Source of the DNA: Candidatus Altimarinota bacterium
GTDB lineage: Bacteria; Patescibacteriota; Gracilibacteria; BD1-5; UBA2023
DNA: 64,000 nt
Assembly (NCBI GenBank): GCA_043771825.1
Contig: JAYVGV010000037.1
Coordinates: 14,130 to 78,129, forward strand
Reading direction: 5' to 3'
Below, piece after piece: positions 1 through 64,000 of the stretch. How positions within the stretch are numbered: the stretch's first letter is position 1; each line of letters begins with the position of its first letter. The position numbers and the translations under genes were made by a program. The notes beneath the pieces were generated by a model that saw nothing but the letters and a program-made list of their open reading frames with translations, was not told where the DNA came from and ran no database searches.

Positions 1-284
1 TGGAGTATTGCCTCATCACGCATGTGAGTATACTCTTCTTCATCTCGAAAGAAGCTATCAGTGATACAGGGGATTCCTCTTTCGAAGAGAGCCGAGAAGA
101 ACCCTCTGAGGATATCCTTCACGGTGTCGATGTCTCTATCTCTATGGTATCCAGAGAGATTCCATTTGATACTATCAAATCCAATATGATAGTATCCAGG
201 GAGATATTTTTGGAGTTCTTTTCGAAGAGTCGACTTTCCAGAACAGGAGTGCCCAGTGATGATGATAATATGTGGATGATTCAT
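1..284 (-). CDS. P-loop NTPase/kinase-like protein, N-terminal part only (gene runs off the left edge)
   Basis: ATG at 284-282 on the reverse strand, 12 nt after the cysS stop. N-terminus MNHPHIIIITGHSCSGKSTLRKELQKYLPGYYHIGFD contains a Walker-A GxxxxGK[ST] loop. The frame stays open to position 1. Track ORF 24..464(+) is its antisense shadow. Confidence 0.6.
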   Translation of the reverse strand, partial: MNHPHIIIITGHSCSGKSTLRKELQKYLPGYYHIGFDSIKWNLSGYHRDRDIDTVKDILRGFFSALFERGIPCITDSFFRDEEEYTHMRDEAIL

Positions 285-296
285 ATGTATGAAAAG

Positions 297-1805
297 TTAT
301 ACTTTTTCTACTCGCCATTTGCCACCAGCTTCGTCGATCATCTTCCATCATTCACCCATCAGTTCATCACGTATCCTATCAGCCTCTCACCAATTCTTCG
401 CTATTTTTGCATCGAGTCGATCGAGGGCAAGTTTTGTGATTTCTTCTGGGATCACTTCTTTTGATTCGAGAAGATCAAAGTCGAATAGTGCTATCACTTC
501 ATTCCAGCTTCGCAGGAGATCTACGAGAGATTTCGCTTCCTCGACTGAGAATATCTCCTCATCGATCCCACTATTTATATAGCTCTGGAATTCGAATATG
601 ATGGTCATGGCAGAGTTCGTATCGAAGTCGTCTTCGAGACACTCGAGGAAATCCTGCATGAATGCTTGTTGATTATCTCGGAATTCACGAGAAATATCAT
701 GGAACTTCATCTTTCCACGAGCATTCCGTTCATCACTTGCTTCTGGAAGATTTTCTCTATATCGACCGAGACGTTTCATCATCTCATCGAGTCAAGTGAT
801 AGTATTGATAGCTCCACCGAGACGATCGTGCGTGAAATTGAAGCTTTCTACATATTTATTCTGAAGAGCCATGAGTCGAAATCATCGACAGACGAATTTT
901 TCATCTATTGGCTTTACTTTTTCGATGATATCTCGCAGTGTATAGAAGTTATTCGCACTTTTTGCCATTTTCTTATTATCCACGAGAAGATGTCCTCCAT
1001 GAAGCCAATATTTTGCGAATTGCTTTCCTGTGAAGGCTTCCGTCTGTGCTATCTCATTCTGATGATGAGGAAATATCAGATCGACTCACCCCATATGGAT
1101 ATCGATCTGATCCCCGAAAAAGTGACGATTACAAGCACTACATTCGATATGCCACCCTGGTCTTCATTCGATATTCTTCTTTTCACCATCGAGAGTGATA
1201 GCGATCGTCCACTTGTTCTCACCATCAGATTCTCTATCGTATGCCTTCCAGAGGGCGAAGTCAGCTACCCGCTCTTTATCATATTCATCATTATCGATCC
1301 TGACACTCGAGATCATCCCCTTGAAGTCGAGGTGCGCGAGATGCCCGTACTTTTTGAACTTCGCTACACTATAATATATAGATCAGTCTTCTGCGAGGTA
1401 GGCATATCACTTCTTCAAGAGTCCATCGATGATCTCGCCCATATCCTCTATGAGCTCAGAGATAGGCTTGATATTATCAGCAGGGATGATCCCGAGCTTA
1501 CGACAATCTTCGAGGAATGCTTCTGTATAGAATACGGTGAATTCTTTCAGGCTCTTTCCAGATTTCTGACTATCTCGTATCGTCTTATCATCGATATCTG
1601 TGATACACATAGTCGTCTTCGCCTTATATCCGAGGAATCGCATACTTCGAACGATGAAGTCATCCATGAGGTAGTTGCGGAGATTGCCGATATGTGCGTA
1701 GTTATAAGGCGTCGGTCCACAGTAGTAGATCTTCACTTCATCTTGTTTGAGTGGCTTGAATGGTTCAAGTGTACGAGAGAGAGTATTATAGACGTGGAGA
1801 CTCAT
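297..1805 (-). CDS. cysS: cysteine--tRNA ligase
   Basis: Track ORFs 1407..1823 and 387..782 are in one frame with no TAA/TAG between them, only in-frame TGAs. Motifs: [45 protein letters not shown]. The tail RDELMGE[TGA]WKMID aligns its TGA with the Gly of E. coli RDRLNEMGIVLED. ATG at 1805, TAA at 297-299, 502 codons. Confidence 0.93.
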
Positions 1806-1922
1806 AAAAAAGAAGTAAAGCAACTGACAAAAATAACCTTATGAATATACCCGAAACTCTTGAAAAATCCACTTTTCTAGAGGAATTGATATTTGACATT
1901 TCACTATTTTATAAAATAAGTA

Positions 1923-1951
1923 TTGACGAATGAAAATATATATGCTATAAT
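1923..1951 (+). promoter_or_regulatory. sigma70-like promoter for the 1976 gene
   Basis: TTGACG (1923-1928), 17-nt spacer, TATAAT (1946-1951), 25 nt upstream of ATG 1976, in an AT-rich divergent intergenic region. Confidence 0.5.
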
Positions 1952-1975
1952 TAATTTGCTCTTTTTGTAAAGCTT

Positions 1976-2455
1976 ATGAAACATCTCGTTCCAAGACAAA
2001 GTCAGAATGGAAAACAAGAATGGCTCAGTGCACTCTTCACTCTTTTGGTTCTCACTGGTATATATAGCTCTATGGATCACTTCTCTTCCTTTGCCAAGTC
2101 AGAATCTTCTGATACACCAAAGTCGAATTCCTGAGAAATATCTTCCGTAGCTCCACCATACTGGAATCACACTATGGGCTATGGGTTTCGATCTATCGCA
2201 TGAGATACATATACTTCTTCTGGAAATCAGAATATGGATATGGTACAAGTCCACCCTTCTGGGCTTACAAGTACAAGTCACAAAGGTGTACGAGTATCTT
2301 TTTATAAAGATACTCCTATAAACGAGATAGATCAATCCCTTATCCCAGGAAGTGCTCGTGCCTACTCACGACTTCCTCATGGAATAGCAGTGATACAGTG
2401 AGATCTCGACTCAGCGAGCGCAAAGACGATATTCTCTACCCTTCATTCCGACTAA
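1976..2455 (+). CDS. hypothetical secreted/membrane-anchored protein (159 aa)
   Basis: ATG 1976 to TAA 2453-2455 with three in-frame TGAs. Hydrophobic N-terminal segment WLSALFTLLVLTGIY. Preceded by a promoter and followed by a hairpin terminator. No family recognised. Confidence 0.55.
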
Positions 2456-2475
2456 GTCGACTTCATCTCGTGTTT

Positions 2476-2510
2476 CCTCTCCGATTATTGGTATATCGGG
2501 GAGGTTTTTT
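2476..2510 (+). terminator. rho-independent terminator
   Basis: Stem CCTCTCCGAT (2476-2485) pairs with ATCGGGGAGG (2495-2504), followed by TTTTTT (2505-2510). Confidence 0.6.
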
Positions 2511-2532
2511 GGTGAAAAATGAGTGAACTCCC

Positions 2533-2560
2533 TTGAAAAAAATAGATATTTTTCTATACT
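2533..2560 (+). promoter_or_regulatory. putative promoter of ssrA
   Basis: TTGAAA (2533-2538), 16-nt spacer, TATACT (2555-2560), about 30 nt upstream of the tmRNA 5' end. Confidence 0.45.
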
Positions 2561-2590
2561 TTAGATGCTTTTGTTTCTAAATATCTTAAT

Positions 2591-3027
2591 GGGGATGATA
2601 TAGGATTCGATAAGGAGACTCGTATGGTCTACCCGCGCTCTCTCGGGGCAGTCAGCCTCGTTATCAAATGACACACAACAGATGCAAAAACATCACCACT
2701 CGCTCGTCTTGCTGCTTCTTTCAAGAACGCAACACCCGCATTTGCTTTCGCTGCCTAACCGCTCGAAAGCGTAGCCTTGTCCTAGACATGAGTGCCGTAT
2801 GGCCTGCTACAACCTTCTTTTCTCGAAGCTTATAGAGGAGAGTCGTACTATAAGCCTCACTCTCTCAGACCCTTGTCTCTCGTAGGAGATGTGAGTATAC
2901 CAGAGACACTTCTCTCCATTTCTGTCGATCTTCTTGCAGGAGCGATAGTATCCAAGATCCACTATAGAGGGTAAACGCAAAGATAGTACCTCCTTACACG
3001 CGGGGGCGGTGCCCGCCATCTCCACCA
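2591..3027 (+). ncRNA. ssrA: tmRNA (transfer-messenger RNA)
   Basis: 5' GGGGATGATATAGGATTCGA. The 3' end CGCGGGGGCGGTGCCCGCCATCTCCACCA gives a tRNA-like acceptor (GGGGATG/CATCTCC with one G-U pair) and a T-arm. An internal tag frame ends ...PAFAFAA-TAA (TAA at 2756-2758). Track ORFs 2792..2974 and 2807..3160 overlap it and are spurious. Confidence 0.85.
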
Positions 3028-3173
3028 TACTTGATACAAAAGCCAAAATACTCTTCAGAAATTGAGAGTATTTTTTGTATTTTCTCATGTGAGCTATAAT
3101 TTTCAAAGCAAATTTGTCTTCTCTCCCTTTTTTCATACAATAATTTCGTTTTACGAGCATATTTTTTATTATT

Positions 3174-3773
3174 ATGGCTTTTGCTATCGATCGTGTCGAG
3201 GCAGCACGTCGCCTCTCAGTATCTACTCGTACCGTAGATCGTCATATATCTGCTGGTCGTATCCGTACGAAGCGTATCGGGAAGAAGATGTTCCTTCATG
3301 AGGATGATGTCGAGCTTATCCGTACCACTGATCCTGATAGGACGGATGAAGAGTATATCATCATCGATGATTCATCGAAGGAAGAGCATGAGATCATATC
3401 TCCTCGTGAGAAAATCCGAGAGATATCAACAGTACTCTATACTGAGTGACCGAACTATATCGCTCTTTATGAGACAGCACAGAAGACTATAGGCAAGAAA
3501 GATGAGATCATCCAGGATCTCGCCTATAGACTCGGAAAGACTGAGATGGAGCTTCGGAACTCCATCCCTCTGAGCGAGTACAAAAAAACGACATTCCTTC
3601 TCGAAAGTGCCAAAGCTAAGACCGACTCTGATGCGATCGTCCTCTCTGAGAAGATCGATACTCTCGAGAAAGATATCATGAAGAAAAACTCTGCCATCCT
3701 CGGTCTTGCTATCCTTTTCGTTCTCGTTCTTGCTTTTTCTGTAGTATTCTTCCTCTATACGCAATTCGTCTAA
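3174..3773 (+). CDS. excisionase/MerR-type HTH protein with C-terminal transmembrane anchor
   Basis: Track ORFs 3174..3449 and 3546..3773 share a frame and are joined by one TGA (3447-3449), with no TAA/TAG between. N-terminus RVEAARRLSVSTRTVDRHISAGRIRTKRIGKKMFLHEDDV is HTH-like. C-terminus ILGLAILFVLVLAFSVVFFLY is a TM helix. Confidence 0.7.
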
Positions 3774-3776
3774 ATT

Positions 3777-4505
3777 ATGAAAAAATATCACACACCGAAG
3801 CGTATCCTCCTGAAGCTTTCCTGAGAAGCACTCGAATGAGAGCAATGATATGGTATCGATCCGAAGTTCCTCTCATTTCTCGCCAAAAAAATAGTACACC
3901 TCGTCAAAGTACAAAAACTCGAAATAGTGATCGTCGTATGAGGAGGTAATATTTTTCGAGGTATAGAACTCGAACAAGGTGGATTCGATCGTGTGACAGG
4001 AGACTATATGGGGATGATGGGTACTATCATCAATTGACTTGCTGTCGGAGAAGCGATAGAAGATGAGTGAGTCGATGTGCGTGTGACGAGTGCTATACCG
4101 ACCCAACGAGTCGCAGAAGACTTCATCCGGCGTAGAGCTCTCAGGCATATAGAGAAGGGAAGAGTCGTGATATGTGTGGGAGGGACGGGAAATCCCTATT
4201 TTTCTACGGATTCCTGTGCCGTACTTAGAGCACTAGAACTCGACTGCGATGTCGTCGTGAAAGCTACGAAAGTCGATGGTATCTACGATAAAGATCCGAA
4301 GAAACATGCTGATGCCGTACGACATGACTCTCTCCACCTTCATGAGGTCATCCAGAAAGATATCCGTGTCATGGATCAGGCTGCTATAGCTCTTGCTCAT
4401 GACGAAAATATGCCTATCTACGTCTGTAAGATCGAAGATATCGATCAGATATGTGGAGAAGATATTATCGGGACATTCGTCCATACAAATACAAAAAGAG
4501 GGTAA
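3777..4505 (+). CDS. pyrH: UMP kinase
   Basis: ATG 3777, same frame as track ORF 4077..4505. Six in-frame TGAs, each at a conserved Gly: LKLSGEALEGEQGYGID, VVGGGNIFRG (TGA 3939-3941), MGTIINGLAV. Other motifs: [28 protein letters not shown]. Confidence 0.95.
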
Positions 4506-4515
4506 ATAGAAAAAA

Positions 4516-4539
4516 ATCGCCGTACACGGCGATTTTTTG
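4516..4539. terminator. bidirectional hairpin terminator between convergent genes
   Basis: ATCGCCG-TACA-CGGCGAT stem-loop flanked by an A-run (4511-4515) and a T-run (4534-4538). Lies between the pyrH stop (4505) and the reverse-strand stop at 4550. Confidence 0.6.
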
Positions 4540-4549
4540 AATGAGAGCT

Positions 4550-6856
4550 TTAGAGAGTTGATTTTACTTCGTATATTTTCTTCCTCGATTGCTCTGTCCC
4601 ATCGTTGTAGATGATCGTGAGTTCTATTGTATATATTCCAGCTTTATCATAAATATGAGATATACTATATCCACGTGATACAGGGCTGTTGTCACCGAAA
4701 TTCCATATATATTCTTCTACCTGTCCCGTCGTTCCATTAGCTTCGAAGTCTATAGGATTTCCGACTACTCATACCTGCATACTCGGGAAGAAGTCTATCA
4801 TTTTTACTTGATCTTTAAGGACTATAGTTTTTTTGAGTGATGTCTTCTCTCCATTTTCCGCTACGATCGTGAGAGTTATAGTCTTCTCTCCAGAAGTATT
4901 ATATGTATATTGTTGTATTGCATCTCACTCTGCTGGAGTGCGTTTTTCCCCGAAATCAAAAATAAACTTCTTGATCTCACCTTCTTCTGACTCTGAGAGC
5001 GAAGCATCTATCGTCGCAAGAGTCGGTACATAGTCAGATGTCGTCTTGATCGTCATGCGAGGCATGAGGCTTCGTCTTTCTATATCGACGATGACAGTTT
5101 CTTTGAGTGTTTCTTCCATATCTTTTTCGCCTGGTACACTTTTTTTAAATGTATAGACAGCTTCTATAGTATAACGAAGAGGCTGATTGAATTCGATAGA
5201 GATTTTTTCTCCACGGCGCTCCTCTATAGTTTTACCGTTCGATATTTTCCAGAGGACATCTTTGAGTGAATATACTGGGTTTCCAGAGACGATATCTCGT
5301 GCATCAAACGTCAGACTTTCTGGAGGGATGATCGCATTTTTGAGGATATATGCCTTGAGACTATTGTCATAAGTCGAGTCATCATTCATGAGGTTTCATG
5401 CATCATTGAGCACCTTGATAGATTTGACGATCGTAAGAGGCTCATTTGATACTACATCCGTCTCAAATGTATACCTCTCTCCATTTGCCATCTCTACAGT
5501 TGCCTTCAGATTTTTGCGTCCATAGCTTGTGAAGCTATATTTACAGGTATCGGAGTTGCCTCTGCAGATGATATTCTGGTTATCCAGAAGCCATTCGATA
5601 TTTACTATTCCATTTTGATTGAGAGTGACTCAGGAAAGTGAAAAGCGAAAATTTTTCTTATCGTTGGTATCCTGTATGGCAAGGATAGATCATTCTACTG
5701 ATTTACTATCTTTGACTTCAAGAAGGAAAAGTCGGTCACAGCCTGCTCCATCAAATATTTTGAGACAGAGTCACTGAGGTATTGGTGTCACGATCTCTGT
5801 GATAGAGGTATCGTTGACTTCTTTTTTCGTAGATTCGAATATCCATTTTGGAGTTCAGAGTTTTTTGAGTCCTGTAGCATCGAGGGTGATTATTTTTTGT
5901 CCACGACTATTTTCTTGATTTTTTATATTGATCAGTCATCGTACTTCGATATTCGGAAGTACCATAGGTATATTTTCTGCTGTTCCATCACGTGAACGCA
6001 CCGTATAGGATCATACTATATTATAGGCTTTGATCTTAGAGAATCGACATATCGTACTTTGCTCTGTCGCAGGATTTTCTCAGCGTATCACATCGGTACC
6101 ATTGCTACATTCTGCTTCATCGAAATTCATCGTAAATCCTTCTATAGTATAGAGGTTATTTTTTGTGAGGAGCTCAGCATTTCTACGTATATCGAAAAAT
6201 ACATCGATCGGTCCGATGATATTCGCAGTATCGTAGATACGAGAAGCTTCATTGAACTTTTTGCTTACATAGAGATCATGGTCATATATAAGGATAGTAC
6301 CATCAGGATTACTATAGTCAGTTGCTCCTACTTTCGTAAAAAGAAATGCCCAAAATGCAAGTATAGAGAAAAGCATGATACCTACTATAGTAGCTGTAAG
6401 CCAAGAGAGGAGTTTTTTCCTTTTGAGTTCTTTTGGCACCCAAAATGCACGAAAGAGACTCACAATCCATATGATGGAGGTGATCATCATGACGAATCAA
6501 AAGCTTCCATTTATGAGTTTTCGTAGGAGGTTTTGTACGTCGTTGGGATCTATGCCGATTGTCCTCGTGAAGAATACTGCTTGATCAGGATTGAAGGCGA
6601 TATAGGCAAGAAAACTCCCAAAGAATATGATCGATATAAATAAGAGTGATCCGATAAGACGTAAAAATAGTCCTATAGAAATAGGCTCTCTCGGGCTTCG
6701 AGGAAGTCGCTCATTCAAGGTTGTTTCTTGAGTATTTGGTGCTCAGTGGGTAGTTCCAGATGTCTTTTTTTGAGAGGCTTTCAGGATATCAGAAAGGAGT
6801 GAGTTCTGTTCTTCTTTTTTCTCTCCCGATCCAGGAGGCGTAGAGGTATCACTCAT
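4550..6856 (-). CDS. membrane-anchored PKD-domain surface protein (768 aa)
   Basis: Track ORFs 6497..6718, 6080..6490 and 4925..5389 share one frame. I found no in-frame TAA/TAG from ATG 6856 to TAA 4550-4552, only many TGAs. Two or three N-terminal TM helices. PKD-like signatures KKFIFDFGEKRTP and YIWNFGDNSPVSRGYSISHIYDKAGIYTIELTI. Confidence 0.75.
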
Positions 6857-6951
6857 AGAAAAATAAAAAATGAATATATACTGAGTATATAACAAATACA
6901 TCTTTCAGTCAAACAAAAAATCCCTCTGTGTGTGAGGAATTTTTTGTTGTT

Positions 6952-9900
6952 TTATTTTAGCCAATCTGGTATATCATGACTATTTCCTGAAGGAGTCGAG
7001 TGAGTCTGTTTTTTCGTCTCAGACTTCGGTGATACTTTTATAAGAGGAGTCTTCTCAGCTTTACGATTCTGTTTGGCTACGGGTTTCACTTTCGATTTCC
7101 GTTCGTGTGGTTTCTCTTCTTTTTCTTTTCAGTCGGGAGATTCTGTGGTATCTATGGAGTTTCTGAGCCAGTCTGGAAGCTCAGCATCGGGAGATGGAGG
7201 AGGAAGTATCGGTGCAGTCGTATCAAGAGCATCTTCATCGGGATAAGTTTCAGGTGATTCTGATCCTACCGAACTATTTGGCTTGAGCCAGTCAGGTATG
7301 AGGTCTTCTTCTCCAGAAGATGGAGGTATGATTATAGGGTTCTCTTCTGCACTTTCAGAAACTATATTCTCTGCTAAAGCCTCCTCACCTCGCACTAGAG
7401 TGGCTTTATCCATGGTAAATGGATCTTCAATAAGTAGAGATTCTCACTGTGAAGGTATAAGGGGATCATTACTTGGAGTAGGGAGCTCTACTTCACTCGT
7501 ATCTGGGTATATATCTGCTGTGGTCTGAGTTGGGATGATGATATCAGTAGGGGGGGGCTCTCATGGTGTCGCGTTTGTGTCTTCTACCTGACTTAAAGGA
7601 TCATCTTTGGATCAGGATTTTATGATAATACTATCACTATCATCTTGACTCCATTTTGGTGTATCTTTTTGTATTGGCTTGAGCCAATCAGGGATAGTAT
7701 GGGATGTATCGGGAGTAGTATCAGAAGACACTTCTACCATAGGTGCTTCTGGTAGAGAAGACGGAGAGCTTGGTTTTTCCGCAGAAGATTCATTATATAC
7801 TCCGATAGAATCGAGGGGGTCACTATTGACGACTGTTTTCTCTTGTATAGGCATGACGATACTCGGATTTACGAGAGGACTATTCATAGGAGCTCCTCTT
7901 GTGCCTGATGGTATCCCAGTTGATGATTTTATATTTGTATTGGTATGAGCGACGGAATCTATGAGAAAGTCTTGGAATCCCATATCTCCTTTTTTTCTTG
8001 TGAATCGGTAGACGATAAATCCGATAAGGAAGAGTGCTAGTATTACGCCAATCACTATGATAAATATATTTACTGTACCACTGATAAATCCGAGAATGCT
8101 TCCACTGGTTTCTTTCTCTTTTACTATCGCAGAGAGATCTCCCTCAGGGATATTTTCCTGTCCACCATTCACGATCGTAAGAAGTTGACTTTTTATGATA
8201 AGCTTATTTTCAGTAGATATAGTAGTGTCTCCTTGTATTTTTTCGAGGATTTCCTTTCCGAATACTTTATTCTCAGCGAGTTTTCCAGGGTGTGCCTTTA
8301 TTTGTTCGACCCGTTCCATGATATAGGTACGATTCGCACTATCTGAGGGTATGAGTCATTCTATGACTCTACTTGCTACACTGATTTCGTTTGTAGCTTG
8401 AGCATCTCCTACAAGGATAAGGTCGATGATACCAGAAAGCTCAGTTTTTGTTGTATCCTCAAAATTCGTATTAGCGATTACTTCTTTTTGTATCGTGAGG
8501 AGTCCTTCTGTACGATCATGAATATCAGCCCAGTTTTCTATGAGACTATTATAGTATTGAGTAAAAATAATCCTATCTTCTGGTAAGAAACCACGTATTT
8601 TTGCTTGTAGTTTTTCTAGATTCTCTTTATCAGTCTTACTGAATGCTTCACTTCAAGTTCCGCTAATATTAGAAGGTGTGTCATCGCTTACTTCAGGAAT
8701 ATAGTCAAATATTACTTGTATATTTTTTGTTTTTAGTATCTTCCCATCATCACCTTTTATAGTGATTTTCATTTCTTTCTTATGTACTTTGCTTTCAGAT
8801 ATTCTCTCTATAGAGAAGATTCCTCCATCCTTTAAAGAAGGACTATCTTTATTATCTATATCATTGTCTTCGATAGCATCGAGATCACTATCGATTTTTG
8901 TGTCCGTATCGATTGCATAGGTACTACCACCATTTCCATGCATACTGATGAGAAGCTTATCTCCTGGACTCAGGATTTTTATCGTATCTCCTTCGATTGC
9001 TGGATATGACTGTATATTGATACTATCCGGTGAGCGAGCTACCTCTTCGATCATAGCTGGTGTGATCTCGATAGTAGATACCTCATTTGCTCATGATTTT
9101 ATCGTGAGGGTTCAGAGATATCCACTAGAAGAGAGTATAGCATTCGGAACACTCGTGCCATAGAGTGATGATGACTCGATCGATCAGAGACTCCATTTCG
9201 CAGTATCATAGGTTCACTTACTGGTATTTATGAAATAGGTCATATCACCGATGCGATATCCTATAGCATTTGCTTTAAGCTCATTTTTTATATAAATTAC
9301 TTGATATTTCGTATTTGAGACACCATTGTTCACTACTTTTACCTTCATATTATACTTTCCAGACTGCTTATATACATGACTTGCTCGTGGTTCTGTCATT
9401 TTTTGGTCGATGCGACTATCTCCATCGAAATCCCAGTAGTATTCACTTTTATCGGTGACATCTATATTGAGTATTGTTTTTGCTGCTGCAGAGAATTCTA
9501 CGGTTTCATCAGCTAGGAAGAATCCTCGATCTTTGTTGAGATTTACTATACTCAGGCTTATAAGGGGCATATTGATATTTTGGTCGTCGTTGGCGACGAG
9601 GAGGGGGAGTTGTTCGCTCTGGAGCTGACTTGAATCATATCGAGCACCATCATTATCTTCCACGATCACTCAAAAATAGTATTTCTCTGTGACATTAGGA
9701 AGTACAAAATTTGTAGTAGGGGATTGAGTGATACGTACGTTTTGTTTTTCAGCATCGTTCTCAGTGGTATAAAACCAGATATAAGATCGGATGACTCCAT
9801 CATCATCACGAGCGCCATTTGCGATGACATTCGCGATGATTTTTTGTGTATCTTTTTTGGTTGGATCGATAGTCGCAGTGACGGAAGTCACCTTTGGTTC

Positions 9901-12060
9901 TATATTTTTTATTTCGATATATCGAGTACTTGTATGAGAAGCTCACGTCCTATCACTACGCACAGTCAGCTCTATAGGGAAGCAGCCAAGCTCTGTAAAT
10001 TTCTCTGATGTAGAAGGTCAAGACTTGACTCGGTCCATATACCTCCATGTATAAGAGAGCCCAGATGAGTTACCATCTATATTGATTGAGTTGCCCCCAT
10101 CGATGGTAGTGCTGTCAGCACGATTGATGACGAAGGCCCCATCAGGATTCTCACATGCGCTCCCATCTTCAAATACACTCCCATTACTGCTTTTTACATC
10201 GATGAGTGCAAAAGGACGATCAGTATCAGTGATATAAATCTTTCGAGAGATACTATTTTCCTCACTTCCATCACCATTCTTCACATTTAAAGTAGCAGTA
10301 TATATGCCAGTTCTCTTATAAATATTTTGTATAAAGTCAGTAGTTCCATTGATCGTAGGACTTCAATCACCGACATTCCATTCGTAAAAACGAGCCTGTG
10401 GAGATCGCGCCTGAAAATTAATCATAGTTCCTATAGGGGCAGCACGAGGGGTAATGTTGACTCATACAGTTAGAGTGGAAGTGACATCGAAGTTTTTTTC
10501 TACGTTCGATACTTTTCCGAAAGCATTTGTGATCGTGAGCGAGACCGTATGAGCTCATTTTTCTGAGAAACTATATGTTCAGATCGCTCCTTCTTTTGTG
10601 ATGTCATTGAGTTCTATTTTTTCTCAGTCTATGAGCCACTCATAGGAGAGTCATTTTGCATTATTATTATCAGGATCGTAGCTTCGAGAAGCATCAAAAA
10701 GCATAGTATTCGGCTTTTCACTATTCAGGGAATGAGGAGTATCAAGATTGATGATCGGAGGACGAGATTCGATACTGATGACACGACTATCTGTATCTAC
10801 ATTTCCATTGGGACTTCGAGTCGTCAAGCTTACTATATATTGTCATACTTTTGTGAATTTATAGCTAAAGGTACTTCATTTTTTCGATGTTATTGCCTTT
10901 TTTCAAGATTCTATATCTTGTATTTCCCAGTTGTACTCTATATTCGTCATATTTGCTAAATATGATTTCGCACTCATAGGTATTTCTTCTCCGATAAATG
11001 CTGTTTCTTTCTCGAGTGATATCACTGCAGCAGGATCTCGTATGAGCAGCTGCATCTGCTTTCTGAAGGTATTCCCTTGGTTTGTAGTTATCTCAAGGCT
11101 TACTTTATAGCTCTCAGGATTGACGTAGAGTTGTTTTTCGAGTATAGGAGCTCCATCATATTCCATGATGTTTCCATTTCAGAAATCCCACTTCGTTTTC
11201 ACTATAGTTCCATTGCTCACTGCTCGTGAAGCGCTCGCATCAAAAAGGAGCCCGATCTTTCCAAGACTGGGACTGACCTTCAGCGTATCAAGGTTACTGA
11301 CATTCACTCAGTTTATGAGCAGAGTGATATTACCGAGGCGAGGCTTGACCTCTATATCTTTCGAGATTGATACAGGAGTGACATCAGGCTTTCATTTTTT
11401 ATTGAGACTTTGGGATACAACATCGAGGAATACTTGGTAATTTCACTCTTTAGCAAAGGTATAAGTAAAACTTGGACTTCTTCAGAGTTCACGACGTGCA
11501 CCTCATGCTTCTTTCATCCACCAAGTATAGTTATTATCTGGAATGTTGATTCCAGAAGGATCTTTCGCGCTTGCGAGGAAAGAAGTAGTAAGTGGAGCAT
11601 TACCACTTGTAGGATTTGCCTCTATAGAGGCGATGATCTCAGTGATGACTGCTTGTCCTATAAATGCAGAAACTTGAGTTACAGCATTTTGTACATGAGT
11701 CGAACTTGATTTATTTTTGGCAGCAAGATCGAGGTAGAGGTCAGCAGCCTTTTTGAGTCATTCATTCTTTGCACCATTATCACCTGAGTCAGGAAGACGT
11801 AAATAGGCTTCTTGTATGAGACTTCGGACATTTGAGATAGTAGAATCAGTGATAGTATTATTCACTCGGAATTCTCGTTCTATATCTTGGAGCGTTGATG
11901 AGATCTTCTGCTTATAATATACAAAGCTATTGGCATCATTCTCTATAGATGCTGCTATAGTTTGATTTATTATGCCTGATATATTTATACCAAATATCAT
12001 CACAAGAAAACTTATGAGTGTAATAATGGTCTTTATATATGTATAGGAGAAAGATTTCAT
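6952..12060 (-). CDS. giant PKD-repeat membrane protein (1702 aa) with PDWLK-repeat tail
   Basis: Ten track ORFs (11758..12060 down to 7129..7413) all lie in one frame. Line-by-line reading shows only TGA between them. First TAA at 6952-6954. N-terminal signal anchor, several PKD motifs (KWDF[TGA]NGN, SYEWLID, YYWDFDGDSRID), a TM helix near 7990-8080, then a low-complexity tail with four [IL]PDWL[KR] motifs, ending ...DIPDWLK. Confidence 0.8.
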
Positions 12061-12086
12061 AGAGGGGTTTCAAGATGAATTGAATT

Positions 12087-12527
12087 TTAGTTTATGGCAG
12101 TGAGGACAACCCAAATAAACCAAGGGGCAATCCATATAAAAATAATTCAGGTAATCACATAAATAATTGTTTGGCGCGCTTTTTTAATCTTTTCTTCATC
12201 ACCTCATCAAGTCATAATCTGTACTCACGCATAAATAATATAGACGACAGCTACAAGTGTGACAAAGCCAAGAAAGTATAATACAGTATCAGTAACATAC
12301 ACGGCTATAGTTTTCTTAGTAAACGTATCTCCAACAGCATTTGAAGTTGCGAGAAGTCCTCAAGAAAGTGTGCAACTACCATTTTGACAATATTCAATCT
12401 GTCCAGGAGTAGGACAGCCAAATCAGAGTGTCCATCATCCACAAGCGGCATAAATAGAGTCCGTAAGGCTTATAAGAGAGAGAGAAGAGACTATGGCTAT
12501 GAGAAGAGAAGAGTATATTTTTTTCAT
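12087..12527 (-). CDS. TrbC/VirB2-like (T4SS-pilin family) small membrane protein
   Basis: ATG 12527 to TAA 12087-12089 (146 aa, seven in-frame TGAs). Signal peptide MKKIYSSLLIAIVSSLSLISLTDSIYA, a Cys-rich loop, then two TM helices flanking VAVVYIIYAGVQIMTGGGDEEKIKKARQTIIYVITGIIFI. That is the hallmark layout of TrbC/VirB2-type pilins common in CPR genomes. Confidence 0.65.
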
Positions 12528-12588
12528 ATAGCTTGAGTATAGCATATCCAAAAAGAATATGCAAATATTGTACAATATCGCTTAATCA

Positions 12589-14001
12589 TTATTCATTTAT
12601 GCATAATTCACTTAAAACTCCTGATAAAGTACTTTCAAGTTCACATACAACATTTTTCCCAATTACTTTAGTTAAGTTATTAATATCTATTTTTTCATTT
12701 CTGTCAATTAATTCTCGAAATATTTTTTCATATTCTCACTTGATTCAATATTGAAATACGAATATATCTTCTTGGAGATCTGGAATGAAAGCATCAAGGC
12801 GAGTCCGGGCAAATACCTGAGATAATACTGTCTCTTTCTGTCCTTCAGATCATGAACGAAGAGGAGATATCAGAAAAGGGAAGGCTTCTTGTGCTTTTGC
12901 TCAGGCAGTTTCACTCATCAAGTACGATAGGAGGTCTGCTGCTGCATCGAGATTTTGAGATTTCTTCGAGAGTGCAAGATAGCGATATCGAGCGATATTG
13001 ACTCTCTTTTTTCAGAGAGAGTCTTGGGGAAGCTTTTCAGTGAGTATGATATCATCGAGGACTTCTTTTCATCCGCGTTTCTCTGATTTCTCTATCTCAC
13101 GTATAAGACTCGGGAAGCCTATGATTATAGCGATCCGTCCTCTGATAAAAAGGTCGATAGTCGTCAGAGATCCCTCATTCATCTCTTTGTGAATATCAAG
13201 AGTGTTTTGAAAAGGAGATGCTTCGCTCTCTCATTGGAGGCCATCTGATAGTGGCATTGCTTCTGAGGGTCTTATTCCATAGGCAAGATATTCAGCCATC
13301 CCAGCATCGCCACCTCCTATCTCTTTATTCGAGCGTACGATGCCACCTTTTCCCATGAAATAAGCGATAATATCGGTCGCATATGGAGTATAGAGCGGAC
13401 TAAAACCGAGATTTGTAGCAAGTACAGAGGGCTTATCGCTTGATAGTGTGAGCGTCTCTACTTCAGGCCATGTCTTTGGTACAGAACGCAGAAGGGATTT
13501 GTGATAAAATAATCCAAGGGTCTCATATCCGAGAGGTACACCCAGGAGAGAGCGTACTGTCTCTTTTCCTGTCCCTTCAGACTGGATAAGTGGAAGAAAT
13601 ATATCTTCATACTTTTTATCAAAATTTGAGAGATCTACTATTGATCCTGGAAGAGGAAATACTTTGGATTCGAGTATAGAGTCACCCCCTCATTCCACTA
13701 TGAATATATCTGGTCCAGTTCCTTCAGAGAGAGTAGAGAGGAGACTTCGTTGGTACTTGTCGTAGTCAGGAAATACACGTACATCGATAGTAGTATCTTT
13801 ATAGGTTTTATTGAGTACAGAGAACTCTGAAAAAAGAGTTTGATATTGCTCGGAGGTATCTCAGACGACCCATACTGATATGCTCTTTACTTCTGTGTTT
13901 TCTCGTGCTTTTCGAGATTGTGAGAGATTCCATATTCCATATATAAGGAGGATTCATAGTATGCCTATGATGACAAGAAAGATAATTTTACGAGGAGACA
14001 T
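12589..14001 (-). CDS. extracellular solute-binding protein (ABC-transporter family 1 type), orphan
   Basis: ATG 14001 to TAA 12589-12591 (470 aa) with about 13 in-frame TGAs and no TAA/TAG. N-terminal TM, then VWVVGDTSEQYQTLFSEF...IDVRVFPDYDKYQRSLLSTLSEGTGPDIFIVEGGG, typical of sugar-type substrate-binding proteins. No permease or ATPase gene is adjacent. Confidence 0.7.
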
Positions 14002-14130
14002 ATATGATGGTATTATAAGATAGATTTATGGTGAATATTTCTTCTCAGAAAATATCGATACATTCAGAGAATACTCTCGAATTTGTTTATATACTGTATA
14101 TATATTTTCCATAAAATCTAGTTTTCTCTT

Positions 14131-15612
14131 TTATTTTTTTACTGCTACGAGCATCTGTATAAGCATTCCTCGTGATACGAGAGTCTTCGGGTAGAATCTT
14201 CCACCGTGAGCTCGTATCAGAAAACCATAATCCTGTACGGATTGGTAGAGAGGATTCATCGTATCTACATCAGCATAAATTTTTATCTGAGAAGGATTTT
14301 TTTCTGCAGCTGCCACTTTTTTTATGAGGTTTGCTACCTCTTCCCTTGTCATGATATGCTCTGGATAGGCATAGTTTCATTCGATGATTCCTCGACGGTA
14401 TGCCACGAGGGCATATCCCTGAAGATCATCTCCTATAGCAATATCGAGAAAATGACTTGTTCCCGTAGAGGGTGATATATCAAAATAATGCATCGTATTG
14501 ATAAGAGCTTCTCTATAGGTGATAATATCTTTTGTTCAAAATACAGATCGTTCGTGGAAGAGGCATTTTTTGTCTACTAAGGGGTAGAGTATAGCTCCAA
14601 AACTACTCTTTTCGCTTACATCGGGGAAGCGTTTTCCTATGCATTCACCCTCTTTAGTTATATATGAGGCAATAACTTTGGTAGGTGCTGCGGGGAGACT
14701 CGTAGATATTATCGATTTTGTGATAGGCGCTCTAGGAGATACTATCTGTATCTCTGGAGTTCGACTTGCGTCGATACCACTCATATACATATTGATAAAC
14801 ATCATAGGATTTATGGTATATTTCGTAGCTTTGTCTTTATTGAGCCCTATATTTATCGCATCATAAAATCCTACACCAGCTGATTTTGATTCGGAAGAGG
14901 TAAAATGCCAATACGGATGGAATGGTGCATCTGCAGTGTCAATCTGTAGATGGAGATGAGGAGTCGTAGTTATCCCTGATATACCTACACGACCGATCAT
15001 ATCTCACTTTTTTATCTTATCTCACTCTTTTACAAGAATTTCTGAGAGATGAAGGTATCATGAGTAGAGTTTTGTGACTCATCTTTCTGTTGGGACTCAA
15101 TCATGACGTATGACGATGTACTTATTTCCTGTGATATCTCATTCTGTAGTTCGTACGATCACGCCATTGGCAATAGCAAGTATAGGAGTTCCTATAGGAG
15201 CACGTATATCGACTCCGGGGTGTCATCCTACATTTTCACGGTAGTCTAGCTTGTAGTTCCCCATATAAGGAGTCGTATAGGTATAGCGTATGATAGTCGT
15301 AGATTTACTTGTATTTTTCTCATCGAGTAGAGCTATGGGGTCATAGAGTGGTATTGGGAGGAATTTACTGATATTAATATCTTCGAATCGTTTTGATTTA
15401 TCTTGATTCGCCACATCAGTCCAATCGGGTATATAGGCTATAGGAAGAGTCGTTCCATCAAAAGGATCAGAAATAATTTTGCTATAATTATCATCTACAG
15501 CATTCATATAGGGTACCCATATTTGGCGTACTGCTATAACACAGACAAGAGTGCAATTGAGTAACCAAAGGTATACGAGATAGCGCGAGAGTGAGCGAAT
15601 AAATGGATTCAT
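14131..15612 (-). CDS. M23 (LytM-type) peptidoglycan endopeptidase with three SLH-like C-terminal repeats
   Basis: Track ORFs 15223..15669, 14536..15000 and 14131..14352 are in one frame joined by TGAs. Motifs: HPGVDIRAPIGTPILAIANGVIV, VKEGDKIKKGDMIGRVGISGITTTPHLHLQID. C-terminal repeats resemble S-layer-homology units: FPDVSEKSSFGAILYPLV, FLDIAIGDDLQGYALVAYRRGIIEG, YADVDTMNPLYQSVQDYGFLI. Start taken at ATG 15612 (MNPFIRSLSRYLVYLWLL, TM). Confidence 0.85.
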
Positions 15613-15673
15613 GAGAATATGTATTTTTGTATTTTTTATTAGTGTATCATACTTTTTTGCTTCTTGCAAATAA

Positions 15674-15700
15674 TAAAAATCTCGGAATATTATCCGAGAG
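15674..15700 (-). terminator. rho-independent terminator after the pilin-like gene
   Basis: Reverse strand reads TCTCGGA-TAATAT-TCCGAGA followed by TTTTT, 23 nt after the TAG at 15723. Confidence 0.5.
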
Positions 15701-15722
15701 AGACTATCGAGAAGAATATATG

Positions 15723-16382
15723 CTAGAAATTTGACTTCCAGTTCGTCAGAGTACTATCGAGTATCACACTCTGTGCTCGACCATCTACCCATCGTACGAT
15801 ACTTCGTACCATTAAGATACCAGTCTGAGTACTTGGAGGAGGAATATCGATGAGAAGTTCACGAGTAAATATTGTTTTACAGCTTTTTTGTACAAAAGAA
15901 GTACACTGGGGTATCATCGTACCACTTTGACTATAAAAGCCGTTATTATCGAGATTGACTTGGTACATACTTTTATACGATACCCATACGAGTGGTGACA
16001 AAGTGGCTGCACCAGAGAGGAACCATGCCCCATTCTCCGCATAAAGTATGTATGATCCAGTCGAGATATATCATGGATTCGCTGGATAGGGACTCAGAGG
16101 ATTTCCTATACAAGAAGAAGAATAATCTTTCACTTTCCAGCAATTGATCTTATCACTCGAAAATCTGAGCCAGTTAGTATCCCGTATATTCGTCATACCC
16201 TCTACTCCTTCGCGAGCTATGTTTATCGCTTTTATCTTATTCTCAGTGTCTCGGGTATAGTTTATCCCTCAGCCTATCGTTTGAAGGAGTGCAGTGATAC
16301 CAAGACCAAGTATAGCAAGCACCACCATCAATTCTACGATAGTTACTCATTTTTTATTTCCGAGAATTGTGCCTATTCTCAT
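15723..16382 (-). CDS. type IV pilin-like protein (prepilin N-terminal cleavage/methylation domain)
   Basis: ATG 16382 to TAG 15723-15725 (219 aa). N-terminus MRIGTILGNKK[TGA]VTIVELMVVLAILGLGITALL is a class III signal peptide. The invariant -1 Gly is encoded by TGA at 16347-16349. Confidence 0.8.
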
Positions 16383-17761
16383 GAGAGAGTGGGAGTACCT
16401 CATTCTTTTATTATAGTAAAGAGTTGCGTAGAGAGAAGTGTGTCATTCGCTGCGTAGAATTTTATCTCATAGAGATTAAATCCTTCTTTCATAGTTCCGT
16501 AAGAGGTATTGGCATAGTAGTACCAAGCCGAACTATTCGAAGCAAATTTCTTTAATCTGAAGTTATTTACAGTGATATACTCTACAGTGTTTTTTGGTAC
16601 AGATCAGGATACAGTGATGGAGTTTAGGTTTGTCTTATAGGGATTTTCTGCTGGATTGAGTATTCGAAATATTTTATCTGATGCGGGGAAGGTCGTCGGT
16701 ATGAGTGTGTCTGTACCTTGCCTCTTCGCTTCAGAGTAGAGCGTGAGTACTCCTCTTTCGAGAAGGTTCCCTCACTCATTATAGGCTTTATATACAATGT
16801 CGAGAGTATCACTCACTATAGGCATGCCACCAAGGGAAAATGACTGGGTCTGCTTATTTATAAGGACTTCTCGATCATTGATCATCACACGAGAAACAAG
16901 GGGGTTTATTATTTTTCATTCTACTTTAAGAGAATTTCCAGATATTACAGCTCCATCTATAGGACTTGTGATAGTGATAGATTTCCCTCATGTACCATTT
17001 ATCTGAGTTATCATCTGATTTGTTCCAGAAGAGGAGATAGTAGTTCCTGTTTGATTTTTTATGACATATTGATTGAGGATTTCCTGACCATTACGAGAAA
17101 TAAAGAAGGGATTTTGCTTAATACTATCATCTATAGTGTCACTCAAGCTAGCAAGTGATGTGCCCGGGCTTATGAGATCAGATTGAGAGACCTTGATTCC
17201 TTTTCCAGCTTCGAGTATATAGTCTCTCGAGCCACTTGCACGGACTTCTATGTTTCACTTTAGGACGTATACTATACTGTATATTCTTTGTTGCTCGACG
17301 AGTATGATAGATCATTCTTTGGGGCTGAGATCGATATGTTTGAGTTTTATCAGTGAGTCTTGTCCTCCTTCTATCCAGCTGCGTCACTGCATGATAATCA
17401 GAGATCCTCCTGATCAATTGGTAGTTTCGTATGATATTTCTGCTCATTTATCTGCCCAAACATCGAGCTTATTTCCAGTGATATGTGCATTTCATGAGAG
17501 TATAGATATAAGACTATCAGATGAAGAAAATGTATCTTCTACGACGACATCACGCTTCTTTCCATTTATAGTTGTGATTATTATTTTTCCTGATCCCGAT
17601 ACAGAGAGTCAATTGAGACGGTTTTCATTTGTCTGAGTGCTTCCGATGAAGTACTGTACTATGAATATAGCAATAAGAAGAGACCCTCATAGGAGAGTCC
17701 AATTCAGGAGAGATTTGTTATTGCGAGATGGAGAACGTCCAGGGGATGAGGCGTAGCGCAT
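16373..17761 (-). CDS. hypothetical membrane-anchored protein with Ig-like beta domains (462 aa)
   Basis: ATG 17761 to TAG 16373-16375, about 20 in-frame TGAs. TM helix SLLIAIFIVQYFIG, beta-rich repeats such as KSITITSPIDGAVISGNSLKVEGKIINPLVSRVMINDREV. The stop overlaps the pilin ATG by 10 nt. Track ORFs 17178..17447 and 16624..16812 are off-frame artefacts. Confidence 0.65.
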
Positions 17762-17780
17762 AGCAAGATGAAGTGGATTA

Positions 17781-18308
17781 TTATTGTTTTGGAACAACTG
17801 ATTCAATGACGGCATACGTAGCATCTTTTCATTCTGGTATGCGTATACTCACTGTATCTCCTACGTCACAGTGATGAAATGTGACAGCTGCAAGAAGGAC
17901 ATTATAGGTCTTAGAATCGGTAGTGATCGAGTATTTCTCGCCATTTTTTGTGACGATACCGACTTTACTTTCATAGGGGATTTCTCCAATTATTTTATAG
18001 AGTATTTTTCCATTAGATTGGACTATTGCTTTGAGCTTACTTCCTTGTACGAGAAGAGACTTCGATGAGTAATTTTGAGGTACTGGGTATATATTCCCAT
18101 CGGATCCGAGCATAGAATCACCCGTAAAGACTCATTCTACTATTTTGTCATCTCATTGCTTATAGGAGGAAAGACCATCAGTAGAAAGGTCCAGATTACT
18201 CTCTCCATCTTCTCCAAGGATTCAGTTGAGTATTTTTTTAGCAGAAGAAATAGAGTTCTGTGCTGAATGTATAAGATCACGGAGTGCTTTTATTTTTTGT
18301 TCGTCCAT
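17781..18308 (-). CDS. conserved hypothetical protein (175 aa)
   Basis: Track ORFs 18222..18407 and 17829..18113 share a frame and are linked by TGAs. ATG 18308 (MDEQKIKALRDLIHSAQNSISSAKKILNG...), TAA 17781-17783. C-terminal beta-barrel-like part YPVPQNYSSKSLLVQGSKLKAIV...VGDTVSIRIPEG. No family recognised. Confidence 0.6.
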
Positions 18309-18466
18309 ATGAGGATGAGAATTAGGGTATAGGTATTGGGGATCAGAGGATATATTCCTCTTTTCTGAGTATAGTCTTCTTTTTCTATCTGTCGAGGAGA
18401 AAAACAAGAGAGAAAGAAAAAGAAATTGACAAGATTTATAAAAACAGTATTAAGCTACTATTCTTG

Positions 18467-19438
18467 TTAAGAAATGAGTATACGAGCTATGAAGTCAAGT
18501 ATATTTTTATGATAAAAAATCGCTATAATCCATCCAATTCCTAGAAATGGTCCAAAGGGAATTTGGTTTTGTAGGAGGGGAGACCTTTGTTTAAAAAGAA
18601 GGAACAGTACCCCAAATATACTGCCTATTATATAAGCAAAAGCAAAGCTCGCTATCGCATGGATTGTCCCGAGAGTCAATCATGCGAAGAGTGCAATACG
18701 CAGATCGCCTCACCCTATCCATGTGGGTATCTCCTCTGAGTCAGATATGTCTTGTTTTTCTCTCAAAAAGAAAAGGAGCGTGATAGGAAATATAAAATAA
18801 GAGGCCACGAGCTCGAAGAGATCACGGAATTTTTGCTTTCGTATGAGATACCAGCCACCAGGAAGTATGATCTGAAGATAGAAGAAAGTATAGAGTATCC
18901 ATGCTGCGAGAAGGTGATCCAATACAAAATCTGCTCCACTTCCTATATAGGTAGAGCGATCAAAAAATAGAGCTTCCAGAGGACTATAGAAGATACTTCC
19001 TACAAGAAGAGCAAGATAGGCATATATAGCTGGTACGATAATCTGATCTGGTATCTCCATATAGCGAAGATCATAGAGGATATAGACTCATGTCACGAAC
19101 CCTGCAATAAGCATAAGGATATGGGTAGGAGAGAATAGCGTTCCTCCATCTTTGATATATCCATAGGATAGGAGTGTGAATATCAGCGCCATCAGTATTT
19201 CCGCAAGAGGATAGAAAAAGGGAATATGCGTAGAACAATGTTTACATTTTCATCTCTGAAATATATAAGAAAAAAGTGGTATGAGTTCAGAAGCTCAGAG
19301 GAGATGCTGACATTTGGGACATTCACTCCGACCCATGAGTATACCTCATTTACCACTGTGCCATCTATCGACGAGTACCGTAGAGAGACTCCCGAAGAGA
19401 AGTCCCAAAATGAGTGTAAATATAAGGAGAAGTATCAT
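18467..19438 (-). CDS. pilD: prepilin peptidase (A24 family)
   Basis: ATG 19438 to TAA 18467-18469. Track ORFs 18710..19060 and 18467..18679 are in the same frame. N-terminal Cys motif GRSECPKCQHLLGASELIPLFSYIFQRGKCKHCSTHI. C-terminal IPFGPFLGIGWIIAIF. Multiple TM helices. Confidence 0.9.
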
Positions 19439-19440
19439 AA

Positions 19441-20019
19441 TTAGTTACGGTAACTGTAAGTATGGCGAGCATCGAGGATACTGGATCGTACGATAGTATA
19501 ATCTGCAAAAGGGAGAGCTACTTCTCATAACATACTTTTCATACTTCAAGAAAGAGTCGATCTATAGAACTCCGAAAGAATCGTGTTTTTAGTATAGTGA
19601 CAACTATCGAGATATCCGAGATTTTTCATCAGCCGTGCTTGCATATAAGTTATTGAACATACTTTTCATACTAAGCCATCTATAGCATTTATAAAATAAA
19701 ATATATCTCTATAAATACTTCAATGCTCTACTCCATCAGGAAGTGCGGTGTAAAGTATCTGAAATAGATAGAGATATTCAGTAATCTCCTCGTAAGACCA
19801 GCCAGAGACAGAAGGTATACGGAGTATATCTATCTTTTTGAGTTGATTCTGTCAGCGAGTCCGCTCTATCAGAGCTTCCACAGTACTTCCTATATCTCCA
19901 CCTTGATGTCACTTCTCCCAGACAGTTATCTTTCAAAAATCTTGTGAAAAAAGTACAGTACGGATCTGATTATCGCGTATAATTTGTCGATAGAGGATGA
20001 TTGCTTGAACTCTGTACAC
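19441..20019 (-). CDS. possible hypothetical protein (open frame, GTG start)
   Basis: In a region the track shows as empty, one reverse frame has no TAA/TAG for about 190 codons, from just after the upstream TAA (20026) to TAA 19441-19443, 2 nt before pilD. Only a GTG (20019) or a later GTG is available as start. The peptide includes VEALIERTRGQNQLKKIDILRIPSVSGWSYEEITEYL. Coding status uncertain. Confidence 0.3.
19529..19672. repeat. two copies of a 17-nt direct repeat AACATACTTTTCATACT
   Basis: Exact copies at 19529-19545 and 19656-19672. They fall in different phases of the candidate reverse-strand ORF. Confidence 0.8.
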
Positions 20020-20025
20020 AGTATA

Positions 20026-21891
20026 TTATTGTCGGAGAAGTATATTATTGTCGATGAACTCAAATATCACATCATAGACCGCCTTGGTGGTAAGTACGTA
20101 TATAAGACCATCTCTGGCTACAGCTATATCTCTTATTTCATCAGGAGTAGAGAGTTCTATCTGGGCTACGTAAGTCCATGATTTTATATCTTGGAATCTC
20201 TTTGCATCGGGGAGGAAGACCCATACCCGATTGCCATCGAGTACATATACATAATTAAGTTCTGGACGCACTATAATCTTCGTGGAATCAGTATTCTTTC
20301 CTATGGTGTATTCTCCGGGTATTTTATTGATGAGTATTCATGTTTGGGTACTTGTCGATGAGAGAAGTCGGATGATTTTTTGATCACTTTTGATTATATA
20401 GAAGCCCCCATCTATACCTATATCTATGATTTCTGGAGTAGGATTGCTCAGTACTGGAGATTGGGCAGAAAAACCATTCAATCCAGGTTTATGTTTATAG
20501 ATTTGCCCTTCTTTTTTATTCCACAGATAGATATTTCCATTAAATGTATTGATACCATCAGCCTGTTCCCATCATTCTTGCCCCGTGACATTGATATAGG
20601 ATATATCAGCATTCTTTCTCGAAGCTATGATTCGATTAGACTCTGTAAGGATATAGAAATTCCCATCTTCGAGTATGCTGTAGTCTCGAGCTACTTCACC
20701 TGAGGGATACGATTTTATCTTGGTAGTAGTATCACCTATAGCATAGTCAGTAATAGCTCACCGCGCTCAGATAATAAGGAGTTTTTTTTCACGTTCATAT
20801 ATTCCTACAGGGGGATTTTTTTCTGGATCAAGTGGGACCAGAGATATCTTATTGCTCAGGTCGACAGATTGTATGTCATATATTTCTCTTTTCATCGCTT
20901 CTATTTTGTTTCTGAGTTCTTGGACATCTTTTGTATAGAGTTGTTTGTTATCGAGGTCTGTGAGTATTTTTTCTGCATATTTGATGCTTGCATCGAATGC
21001 TGTAGGATTGGATGTCATTTTCTGACTTGATTCTATGAGAGTATTCGCCTCTATGATTTGGTTTTTAGCATCTTTTGTTTGGGAGCTTGTGATACTGAAA
21101 AGCGCACTGACTAAGTATGATATAAGTCAAAAAAATATGAATACTCAAATAATGAAAAATAGAGTAATAAATATGCTTTGTTTTTCTTGAAAAAATCCAA
21201 GAGAAGACTCCCGTAAATCACGAAATCTGCTATGGTGAAATATTTTTTCGATAATGTGTTTTATTTTTTCTCAAATATGACTGACTTTCTCATTTCTGAG
21301 GAGACTTCCTGCCTTTCGAATAGGTGTGGACTGATATCTCCGTATACGGATTATGTGGACGGATTCTGCTACTTCTCGTGCGAATACTTCTTTCGTTGTT
21401 TCGGTAAAAATACTACTCTCAGTCGAAGCACAATCACTATAAAAACTATCTCACAATATACCCTCGAGACACTTCGACACTATAAAAACACTACTATTGA
21501 CTGGAATATTGCCACTCGATATAAGCTCGAATCTATGATGTCCACGTGTATCTTCATGTATATTTGCAGGAAGTGCATCATGCTCTTGCAGGATCACTTC
21601 TGATTCACCGATACTTGATACCATAAGGTGTCCATCTCGCTCTATAGCGAGGATGATACACACTGTTTCCTCATCGCTTGTTGCGAGATTTCAGAGAAAG
21701 TGATTGTACTTCTCGGTGACATATGAGAAATCTGCATCTTCCTCACCGTGCTTCCATCATGTTGAGGATATCGTCTCAAGAAGATGGTCTTCTACTACAC
21801 TTGTGACGCTCTCTCGTTTCGATGCGACGATACAAATGATGGTGATATCAGACTGAGGGTGGAGTACGTGTGACCGTATCGATGCATTCAT
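20026..21891 (-). CDS. membrane protein: PP2C-like (possibly degenerate) cytoplasmic domain, TM, extracellular beta-propeller-like repeats
   Basis: Track ORFs 21757..21939, 21451..21663, 20767..21018 and 20026..20271 are in one frame with only TGAs between them. Bounded by TAG 21982 upstream and TAA 20026-20028. ATG 21891 (GTG 21939 also possible). N-terminal VCIILAIERDGHLMVSSIGESEVIL ... SSVFIVSKCLEGILGDSF resembles PP2C/SpoIIE motifs but lacks the usual Asp residues. TM helix FITLFFIIIGVFIFFGLISYLVSALF. C-terminus has repeated YxL/IYV strands. Confidence 0.65.
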
Positions 21892-21981
21892 ATCTGGATG
21901 CTGATAACGTATGATGTCCGTCGTTATGAGAGATGCCACGGAGTATAGTGTAGAGCGAGAAATAAAAGAATTCCTATTTTC

Positions 21982-22419
21982 CTATATTGAATCCAGCATA
22001 TTGATCATCGTTCCAGCTTCCTCTTTTGAAGTATCGCTTTTTTCCTTTTCTTGTACTTTATCACGAGCTTTTTGTGATTGGAGAGACTGCCACTGGATGA
22101 GATGTTTTTCATTGAGAGTTTTGATCTCTTCTTGATATTTCATATTGAGCTCTTCAAGTTGGCGACGCTCAGTCATAAGTATATTGAAGAGACGATCGAT
22201 CTGCTCATCCGTCATAGAGGGAAGTATATCGAACCAATATTGCTTCTCATTATTATCTATGGATTCACTTTGGAGTACGAGACTGATAAGTTCAGGATAT
22301 TTCACCTGTATTTCATCTAAGATGGTGAACGTGAAGTCATTTTGAGTTATCTGAGTCATAAGAAAAGAGTACGTAATAAGGATGATATTAAGATAATCTA
22401 AATTGTATAGATCTTTCAT
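21982..22419 (-). CDS. hypothetical coiled-coil protein
   Basis: Track ORF 21982..22434 ends in TAG. First ATG at 22419 (MKDLY...); ATG 22359 (MTQITQNDF) is an alternative. C-terminal half is charged and coiled-coil (ERRQLEELNMKYQEEIKTLNEKH). Confidence 0.5.
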   Translation of the reverse strand: MKDLYNLDYLNIILITYSFLMTQITQNDFTFTILDEIQVKYPELISLVLQSESIDNNEKQYWFDILPSMTDEQIDRLFNILMTERRQLEELNMKYQEEIKTLNEKHLIQWQSLQSQKARDKVQEKEKSDTSKEEAGTMINMLDSI

Positions 22420-22518
22420 TTTTATGCAAATCAAAGATCAAGAGAATAGTCTTGCCAAAGAGTGAAAATTTATATTCTCACTATTTCTTTCTATATGCAA
22501 GGGCTTTTCTCTCTAAAA

Positions 22519-24552
22519 ATGAGGTTATTGTTGGTAGTGACTCAGGAAATATGCTATGATTGTTCTATGTGATATCGATCATTTCTCATCTCGTGAGCTT
22601 TATTTCTCACGCTTTCTCCCCTTATCGTCATAGGGATTGACCCGACGACCTCATGAAGGATCATCGATAATTTTAAGCAAGAGCAATATGCTATACTCTT
22701 CGAGAATCTCCCATTTGACCAGAGTGGAGCGAGTGAAATATACGAGAAAGAGTATATCCTCAATGGCTTGGAGTGACTCCGCAAGCGACTCGAAGCTACA
22801 ACAAAGGTCTATCAGACTAGGAAATCCGCTACAACTGATAAAAAGATATCACTCGAAGAAGCAATAAATACTCTCGAGAATAGTATCGCTGATACGGTAG
22901 CAGATGCTTATAAGACTGAGAGATCTATGCAAGACAAAAATGACCGCATAGAAGAGTACCAAAATCTCTCTATCGATCTCTCGGTGCGTATAAAGAAAAA
23001 TAGAGTGACAATACTCAGCTATCTTGCTAATATTTATTCTCAGGGGGCACTCATTTTCGATGAAGAAAATAGAGTAGACATATTCCAGACACTTATCATG
23101 ACTGATACCGACAGTGATACCATATCCAATGATATCATCTATAAATCACTCGTGAGTATCCTCGGACAAAAATTCATCGAAGACTATAGAAGCCTCATGA
23201 AAGAGTATAATCTCATCCAACTCCATATACGAGATGAGGTCACTCTCCTTGAGGCAGATAGTCTTATCTTAAAAAGACAGAAGGCAACTCTCATATCACA
23301 GCGTGATTATAGAGAGCAGCTTCTCGAAGCGACTCAGTGACAAGAGCTTCTCTATGAGCGGTACATAAACGCACAAATAGATACACAGAAACAAGTAGAG
23401 ACTGCATGGAAAAATGCATCAGAGCAATATATCGTGTCGATAGAAAGTCTTCTCGAAAAAAATGGATGTAATAAGTGAAAAAAGACGGGAAAAGATATAG
23501 AAAAGTGTAGCAATATACTCTCTTTTCATAGAAATGAGCGCGCACTCAAAGATATAGAAATATCATCATGATCGACGAATATTATGTCTTGGCCTATACG
23601 TACTCCTACGAGTATATCAGCATTTTTTAAGGATACTTCTTATTTCAGAGTTGTATGATCACAGCATGATGCTATAGATATACCTATGCCTCAATGATCT
23701 GATATCTTGGCTACTATGGACGGATACGTGCACTATATACTTCCGCCAGTATCTGGAGGGTACTCCTATCTTGTTCTGAAACATCCCAATGGCTATATGA
23801 CTGTGTATGGACATCTCTCGGAGATATCAGTATTTCCCTATCAGTTTGTACGTAAGGGGGATGTCATAGCACGATCTGGAGGTGCTCCAGGTACACCTTG
23901 AGCTGGACCTATGACGACATGAGCTCACCTCCACCTCGAAGTATGGAAAGATAGAGAGTCGATCGATCCACTTCGGGTCCTCGATATTTCTATCCTCGAC
24001 TATTCGAATCTTCCATCGAGATACCAAGATAAATTCATCTCTGATATAGTAGAAAGAGTCTGAACTGGAGCTGATCTCTCAGGGTATGATCGCAAATTCA
24101 TCATCAAATGAGATACAGAAGAAGCACGCCAAAAATATCTTCTGCGTACATATGCTACTCGTGATTTCCAAAACTGGGATCTCTGGGTAGATACGGCTCT
24201 GGATGCTCGTATAGATCCGAGCTTCATCATGTGTGTATGACTTGCGGAGACGACTCTCGGTAACTATCTCAAAACTCCATATAATATAGGAAATGTCTGA
24301 AATACAGATAACGGAGATACGGCATCGTTTTCTTCGGTAAAAGAAGGTATCGCATGGATGGCATCTACATTTAATAATCGATACCTCTCGCAGTACAACT
24401 ATGTGAGTGAGCTCTCTCGATGGGGAAATCCTGACGGAGTCATATATGCTTCAAGTAATGCGAATTGGCATAATAATATTATCCGATGTATTTCTTCTCT
24501 TAAGGGAAGATTCGTAGAGGATAAATACAATTTTCGACTGAAAACTCAGTAA
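22519..24552 (+). CDS. bifunctional cell-wall hydrolase: coiled-coil + M23 peptidase + glucosaminidase/muramidase-like domain
   Basis: Track ORFs 22927..23340, 23707..23901 and 24358..24552 share a frame with only TGAs between them. M23 motifs: [68 protein letters not shown]. C-terminal CVGLAETTLGNYLKTPYNIGNVGN...YASSNANWHNN resembles the FlgJ/glucosaminidase fold. Start ATG 22519; ATG 22495 or 22567 are possible. Confidence 0.8.
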
Positions 24553-24660
24553 CAATCCATTTCTAGATGTAGACTTTTTTAAAAAATCTGTCTATGAGAT
24601 GAATACAAATCTGTACACATCTTTTATACGAGACGTCTAGTGATTTTTCTTTATCTTCCC

Positions 24661-24688
24661 TTGATAAAGCTAATACCGTCTATATAAT
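24661..24688 (+). promoter_or_regulatory. sigma70-like promoter of fibre cassette 1
   Basis: TTGATA (24661-24666), 16-nt spacer, TATAAT (24683-24688), 25 nt upstream of ATG 24713. Confidence 0.5.
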
Positions 24689-24712
24689 CTTTGTATCTTT
24701 TTCTTTATTTCC

Positions 24713-26062
24713 ATGCTGAAGGCTCGACAATTTCTGTTTCCTGCTTTTCTTCTCTTAGCACTCACTGGGATTATCTATGTCCTCTCGGCTTCTGAAGAGA
24801 CCCTGCTCTCTAAGAATTATGGTAATCCCCATGTTGTAGGCATTTTCAATACATGAGGGAATGCTGGCATGATATCTTTTGATGATGTGCCATATGGATA
24901 CTCAGGAGCTCAAGTGATATGATATGGAAGTACTGTTGTGACATTGACGGGTATATTTTGGATGGAGACGACTGGGTGGGCAACTTTCTCTGAGAGTCAA
25001 GTCACGATGATACCGCCAGTCTCATGAGATAACATCCGTGATCCCTGGTATCTCTCTGGATATGCCTGGAGTCCGAATGCTGGCTGGATCGCACTCAATC
25101 ACGGAGAGTCGTATGCATCAGGTGTAGCTTTCATGCCTGACATCAGTCAGCTCGTATGATATGGCTATAGTGAGAATCTTGGTTGGATACCCTTCTGAGA
25201 ATATTCTGGTTCTGGTATTGCTGTAAATATGAGTGATTGATTCATCTGAAAGGTATCGATCGCAGGGAGTATAGGATGATCCAAAACTTTCAATGTCCTC
25301 TATGATGTAGGAGGATCTTTTAATACTGTCTCCATGACAGCATTCGTGAATCTGGTGCGTAAAAATATCACGATACTGCTACGAAATGCAGGATCAAAGA
25401 TCAATACAAATCTCAGTGGACTCTGAGCTCAGTCATTCAATAAATCAATGATATTTCGAACGGAAAATAACCCGACATCAACATTTGTAAAATATTCAGA
25501 TATTAAAAATGCCTTCAACTTCGATCTCTCACGGAGCCTGATAGTGATAGGGGCTGACATATATATCGATGTAGATGCTCCAAATGCTATCTGATCCTCT
25601 CGAGCGATCATCGCTCTGAAAAATGAAAAAGGTGAATGAGGAAATATCTATATTGATGGATCGGTGAAGATTATAGAGTCAGTACTTTTTTCGGAGAGAT
25701 CTATCATATCTTGAGCAGAGTTTATCACGGGTTCACTCTCTTCATACTATGTCTCGAAGAAATCCGTATTTCTCGATATTCCACGGAACCAACTCTATAT
25801 CAAGTGAGCTATCTGAGGATTCAATACTATAGGCTGAAGCTCGAAAGATGATGGTGCTGTCTGTCCATATCTCAGTGATAACTCGATCTTATGTAGCTAT
25901 GATAACGCTATCAAATATGATTGGAACTATTTCCGTATATACAACTGATCTCCCGCCCGACGAGCCTACCCAAATAGCTCGAAAGATGCATTCTCCGTCA
26001 TCATAGAGTACGACCCTCGTATCGTCCAAGATCCACCTCCAGGACTGGAGACTCTCAACTAA
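24713..26062 (+). CDS. 449-aa secreted GW-motif protein, partner of fibre protein 1
   Basis: ATG 24713 to TAA 26060-26062. I checked every line in this frame: about 17 TGAs, no TAA/TAG. Signal/TM FLFPAFLLLALTGIIYVL. Repeated GWATF / AGWIAL / LGWIPF motifs. Ends ...VIIEYDPRIVQDPPPGLETLN. Paralog of 40240..41589, with identical length. Confidence 0.75.
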
Positions 26063-26117
26063 TAGCCTTCTCATCGAAGTGACAGTCCCTCTTCGTATAC
26101 TCCTTATTTTTCCTACT

Positions 26118-29100
26118 ATGTCTTTCTTTCGTATACCATTCATCGTTGTTCTACTTTCATTGAGTAATGTAGCTATGACAGGAGCTGTAAGCTATCCATC
26201 TACAGGTCCTGCAGGAAGCTATTCAGGATGAAGCTTTGGGACATACCTCCAGAACTTGATCACCAATCCTTGTCCTCTATGACAAGTGATGACAAGTTTT
26301 AGTACATGAAGTTCTGACTATGGTAGACCCAATTGTGTATTTGCTTCACTTCCACCATGAGTATTTGGCAATACCGTATACTATAATGGTAGCTCATGGG
26401 TAGCGAGTAACGTCATATATAATGATGCTGTCAATGTCGGTATCTGACTCGGGGGATTAGTGCCACAAGCAAGACTAGAAGTAGGCTGAGGAGTGAAGAT
26501 CGCTGGTGATACCGCTCTCTGCAATACCGGGAAAGCCGGTACTATACGATATAATGGTACGAATGTCGATTATTGTAATGGTACAACTTGGTGATCTCTC
26601 GGATGATCAGGAGGATGGTGACTCACGGGAAATGGGGGAACAAATTCAGGAACCAACTTCCTCGGAACGACAGATAATATCGATCTCGTATTCAGACGCA
26701 ACAATATCGAAGGGATGCGTCTCTCTGGTGCGAGTGGCAATCTCGTGACGACTGTAGATGCCACGATCAATGGAGTGATAGTAGGACGAGGAGGAGGGAA
26801 TATTGATACCAACACCGCGAATGGATCGGGTGCTCTCTTCTCCAACACCACAGGAGATAGCAATACCGCGAATGGAGTCGCTGCTCTCTATTCCAACACC
26901 ACAGGAATCTACAACACCGCAAATGGAGCCTTTACTCTCCAAAACAACATCACGGGAAGCTTTAATACCGCGAATGGAGCCTCCGCTCTCATCAGCAACA
27001 TCACAGGTAGCGACAACACCGCAAATGGACATGGCGCATTAGGAAATAATACTACTGGAAACTCCAACACCGCGAATGGACTGAGCGCATTAGTACGTAA
27101 CACCACTGGAACCAACAACACCGCGAATGGAGTCTTTGCTCTCTTCTTCCACACCACGGGAACCGGCAACACCGCGAATGGATTTCGGGCTCTCTACAAC
27201 AACATCACGGGAAACTTTAATACTGCACTTGGGAGCTCTGCAGGATCCGCTATTACCACTGGTTCATCGAATATTGCCATAGGATACAATGCTCAGGTAG
27301 CGTCTCCTACCGGATCGAATCAGCTCTCTATCGGGAACTGGATCTATGGAAGTGGTGGGAATATCGGTATCGGTACCTCTACTCCATGAGCTCGGCTCGA
27401 AGTGGCAGGACAAGTGAAGATCACAGGTGGTTCTCCATGAATTGGAAAAGCCCTAATCTCAGATGCTACAGGTCTCGCAAGCTGGCAGACTCCAAGTGGT
27501 GGCAGTGGCTGTATACCGAGTGGAACGGGTGCAGATAATACTTGTCTTTGAACAGGGGCTTTACAACTCAATACAATTGGAACACTAAATACAGCGATAG
27601 GGAATCAAACATTGAGTAAAAATACTACTGGTTTTATAAATACATCAATTGGTGATAGAGCCTTACGAGATATGACAATAGGTGATTCAAATACTGCTAT
27701 CGGATGATGATCTATGAAACTTAATGTTTCTTGAACGAATAACACAGCAGTATGAGCAAATTCTTTAGTCAACCATACTTCAGGCAATAAAAATGCTGCA
27801 TTTGGTGAATATACTCTCAACGCTCTTACGAGTGGTAATGCAAATATTGCCATCGGTAGTGCAGCTTTCTATACTCTGACTTCAGGTTCAGATAATATAG
27901 CTCTTTGAGCAAATTCTACCTTAACTGTAGGTTCCAATAATATCGCTATAGGGAATAATCTTGCTTTAGCATCTTGATCAATAAACAAACTCAATATCGG
28001 TAATTGGATCTATGGAAGTGGGTGAAATATCGGTATTGGTACTTCTACTCCATCCGAAAAACTCGAAGTGGCTGGAGGAGATGCTATCATCTATGGAGTG
28101 AGAGTAGGAAGAGGAAGTGGGGCTATTGCTACGAATACAGCAGTAGGATCTGGTGCTCTCTTCTCCAACACCACAGGATTCTATAACACCGCGAATGGAG
28201 GGAGTGCTCTCGGCTCCAACACCACAGGATTCTATAACACCGCGAATGGAGGCATTGCTCTCTACTCCAACACCACTGGGGGCTGGAATACCGCGAATGG
28301 ACTCAATGCTCTCTACTCCAACACCACGGGATGGTATAACACCGCGAATGGAGCCTCTGCTCTCCAGAACAATACCACGGGAGAATTCAACACCGCACTC
28401 GGCTCTCAGGCAGGATCAGGTATCACTACTGGATCATCGAATATTGCCATAGGATACGGTTCTCAGGTAGCATCTGCTACTGGATCGAATCAGCTCTCTA
28501 TCGGGAACTGGATCTATGGAAGTGGTGGGAATATCGGTATCGGTACTGCTACTCCATGAGCTCGGCTCGAAGTAGCAGGACAAGTGAAGATTACTTGAGG
28601 TGCACCCTGAGTGAATAAAGTCCTCATCTCAGATGCTACAGGTCTCGCGAGTTGGCAGACGGTGCCAGCATCAACGAGCTCATGGAATATCCTCGGAAAT
28701 AGTGGTACCGTCGCAGGTACCAACTTCCTCGGAACCACGGATAATATCGATCTCGTATTTAAGACGAATAATATAGAACAAGCAAGATTGTATGCTTCTA
28801 ATACCGGTGGCATATCTCTCTGAAAGTCAAATAATAGCGTGACTACTGATAGATCATATATAATCGGTGATACCAATACTCTCAGTGGTTCATTTGGCTT
28901 TATATTTTGAAGATCGAATACTCTGGTAGGCGTAGGTGCAGATATGATACTCTGATACAATAATCAGCTTACTACATCATATGGTCTAGTGAATGTCATC
29001 GGATCAAATAATGTCAAAACGGGATCATGGGGAACTGTCATATGAAGATGAAATACTGTCACGGGTGGTGATAGTACGATAGTGATGTGAGAATCAAACT

Positions 29101-32100
29101 CTATAACAGGACATAATGCTATCGTCATGGGAAACGGGAATAATGCGCCGTATAATAATGACACGATAATCTATGGAAATGCGAACTCTCTCGACACAAA
29201 TATACATTATAATGTACTGAATGGTATATCGAATAAGGCAACTACCAATGGTTGAATGGGATGACGTATAGCATATGGTATAGCCAATAGCTCCCAACAA
29301 GGCTGAGCTATAACTATAGGATCATATAATACAGGATCAGCATCCAATGCTATAGCTATAGGATCACGTATCGATAATAACATCGCAAACTCAGTACAAA
29401 TAGGTCCAAATGATGCTTCGAAAATCACTATCCTTTCTTGATGACAGATGGGTATCGGTACTTCTACTCCATCAGCTCTACTCACGGTCTCAGGTTCGGC
29501 ACTCATCACGAGTGACCTCACAGTCCAAGGGAAGGTGATCTCTGATACCTTCGTGAATCGTACCGTGAATAATGTCACGATCTCAGGATCCCTCCTGCCT
29601 GATCTCGCAGCTCCTCTCGCTTACCGTGATATCGGAAATAATACGACGCAGAGCTGGAACAATCTCTATCTCTCTGGTCAGGTGACTATCAAGGGTGGCG
29701 CTCCCTGAGTAAACAAGTTTCTCACCTCAGATGCTACTGGTCTCGCGAGTTGGCAGACAGTGCCAGCTTCTCTGAACTCATGGAATATCCTCGGAAATAG
29801 TGGTACCGTCGCAGGTACCAACTTCCTCGGAACGACAGATAATATCGATCTCGTATTCAGACGCAACAATATAGAGGGGATGCGTCTCTCTGGATCGAGT
29901 GGCAATCTCGTGACGACTGTAGATGCCACGATCAATGGTATAACCGTAGGAAGAGGAGGTGGCGCGATAGCAACCAATACTGCTGTCGGGTCTGGTGCAC
30001 TTCAGGCTAACACCACAGGAAGCAACAACACCGCGAATGGAGCTAATGCTCTCTCCTCCAACACCGATGGATCCAACAACACCGCGAATGGAGCTAGTGT
30101 CCTCGCCTTCAACACCACGGGATACTCCAACACCGCGAATGGACATTCTGCTCTCTACTCCAACACCACGGGATACTATAACACGGCGAATGGCGTCTCT
30201 GCTCTCTACTCCAACACCACTGGGGGCTGGAATACCGCGAATGGATCCCTTGCTCTCCAGTCCAACACCACAGGAAGCAACAACACCGCGAATGGAATAC
30301 AGGCTCTCCTCTCCAACACCACGGGATACTGGAATACCGCGAATGGAGAGGGTGCTCTCCTCTCCAACACCACAGGAAACAGCAATACCGCGAATGGAAG
30401 GTATGCCCTTGCTAACACCACAGGAAATAGCAACATCGCACTTGGGATTGCTGCAGGATCGACTATCACCACTGGATCATCGAATATCGCTATCGGTAAT
30501 GCTGCACAAGTAGCATCTGCTACCGGATCCAATCAGCTCTCTATCGGGAACTGGATCTACGGAACGAGTGGGAATATCGGTATCGGTACCGCGACTCCAT
30601 GAGCTCGGCTCGAAGTCGCAGGACAAGTGAAGATAACTGGTGGTACTCCTGGTCTCGGTAAGATCCTCATCTCAGATGCTACAGGTCTCGCAACATGGCA
30701 GACCCCAATGGCTTCTCTATCAGGATCGTTCTGGTCTCTCCTTGGAAATAGTGGTACGGTCGCAGGTACCAACTTCCTCGGAACGACAGATAATATCGAT
30801 CTCGTATTCAGACGCAACAATATAGAGGGTATACGTCTCTCTGGTGCGAGTGGGAACCTCGTCACTATAGTAGATGCTACGATCAATGGTGTAAGAGTGG
30901 GAAGAGGAGGAGGGAATATAGGGAGTAATACCGCGAATGGATCGGGTGCTCTCTCCTCCAACACCACGGGAACCTCCAATACTGCGAATGGAATACAGGC
31001 TCTCTGGCTCAACACCACAGGCTTCAATAACACCGCGAATGGAGCCGTTGCTCTCGCCTACAACACCACGGGAACCTCCAATACCGCGAATGGAGTGCAG
31101 GCTCTCTGGCTCAATACAACAGGCCTCAACAATACCGCGAATGGAGCGCAGGCTCTCCGGTCCAACACCACGGGAAACTGGAATACCGCGAATGGACATT
31201 CTGCTCTCTACTCCAACACCACGGGATACTATAACACGGCGAATGGCGTCTCTGCTCTCTACTCCAACACTACAGGAATCTATAACACCGCGAATGGATC
31301 CCTTGCTCTCTACTCCAACACCACAGGCTTCAATAACACCGCGAATGGAGCGCAGGCTCTCTATTTCAATACGAGTGGATCCAATAATACGGCGAATGGT
31401 CAGAGTACTCTTGCCTTCAACACCACGGGAGTCGGCAACACCGCGAATGGAATACAGGCTCTCTATTCCAATACGTCTGGAAGTGCTAATGCCGCGAATG
31501 GTGCTAGCGCTCTCTTCTCCAACACCACTGGAAGTGGTAATACAGCGAATGGAGCCAATGCCCTCTACTTCAACACCACTGGAAACTTCAATACCGCGAA
31601 TGGAGTGCAGGCTCTCCAGTCCAACACCACTGGATCGGATAATGTGGCGAATGGAGTCTCTGCTCTCCGCTTCAATACCACGGGAACCGGTAATACAGCG
31701 AATGGATCCCTTGCTCTCTACTCCAACACCACTGGGGGCTGGAATACCGCGAATGGACTCAATGCTCTCTACTCCAACACCACGGGATGGTATAACACCG
31801 CGAATGGTGGAGGTGCTCTCAATTCCAACACCACGGGAAACTTCAACACCGCACTTGGACTCTTTGCAGGCAACCTTATCACCACAGGATCATCGAATAT
31901 TGCTATAGGCTACGGTTCTCAGGTAGCGTCTCCTACCGGATCGAATCAGCTCTCTATCGGGAACTGGATCTATGGAAGTGGTGGGGATATCGGTATGGGT
32001 ACCTCTACTCCATGAGCTCGGCTCGAAGTCGCAGGACAAGTGAAAATCACAGGTGGTTCTCCATGAATTGGAAAAGCCCTAATCTCAGATGCTACAGGTC

Positions 32101-33296
32101 TCGCAAGCTGGGGAACTCCTATCAACTGTACAGCATCTGGAAGTGGGCTCAATAATATTTGTTATGGTACCTTCTCCCTACAAAATAATACTACAGGACA
32201 AAATAATGTCGCCTATGGAAACGAGGCACTCAGAAATAATAACGGAGGAAGTGCGAATGTGTCCCTCTGATATGGGTCTATGTACTACAATACGAGTGGA
32301 TCGAGCAATGTGGGAATCGGTGTATATGCTCTCAATAGTAATACTACTGGTGTTGCGAATGTCGGTATCGGTCCAGATAGTCTTGCATATGCAAGTACAG
32401 TGAGCTATAATATCGCTTTGGGAAGTTCTTCACAGAAAGAAAATAGATCTTGAAACAATAACGTAGCAGTAGGTGCAGAAGCTCTCAGGCTTAACTTCAC
32501 TGGATCCTTTAATTCAGCATTTGGAAATGCAGCAGCTACTCAGATGCAGTCCACTGCAAGTAGTTTTGTAGAATGAAATAATGCGTTTGGAGCCTATGCT
32601 CTCCAAGGAGGAAGTAGTACAGGTAGTCTCAATACTGGATATGCTAATTCGGCATTTGGTAACTATGCCCTTCTCGGAACCACAGGAACTCCGACTACAG
32701 GATTCCAGAATTCAGGATTTGGTAATACTTCTCTTCAGACAGTGACAAGTGGATCCAATAATGTCTGAGTAGGATATGGAGCAGGGAATGGACTCACTTC
32801 AGGATCCAACAATATCTTTATCGGTGCCAATATCGTTCCCGTCTCAAATACTGCTTCAGATCAGCTCTCTATTGGGAACTGGATTTATGGAAGTGGGTGA
32901 AATATAGGTATCGGAGTATCTAGTCCAACACAAAAACTCCACGTGAATGGAAATGTCCTTGCTGATGCATTCCTCTACGTATCTGATGCTCGCATGAAGC
33001 AAGACGTGACAGGTATAGAGAATGCTGATGATATACTCACGAAACTTCAGGGAGTGCGATTTGTCTGGAAAGCAGATGGTCGAGCGGATATAGGATTTAT
33101 CGCTCAGGAAGTAGAGAAGGTACTTCCTGACCTTGTCCATACTGATAGTACTGGCATGAAGAGTGTCGAATATGGGAATATCATCCCAGTTCTTGTCGAA
33201 GGATATAAGTCAGAAAAATCTCGTGCTGATCTACTCGAATCTCGAATGGACACACTTGAGGCCCGACTCCAATCCCTTGAATCTGCTAATAAATAA
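26118..33296 (+). CDS. giant modular tail-fibre-like surface protein 1 (2392 aa) with C-terminal Peptidase_S74 chaperone domain
   Basis: Track ORFs 26715, 28068, 28611, 29448, 29760, 30627 and 32943 are all in the frame of ATG 26118. I read the gaps between them codon by codon and found only TGA. TAA at 33294-33296. Signal peptide MSFFRIPFIVVLLSLSNVAMTG. About seven modules, each ending NQLSIGNWIYGSGGNIGIGTSTPGARLEVAGQVKITGG.PG.GK.LISDATGLASWQT. Four arrays of 17-aa SNTTG..NTANG..AL repeats. C-terminus VSDARMKQDV...RFVWK...IGFIAQEVEKVLPDLV...VEYGNIIPVLVEG plus a coiled coil. Confidence 0.85.
26800..27235 (+). repeat. 51-nt (17-codon) tandem coding repeats, array 1 of fibre gene 1
   Basis: TCCAACACCACAGGA recurs at 26841 and 26892 (51-nt period). 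About 8 units of SNTTGxxNTANGxxAL[YF]. Confidence 0.8.
27294..27485 (+). repeat. 192-nt module-junction repeat, copy A
   Basis: Matches 31920..32111 with 4 mismatches by my alignment. Shorter, related copies at about 28492-28590 and 30525-30645. Confidence 0.85.
28149..28402 (+). repeat. 51-nt tandem coding repeats, array 2
   Basis: About 5 units: ALFSNTTGFYNTANGGSALGSNTTGFYNTANGGIALYSNTTGGWNTANG... Confidence 0.8.
29990..30440 (+). repeat. 51-nt tandem coding repeats, array 3
   Basis: About 9 units: ALQANTTGSNNTANGANALSSNTDGSNNTANG... Confidence 0.8.
30930..31865 (+). repeat. 51-nt tandem coding repeats, array 4 (longest)
   Basis: About 18 units. Almost free of stop codons in several frames on both strands, which explains track ORFs 30937..31908(+) and 30720..31199(-). 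Confidence 0.8.
31920..32111 (+). repeat. 192-nt module-junction repeat, copy D
   Basis: Direct repeat of 27294..27485. The offset is 4626 nt (3 x 1542), so the copies are in the same reading frame. Confidence 0.85.
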
Positions 33297-33304
33297 CTAA
33301 AATT

Positions 33305-33796
33305 ATGAAAAATAGATATCATCCCATCCACTATGTACTTGTTGTATCCATCTTAGGAGTACTTGCTCATTATATTATCGCTTTTGCAATAGTTGATGAG
33401 TGAAGAACACTTCAGAGTTTTACTTTACCAGGAGGAGCAATATCAACATCATTTCAGTCACTTCAAAATGGTTGGAGGAATAATGGTATAGAGACTTTTG
33501 ATATCACTACTCCTGAAGCGTGCTATACTATAAATGTAAGTGATACACGAAACTTCTTCATACCTACGAGGACACTCCAGGAATGGACAAGGTTTAAAAT
33601 CGCAGGATTAAATACGATAACGCCTTATACTTGCTGATCAACATGTGATATCAATAGTGGTCCTGTGATGTCAGAGGTAGTATGTCCACCTAAAGAGATG
33701 TGTACATTTGGTATTAAGTGTATACAATATGCAAATGAATGTCAAATGATAGCAGCATGATGAACTGTCGGCCCAAACTGTCAGCTAGCTATTTAA
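33305..33796 (+). CDS. small Cys-rich membrane-anchored protein (163 aa)
   Basis: ATG 33305, 9 nt after the fibre-1 stop, to TAA 33794-33796, with four in-frame TGAs. TM helix YVLVVSILGVLAHYIIAFAIV. C-terminus has 8 Cys (TPYTCGSTCDINSGPVMSEVVCPPKEMCTFGIKCIQYANECQ). No family recognised. Confidence 0.55.
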
Positions 33797-33846
33797 GAAA
33801 ATTGATTCATTTTAAATTAAAATTCTATAATTTATAGGATTTTAAT

Positions 33847-33945
33847 TTATAGGAGTTCTATATTTCTATACTTCTCTTCGAGCTTCGTAAGTTCACTCTC
33901 AGCTAAGTATATCTTCTCTATCTCGATTCGTATGACTTTCTTTTC
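33847..33945 (-). pseudogene. degenerate duplicate of the valS 3' end
   Basis: The reverse strand encodes EKKVIRIEIEKIYLAESELTKLEEKYRNIELL-TAA. The true ValRS tail (34284-34385) reads [34 protein letters not shown]. About 70% nucleotide identity by eye. No upstream coding continuity. Confidence 0.45.
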
Positions 33946-33947
33946 CC

Positions 33948-34217
33948 TTATTTCTGCCAAGGTTCTTTTCCTTGGATTTCTGATATATGCTCGAAGGCTT
34001 GCATGATCAGTCTATGTGTCATATTGTGCTGGAGCTCTTCTTCATGTCGGAACTCTGCGAGGTCTCGGCGTATACTATCGAGAGAGACTTCGAAACGAGA
34101 GTTTGTTCACTCCTGCTTAGCATTAAAAGCTTCTTGCTTAGCATTCGTAGCCTCCTGCTTCTGAATAAATCCAGTAAGGAGCGAGAGTATATTATCGAGC
34201 TTTTGTTCGGTAGTCAT
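33948..34217 (-). CDS. small hypothetical coiled-coil protein (89 aa)
   Basis: ATG 34217 to TAA 33948-33950, one in-frame TGA. MTTEQKLDNILSLLTGFIQKQEATNAKQEAFNAKQEG... Lies between valS and the duplicated valS tail. Confidence 0.4.
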
Positions 34218-34283
34218 AAGTGATATTATTATGAATATGGATTCTAGTATAGCGTATTTCTTTAGGGGGGCAAATTTTTCTCC

Positions 34284-37100
34284 CTAATGTACTTCAGTAT
34301 GCCTATATTTCTCTTCGAGTTTTTTGAGTTCAGTCTCACTGATATGCATCTTCTCCATCTCTATGCGTACGACTTTCTCTGGAGCATTTGCTACGAAGGC
34401 AGTATTTTTGAGCTTTATCTGTACACTTCTTATATAGTTTTTCTTATTTTCTATTTCTTTTCCGAGTCGATCTCGCTCTTCTTCGAGTTTTTCTTTATCG
34501 AGGGAAGCATCGACATATATTTCTATACCATCAGTGATTCCATAGGCATATCCGATTCACTTGATAGATCGATCTTCGATCGTGAGAGTTGCTATACGTG
34601 CGAGGCCACTGATAAGTGGTATATTTGCTTCTAGAGAATCTCGGTAGATCGTCGGAACTATCAGGATGACGTCTCTCTGTTCACCAGGCCTGATGCCTGA
34701 TTCTGCACGCAGATTGCGGATCATGCGCACGATCCCCCATATACGTGTCATAGCAATCTCACTTTCCTTATCACTGTTGAGACTTGTTTCTGTCCAAGTA
34801 CTGGTTGCGAGGATCTTCCCACCGGTGATATGTCCATAGAGCATCTCGGTGATATGAGGAGCGTAGGGATGGAGAAGTGTCAATATATCGATGATACAGA
34901 GAGACATGACGTCTTTTCCAAGGGTACTCCGATCTTTTTCGATCTTATAAGCTTCTATGGCAAAGTCAGCGAATTCATCACGGATGAAAGATAAGAGATC
35001 TCCTCCAGAGAGAGAGAAGCTATAGTCTTCCATACCAAGGGTCATCTTCTCTATGATACCAGCAAGTCGAGAGAGTATCCATGCCTCATAGGGAAGGAGG
35101 GCTTCCTTATTTTTGGTTATTCGCTTTTCTATGACTTTTCGTTCCTCGGCGATATCTCCTACGTTCATCCAAGTGAACCTTACGATATTCCAGAATTTAT
35201 TGAGAAACAATCCATACTCAGCAACATTTTTTATAGAGAAATTCAGATTATTTCCTGGGGTATTTCCGAGTACGAGAGAGAGACGAAGTGCATCGACAGA
35301 ATATTCATCGATGATCGTGAGGGGATCGATGATCGCCCCAGAACTTTTACTCATCTTTTTGCCATCTTCATTGAGTACGAGTCCATGGAGATAGATCGTC
35401 TTAAATGGAGTCTCTCCCGTATATTCATATCCCATGAGGAGCATACGTATGACCCAGAAGAAGAGAATGTCATATCCTGTTTCGAGGACATCTGCTGGGT
35501 AATATTTCTCGAAGAATTCTCCTGGATTCTCTATTGTATAATCGAGCACAGAAAATGGCCAGAGAGCACTAGAGAACCATGTATCGAGTACGTCGTCATC
35601 CCTCTTTAGGAAAACTTCTGAAAAGCTCGTCTCTCGAATTCTATTTTCCGTTTCTTCATTCGGCGTATTTGGAGATACGCCCGATTCAGATACTCAAACC
35701 TGATCCGACGTACTTCGCTTTTGAGAGGTTTTCCATATTTTTAGAAGCTCAGCATTCGGATTTATGCTATATTTTTTACATTGTGTGAGATATATATCAG
35801 TAGGATCTCTCGTCACTCCGAGAAGTTCACGAGTCTTCGTGTCATAGTATGCTGGTATCTGGTGTCCCCACCAGAGCTGACGAGATATACACCAGTCACG
35901 AAGATTATAGATCCAATCTTCGAATGTCTTCTCGAAGCGAGAGGGGACGATCTCGAATTCATCATTTTCATAGCCTTTGATGACTTTCTCTGCGAGCATA
36001 CTTGCCCGTACAAACCACTGTGTCGATACCACAGATTCGATACGACACTTACTTCGTTCGCAGAATCCGACCTTATGTTTATAGGGTTCTATGCGTACGA
36101 GATTCCCCTTAGATCGTAGGAGTTCTACGATATTTTCTCGTGCATCTGTATCTGCTTTTTGTCCAGCGAAGGTCCCTGCCTCTTTGTTCATATAGCCATT
36201 TCTATCGATGACAGTATAGTTTCTTTTGAGATTATGTCGCTTTGCTGTCTCGAAATCAGTAGGATCATGTGCTGGAGTGATCTTCACGACCCCAGTACCG
36301 AACTCTATATCTACCATCTCATCAGCGATGATAGGGATTTCTTTATTCACTATAGGGAGTATGACAGATCGCCCTATGAGTTTTTTGTATCTCTTATCCT
36401 TTGGGTGTACTGCGACTGCTTGATCTGCGAGGAGTGTCTCAGGGCGTGTCGTCGCTATGAGGAGCTCCTTATCACTTCCAGATACGAAATAGTTCACATA
36501 GTACATCTTCTCTTCTACTTCTATATGCTCTACTTCTATATCTGAGATCACAGACTCAAGTGCAGGAGAGTAGTTCACCATATACTCACCACGGTATATG
36601 AGTCATTTATTATAGAGATCGACGAAAATATTCTCGACGAGAATATTCGAACTTTCATCAAAAGTATATCTTTCTCTCGACCAGTCCACACTTGATCACA
36701 TTTTTCGCATCTGATTCTGGATATTTCCTCCATATTCACTGACCCAATCTTCACACTCTTTCATGAATGCTACTCTTCCTATTTCTTTTCGAGACTTTCC
36801 TTTTTTCGCGATACGAGCTTCTACTTTTGCTTGAGTAGATATACCAGCATGATCTGTCCCTGGTACCCAGAGAGTCGTATCTCACTTCATCCTATGGTAT
36901 CGTATCATGATATCTTGGAGTGTGAGCATGAGTGCATGTCCAATATGGAGATTTCCTGTCACATTAGGAGGAGGTATCGGAATATAAAATGTCTTCCCCG
37001 TACGGCCTAGAGAGGGTACAGCGATATTATTTTTTTCCCAAAGATCTTGCATCTGTCATTCACAGGATTTCGGATCATATTGTTTTGAAAATTCTGACAT
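34284..37100 (-). CDS. valS: valine--tRNA ligase
   Basis: Track ORFs 37056..37304 (from internal M at 37100), 35694..36581 and 34557..35549 share a frame and are joined by TGAs. Motifs: [36 protein letters not shown]-terminal coiled coil. TAG at 34284-34286. 938 aa. Confidence 0.95.
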
Positions 37101-37281
37101 AGAGGTTTGATGAGAAAAATAATGGAATGATACGTGATATATACTGATTTTAAAAACTCCTCCCGAATAGCGAGAGGAGTGTGCTTTCATGACGATAGCG
37201 ACTATCTCTCGGTATTTAGAGACTCTGCACCACGATCGATGATAAGAACATATAATACATGAAGTAAGTATATATATATTC

Positions 37282-38724
37282 TTACTTTTGCAAAGGTTTT
37301 TCACGAAAAGCCCGTATCAGTACGACTCAGATTGTTTTGATAAGAATAAGAAGATCAAGCAATATAGAATAATTTTCTATATAGTATACATCATATCCTA
37401 CTTCTTCCTCAAAGCTATTTTGATCTCTTCCTGAGACTTGAGCCATACCAGTGATACCAGGCTTTACAGTGAGCACCTGATAGTGATGCTCACTGTAAAG
37501 ATCTACTTCTCTTGGTTGGTGCGGTCTTGGTCCTACGAGAGACATATTTCCTATGAGGACATTCCAGAGCTGAGGAAGCTCATCGAGAGATAGTTTTTCT
37601 ATGATTTTTCCTATACGAGTCTTTCGAGGATCGTTAGCTATCTTATAGAGTGGACCATTTCTCATATCTGCTTTTTGTTTGAGTTGTTCTTCGAATTTGA
37701 GGGCAGAGTCAGATGCTCATTCTATACCGTAAGCATCTTTGATACAGTACTTCCAGTACATATATCGGAACTTATATAAGAAAAATTCTTTCCCAGAAAG
37801 TCCAATCCTACGATTTTTATAGATTGCAGGTCACTCTCTATCTTCCAGTTTTATAAGTATCATGATACCCAGAAAAAGAGGGGAGAAGACTACAAGAAAT
37901 ACTCAGGATAGTATTATATCTACTATCCTTTTTGTGATACGATCCCATGGACTCATAGCAAGTGCAGAGGTTTCTACGACGGGTATTCATCAGATGAAAC
38001 TCTCAGATCTACTGATATTATATACATATTGGGGTATGCGAGGATAAGAAAATCGTATGCCATATATGGAACATATTTTGATGATCTCATAGGATTGATG
38101 CTCATTCATATGAGCGAGTGAGAGTACGATATCTATACTTCCTGAACGGATAATATCGTGGATACTATCTTGATTTTTTACATTTTCATAGATGTAGATC
38201 GATGAAGATTGATTCTCGAGAGGGTATTTCTCTGTATTCTCTCATTGGATTATCAGGATATGATTCTTAGAGATATACTTATATTTATACAGTATACTCA
38301 TAAGAGTATGTATGAATATACGGAGAAATATCGCATAGAGAGATGCGAGTATCCATACATAGCCTATGATGAGTCGAGGAATTTCTTTTTCGAAGATAAA
38401 CCCCGTACTTAAATACACAAAAGCTATATAGAATAAAAACCATACAGCACTTCTATATATCACATCACGTATCGTCTCGAGAAGAGGGCGATCTCACTCG
38501 TATCGATAGAGTCCTACTCTCATGAATATCATCCACCAAAAAAAAGCTCAAGAAACAATAAATGGAAAAAATTGATCCTGATTGATATAGGGTATTGGGA
38601 GTTGTATAAAGGGTATGCCATCAGTAATTTGACGAAGATAGAATGCTATGAAATATATGGCGATAATCCCACTAATTTCGAAAAATGGAAGAGAGAAGGA
38701 TGTGATGATCTCATGACGTTTCAT
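37282..38724 (-). CDS. polyprenyl-phosphate glycosyl-1-phosphate transferase (WbaP/bacterial sugar transferase family)
   Basis: ATG 38724 to TAA 37282-37284 (480 aa), includes track ORF 37327..37665. Four or five N-terminal TM helices. C-terminal domain: RITKRIVDIILSGVFLVVFSPLFLGIMILIKLEDREGPAIYKNRRIG, DELPQLWNVLIGNMSLVGPRP, KPGITGMAQVSGR. Confidence 0.88.
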
Positions 38725-38798
38725 ATTTTTTGATTACCAAAATTACTTTCCCGTATAATTACCCCTTTCTTCTTGAAAAAGAAGGTCCATTCCATAGA

Positions 38799-39341
38799 AT
38801 GATATTCTATAAATTTATTCTTATGGTGTTTTCTTCTCCTATAGTTCTTATTTTTCTTGTACTCTTCTCCATCTATTGTGTACTTTATATATCATTTTAT
38901 ATATTTTTTCTTCTACGAGTCAAGCAAGAGGAGCGCACAATTCTCGATATATTTCTCCATAAAATCTCGAAAGTCCCTGCCCTTATAGAGGTTATGCGAC
39001 CATTTATTGCAAAGAAAGAAGCATTCGATCCTCTGATAGAAGTCCATACTGAGACTATGATATCATCTACGGATTCACTCTATGATGTCCTTTCTCATAA
39101 TGCTCGACTGCAAAATGAATTTCTCTTTCTTATGAAGCTTTCTATGTATGCACCAGATCTTCAAAAACATGAATATTTTCTCTATATTCGAGATTTTATC
39201 ATAGAATATGAGCGTACCATGAGGGCAAGATTTGCCCATATGAATCAAGCCATAGCTGATTGGAATAGATTTGTCCACATAAAAAATATGACGGGTATAG
39301 GATATCTCCTTCCTGGAAGTGATCATTCGGAAGTACGCTAA
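38799..39341 (+). CDS. LemA-like membrane protein (tentative)
   Basis: Track ORF 38730..39341 starts at TTG; the first ATG is 38799 (MIFYKFILMVFSSPIVLIFLV, TM). The C-terminus RARFAHMNQAIADWNRFVHIKNMTGIGYLLPG resembles the LemA YN..V..YN motif. TATAAT at 38752-38757. Confidence 0.5.
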   Translation: MIFYKFILMVFSSPIVLIFLVLFSIYCVLYISFYIFFLLRVKQEERTILDIFLHKISKVPALIEVMRPFIAKKEAFDPLIEVHTETMISSTDSLYDVLSHNARLQNEFLFLMKLSMYAPDLQKHEYFLYIRDFIIEYERTMRARFAHMNQAIADWNRFVHIKNMTGIGYLLPGSDHSEVR

Positions 39342-39348
39342 ATAGAGA

Positions 39349-40116
39349 CTATCGATGATTTTTTTGCTCTCTTGCTATGAGTATCCCTCCTCAGAGAATG
39401 ATCATAGGAATACTATAGAGCATACCCAGAGTGATCCAATCTGTACTGAAGAGATATCATATACTTTCATCAGGAAGGCGGAAATTCTCAGCCAATATTC
39501 GAAGAAATGCATAGATTATAAGGAAGAATGCACTTGCATATCCAGGTATCTTCCCATTATTTTTCTCATATAGTCTATATATTTGCATGATTGTAAGGAG
39601 GACTATCCCTTCGAGAAAAGCTTGAAAGAGTGGACTCGGGAAATGTGCAACCCCATTTTTTATCATAGGTAAAGGTCCATTATAGGGGCTATATCCGAGA
39701 AGTTCGCTATTGAGATAGTTGCCGATTCTTCAGAGTCAGAGGGCCAAGGGGAGTATAGAAACGAGAGTATCTGAGAGATCATAGAGTCTATATTTGTACT
39801 TATGGGCGAAGAGTATGAGTGCTCCGATCACCCCGAGGGCTCCACCATGGAAGCTCATGCCACCCTTCCAAATCATGAATATCTCAAGAGGATGATCTAA
39901 GAAATATTCAGCCTGATACAAAAGTATATATCCGATACGTCAGCCAACAATAACTCCGATAAATATAAAAAGAAGGAAGTCATCGAGGTGTTTTTTCTCG
40001 AGAGAGCCATACTTTTTGACATAAATATAGCAGGCAAAGAACCCCAGTGCATACATAAATCCATACCAAGTGGCTGCTATATGCAGACCAAAAATTGTGA
40101 ATTCAAATAGCATCAT
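39349..40116 (-). CDS. lgt: prolipoprotein diacylglyceryl transferase
   Basis: Track ORFs 39940..40137, 39736..39921 and 39457..39666 are in one frame joined by TGAs that give G in GRIGYILLY and LGRIGNYLNSELLG. WKGGMSFHGGALG present. ATG 40116, TAG 39349-39351. Confidence 0.9.
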
Positions 40117-40239
40117 CTGTGCAAAAAAGTTATACAATAAAATAGATTTTTGTTTATGGAAGAGTTTTTTTCGTGCTTTCTTTTACCTTTCTCCTATACT
40201 ACGATTTAGTATTTATCAGGATTATCCTATCTATTTTTT

Positions 40240-41589
40240 ATGAATCGTAAACTTATATTTGCGATCATGCTTATCGTTCTTATGGGTGCAGGTATTTTTA
40301 ATACCTTCTGAGTAGGGAAATTTTTTCGTCTCCGAGGAGATTTTATACCGAGTCTCTCCTGGTCTTGAGGATATCCTGGGAGAGTATTATTTGATATTGC
40401 GACTGGAGCAACAAATAGTGGATTTGCTCCAGGGATTGATCTAGATGGTTATCTTTCGGGTTCATTCTGGCTTGGGAATGTCGGGTGGACTACCTTTAAT
40501 CATAGTACTACAGGTGTCGCTCAAGCACGAGTCCTCTGTGCGAATATCGTATTTAATGACCCAAATATTACCTGTCCTGTCGATGGATTTGCTTGGAGTC
40601 GAAATAGCGGATGGATCGCCCTATCAGGATCATTCATCGATGGAGGATCCTGAGTATACTATAATCCTGCAGCATGACGTATACAATGATTCGGGCATAG
40701 TACAGCACTCTGATGGATACCTTTCTATGCTGATACGACCACGCCAGTGACTACGACGACTCAAACGTGAGTCCTCCTTAATGGTATGGGGCTTAACTTC
40801 ATCTGAAAGATCGCTATAATAGGGAATATAGCAGGTACACGAATATTTAATGTCACGAATCAGCAGGTATGATATGTATTCACGACGATCAACCATGCAG
40901 ATATGCTCAATATTATCCGAAAAAATATCGCACTCATATCGCGAAATGCGAATCCTACAGAACTCGCAGATCCTTTTAGTACGAAGTTTAATTTTCTTCT
41001 TCAAAAAGGCTCTGACTATGATACGAGTATCCCATGATGGACTTGGCCGACTTCCAAAAAATCGATCATCATCATCGGATGAGATGTCATACTCGATCAA
41101 TCTCAAATCTGACTTATTAATACAAATAAAGCCCTCATAGTTCTCAAAGATGAGAGCGGAAGCTGAGGAAATATCATCATACGAGAAGGAGTGGGTCGTA
41201 TATATGCATTTATCTATGCTGAAGGTTCTATATATTCCTGAGATAAGACGGCTACATGACTCATAGTACCTTATGTGGCGAAGTGAGTATGGAATATACC
41301 AGGAAATCAGCTCTATATCAAGGGGGCTATCATCTCAAAAAATACTATCTGAGGATCACTCCAGTCCCCACCTACTTGTCCTGTAGTGATAGCGAACTGT
41401 GATGCACTCAATTCGCAAATCTATGATGTGAACTATTTTCGTACCTATGACTCTACAGATCTCACTCAGAGGAATATCCCCAGTATGTACTATAATGATC
41501 TACGCTTTTCTGCTGCATCTACCGTCATTGAATACAATCAATCTCTCGCGACGGATCCACCTCCAGGGATATCATCAATATTCCAATAA
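40240..41589 (+). CDS. 449-aa secreted GW-motif protein, partner of fibre protein 2
   Basis: ATG 40240 to TAA 41587-41589, read line by line (about 25 TGAs, no TAA/TAG). Shares these with 24713..26062: GWIAL, LGWIPF, FIGK[VI].I.G.I.G..[TI]FNV, IRKNI, GGNI.I, PGNQLYIKGAI, NTIGGS, and the C-terminus VIEYNQSLATDPPPGISSIFQ. Confidence 0.75.
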
Positions 41590-41610
41590 ACTTCTCTAAC
41601 CTTTCTTCCC

Positions 41611-44600
41611 ATGTCTCTTCGTTTTACTGTAGCTCTCTCCCTTCTCTTCTTCTCGTACGCTACGATATCAGTACATGCTCTTGCATATCCTACGACTACA
41701 CCATCTGGAGAAACCACAGGAGGTACATATCGTACGTACTTTGATAATATTTTCCAAGATCTTTGAAGTGACTGTAATCTCAGTGGAAGAGTGATCGGAG
41801 GATTTGATTCTGTATGAGTACCGATATGTGTCACACCAGTTTCTTCAGGATTATTCCTCTCGGGCCAGACGAGTGGTGATACGATTAGATTCGATGGGAC
41901 GCTCTGGGTAAGAAATAATCTTCTCTATAACAATGGTACAGCTATAGGCATAGGTACGACGAGCCCTGCGTATATACTCGATGTTGGTGGAACAGCGAAC
42001 TTCATAGGATTGCGTATGCCGACGGGTGCTGGATCAGGAAGGGTGCTCACTTCGAATGCTGCTGGAACTATGTACTGGGCAAGCTCCATATCTGGTGCCA
42101 CAGCATCGGGTATCACAGGGGGGACACAGAGCTATATACCAAAATTTGGAATCTGATGAAATGGACTTATCCTCTCTCAATTTTTCGATAATGGCACAAA
42201 TATCGGTATTGGTACAACTATACCAACAGCGAAGGTAGATATATCGACTGTAGGAACGGCACCATTCCAGATACGAAGTGGAAATGGAAGTGCATCTTAT
42301 GTGAATAATCAAATACTCTTCTGATGGAATGGGAGTGATGGATATAGACATGCTATCAAGACTCGACACAATGGAGGAGGACTTTCTGATAATGCTATAG
42401 ATTTTTATGTATGGGATCAATCAACAGATGTTTCTACTACTATAGGAACTCGAAGGGTGATGACTCTCGAAGGTGCGAATGGTGGGTCAGTCGGTATAGG
42501 TACCCCTACAATTTCTTCTTGAGCAAGACTCGAAGTGGCAGGGCAGATAAAAATCACAGGAGGCGATTTCTGATCATGAAAAGTACTCACGAGTGATGCC
42601 AGTGGTCTTGCCGCGTGGCAACTGCCAGGAGCAGCATCGAGTGTCAGTGCAACAGGTATTACTGGCGGCTCAGGCTACTATATTCCATTTTTTTGATCCT
42701 GATGAAATGGGCTTTACTCGTCATTCATGTATTTTACATGATGAAAACTAGGGATCAATACTACAAGTCCGACATATATGTTCGATGTACAATGAGATAA
42801 TAGCATTATCCGTGCTTGAAGTGGTTTTTGTCTGGGTATGACAGCATCAGGATGTATCACGAATTGGTCAGATCTGAATAATATGGTGAGAAGTAGTGGT
42901 ACTCCGAATTATATAGCAAAATTTGATACGGGATGACTTATCGGTAATTCGCAATTATATGAAACTGGAGGTAATCTTTATATATGAGATATTCCAGCAA
43001 TTCTTTGAGGAGCAGCTACGATATGATATGTTACTATAGAAGCAAATGGAAGTACAAATTCATCGAATCCATTTCTTACACTTTCTGAAATGTGATGACA
43101 AGAATGTCGTATGTGGATTACTTGAGCGAATAAACTCGGATCAAACTGTAGCTGGAATGCCGGAGGTGGTACATATCAGCCAAATCAAGTCATAAAAGCT
43201 GATACAGCAGGAAGCTCATTGACAGGTACGAATATGTATAATGTAGGACAGTTTGTCGGAATTTGAACTAATAATCCTACTACAACATTGACAATAGACT
43301 CTGGAGTTGATGATGATTCTGGGCTGAGGTTTTCCCGTGTTGATACATCCACACCACTTATCTCAAATGGTGTACTCGCTCTTTGAGTGAATGCTTCAGG
43401 GAAAGTAATACCGATCAGTCCTATTAGTAATATCGCAGTATACAATGGTGTCGATAGAGTAACTGTAATGAGTCCAAATCCTGATCTTAGTACATTTAAC
43501 ATTACCTATGATTTTAATCGGTTTTTTGCTATTCCAGGAAAACAATCATTCGTCGTAAGTAGTGGAGATTCTTCCTCGTATAATGGTCCATATTTTAAAG
43601 AAAACGGTACGAGTGCACTTTGTTCTGTCAATGGTACTTATGGTACAAGTCCATATGATTGTGCTGATCCTGATCCAGCTACAGGTATTTCTGCAAGTCC
43701 ATTTAATTCTTTTACTATGACAGCAAAGGGTGATACATTTGGATATCAGATCGCGCTTGGGGCACGCTGAGATGCTCCGCTTTTTGCTCGAAGTGGTCGA
43801 TATAATGGCTCACAAACAGGCTGACTCTATACCAATGACTCACCTTACCAGACTCCAGCACCATGGCAGAAAGTCCTCTCGCTTCCAGCGCATCATCCTG
43901 AGTATCTCTATATCAATACAGGACTGAGTTCTCAGCTCCAATCTCAAACATGATGATGAAATGTCGGTATCGGTACGACTACACCACAGAGTCGATTCGA
44001 AGTATGGACTGGTTCTACTACGACAGCACTCATACATTTTCGTGGAGTGAATAATGTCGGTATGGGTCTTGGAGCTTCGCGTCCTCAACAGAGTGGAAAT
44101 GCGAATAGTGCATTCGGAAATGAATCATTATTCACTCTGACATCAGGATATTCCAATACTGCTATAGGATATCGTTCTCTTCGTCTTACAGCTGCTGGAT
44201 TCAATAACTCTGCAATTGGACAAGAGGCACTCTATAATAATAATGGTTGAAGCTGGAATACAGCAGTCTGATACCAAAATCTTTATTCTGTAACATCAGG
44301 AACGAGAAATATAGGACTTGGCGCACAAGCTCTCTATAACCTCAGTACATGAAATGATAATATCGCTATCGGATATCAGGCAGCTCGTGTTCTAGCTGGA
44401 AGTGCAATATCCAATAATATTGCCATATGATATCAATCTCTCTACTCTGCTACAACATCAAATCTCCTCGCTATCGGATATCAAGCCCTTTATCATAATG
44501 CATGAGGAATAGCAAATCAATGAGTAGGATATCAAGCATTGTTTTCAAATACGTCAGGAAACTACAATACGGCTGAATGATATGAAGCACTGAGTGCAAA

Positions 44601-47493
44601 TACTACAGGAGCAAACAATACGGCTATCGGATATCAGGCACTTGATACAAACTCTACTGCTAGTAATAATACTGCTATCGGATATCAGGCACTTCTCCTC
44701 AATACAGCATCATCAAATACCGCTGTATGACAACTTGCACTCAGGTCCAATATAAGCTGATGAGCGAATACAGCACTAGGATTAGAGGCTTTATATGCGA
44801 ATACTACTGGCACGAGTAATGTCGCTATAGGACTTCAGACGATGAGCTCAAACTCTACTGGCTGGGAGAATGTCGCTGTATGAAAGTGAGCTATGAGTAG
44901 TATATGATCTGCACCACAAAACAATACAGTAATAGGTACAAATGCTGGAAGATGAGGTGGGACAAGTAGCTCGAATAGCTCGAATAATGTAATTATCGGT
45001 CATACAGCTTGATATGCAATAAATGGTGGAAATAATAATGTATTTCTCGGTACCAATGCATGAAGTGGTATCACAACAGGCTCAAATAATATCGTGATAG
45101 GAAATAATGCTTCACTCGCTTCAAATACTCTCTCGAATCAGCTTTCTATCGGAAACTGGATCTATGGAAGTGGATGAAATATCGGTATCGCGACGAATGC
45201 TCCCACGACGAATCTAGATATCAATGGAACTATACGAATCAGAGGAGGAGCACCTGGTGCTGGAAAGATACTCATGTCAGATGCTGTATGACTTGCCAGC
45301 TGGCAGACGCCGACAGGTGCGGCTGCTATACCATGGGCAATCGCGGGAAATGCTGGTACTGATCCAAATAGTAACTTTGTCGGAACTACTGATAATTTTG
45401 CTCTGACGTTCCGTACAAATAATATCGAAAATATGCGACTTCTCACGAATGGCAATCTCGGTATCGGTACGAGTACTCCTGCATCTCGACTCAGTATATC
45501 ATGAGGAGGATTCTCTGTAGGATACCCTACCAATGCAGCACCGACTGATGGAGCTATAATATCTGGAAATATGGGTATCGGGATTATTTCTCCTTCAGAA
45601 AAGCTCACTGTCAATGGTACTATAGAGAATCCTGCTGATAATAGCGCTATCGTATCCGGAAATGATCGGGCACTAGGATTTATCAAAAAAAGTGGACTTA
45701 TAGCTCAAGTATCAACGAACAATGTGAATCCAATAATTTTCTCAAAACTGAGTACTGCAACTATTACTTCAGCAAATGTAGCAGGATGAACTCTTACAGA
45801 ACTCATGCGTATACAAAATAATGGTGATGTCGGTATCGGTACAGCTGCTCCATGAGCACGACTTGATGTGGCAGGACAAGTAAGAATAACTGGTGGATCT
45901 CCTGGACTTGGGAAGATCCTCGTTTCTGATGCTACGGGTCTTGCGAGTTGGGAGACTGCTGCGACTGGATCATTTGCTGGATGGTGAGTCCTCGGAAATG
46001 CAGGAACTACTGCTACGACGAACTTCCTCGGAACCACAGATAATGTCGATCTCGTAATCCGTACGAACGCTACTGAAAAAGTGCGAATCCAAGCAGGATG
46101 AAACGTCGGTATCGGTACCAATAATCCTTGAGAGAAACTTGATGTGCTCGGTAATATCCGTGCTGGAACTGCTACTCCAAACACCATGATGGGAACACAT
46201 CCATCGTATGGAAATACCTATTCAGCTTGGTGGAAGTCTGGACTTGACTATTCTCTTCTGACGGATGCTACTCATACGTATCTCAATGCTCCACAAGCAA
46301 CATGAAATATCCATTTCCGTACAGCAAATACAGATAAGATGTTCCTGCGTGGAAGTGATGGGAATGTCGGTATCGGTAATACAGCTCCATGAGCAAGACT
46401 CGAAGTCACATGACAAGTGAAGATCACTGGTGGTGTTCCAGGGGCTGGGAAAGTCCTCACTTCCGATGCTACGGGTCTCGCGACTTGGGTACTTCCGACA
46501 CTGAGCTTCACAGGTGGTACGACGAACTATCTCACAAGATGGACATCAGCGAGTACTCTCGGTATAGGAGTGACATTTGATAATGGTACAAATGTCTGAA
46601 TTAATACTACTTCACCTGCGTCTAGACTCGATGTCAATGGTAATCTCGCAGTACGATGAGATGCAGGAGGGTCTATCTATACATGGAATGGGTGAGACAC
46701 AAGTTGGAGATGGGGAACCTCCAACGTTCCATGATATGCTCGATTTATCGCAACAGGGTACAATCAATTTGCAATTTTTGGTGCTGCAACAGGAAACGGA
46801 TTCTCAGTATGAGATGCGAGTACAGGGCTTTCCGCATTTGAAGTGACGAGTTCTTCAAATGCATATAAATCATACTTTAGATGAAATGTCGGTATCTGAG
46901 TTGATCCGACGCAGTCTCTCGATGTGACTGGGCAGATACGTATACGAGGAGGCTCTCCATGAGCTGGGAAGTATCTCGCTTCTGATGCGAGTGGAGTAGG
47001 GACATGGACGACGCCAGCAGGAAGCCAGACGGGTACGTATATCTATCGTATGGCGACACCACAAAGCTCTACCAATACGACTCTTGCATGAGTGACACAG
47101 CTTACCAGTACGCCACTCCCAGTATGACCATATCAATTCGAAGTGCTAGGAAGATTCCAGTCAGCTGCAGCGAATACTGGTCTTGGTCTTACTCTTGCTC
47201 AGACAAGTGGTGCAAGTACAAATTTCATGGGAACTATGAGTGCACAGCTGACAAATTCTACGATGTATAGCGAATCATTTATGGTCCAATGAACTGCAGT
47301 GACGACTACAGGTGTTCCTCTAGCAAATACAGATTACATAGTGATGATGAGAGGATCATTTGATATCACGGCTACTGGTACAGTAGCGGTACGGATGGCT
47401 ACAGAAAATAATGGTACTCAGGTCATCCTCGGTGTGTGAACTGCACTCATCATCAAGTCACTTGATCCAAATATAGCAGGAGGAGGTATATAA
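41611..47493 (+). CDS. giant modular tail-fibre-like surface protein 2 (1960 aa), no S74 domain
   Basis: ATG 41611, 21 nt after the partner gene. I read every line to TAA 47491-47493 and found no TAA/TAG but many TGAs, including TGATGATGA at 43951-43959. The N-terminus is paralogous to fibre 1 (AYPTTTPSGETTGGTYRTYFDNIF vs SYPSTGPAGSYSGGSFGTYLQNLI). Recurrent N[VI]GIGT..P...L[DE]V.G...I and GG.PG.GK.L.SDA.G.A.W junctions. Distinct beta-rich C-terminal domain. Confidence 0.85.
44090..45130 (+). repeat. degenerate coding repeats (NTAIGYQAL type) in fibre gene 2
   Basis: Series of SGYSNTAIGYRSL, FNNSAIGQEAL, NDNIAIGYQAA, SNNIAIGYQSL, ANNTAIGYQAL... units, many with TGA-encoded Gly. Related to, but more diverged than, the NTANG arrays of fibre 1. 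Confidence 0.7.
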
Positions 47494-47504
47494 AAGATTC
47501 TCGA

Positions 47505-47531
47505 TAAAAAAGCCTCATTGGGGCTTTTTTA
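47505..47531. terminator. bidirectional terminator between convergent fibre-2 and ABC-F genes
   Basis: AAAAAAGCCTC-ATT-GGGGCTTTTTT hairpin with A- and T-runs, between the stops at 47493 and 47542. Confidence 0.6.
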
Positions 47532-47541
47532 TCATGTACAC

Positions 47542-49347
47542 TTATCTTCATATTTTTTTCCGTGCGAATTTTTCTCTTATGCGTCTTGCTTCTGCGGCTC
47601 AAAGTTTTTCTTCGAGAACCATATTCATCTCTCATTCGGCATCGAAGAGAGACATATCTAGAGATATTCATTTCTCTTTTTTATAGCGATAGTCTTCGTA
47701 GTTTCCATAAGAGAGAGTGAGCTCACTCTCTTCTATAATCCAGAGTTTATTCGCGAGCTTATTTACGAAGTATCGATCATGAGAGATAAAAAGTATGGAT
47801 CCCTCATATACTTGTAGTGATTTTTCGAGTGCTTCGCGAGTATCATAATCAAGATGATTCGTCGGCTCATCGAGGATAAGAAGATGGTAGGGTTTTTGGC
47901 CCAGTAGAGCAAATAAAAGACGAGATCGCTCTCCTCATGAGAGTCCAGATACTTTTCTCTCACCGTCATGATATCAGAACCCATATGACTTGAGTATAGA
48001 GCCAATCCGCTCTTTCGAATAGATGAGTCCATGAGAGATGAAGTTCTCTTCTATGGAGCTTCAAGGAGAGAGGGATTCATGCATTTGAGAGTAGTATCAT
48101 ATCCGTATCGTTTTTGCTATACTCAGATATCATTCGAGGATTTTGAGCTTCGGTGTCATCATTGGATGTGGGAAATCTTGCTTATCTTTTTCGTCTAGTA
48201 TGTCCCTTTTCATCGACATGACAGGAATTTCATCATCTGGGAGGCTTGAGAGGATTGTTTTGATAAAAGTACTTTTTCACACACCATTTTCTCCTATGAT
48301 ACCGATCCGCTCATGATTCCCGAGAGTAGCATTTCGAATATAAAAAAGGGGATCATCCCGGCCGATAAAAGCATCCTCAATTTTTATGAGTGTCTCAGGT
48401 GATCTCTCTTTTGGGAGATCAAATGAGAACTTGATTTCATCAGGAATGAGAGGTTTTTCTATGAGTTCTATACGTTCTAGCATTTTTTCTCGACTTTTCG
48501 CGAATCCTGCACGTGATCCTGCACGAAATCGGTTGATAAGACTTTTTTCACATTCCATCATCGTCTGCTGTTCCTCATAGTCCTTAGCTGATATGCTTCT
48601 CTTATGGAGCTTATCTTCCACAGAATCAGAATAATCACCTACAAAAATGTCTATCCCATTTGGACCATTGATTTCTATCACTTTCGATACAGTCTGATCG
48701 AGAAACTCTCTGTCATGTGATACGATCATGTAGCCTCATTTCCATGTTTCTTTTAGGTACTTTTCGAGCCATTCTACACTTGATAGATCTATAAAATTTG
48801 TCGGTTCATCAAGGAGGAGAAATTCTGGTTTTGAGAGCAGTGTTTTTGCAAGCGCTATCTTCGTCCTCTCTCATCCAGATACTGCTTCAAGAGTACGATC
48901 AAGGAGATGGAATATGCCTATACCCCGAGCAACTTTCTCTATCTCACCATTATAGGTATATCCTCCTATCATTTTATATTTTTCTATTGCTTCTGTGTAT
49001 GCCTCATACTCTCATGTTTCTTCGAGGATTTTCTCTTCTTTCTGGATTATTTGTTCCAGGATGCGTATATCGATATAAGCATCTTGAAGCTCATTTTGTA
49101 CGCTTTTTTCTTCATCCATGAAGTGTATCTGTTCGAGATACCCGAGAGTCATATTTCCGATATTCTCGATAGTTCCAGTATATTCAGTGATACGTCCTGA
49201 TACTACTCGGAGAAATGTCGATTTTCCCACACCGTTGGGTCATACGATAGCTATACGGTCAGTTGCATTGATGATCGTATGGATATTACCTATGATAGCT
49301 TCACCGTCGACTTCATAGGTATCGATATTGATATTGAGATGTTTCAT
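47542..49347 (-). CDS. ABC-F family ATPase (translation-factor type, two ABC domains)
   Basis: ATG 49347 (internal M of track ORF 49240..49482). Track ORFs 49012..49230 and 48277..48729 are in the same frame. Walker A IV[TGA]PNGVGKST, signature LSG[TGA]ERTKIALA, LLLDEPTN. Second domain GIIGENGVGKST..., LSGGERSRLLFA, LILDEPTNHLD. TAA 47542-47544. Confidence 0.9.
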
Positions 49348-49498
49348 AGAAGTATTGAGAGAGTTCTTACATGCTATTCTAGGGAGAAATAAGAAAAAAT
49401 GAAAAAATTTTTGACTTTCCCCCATACTTTCATAATATGCTCTTCGTTCTTCGATGAGTATTCTTCTAAAAACACTCATCACGAGTACATGTATATAT

Positions 49499-49573
49499 TC
49501 CCCGATAGCTCAGCGGTAGAGCAACCGGCTGTTAACCGGTAGGTCGTAGGTTCGAATCCCACTCGGGGAGCCA
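49499..49573 (+). tRNA. tRNA-Asn (GTT anticodon), CCA encoded
   Basis: Cloverleaf: acceptor TCCCCGA/TCGGGGA, D-arm GCTC-AGCGGTA-GAGC, anticodon arm ACCGG-CTGTTAA-CCGGT, T-loop TTCGAAT, 3' GCCA. A TTGACT element at 49411-49416 may be its promoter. Confidence 0.9.
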
Positions 49574-49590
49574 TTTTCAACTTTCAGCAC

Positions 49591-49624
49591 AAAAGAGCAG
49601 TTCACTGAACGGCTCTTTTGTTTT
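49591..49624. terminator. bidirectional terminator shared by tRNA-Asn and hsdR
   Basis: AAAAGAGC-AGTTCACTGAACG-GCTCTTTTGTTTT hairpin. Overlaps the hsdR stop codon (49623-49625). Confidence 0.55.
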
Positions 49625-52574
49625 ATAGTTTTTCCTTGAGTTTCTCAGTTACCATCTTATCGAGATACCTGATGAGGTGATCTTGGAAGTCACCATTGTC
49701 ATGATAGTTATTATAAAATTCCAGATGATCATCGACATTGATAGTGAGCTTTTCATCGAGGAGTTTCTTGAATTCGAGTTTCCTATTCGCCCTATCTGTC
49801 TGAAGTGAGTCGATCATTCGCGGATCTCATACGATCTCATCAGAAATATCAGAAATCATTTTTTTGACACTATCCTCACTACTGAAGTTGGTTCCAAATC
49901 GGGTATTGAACTCAGTGACGATATGTTCGAGAATATCTGAGGGAGCATCACCTCCAGAGCCTTTCAGAGTTGTCGGCATAGGCTCTATCTCACTATCTTC
50001 AGCAAGACTGATCCGAGCGTTTGAGGTCAATTTCTCATTGCGATAGGATCCAACCTCTATGGCACCCAGTACATCTTGACTTATCATGGTCTCTTTTGAC
50101 CCGAGTTCGATGATTTTCTTGTTCAGGATCTTCAGAAATTGATGCAACTCTTCGAATTCAACTACTTCATAGTTCACTATTTGTGATATAAAACTATAAA
50201 ACTTCGTATATGATTTTGCTTTATCCTTGAAGTCATCGATTTGGTCGACTGGGAGCTTGCGGAGATTTTCGACGACACTATCGAGTAGGGCGTGGAGCCT
50301 CTCGACTGGCACTCAGCTGAGTATATCTGTGGCAAATTTGTTCACGACATAGGTATCGTATACGCCGAAGGCATCGAGAGTATCCTTGAGATCGTGGAGC
50401 TTGTTTGGATCACTTGCTTTGGAGAGTATCGTAGTCTTGTAGTACGGCTCAAATGAAGACTGAATATCATCCTCAGTATTATAGAAATCCAATACAAAAG
50501 TACTCTCCTTATCCTTGTGAATACGATTGAGTCGTGAGAGTGTCTGTACGGCATTGACTCATCCGAGCTTCTTATCGACATACATCGTCTGGAGGAGTGG
50601 CTGATCGAATCCTGTTTGGAATTTGTTGGCACATATGAGTATCTGATAACTGCCATTTTCGAACTCATCAGGGATCTTACTGGAGCTGAATTTATTGATA
50701 TTTGACTCATTCCAATCAGTGCCATCGAGATTCACATCTCCAGAAAAAGCCACGATGACAGCGAGCGGGAGATCTTTTTGCTTGATAATCTGCTTGAATG
50801 CGAATCCATACTTCACCGCACTCTTGCGACTTCCACATACGACCATCGCCTTTGCTTTGCCTCCCACAAGTCACTTGAGATATACCTGATGATAAAAATG
50901 ATCGAGCATCACCTCAGCCTTGATCTCTATCGTTGCACTATGTGTCTCTACGAACCCTTTGATTTGCCTATTCGCTCTTTTTTTATCATATTCTCGATCC
51001 TTATCTCCTGTGATAGCGAGCTCATAGTAGCTCTTGTAGGTGGTGTAATTGCGTAGGACATCGAGGATGAATCCTTCTTCTATAGCCTGTTTCATTGTAT
51101 AGTTGTGGTAGGCTCGATATTTGCCGTCTTCTCATCTCACTCCGAATATCTCCAAGGTTTTGTTCTTTGGAGTCGCTGTGAAGGCAAAATAACTCGCATT
51201 CGGGAGCATCTTGCATGCCTGAAGAGTATCGAGAACTATATCTTCATCCGTCATCGGATCTGTAGTATCATCATCAGTTGTACTCATCGTCTCATTCATC
51301 TTCCCTATGGTCTCTCAGCTCGTACTGGAGTGAGCCTCATCGATGATGATGGCGAATTTCTGTCCAGAGAGTTCACCTATAGTATCGACTATCATCGGGA
51401 ATTTTTGTATCGTGGTGATGATGATCCTCTTGCCACTTTCGAGAGCTTCTTTGAGTTGTTTGCTCCCATCGGTGATCGCCTCTACGAGTCCACGAGTATG
51501 ATCGAATCCGCTCACTGTATCTCGGAGCTGTTTATCGAGTACCTGACGATCCGTGATGATGAGGATACTATCGAACACATTGGTCTTGCCATCTTCCCGA
51601 TAGAGTCCTGCGAGAGAGTGAGCGAGCCATCCGATAGAGTTACTCTTGCCACTTCCTGCACTATGTTGGATGAGATATTTTTGACCTGTTCCTTTTTCTC
51701 TGGAGTCTTGCAACAACTGATTCACGACAGTGAGCTGATGATAGCGAGGGAATATCAGCTTCCTGACTTTTTTATCTCACTTTTTCTCTACGATGACCTG
51801 AGCAAAGTCTCGGATCAGTTTCGAGAGATTCGACTTGGTGAGGATCTCTTGCCACATATAACTCGTACGCATCCCATCTGCGACAGGGGGATTCCCCGCT
51901 CACTCATCGAATCATCGATTGAACGGGAGAAACCAAGTCTTGTCATCCTCAAGACGAGTCGTCATATAGACGAGCTCTGTATCCATAGCAAAGTGAACCA
52001 GGCATCTCTCGAATCTGAAGAGTTCCTCTCGACTACTACGATCCGTCTTGTATTGGTCGATAGCATCCTTCACTGTCTGTCCTGTGAGGAGATTTTTGAG
52101 CTCCAGAGTGACGATAGGGAGTCCATTGATGAGGAGTACCATATCGACAGACTTGTTATTCTGAAGGCTAAAAAATAACTGACGAGTGACAGTGAAACTA
52201 TTGGCTTCCCAGAGAGTCGCAAGATCCGCATTGAGGGATGAGTTCGGCTCAAAGCAAAAGAGCATAATATGCGAATCACGATCCTTGACTCACTTTCGCA
52301 TCACATTGATGATTCCTTTTTCTGTGATCTCTTTCTGCACTCGCTGGAGGAATCGGATCTGATAATCCTCTCCATAGTTGACTCGGAGTTTCTCGACTTC
52401 TCGTGGCTGTGTCCGCTCGATGAAGTCCCAAAATGCTACGAGATCGATACACTCCTTGCGATCATAGTGACCCAAGTGATCTCCACTATAGAACTTCTGG
52501 ACGAATCCGTTGCTCTCTATGAGCGTGTCTGTAAAAAGTTGTTCGAATCCTGATTCGCGAATATTGGTAGACAT
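49623..52574 (-). CDS. hsdR: type I restriction enzyme, R (helicase/nuclease) subunit
   Basis: Seven track ORFs (52290..52574 down to 49623..49817) are in one frame joined by TGAs; I checked the gaps. Motifs: QHSAGSGKSNSIGWLA, IIIDEAHSSTSG (DEAH box), FAFTATP, ANKFQTGFDQPLL. 983 aa, TAA 49623-49625. Confidence 0.92.
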
Positions 52575-52591
52575 AAGTTTGAATAATTAGT

Positions 52592-53017
52592 TTATTGGAG
52601 TAGGTCAATAATCTTGAGTTGAAGACTTTCGTTATAGGAATCTTCATAAATAATTGAAGTGATTATTTCCAATAGATTATCTTGATTTATTTTATTATCT
52701 GCTACTGCTACGGCTATATTTTCCATTTCACAGATGAATTTTTCTACACAATAATCATAGCCATTTATCTCCAGAAAATATGCACCAAGAACAATCGATG
52801 ATCTTTTATTTGCATCTTCAAAGGCGTGGTTTTTATTTACAGAAAAAACAAGCTTGGTAAGCTTCTCCTCAAAACTAGGGTAGTAGTCATCATTTTGTAG
52901 CGTAGATAATGCAGATTCCAGATTTCAAATTTCTTTTACTCCTGGTAGTCATCAGCTTATCTCAAGAATCTTATCGTGTTCCCTGATTGCGTGAGTAATG
53001 TCGAAATAAATAGTCAT
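52592..53017 (-). CDS. doc: Doc-type Fic-domain toxin (death-on-curing family)
   Basis: ATG 53017 to TAA 52592-52594 (141 aa). ILEISGGLPGVKEIGNLESALSTLQ followed by NKNHAFEDANKRSS, which fits the Doc motif HxFx[DN][AG]NKR. Three in-frame TGAs, all plausible Gly. Confidence 0.8.
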
Positions 53018-53020
53018 ATT

Positions 53021-54025
53021 TTATCTATCTTTAAGGCGAATAAATACATCTTTATGTTCTTCTATTCTTTCTTCTAAGGTTTTACTCCTTTCTCAGAGAA
53101 ACTTCTCAAAGTCATCTCTTGGTATCGCTCGTATATATTCAGCAAGCTTCTCGTGTAGAGCATCACGGAAATGTATGTCTCTACTTGCCATTTTCATCCT
53201 TGCAGTTTCCAAGTAAGGCATTTGTGACGGATGATTTGAAAATTCTTCAAATATTCTATCTACTTCTTTTGGGGTAAGTCTTCTCTTTTGCTTCTCTGAC
53301 TCTTTTTTGAGTTCATACGCAAGACCAGTCTCATAAGATGATATTGTTGTGAGAACTTCACTATACATAGTTTCTCTCAGATTTTCTTTTTCAGAAAGTC
53401 GCAAGATAGCTTTATATTCACTGGCATCTTCCCGAAAAATACTTTCATAAATTCGATTTGTATAGATCGCATATTTTATGTTACCCATAGCCACATAATG
53501 ATCGAGAGCATCTGTAAATTCTTTTCTACACGAATGATCTCTTACGGCTGCTATGAGATAATCCTCCTCTCTTTGATTTATATACTTTGTGTTTCATCCT
53601 ACCTTTTCATAAATTGTATCGAGGACAATATCCAGCATTATCTTTCTCATCTCTCTTGCTCTTTCGCTTTCTACGAGGAGCATTCAGATATTGAGAAATG
53701 ATCGAAAATCAAACAATCATAGTACTGTGGTTTTGGTAGCGACATCAATGTCGGGACCAAACAGGTTTTTCGCATCAGAAAGCCTTTTCCCCGTAAGGAT
53801 TTCATACCCATTTTTGCGAAGTTCACCATCGTTTTGCTCCAGGTATCGCTCCAATGTTCGCTCATCTACTTCATAGAAGTCAGCGACTTGTTTTTTGGTA
53901 AATCGGTATGATCCTTCAAAGAGAATACCCATAATACCTATATGTTCTTGGATTTTTTCCAGAGCATAAGTATTATTGAGGATATTTGCACGGTCGATGC
54001 GGGAGTTCGTAAGATCTCGGTTCAT
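53021..54025 (-). CDS. HTH-containing protein upstream of doc (334 aa; antitoxin position, function unknown)
   Basis: Track ORFs 53717..54025 and 53093..53494 share a frame joined by TGAs. TAA 53021-53023, 3 nt before the doc ATG. N-terminal FTKKQVADFYEVDERTLERYLEQNDGELRKNGYEIL is HTH-like. Family not recognised with confidence. Confidence 0.6.
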
Positions 54026-54041
54026 ATAAATAATGCAAAGG

Positions 54042-55337
54042 TTATGAGATAGAGAGCTTGCCTGTCACTGCCTGATAGATGAGGCTGGTACGATATTCTT
54101 CGATGAGAGTGATTTCTTGTTCTATTTTATATATGGCAGAATCAATTTGAAAGGCTTCCTTTTTAATATATTCCACAATCGATTCTTGAGTTATGATAGA
54201 GGGAAGAATAAAGTAAGAGTTTTCAAATTCAGTTGTTGATAATTCTTGGAAAGTTGTTCATTTTCATAAACTTTGCAAGTATTCGTTATATGCAATAAAA
54301 TGAAAATATACATATTGATATATCACTCTTGAATTAACAATAAAAGCTTTGCATCCTTGATTTGTACACATATCTTTGGTAGTTATACCAAGCGATCATA
54401 TAGGTGCCCTACAACTCAAAATGATTGAATTCTTAGGTACAATAGTAGTACCACAATTTTCTAATCAAAGTTTTGTAATTTTTCGTCCTGATTGATACAA
54501 ATTTGGATCATCTGAATTTCCTAAATCCGTTGGAGTTATCCAATCAATATCTCAATCCCAATAATCTTTTTCTGAACTTGAAGGAGTGGATCAATTGATA
54601 ATTTTCCCAGTATATTTTAGTTTTAAAATTTCCCAATCCTCAGGAATCTCTCAGATCCACGGGATTTCACTATCTTTCATCTTCGCATTCTTATCTATTC
54701 CTTTCGTGACAGCTTGGTGGATGATAGATTGTTTTTGCTCTTTGAGGAGGTCGATGAGCTTTTTCTTGTTCGATATGAGAGTCGATATTTTCTCAGTTTT
54801 TGCGTCGAGGAAGTGGGCGATGGTGGATTGGATGAGGAGAGGTGGAGAAATAATCAGTCCGTTATCGATACTGAATTGATTGAAAATTTTTGCACCATAT
54901 ATATTCTCATTTGCATTGCTGTCAAAATAAGATTGCAGTGCGTAGTACCAAAAATCAAGATTGAGTCAATCTCTTGGTAATATTGCGAGTATTGCCTCAT
55001 TGGTGTAGGTATCCTCTGAGACGAATGCAAGTTGTCAGACTGATAGTTTGAAACTATAGAGAAGACTTCATCTTGGAACTATTCGCATATTTTTCTCCTT
55101 GATAGCAAGAGCAGATATTTTATTCTTTGATTCTCCTGTATATCTTCCACTCATATCAGAAATAGTGATCCAGTTGTATCCATTTTCATCATAGTACGAT
55201 CCCTTTCAGCTATCTGGAGTTCCTCCAGTTACATACTTGAAAACAAATTTCAATTTCTTCACTTCCCAATCCTCAGGTATCTCTCAGATCCAAGGAATAT
55301 TTGTTTTTTTGAGGGATGTTTTAGGAGAGTGGGTCAT
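54042..55337 (-). CDS. hsdS: type I restriction-modification specificity subunit
   Basis: ATG 55337 to TAA 54042-54044 (431 aa). I read every line: about 17 TGAs and no TAA/TAG, which is why the track shows nothing here. Duplicated IPWIGEIPEDWE[VI] at the start of each target-recognition half. TNQGCKAF. C-terminal EEYRTSLIYQAVTGKL. Confidence 0.88.
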
Positions 55338-55342
55338 AGTGA

Positions 55343-56194
55343 TTATTGAGCAAGTTGTTTGATATGTTGTATAGAGAGATTTTTTTCGAGTGTGATTTTT
55401 TGCTGTTCTGCGATTTCCGAGAGGATACCTGCGCGTTCTTCTTTTGTTTTCCCTTCATCGATAAATCGAGCATTGAGCGTCTCCATATTCGAGAGGATGA
55501 TGAGATCAGTGATGTCTGCTATATCTCGCATATTGAGTCATTGTTTTGCCTCTGTTTCATTTTCCTCCTCCCATTGTTTAGCAGTTTTCCCCCAGAGTAT
55601 CATATTGAGCATATCTGCTTCGTTCGCATATATGAGACCCTCTTGCCATTGTTTGAGATTTTTCCCTTCGAGTTTCTTTGCTATCGCATGAGTATGGATA
55701 CGATAATTTGTTTTGGAGAGGCTTCTTTTTATCTGCCATTCGAGAGATTGAGTCGTGGTTTTTTCGAGCTCTTTGAGTCTCTGAAATTCTTTGATGAGAT
55801 AGAGCTTGAACTGTGGAGAGAGCCATGTAGCAAACTCCATTGCGATATCCTTGTGAGCAAAAGTACCACCGTATCTTCCTGCACTCGATCGAATACCGAT
55901 AGCATTGACAGCATTGATCCATCGTGACGATGATACGACAAAACCATTGGTTCCAACTTCATTTTTAATCTTACTGAATTCCGTAAGATTAAAATCGGGA
56001 TTATATATTTCTTCCCAAGTTCATAAAAACTCAACAGTATACTTGGTTGTGAGCCAATGAGCGATAATGAGACCAGTATCTTCTCATTTGAATCGAGCCA
56101 TATCAGTGAGACAAATGAAATCGTCGTCATTCTTTCCGATATTTATATGTATCGAAATATCTTTCACTTGTACGATTTTTATTGCTTTTGTCAT
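55343..56194 (-). CDS. KilA-N domain-containing protein
   Basis: ATG 56194 to TAA 55343-55345, includes track ORFs 55538..55840 and 55343..55531. DDFICLTDMARFKGEDTGLIIAHWL...AGRYGGTFAHKDIAMEFATWLSPQFKLYLIKEFQRLKE is a typical KilA-N signature. Confidence 0.75.
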
Positions 56195-56208
56195 ATATCA
56201 TGGAAAAA

Positions 56209-57951
56209 TTAAGAGATAATATCTCGGAGAACTCCCTCTGTTTCTTCTTCGAGAGCGAGTATATCTTTCGTGATGTCTTCGAGACTTCGGGGTGGAGTAT
56301 ATTCGTAGAAGTATTTATTGAAGTTGATCTCATATCATACCTTCGCTTCCTTGTCACTGATCCACGCATCGGGGGCAAATGGGAGGACTTCTCGTGCGAA
56401 GTATGTCCCTATATCTTCTTTGAGTGGGATATTTTCCTTGTCTCGGAGATCTGCATCTGGTTCTGGTTTTCACTTTTTGCTGATGACATTGCCTCCCTCA
56501 TCTCGACGAGGTCGTTCGACAACGACCTGAGTGTATCCGAAGTCTTCATTATCGAATACCATAGAGTATTCTGAATCAGTGAATGTATCAAATAGTGAGT
56601 ATATCTCTTGGATATGTTTATCTCGTATTTCACTTCTCTTCTTTCCGAGGCTCTTCGTCATCCGCGAATAGAACTCGCTACTTGTTGCATTGATGAGCTG
56701 GATTTTTCATTTTTTGTGAGCGGGTTTGCGGTTGGTCAGTATCCAGATATATGTCCCGATACCTGTATTGTAGAAGAGCTCTTTCGGAAGTGCGATGATG
56801 GCTTCGAGATAGTCATTCTCGATGATATGACGACGGATCTCACTCTCACCACTTCCTGCATCTCCAGTAAAGAGAGCAGAGCCATTGTGCACTGAAGCAA
56901 TACGAGTTCCGAGAGGTGTATCGTGCTTCATCTTCGAGAGCATATGGAGGACAAAGAGGAGTTGTCCATCATTGATACGAGGAGTTCCGACTGAGAATCG
57001 TGGATCGAGGATTTCTTTTTTCTTCCCATTGGCGAGCTTGTCTTCATCGGTTTTCCAGGACTTACCGTAGGGAGGATTGGTCAGGATGAAGTCGAACCTA
57101 TCATCAGGGAATCCGTCGTTCGAGAGTGTAGAGCCAAATGCAACCTGATTATCTCGTTCTCACTTGAGGAGCATATCTGCCTTACAGAGAGCATATGTCT
57201 CAGGATTGATCTCTTGTCCAAATGTGAATATATTGGCAGTTGAGTGGATCATACTCTCATCTCATTGGATGAATTCTTTGGCAACGGAGAGCATACCCCC
57301 ACTTCCGACACACGGGTCATAGATAGAGAGTGGCTTATTTTTTATCTGATCTTGCACTGGGAGGAATAGGAGATTGGTCATTAGTCGGATCACTTCACGA
57401 GGTGTGAAGTGCTCTCAGGCTTCTTCGTTGTTTTGTTCATTGAACTTGCGTATTAGCTCTTCGAATACATATCCCATATCGTGATTGGAGAGATTTTTCG
57501 GAGAGAGCTTATCGCTGGCATCAGAGAACTTCTGGATCAATGCGAAAAGAATATCTGACTCTTCGAGCGTCTGGATCTGATTTTCGAATTTGAATTTCTG
57601 GAGTATATCTTGGATATTGGAGCTATATCCATTCAGATACTGCTTGAAATTGGATCTCAGATTGGGTGCATCCAAGAGAAGAGTCTTGAGTGTGAATGGG
57701 GAAGTATTATAAAAAGCATATCCCGTAGCTCGTTCGAGAATCGGCTCGATATTGGTGATCTTATTTTTGAACTTCTCATTTTCAGCAAGTACCTTGTCTT
57801 TGGTATCGATGAGCTCACTATCGATGCGAGTGAGGACAGTCATCGGGAGTATGACATCACGATACTTTCATTTTACATATATATCTCTGAGAATATCATC
57901 AGCCACTTGCCAGATGAAATTCACTATAGTCGAATTGTTCTGAGAGGTCAT
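56209..57951 (-). CDS. hsdM: type I restriction-modification N6-adenine DNA methyltransferase subunit
   Basis: ATG 57951. Track ORFs 57415..57843, 56707..56943 and 56470..56661 are in one frame joined by TGAs. Motifs: NFIWQVADDILRD, GEHFTPREVIRLM, YDPVCGSGGML, FILTNPPYG. TAA 56209-56211. Confidence 0.92.
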
Positions 57952-58254
57952 AAAAAACAGGTAATAGAGATAGTGGATGAGAATTAAAGTATTGAACATC
58001 TCCTTACTTACAATTTTATCATCTGAAATTTGTGAAAGTATATAGATATTACGATTTTCTCCAAGCTCTATTTTGGCTATAGAGAGATATACGAGAGTTC
58101 TTTTCCTTGAAATCGATACCCTTCTTTATATACTACATTTTGTAAAAGCTCCTTCACTCATCGATGAGTCTCGAATAATCTTCCAAGATTCGTGATGTCA
58201 TCCCTATATTTCGTTCGAAATAGATCTGCAAGGGGGTGCCATAGGTTTTAAGCC

Positions 58255-58281
58255 AAAAAACGCATAAAGATGCGTTTTTTT
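58255..58281. terminator. strong hairpin with flanking A/T runs in the hsdM-metG divergent spacer
   Basis: AAAAAA-CGCAT-AAAG-ATGCG-TTTTTTT. Confidence 0.5.
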
Positions 58282-58366
58282 AATACGAGTCCAGAATTCA
58301 AATAAATTTATCTCCATAAGTACATTTGTTTTTCTTATAAGTCCAGCTATACTAGCTCAAATATAT

Positions 58367-59869
58367 ATGCTTATGTCATCACAATTTTTCATCACTACAC
58401 CCATCTATTATTCGAATGGTATACCCCATATTGGACATGCCTATTCTTCTCTTCTTGCTGATATTCTTGCGGCTTATAATCGCTTAGAAGGCAAAGAAAT
58501 CAAATTTTCTACAGGAGTCGATGAGAATTCTCAGAAAGTCGTGGAGTCTGCACAGACACAAGGTATGGAGACGATGGTGTATGCGGATATGATGGCAGAG
58601 AAGCACAGAGCTGTCTGGGATGGTATAGGTATACGGTATACTGACTTTATCCGTACTACAGAGTCACGTCATCAGACATTGGTCCAGCAAGTCTTACAGA
58701 AATCATTCGATGCGGGAGATATATATGAAGGAGTATACGAGGGGATGTATTGTGTGGGATGTGAAGCTTTTAAGAAAGCGACAGATCTGATAGAAAAAGA
58801 TGGAACAATGATATGTTTAGATCATCCAAATAAGTCACTTGAGCATTTGAAAGAGAAGAATTATTTTTTCAAACTCTCGAAATATCGAGATCGACTTCTC
58901 GAATTTTATGAGACTCATCCTGATTTTATCACCCCACATAGCCGCTATGCTGAAGTCCGAGAATTTGTGAAAGCAGGACTCGATGATTTTTCTATATCTC
59001 GGGAGACTAATAAGTTTGGTATACCACTCCCATTTGATCCAGCTCAGGTGACCTATGTCTGGTATGATGCGCTTTTTAATTATATCACGGTCTGTCTTGG
59101 TGAGGAGGAAAAATGGTGGCCAGCTGATCTTCATGTGATTGGAAAAGATATCGTGCGCTTTCATGCTATTTATTGGCCAGCCATGCTCTGGAGTGCTGGA
59201 TATGAAGCTCCAAAACAACTTCTCGTGACGGGACACTTTACTGTCGATGGACAGAAAATGTCGAAGACTATAGGGAATGTCATAGATCCAGTAGAATATA
59301 TAGAGACATATAGTCGGGATATGCTGATACTCTACCTCTTTAGTGCTTTTCCTATCGGTGAAGATGGAGACTTCGATCGGAGTGAGGCAATCCTCCAGTA
59401 CAATGCAAAACTCTCGAATAATCTCTGAAATCTACTAAATCGCTCTCTCACTCTCGCACTGAAGCTTGAGGGAGGAAAAGTATGATCGTATGAGGAATCT
59501 ACTATATCAGGGAAGCGAGATGACTATATATCGAAGTATATGTGGTATATGAAGATGTATGATCTCAAATGAGCACTTGATTCGAGCTTTGCTTTCGCCA
59601 CAGAGCTCAATCAATATATCGATATGATAAAACCATGGAAACTTGATCCATCTCTTCCTGAAGAACGTATCATCCTCGATCAAACACTCTCGACCATCAT
59701 GATATGACTTGCTTATATCGGGTATAATCTCTCTCCATTTTTCGAGACAAAAATGAAAGAAATGCTCGATCGTATCGGAGTAGGGAAGTGATGGGAGGTT
59801 GCTTATGGATTCATCGTGAGTGAGAAATGAGAGCCACTCTATATGAGGCTTGATATAAAAAAAGAATAA
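58367..59869 (+). CDS. metG: methionine--tRNA ligase (short form)
   Basis: Track ORF 58367..59428 continues through a TGA (59426-59428, giving LSNNLGNLLNR) and five more TGAs to TAA 59867-59869. Motifs: TTPIYYSNGIPHIGHAY, KMSKTIGN. Confidence 0.93.
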
Positions 59870-59916
59870 TTTTCGGTCACTTGGAGAGCCTTATAATCAA
59901 CCAACCTCTTTCCTTT

Positions 59917-60501
59917 ATGTCGCACTCTGTACCAAAAAATGCGAAAAAAGTATTCTCTTGAATCCGTATGGATGTCTATCAGTGGGATCAAGAACTCTAC
60001 GATGGATCTATAAAGTGTTTTGAGCGAGCTCAATTCCTCGATGGAGCATTCGTCATCTGAATCCTTCCAAATGGGAAAATACTCATGACAGAGCAAGAGC
60101 AACCATCACGGGATGAACCTTTTTTTTCCCTCCCAGGATGAGCCTTCGATACTCCAGATGAAAATCCTCTCGAATGTGCTCAGCGTGAATTTCTGGAAGA
60201 GACGGGATATGAGAGCGATACATGGGAGCTCTGGTTTGTCTTCGAAGGTACGAGTAATATACTCGGGAAGACATACTTCTATGTTGCACATAACTGTAAG
60301 AAAATACAGGATATCGTCCCAGATGGAGGAGAAAAAATAAATGAAATATTCGAGCTTGAGTTCGATGAATTTTTGGCTTTTGCAGAAAATCCATATTTTG
60401 TACATTGGCCACTTTTGAGATATCTTTTCAGTGCGTTGCTTCATAGAGAAAAATACGATGAACTCAGAATGGCATTCCATCTAAATTCGAATAATTCCTA
60501 A
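59917..60501 (+). CDS. NUDIX hydrolase
   Basis: ATG 59917 to TAA 60499-60501. Nudix box LPG[TGA]AFDTPDENPLECAQREFLEETGY (TGA 60139-60141). Confidence 0.85.
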
Positions 60502-60547
60502 AACAGGGTAAGTATGAATTTCCATACTTACCCTGTTTTATTTTTTA
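60502..60547. terminator. strong bidirectional terminator
   Basis: ACAGGGTAAGTATG-AATTTC-CATACTTACCCTGT (14-bp stem) followed by TTTTATTTTTT. Lies between convergent stops at 60501 and 60574. Confidence 0.7.
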
Positions 60548-60573
60548 AAGAATCGAGATAATTTTTTCTCAGT

Positions 60574-62271
60574 TTAGAGTTCGAGTATTTTCCAGCCTGA
60601 GCTATCTTGTGCTGCAGTCAAGATATGACTATCATAGCCAAATGCTACTTCTGTACTGACATCTTTCCATGTTCACGATAGGAGAATTCCATTTTTTCTA
60701 TATGTATAGAATCATGTAGATGGATCTCGCTCTATAAAAAGATAACTGCGAGGGTTTGTCGTATCAAAAAATACATAATCATATCCCACTCTACTGGCGG
60801 TATATCCAGTATTTTTTATGATTTCATCAGTATTACGGTATATCTTCCATATTCCATCTTTTTTTCATGCAAATACGATCGATCCTCCATCAGCTCATAG
60901 GGTCGGATTCATGTAGCCCTGAAGTCCACAGAGATTGCCTTTGTATCGCGTGAATAGGCAGTAGCGATCTTCTCCTATCGGTCTCCCGAAGTATGCGTAT
61001 GATCCTCCATCTTCTTCGAGGAATATCTCACGAACTTCAGTAAGATCACGAGAGACCACTTCCATATCATGGATTATTTTTTTGATCCCATTTTTCTCTG
61101 TGACATAGAGAAAGTGAGAACCATTGGATATGTAGGATCAAGAAATATATTCTTGAGGGAGTATTCCTACTAAAACACCATTTTTTATGATTGATTTTTC
61201 TGATCCTGAAGATACGAGTGCTACTATACTCTGTCAGTTTGAAGAGAGAGTAAGGTTCTCTATTTTTGTATACGATGGTTCAAGAGATACTCCATTTTTT
61301 ACAAGATATCTTTCTCCTATTTTCCCTGTAGTCCAGATCAGAGTACTTCTATCTTTTGAGAGTACAAGAGGATTTCCCAATATTCCTTTATACTCGATAT
61401 TTCTTGATCCATTTTCGTATATGATATGTATCTTGCCTCCTTCTTTATATACGATAGATTTTTCTCATTCTGATATTCGAGATCCGAGCAGGAGTCGCCC
61501 ACCAGAATATACAGAGTTATGAGTATCTCTACTATAGATACTCCCTTCCATGAGAAAAGGAGTCTGTCCAAGCTTCAGTGTTCCGGTGGAGATCATACCT
61601 TTTTGGACGAGCTTCCAGCTCACCCCAGATCATGAAGATATACTGGTGAGTAGACTATCATCACCTCGATCATAGAGAAGTGATGGAAGTGTCTCAGAGA
61701 GAGCTACAGAGCGTACTCCACCTGAGAGTGTATAGATCTCTCCACTTATATACATCCGAGAGAGTATATCATGGCTCTGTCCACGAGTGAAAAATGAGAG
61801 TGATGAAAGTATCAGTATGCCAGCTATACATGCCAGTGCAAATCCTCAGACCATCCCGATGATCGTGTCTACTGCATCAGAAAATTGGGTCTCTTCTTGT
61901 ATGAGGTCACCCCGTCTATAGCTCAGAAGTAGTAGTATAGAACCGATAATGAGAAATATCCATCACCAGCTCATACCAGATGCCATCTCTCCAGTCTTCA
62001 TATTGGATATCCGACCCATCAAAGTTATAATCCCGAGTGCGATAATGCCGATGATCGTCAGGCTGACACTGATCCTATATGATGACCATTTCCGTGTCGA
62101 TGCAAGTGTAAAGGCGAGGATCAATGCGATCAAGATAGCATAAGCGATCCACCGCATATCCGTCATGAGATACGAGAGGAGGATATCCCCTGAACGTGTC
62201 CCTGGTCCGACGAGACCAGTGAACACACTGATAATCCCGAGAAACGCTATATGTGTGCGTGTAAGCGACAT
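60574..62271 (-). CDS. polytopic membrane protein with C-terminal beta-propeller-like repeats (565 aa)
   Basis: Track ORF 61963..62271 extended through about 12 TGAs to TAA 60574-60576 (every line checked). Five or six N-terminal TM helices, then repeated strands with KNG/DGG turns (SIVYKEGGKIHIIYENG, YLVKNGVSLEP, SIIKNGVLVG, GIWKIYRNTDEI, FYTYRKNGILLSG). Confidence 0.7.
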
Positions 62272-62381
62272 AGAAGTATATTATACGATATACTACACAT
62301 GATATAGTTTTTCTGTAAAATGCAAGGAAAAATCCTTTCCAACATACAAGGACGATATTTTTAGTATATTCTTGAGACATA

Positions 62382-64000
62382 TTATATCTTCTCTGGAGTT
62401 TTTTGAGAAGGTGACTTCATGAGGTATGTAAAATTATCTTTATTTAATATTGATCATCCATTATTTTCTATGCTATATTTCCTGAGAGAGTTGATTATTT
62501 TTGGGACACCATTTGATTCGGATCGCATAAGATCCATGCTTTTCTCAATGCTTGTAAGCTTATCGATCTCTGTTCACGAGATGGTATCTTGGATAACACC
62601 GAGATTTTTTAGCATTTTTTCCCATTGCTGTCATTCGATTTTTTCTTTTCCGAGAGAGCTATTGATATCTTCTGGGGTTAGCCATCTATTACCGATCTCT
62701 GGACCATTTTGACTCATAAGAAATGCATATACTTCATCGATACTTCGAAATTGGGTAATTCAGAGTCATGCTAACCCATTGAGATTTTGTCTGGTATTTG
62801 CCTCGAAATTTTCAGAGCTTGTTTCGATTTTTGGATTGGGATTATATATCTTTTCTAATCGGGACTGTTCGGTATATTTTTTCTGTAGTTCGATGATATT
62901 CACTTTTTCTCCAGAAAAATAGTCAGTCAAACCTTCAGCGATCTTTATCTCCTCTCATTCCATACGTGTCTGAGGTCGAAAAATATCACTGTATGCTGCT
63001 TTTTCATAGAGAGGAACGAGCCTTTCGCAAGCTTCTTTCTTTTGATCGAGATTCGCATCTTTTGATCGAAGTGTAGTCATGTATTCATCGATTGTAACTA
63101 GAGATAATTCTTGTTGATTGATCGCAGAGAGATTTGGGCGTATTGATTTATACAGATCAGTAATCTCTCGCTCTTTATTTGTATTAAAAAATTTTACTGA
63201 TTCGAGATCTCACTTGATTTTTGCTTGTCGCTCTTGCTCTGCCGTATCAGGGATATCTTGGGTGACTGATAAGATACCACGTATTTTCATCACTCGCGGA
63301 GGACGTCTCTCCATATCGATCGTATGTGTCACTTCTTTACCATCGAGACTCTTGAATATGAGAGTCTCTCCACGACGTTCTACGGGGATATCTCATCTCC
63401 CACCAGTGATCGCTTTCGAGGCATCGAGTACCATTCGCTGAGTCTTATCTGGCTTATCTGCGATATATTGCTCGATATCTCTCGAGCGAAAAGGAGCAAG
63501 CACTCATCATTCTCTCGCACTGGCGCGAAGGTCACTGAAAGCTCTTTCGGCATCTGAGAGTTTTCACTCTGGAAGTCGAGTTTTGATCGCTGTCTCCGTC
63601 CGAGAATCCGTAAGGTAAAATGTATCGACAAGATTCGTGACCTGGGGATTCGATCCACTCGCTATCACTGCATCGAGATTTTCTGGTGTGATACCAATAT
63701 TCTTCGCGATATTTGCTTTGATATTTTCAGGAAGAGGAGTACTCGCTTTTGCTTTTGCAAGTTCTTCACTCACTACGGTCGTATCGAGGGATTTTACTTG
63801 TTCGAGTCTTTCACGGAGTAATTTATTTTCTTTATTTTTGTTCTCATTTTCTACATTTGTAGAGTTGTTATTACGTCATACTTCCTTGATACTAATTCCA
63901 TATTCACCCGCAAGGGTTTCTTGTATTTTTTTATCTCTATCGGCATTTCCTATATTTTTTTCTTTTGCCTCTTTTGCTATATCCTCCAAACTGATAATAC
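62382..64000 (-). CDS. hypothetical protein, C-terminal 539 codons (start lies beyond the right edge)
   Basis: One reverse frame is free of TAA/TAG from 64000 to TAA 62382-62384, with about 12 TGAs. Contains track ORF 63564..63773. Charged and helical (KEAKEKNIGNADRDKKIQETL...). No family recognised. Confidence 0.55.

What the first reader, a model, noticed from the sequence alone, without database searches (positions are those of the whole stretch)
49623..57951. Type I R-M operon interrupted twice: hsdM - kilA-N - hsdS - HTH protein - doc - hsdR
Six co-directional genes are separated by 3-17 nt gaps: 56209/56194, 55343/55337, 54042/54025, 53021/53017 and 52592/52574. That spacing suggests one transcript. 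A KilA-N DNA-binding protein sits between M and S. A Doc kinase-type toxin with a 334-aa HTH partner sits between S and R.

The layout recalls the prr locus, where the PrrC anticodon nuclease is embedded in a type Ic R-M system and acts as a backup when phage blocks restriction. The embedded Doc pair could be a comparable second-line abortive-infection module wired to the R-M complex. The block lies between tRNA-Asn (49499-49573) and a spacer containing a terminator (58255-58281), which is consistent with an acquired defence island.
Basis: partly seen in the sequence, partly recalled or inferred. Interest (0 to 1): 0.7.

Follow-up and report, generated by a model that had tools for sequence, protein, structure and literature searches.

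The report
Restriction operon carrying two embedded passenger cassettes
This is an intact type I restriction-modification operon from a Gracilibacteria-like genome (TGA read as glycine) with two widespread passenger cassettes nested between its genes, an arrangement already described and catalogued, so it is a tidy example rather than a discovery.

Summary
Six co-directional minus-strand genes (hsdM, KilA-N gene, hsdS, 334-aa gene, doc, hsdR) are separated by 14, 5, 16, 3 and 17 nt. They are intact only if TGA is a sense codon. TGA falls on conserved glycines, so the code is 25 (Gly), not Trp.

Both inserts are already catalogued as PADLOC "phage defence candidates": the KilA-N protein as PDC-S22, and the 334-aa protein plus Doc as PDC-M59A/B. 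These models were built from genes embedded in RM/BREX/DISARM systems (Payne et al. 2024). Doc and RhuM-like genes inside R-M operons, with the PrrC analogy, were described in 2013 (Anantharaman et al.).

The 334-aa/Doc pair is an obligate, tightly coupled two-gene module: Doc followed in 75 of 75 metagenome loci with room. It is mobile and autonomous. About half of well-flanked loci (14 of 27) lie inside type I or type III R-M operons. The rest stand alone, and further copies sit in a prophage and in satellite phages.

The most likely function is a toxin-antitoxin-like or abortive-infection module that rides in the R-M operon, not one physically wired to the Hsd complex. Novelty is low: a new member of a known kind. 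No experimental test of the pair turned up in the papers I could search.

The parts
56209..57951 (-). hsdM, type I methyltransferase subunit (580 aa; code 25)
   Evidence: Pfam N6_Mtase 1.7e-63 and HsdM_N 3.2e-20. PADLOC MTase_I 1.1e-248. Motifs DPCVGSGG and NPPYG are visible in the translation. The ATG at 57951 fits profile position 2; public gene calls use the ATG at 57999 (596 aa).
55343..56194 (-). Embedded cassette 1: KilA-N domain protein (283 aa), PADLOC candidate PDC-S22
   Evidence: Pfam KilA-N aa 15-142, 2.5e-19. PADLOC PDC-S22 9.5e-109 over the full length. phrog_2657 'transcriptional regulator' 4.5e-47. 7982 of the 8000 scored candidates are homologues (scoring cap), some stand-alone. 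Absent from the orthologous operon in L009.
54042..55337 (-). hsdS, specificity subunit with two target-recognition domains (431 aa)
   Evidence: Pfam Methylase_S, two stretches, 6.4e-43. PADLOC Specificity_I 9e-106. Internal 52-nt direct repeat 54614/55247. Only 39% identical to the L009 orthologue and 71% to strain variant L095, while the neighbouring genes are 79-100% identical.
53021..54025 (-). Embedded cassette 2, gene A: 334-aa conserved DNA-binding-type protein (PADLOC PDC-M59A), putative antitoxin/sensor of Doc
   Evidence: PADLOC PDC-M59A 3.2e-114 over the full length. No Pfam family above threshold; ORF6N below threshold in 12 of 30 homologues. More than 5381 homologues, 55-60% identical across phyla, with 52 invariant columns. 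AF2 model of homologue P0025 (pLDDT 74): N-terminal winged helix plus a helical body. Foldseek finds phage KilA-N/antirepressor/Bro-type proteins (E down to 1.5e-08) and a weak DdrC match.
52592..53017 (-). Embedded cassette 2, gene B: Doc (Fic-fold) toxin, 141 aa (PADLOC PDC-M59B)
   Evidence: Pfam Fic 2.1e-09. TIGR01550 DOC_P1 50.4 bits, above the 38.65 cutoff. PDC-M59B 8.3e-30. Aligns with solved P1 Doc structures 3k33/3dd7. Follows gene A in 75 of 75 metagenome loci with room, with gaps of -8 to +5 nt in 74 of them.
52802..52828 (-). Doc catalytic motif H64-A-F-E-D-A-N-K-R72
   Evidence: Matches the Doc-type HxFx(D/E)(A/G)NKR motif and aligns to HIFNDANKR of P1 Doc. Coordinates are derived from the translation.
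49623..52574 (-). hsdR, restriction/translocase subunit (983 aa)
   Evidence: Pfam HSDR_N, SWI2_SNF2, ResIII and T1R_D3-like. TIGR00348 hsdR 6.7e-67. Walker A AGSGKS and the DEAH box are visible.
49589..49621 (.). Bidirectional terminator-like hairpin between the hsdR stop and tRNA-Asn
   Evidence: 16-nt arms, 94% complementary (I5). dG -17.2 (minus strand) and -17.6 (plus strand) kcal/mol, z about -4.5, with no shuffle folding as well.
49499..49573 (+). tRNA-Asn (GTT), convergent with hsdR; flank, not part of the system
   Evidence: ARAGORN. Rfam tRNA 69.9 bits. No second copy of its 3' end in the window.
58255..58281 (.). A/T-flanked hairpin in the 416-nt divergent spacer between hsdM and the class I aminoacyl-tRNA synthetase gene; function unknown
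   Evidence: Sequence seen. dG -10.7 kcal/mol, z -3.2. No Rfam family, T-box included.

Best explanation
The region is an apparently functional type I restriction-modification operon (hsdM-hsdS-hsdR) in a genome that reads TGA as glycine (Gracilibacteria-like). It carries two independent passenger cassettes at its gene junctions.

Cassette 1 (M-S junction) is a KilA-N DNA-binding protein of the phage regulator/antirepressor class. This slot is variable: related and unrelated operons carry other genes there.

Cassette 2 (S-R junction) is a self-contained two-gene module.
- The downstream gene encodes a Doc toxin. By analogy with phage P1 Doc it would phosphorylate EF-Tu and stop translation (inferred).
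- The upstream 334-aa protein has a winged-helix DNA-binding head on a highly conserved helical body. Its position and tight coupling to doc suggest it keeps Doc silent and autoregulates the pair, releasing Doc when infection or loss of the element disturbs it (inferred).

The module is mobile. It inserts into type I and type III R-M operons, most often just upstream of the nuclease/translocase gene, and it also lives alone or on prophages and satellites. Embedding gives co-transcription and co-transfer with the R-M system, providing a second defence layer and/or stabilising the island. It probably does not act through a physical link to the Hsd proteins.

Shown here: gene identities, intact motifs, obligate A-Doc pairing, mobility, and the link with R-M operons. 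Inferred: toxicity, the EF-Tu target, the antitoxin/sensor role of the 334-aa protein, and any anti-phage effect.
For: - Gene identities and intact motifs.
- Both inserts match PADLOC defence-candidate HMMs over their full length. Those models derive from genes embedded in BREX/DISARM/type I R-M systems.
- A-Doc pairing: Doc follows gene A in 75 of 75 metagenome loci with room, with gaps of -8 to +5 nt in 74 of them. This is the upstream-antitoxin/downstream-toxin layout of type II TA systems.
- R-M association: of 27 loci with at least 3 kb on both sides, 10 are adjacent to Hsd genes and 4 lie between type III-like mod and res genes.
- Autonomy: stand-alone pairs in L008, L010 and L011 and in 11 further metagenome loci. 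The pair sits next to the integrase of Streptococcus satellite phages and behind type III mod-res in an Ilyobacter prophage.
- Cassette mobility: in L003 the pair is 61% and 50% identical while HsdM/HsdR are only 23-26% identical.
- Vertical co-inheritance in close relatives: in L009, HsdM is 86%, A 86%, Doc 79% and HsdR 82.5% identical. The M-S slot there holds a different 154-aa gene.
- Operon structure: the gaps are too short for a promoter plus terminator. No terminator-like site lies in any gap, and site counts are at chance level. A strong hairpin follows hsdR.
- Prior proposals of multilayer defence by Doc or RhuM genes in R-M operons: PMC3710099.
Against: - No experiment on this pair turned up in the searchable library.
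- Payne et al. listed the two-gene cassette (414 instances) as 'Reject' and kept only a three-gene version as PDC-M59. The third gene is missing here. Mapping their family numbers to A and Doc is my inference from the PADLOC model names.
- The 334-aa protein is far larger and far more conserved (52 invariant columns) than a usual antitoxin. It has no Phd/YefM similarity, so a plain antitoxin role may be too simple.
- Internal promoters within coding sequence cannot be excluded, and sigma-70 consensus scans may not apply to this lineage.
- The preference for the slot directly 5' of hsdR/res could reflect a functional link that this explanation plays down.
Confidence: 0.6

Rival explanations
1. 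PrrC-like wiring. The 334-aa/Doc pair is held inactive by, or monitors, the type I enzyme. It fires when a phage anti-restriction factor blocks restriction, acting as a dedicated backup to this R-M complex.
For: - The pair occupies the S-R slot used by prrC (own knowledge of the prr locus).
- 14 of 27 well-flanked loci are inside R-M operons.
- In most R-M-embedded examples the pair lies immediately upstream of the translocase/nuclease gene, HsdR or type III Res.
- The A model shows a weak structural match to the DNA-break-binding protein DdrC.
Against: - About half of well-flanked loci have no R-M neighbour, and satellite-phage copies sit beside an integrase only.
- Host R-M systems are unrelated (type I families 23-26% identical, plus type III) while the pair stays 50-61% identical. 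A conserved protein-protein interface is therefore unlikely.
- The pair also occurs between M and S, upstream of M, and after Res.
- The DdrC match has TM-scores of only 0.26-0.40.
Confidence: 0.15
2. Pure addiction or hitch-hiking. The pair is a selfish toxin-antitoxin module that stabilises whatever mobile DNA carries it (R-M islands, prophages, satellites) and has no role against phage. R-M gene junctions are simply tolerated insertion sites.
For: - NCBI annotation names the Doc gene a type II toxin-antitoxin system death-on-curing family toxin; the upstream-partner/downstream-toxin layout and overlaps are TA-like.
- The pair is found on a prophage, on satellites and in housekeeping neighbourhoods.
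- Payne et al. rejected the two-gene cassette as a defence candidate.
Against: - About 50% direct embedding in R-M operons, always co-directional, is far above what random insertion would give.
- Cargo next to a satellite integrase is a typical place for defence genes (own knowledge).
- The partner protein is unusually large and conserved for an antitoxin.
Confidence: 0.25
3. Regulators of the R-M system. The KilA-N protein and the 334-aa protein are DNA-binding controllers that time or tune hsd expression during establishment, in the manner of C-proteins, with Doc as an accessory.
For: - Both proteins have DNA-binding domains of the phage regulator/antirepressor class.
- RM-linked repressors do exist, for example RptR (PMC12255303, listed).
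- A palindrome lies at 55963-55994 and a hairpin in the hsdM upstream spacer.
Against: - Both families occur often without any R-M genes.
- The KilA-N gene is absent from the orthologous operon in L009.
- The 334-aa protein is always paired with Doc, not with Hsd genes.
Confidence: 0.1

Closest known systems
PADLOC phage defence candidates PDC-M59 (A/B) and PDC-S22 (Payne, Hughes, Fineran & Jackson 2024, 'guilt-by-embedding')
   Same: Full-length HMM matches: PDC-M59A 380 bits, PDC-M59B 102 bits, PDC-S22 361 bits. The basis for discovery is the same: genes nested in type I R-M operons.
   Different: PDC-M59 was defined from a three-gene cassette seen 46 times. The two-gene version seen here (414 times) was marked 'Reject'. 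None of these candidates appears among the seven systems tested in that paper.
Phage P1 Phd-Doc type II toxin-antitoxin system
   Same: Fic-fold Doc with an HxFxDANKR motif, aligned to P1 Doc structures 3k33/3dd7. The partner gene lies immediately upstream and is tightly coupled.
   Different: The partner is 334 aa with a winged-helix head and a conserved helical body. It has no Phd/YefM similarity; Phd is about 73 aa (own knowledge).
prr locus: PrrC anticodon nuclease inside the EcoprrI type IC R-M system
   Same: An accessory toxin nested between hsdS and hsdR, proposed as a backup when restriction is blocked.
   Different: PrrC is an ABC-ATPase/HEPN RNase and is almost exclusively embedded in type I R-M. 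Here the toxin is a Doc kinase with a separate partner, and the pair is often free-standing or in type III operons.
RhuM and RhuM-Doc fusion proteins in R-M operons (Anantharaman et al. 2013; PADLOC PDC-S05 and PDC-S23)
   Same: Doc and a DNA-binding-type partner in R-M neighbourhoods. A RhuM gene occupies the M-S slot in L004. PDC-S23 joins a RhuM N-terminal region to Doc. The multilevel defence hypothesis is already published.
   Different: The 334-aa protein does not match Pfam Virulence_RhuM. There is only a weak N-terminal profile similarity (hhalign E 0.016). The two functions are on separate genes here.

Membership tests
Type I restriction-modification system | HsdM with an N6-adenine methyltransferase domain and HsdM N-terminal domain | tested here: met
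   PF02384 1.7e-63 and PF12161 3.2e-20. PADLOC MTase_I 1.1e-248.
Type I restriction-modification system | HsdS with two target-recognition domains | tested here: met
   PF01420, two stretches. Internal repeat 54614/55247.
Type I restriction-modification system | HsdR with an N-terminal nuclease domain and SF2 translocase motifs | tested here: met
   PF04313, PF18766, PF04851 and PF22679. AGSGKS and DEAH are present in the translation.
Type I restriction-modification system | Methylation and restriction activity | not testable with these tools
   Needs methylome data or a restriction assay.
Doc (Fic-fold) toxin | Fic/Doc domain scoring above curated cutoffs | tested here: met
   PF02661 38.5 bits (cutoff 24). 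TIGR01550 50.4 bits (cutoff 38.65).
Doc (Fic-fold) toxin | Doc-type active-site motif HxFx(D/E)(A/G)NKR | tested here: met
   H64AFEDANKR72 aligned to HIFNDANKR of P1 Doc.
Phd-Doc type II TA system | Phd/YefM-family antitoxin encoded upstream | tested here: not met
   The upstream gene is 334 aa with no PhdYeFM_antitox hit even at E<=10.
Phd-Doc type II TA system | Toxicity, neutralisation by the partner, and EF-Tu phosphorylation | not testable with these tools
   Requires expression experiments.
PADLOC PDC-M59 | Genes A and B present and adjacent | tested here: met
   PDC-M59A 3.2e-114 and PDC-M59B 8.3e-30, 3 nt apart.
PADLOC PDC-M59 | Third cassette gene (FAM_00939) after Doc | tested here: not met
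   The gene after doc is hsdR. The three-gene definition comes from Table S8; mapping of the family numbers is inferred.
PADLOC PDC-S22 | Single gene matching the model over its full length | tested here: met
   9.5e-109, residues 1-280 on profile positions 1-275 of 281.
PrrC-type R-M-dependent abortive infection | ABC-ATPase plus HEPN anticodon nuclease | tested here: not met
   No such domains in any of the six proteins.
PrrC-type R-M-dependent abortive infection | Near-exclusive embedding in type I R-M operons | tested here: not met
   Only 10 of 27 well-flanked loci are adjacent to Hsd genes; 4 are in type III operons; 11 have no R-M gene in the locus and 2 have only non-adjacent Hsd genes.
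RhuM family (PF13310) | Match of the 334-aa protein to the Virulence_RhuM model | tested here: not met
   No hit for the window protein or for 30 homologues at E<=1. Only hhalign E 0.016 over the N-terminal 80 columns.

The most novel reading that the evidence does not exclude
The 334-aa protein is not a simple antitoxin. It is a conserved DNA-state sensor (winged-helix head, DdrC-like/antirepressor-like body) that licenses Doc-mediated translation arrest when the neighbouring ATP-dependent restriction motor is stalled or inhibited, or when its cleavage products appear. This would explain why the pair sits preferentially just upstream of hsdR or type III res in unrelated R-M systems. It would be a generic 'restriction-failure alarm' usable by both type I and type III enzymes.
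Probability: 0.12. Interest if true: 0.65.

Novelty: new member of a known kind. Interest (0 to 1): 0.3.

Why it matters
The locus illustrates the 'defence genes nest inside defence operons' rule in a candidate-phyla-radiation bacterium with an altered genetic code. It also brings out a very widespread module (more than 5000 homologues found, 55-60% identical across phyla): a 334-aa partner plus Doc whose function is untested and which a major catalogue set aside. If the pair proved to be an abortive-infection system, it would add a Doc-kinase-based defence with an unusual large sensor/antitoxin. For annotation, TGA here must be recoded to glycine, not tryptophan. Several database homologues carry Trp where other homologues have Gly, consistent with TGA having been read as Trp.

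Tried and rejected
- Table 11 ORF calling fragments the region. Table 4 (TGA=Trp) gives full ORFs but puts Trp at conserved Gly positions; rejected in favour of code 25.
- The KilA-N model was too poor (pLDDT 56) to search by fold.
- RhuM membership of the 334-aa protein was tested and not supported.
- Profile-profile comparison of the 334-aa and KilA-N families was not significant (hhalign E 0.22). The only statistical hint of a shared C-terminal module is the phrog_2657 cross-hit (E 5e-4).
- A T-box or other known RNA in the hsdM/aaRS spacer: nothing near threshold.
- An att-type repeat of the tRNA-Asn 3' end: none.
- The promoter/terminator consensus scan gave counts at chance level: 34 promoter-like sites against 27.6±4.3, and 5 terminator-like sites against 6.2±2.6. 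It missed both hairpins.
- The HEPN guess for the 154-aa gene in L009 rests only on an RxxxxH motif; there is no Pfam or PADLOC hit.
- The PDB sequence search for the 334-aa family found nothing meaningful.
- An empty-site test for island insertion (orthologous aaRS/tRNA-Asn junction without the operon) was considered. It was not run because the collection scans were exhausted.

Full report
**1. The observation**

Under the standard bacterial code the region 49.6-58 kb contains only short ORFs. Treating TGA as sense gives long ORFs across the whole window.

| Gene | Coordinates (minus strand) | Length |
|---|---|---|
| hsdM | 57951..56209 | 580 aa |
| KilA-N gene | 56194..55343 | 283 aa |
| hsdS | 55337..54042 | 431 aa |
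| 334-aa gene ("A") | 54025..53021 | 334 aa |
| doc | 53017..52592 | 141 aa |
| hsdR | 52574..49623 | 983 aa |

- The gaps between stop and next start are 14, 5, 16, 3 and 17 nt.
- The recoded amino acid is glycine, not tryptophan. All seven TGA positions in the 334-aa and KilA-N proteins align with Gly as the commonest residue in homologues, while TGG aligns with Trp at most positions.
- TGA also falls in classic Gly positions: HsdM (EEAgEHFTPREV), HsdR (DEAHSSTSg) and Doc (ISggLPG).
- The closest public relative of the 334-aa gene is a 'Candidatus Gracilibacteria' MAG (88% identity). The window therefore comes from a code-25 lineage.
- Several database homologues carry W at these columns, consistent with TGA having been read as Trp.

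**2. Gene identities**

- Pfam, NCBIfam and PADLOC agree on HsdM, HsdS (two TRDs) and HsdR, with the expected motifs.
- The M-S insert has a KilA-N domain (aa 15-142). It matches PADLOC PDC-S22 over its full length (9.5e-109) and phrog_2657 'transcriptional regulator'.
- Doc passes the curated cutoffs of Pfam Fic and TIGR01550. It aligns to solved P1 Doc structures and has an intact H64AFEDANKR72 motif.
- The 334-aa protein has no Pfam family but matches PADLOC PDC-M59A over its full length (3.2e-114). Doc matches PDC-M59B.

**3. Ends of the operon and flanks**

- A strong hairpin at 49589-49621 (dG about -17 kcal/mol, z -4.5) lies between the hsdR stop and the convergent tRNA-Asn. It is the likely terminator for both.
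- tRNA-Asn is genuine.
It lies in the 416-nt spacer between divergently oriented hsdM and a class I aminoacyl-tRNA synthetase gene (Pfam tRNA-synt_1g/1e). It does not bound the operon, and no Rfam family matches it.
- There is no repeat of the tRNA 3' end and no integrase in the flanks.
- GC content is unremarkable at 0.34-0.46, against about 0.40 for the window.
- Consensus promoter and terminator counts are at chance level, and none lies in the five gaps. One transcript is plausible but unproven.

**4. The 334-aa/Doc pair is an obligate, mobile two-gene module**

- The 334-aa family is large (more than 5381 hits) and unusually conserved: 55-60% identity across Ignavibacteria, Bacteroidota, Gammaproteobacteria and CPR lineages, with 52 invariant columns.
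- In 80 metagenome loci fetched with a family profile, a Doc gene follows in all 75 with room. The junctions are -8 to +5 nt in 74 of them.
- The 27 loci with at least 3 kb on both sides break down as follows:
  - 10 are directly adjacent to Hsd genes;
  - 4 lie between type III-like mod (N6_N4_Mtase) and res (ResIII plus endonuclease) genes;
  - 11 have no R-M genes in the locus, their neighbours being housekeeping, uncharacterised or other non-R-M genes (for example HipA, DprA);
  - 2 have Hsd genes in the locus but not adjacent.
- Stand-alone pairs also occur in Larkinella and in two further genomes that likewise read TGA as sense (A proteins 68-79% identical).
- The pair sits next to the integrase of Streptococcus satellite phages (annotated 'CiaB protein'). 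It also sits behind type III mod-res inside an Ilyobacter prophage.
- Within R-M operons the commonest position is immediately upstream of the nuclease/translocase gene. M-[pair]-S, [pair]-M and Res-[pair] also occur.

**5. Evolutionary behaviour**

| Locus | HsdM | A | Doc | HsdR | HsdS | Other |
|---|---|---|---|---|---|---|
| L009 (relative, different chromosomal neighbourhood) | 86% | 86% | 79% | 82.5% | 39% | M-S slot holds an unrelated 154-aa gene instead of KilA-N |
| L003 ('Altimarinota' genome) | 26% | 61% | 50% | 23% | 24% | cassette has moved between unrelated type I systems |
| L092 (metagenome contig) | 100% | 100% | 100% | 100% | 100% | L093, L094 show the same gene order and gene lengths |
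| L095 (strain variant) | 100% | 99.1% | 100% | cut off by the contig end | 71% | differs mainly in hsdS |

- Identities are; contexts are.
- The L009 operon lies in a different chromosomal neighbourhood.
- Other operons carry RhuM or NYN genes in the M-S slot.
- KilA-N homologues also occur away from R-M genes.

**6. What the 334-aa protein looks like**

- An AF2 model of homologue P0025 (pLDDT 74) shows an N-terminal winged helix-turn-helix and a long helical body.
- Below-threshold ORF6N/HTH hits recur in 12 of 30 homologues.
- Foldseek against viral models returns KilA-N, antirepressor, Bro and repressor-domain proteins (E down to 1.5e-08). TM-scores are low, probably because the relative orientation of the domains differs (my inference).
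- The best PDB match is the DNA-damage response protein DdrC, and it is weak (TM 0.26-0.40).
- Residues 167-233 hit phrog_2657, the same family that covers the whole KilA-N protein. The direct profile comparison is not significant.
- RhuM membership was tested and not met.
- PADLOC PDC-S23 is a RhuM-N/Doc fusion. A DNA-binding head joined to Doc is therefore a recurring theme.

**7. Mechanism**

Shown:
- intact R-M genes;
- an intact Doc catalytic motif;
- obligate and tightly coupled pairing;
- mobility;
- enrichment in R-M operons.

Inferred from established knowledge of P1 Phd-Doc:
- Doc phosphorylates EF-Tu and arrests translation.
- The upstream partner neutralises and autoregulates Doc.
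- Disturbance by infection, or loss of the element, frees Doc.

The autonomy of the pair argues against a dedicated physical link to the Hsd complex of the kind proposed for PrrC. The unexplained preference for the slot 5' of hsdR/res keeps a sensing link as a minority possibility.

**8. Comparison with the literature**

- Anantharaman et al. 2013 (PMC3710099) described Doc and RhuM-like genes in R-M neighbourhoods. They proposed multilevel defence by analogy with PrrC.
- Payne et al. 2024 systematised 'guilt-by-embedding' and produced the PDC models that match here.
- Their table lists the two-gene cassette (414 instances) as rejected and the three-gene version (46 instances) as PDC-M59. The third gene is absent here.
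- Of these PDC names, only PDC-S22 appears in the searchable library, in one genomic survey (Streptococcus suis); no experimental test turned up.

**9. Verdict**

The 'embedded second-line module' idea is reasonable but already published, and the specific claim of wiring to the R-M complex is not supported. This is a new member of a known kind, and interest is modest.

Noticed in passing
whole window; e.g. 49623-57951: The genome reads TGA as glycine (code 25, Gracilibacteria/Absconditabacteria type). Several close homologues in public protein collections carry Trp at these positions, consistent with TGA having been read as Trp.
   Followed up: yes
window 49344-49605 (minus strand) versus tRNA-Asn 49499-49573: Public gene calls for the downstream ABC-F ATPase (687 aa, starting 18 nt after hsdR) run across the tRNA-Asn gene and the terminator hairpin. 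A typical ABC-F N-terminus (MKHLNINID...) begins near 49344, so the real gene is probably about 87 codons shorter.
   Followed up: partly
window 58255-58281 (spacer 57952-58366): An A/T-flanked hairpin (dG -10.7 kcal/mol) lies in the divergent intergenic region between hsdM and the class I aminoacyl-tRNA synthetase gene, about 85 nt upstream of the synthetase start. It has no Rfam match (T-box included). Leader/attenuator, operator or small-RNA terminator remain open.
   Followed up: partly
window 55963-55994: A 16+16 nt near-perfect palindrome (TTTTAATCTTACTGAA/TTCCGTAAGATTAAAA) with no spacer lies inside the KilA-N coding sequence.
   Followed up: no
L095 versus window 54042-55337: A strain variant is 99-100% identical in HsdM, KilA-N, A and Doc but only 71% identical in HsdS (439 aa), with a 337-aa A protein. 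This suggests recent recombination replacing a specificity domain.
   Followed up: partly
L009:8227-8691, L003:6395-7401, L004:2104-2652: The M-S junction is a variable slot. A 154-aa protein with no family match (has an RxxxxH motif), a NYN-domain gene plus a 107-aa gene, or a RhuM gene occupy the place held by KilA-N in the window.
   Followed up: partly
L001, L003, L004, L009, L012, L016, L023, L028, L035, L037, L038, L040, L060, L061, L069, L079, L086, L091: In most R-M-embedded copies the 334-aa/Doc pair sits immediately upstream of the translocase/nuclease gene (HsdR or type III Res), in unrelated R-M systems. The reason for this slot preference is unexplained.
   Followed up: partly
L098 (Streptococcus satellite phage Javan742) 5995-7451: Full-length homologues of the pair (about 50% identity) lie next to the integrase of pneumococcal/mitis satellite phages. 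There the 334-aa homologue is annotated 'CiaB protein', probably a misnomer.
   Followed up: partly
window 26007-33296 (+), 41590-47493 (+), 6952-12183 (-): Three giant ORFs (2430, 1968 and 1744 aa under code 25). For the 1968-aa ORF, the public call of about 1960 aa in L092 has no Pfam hit.
   Followed up: no
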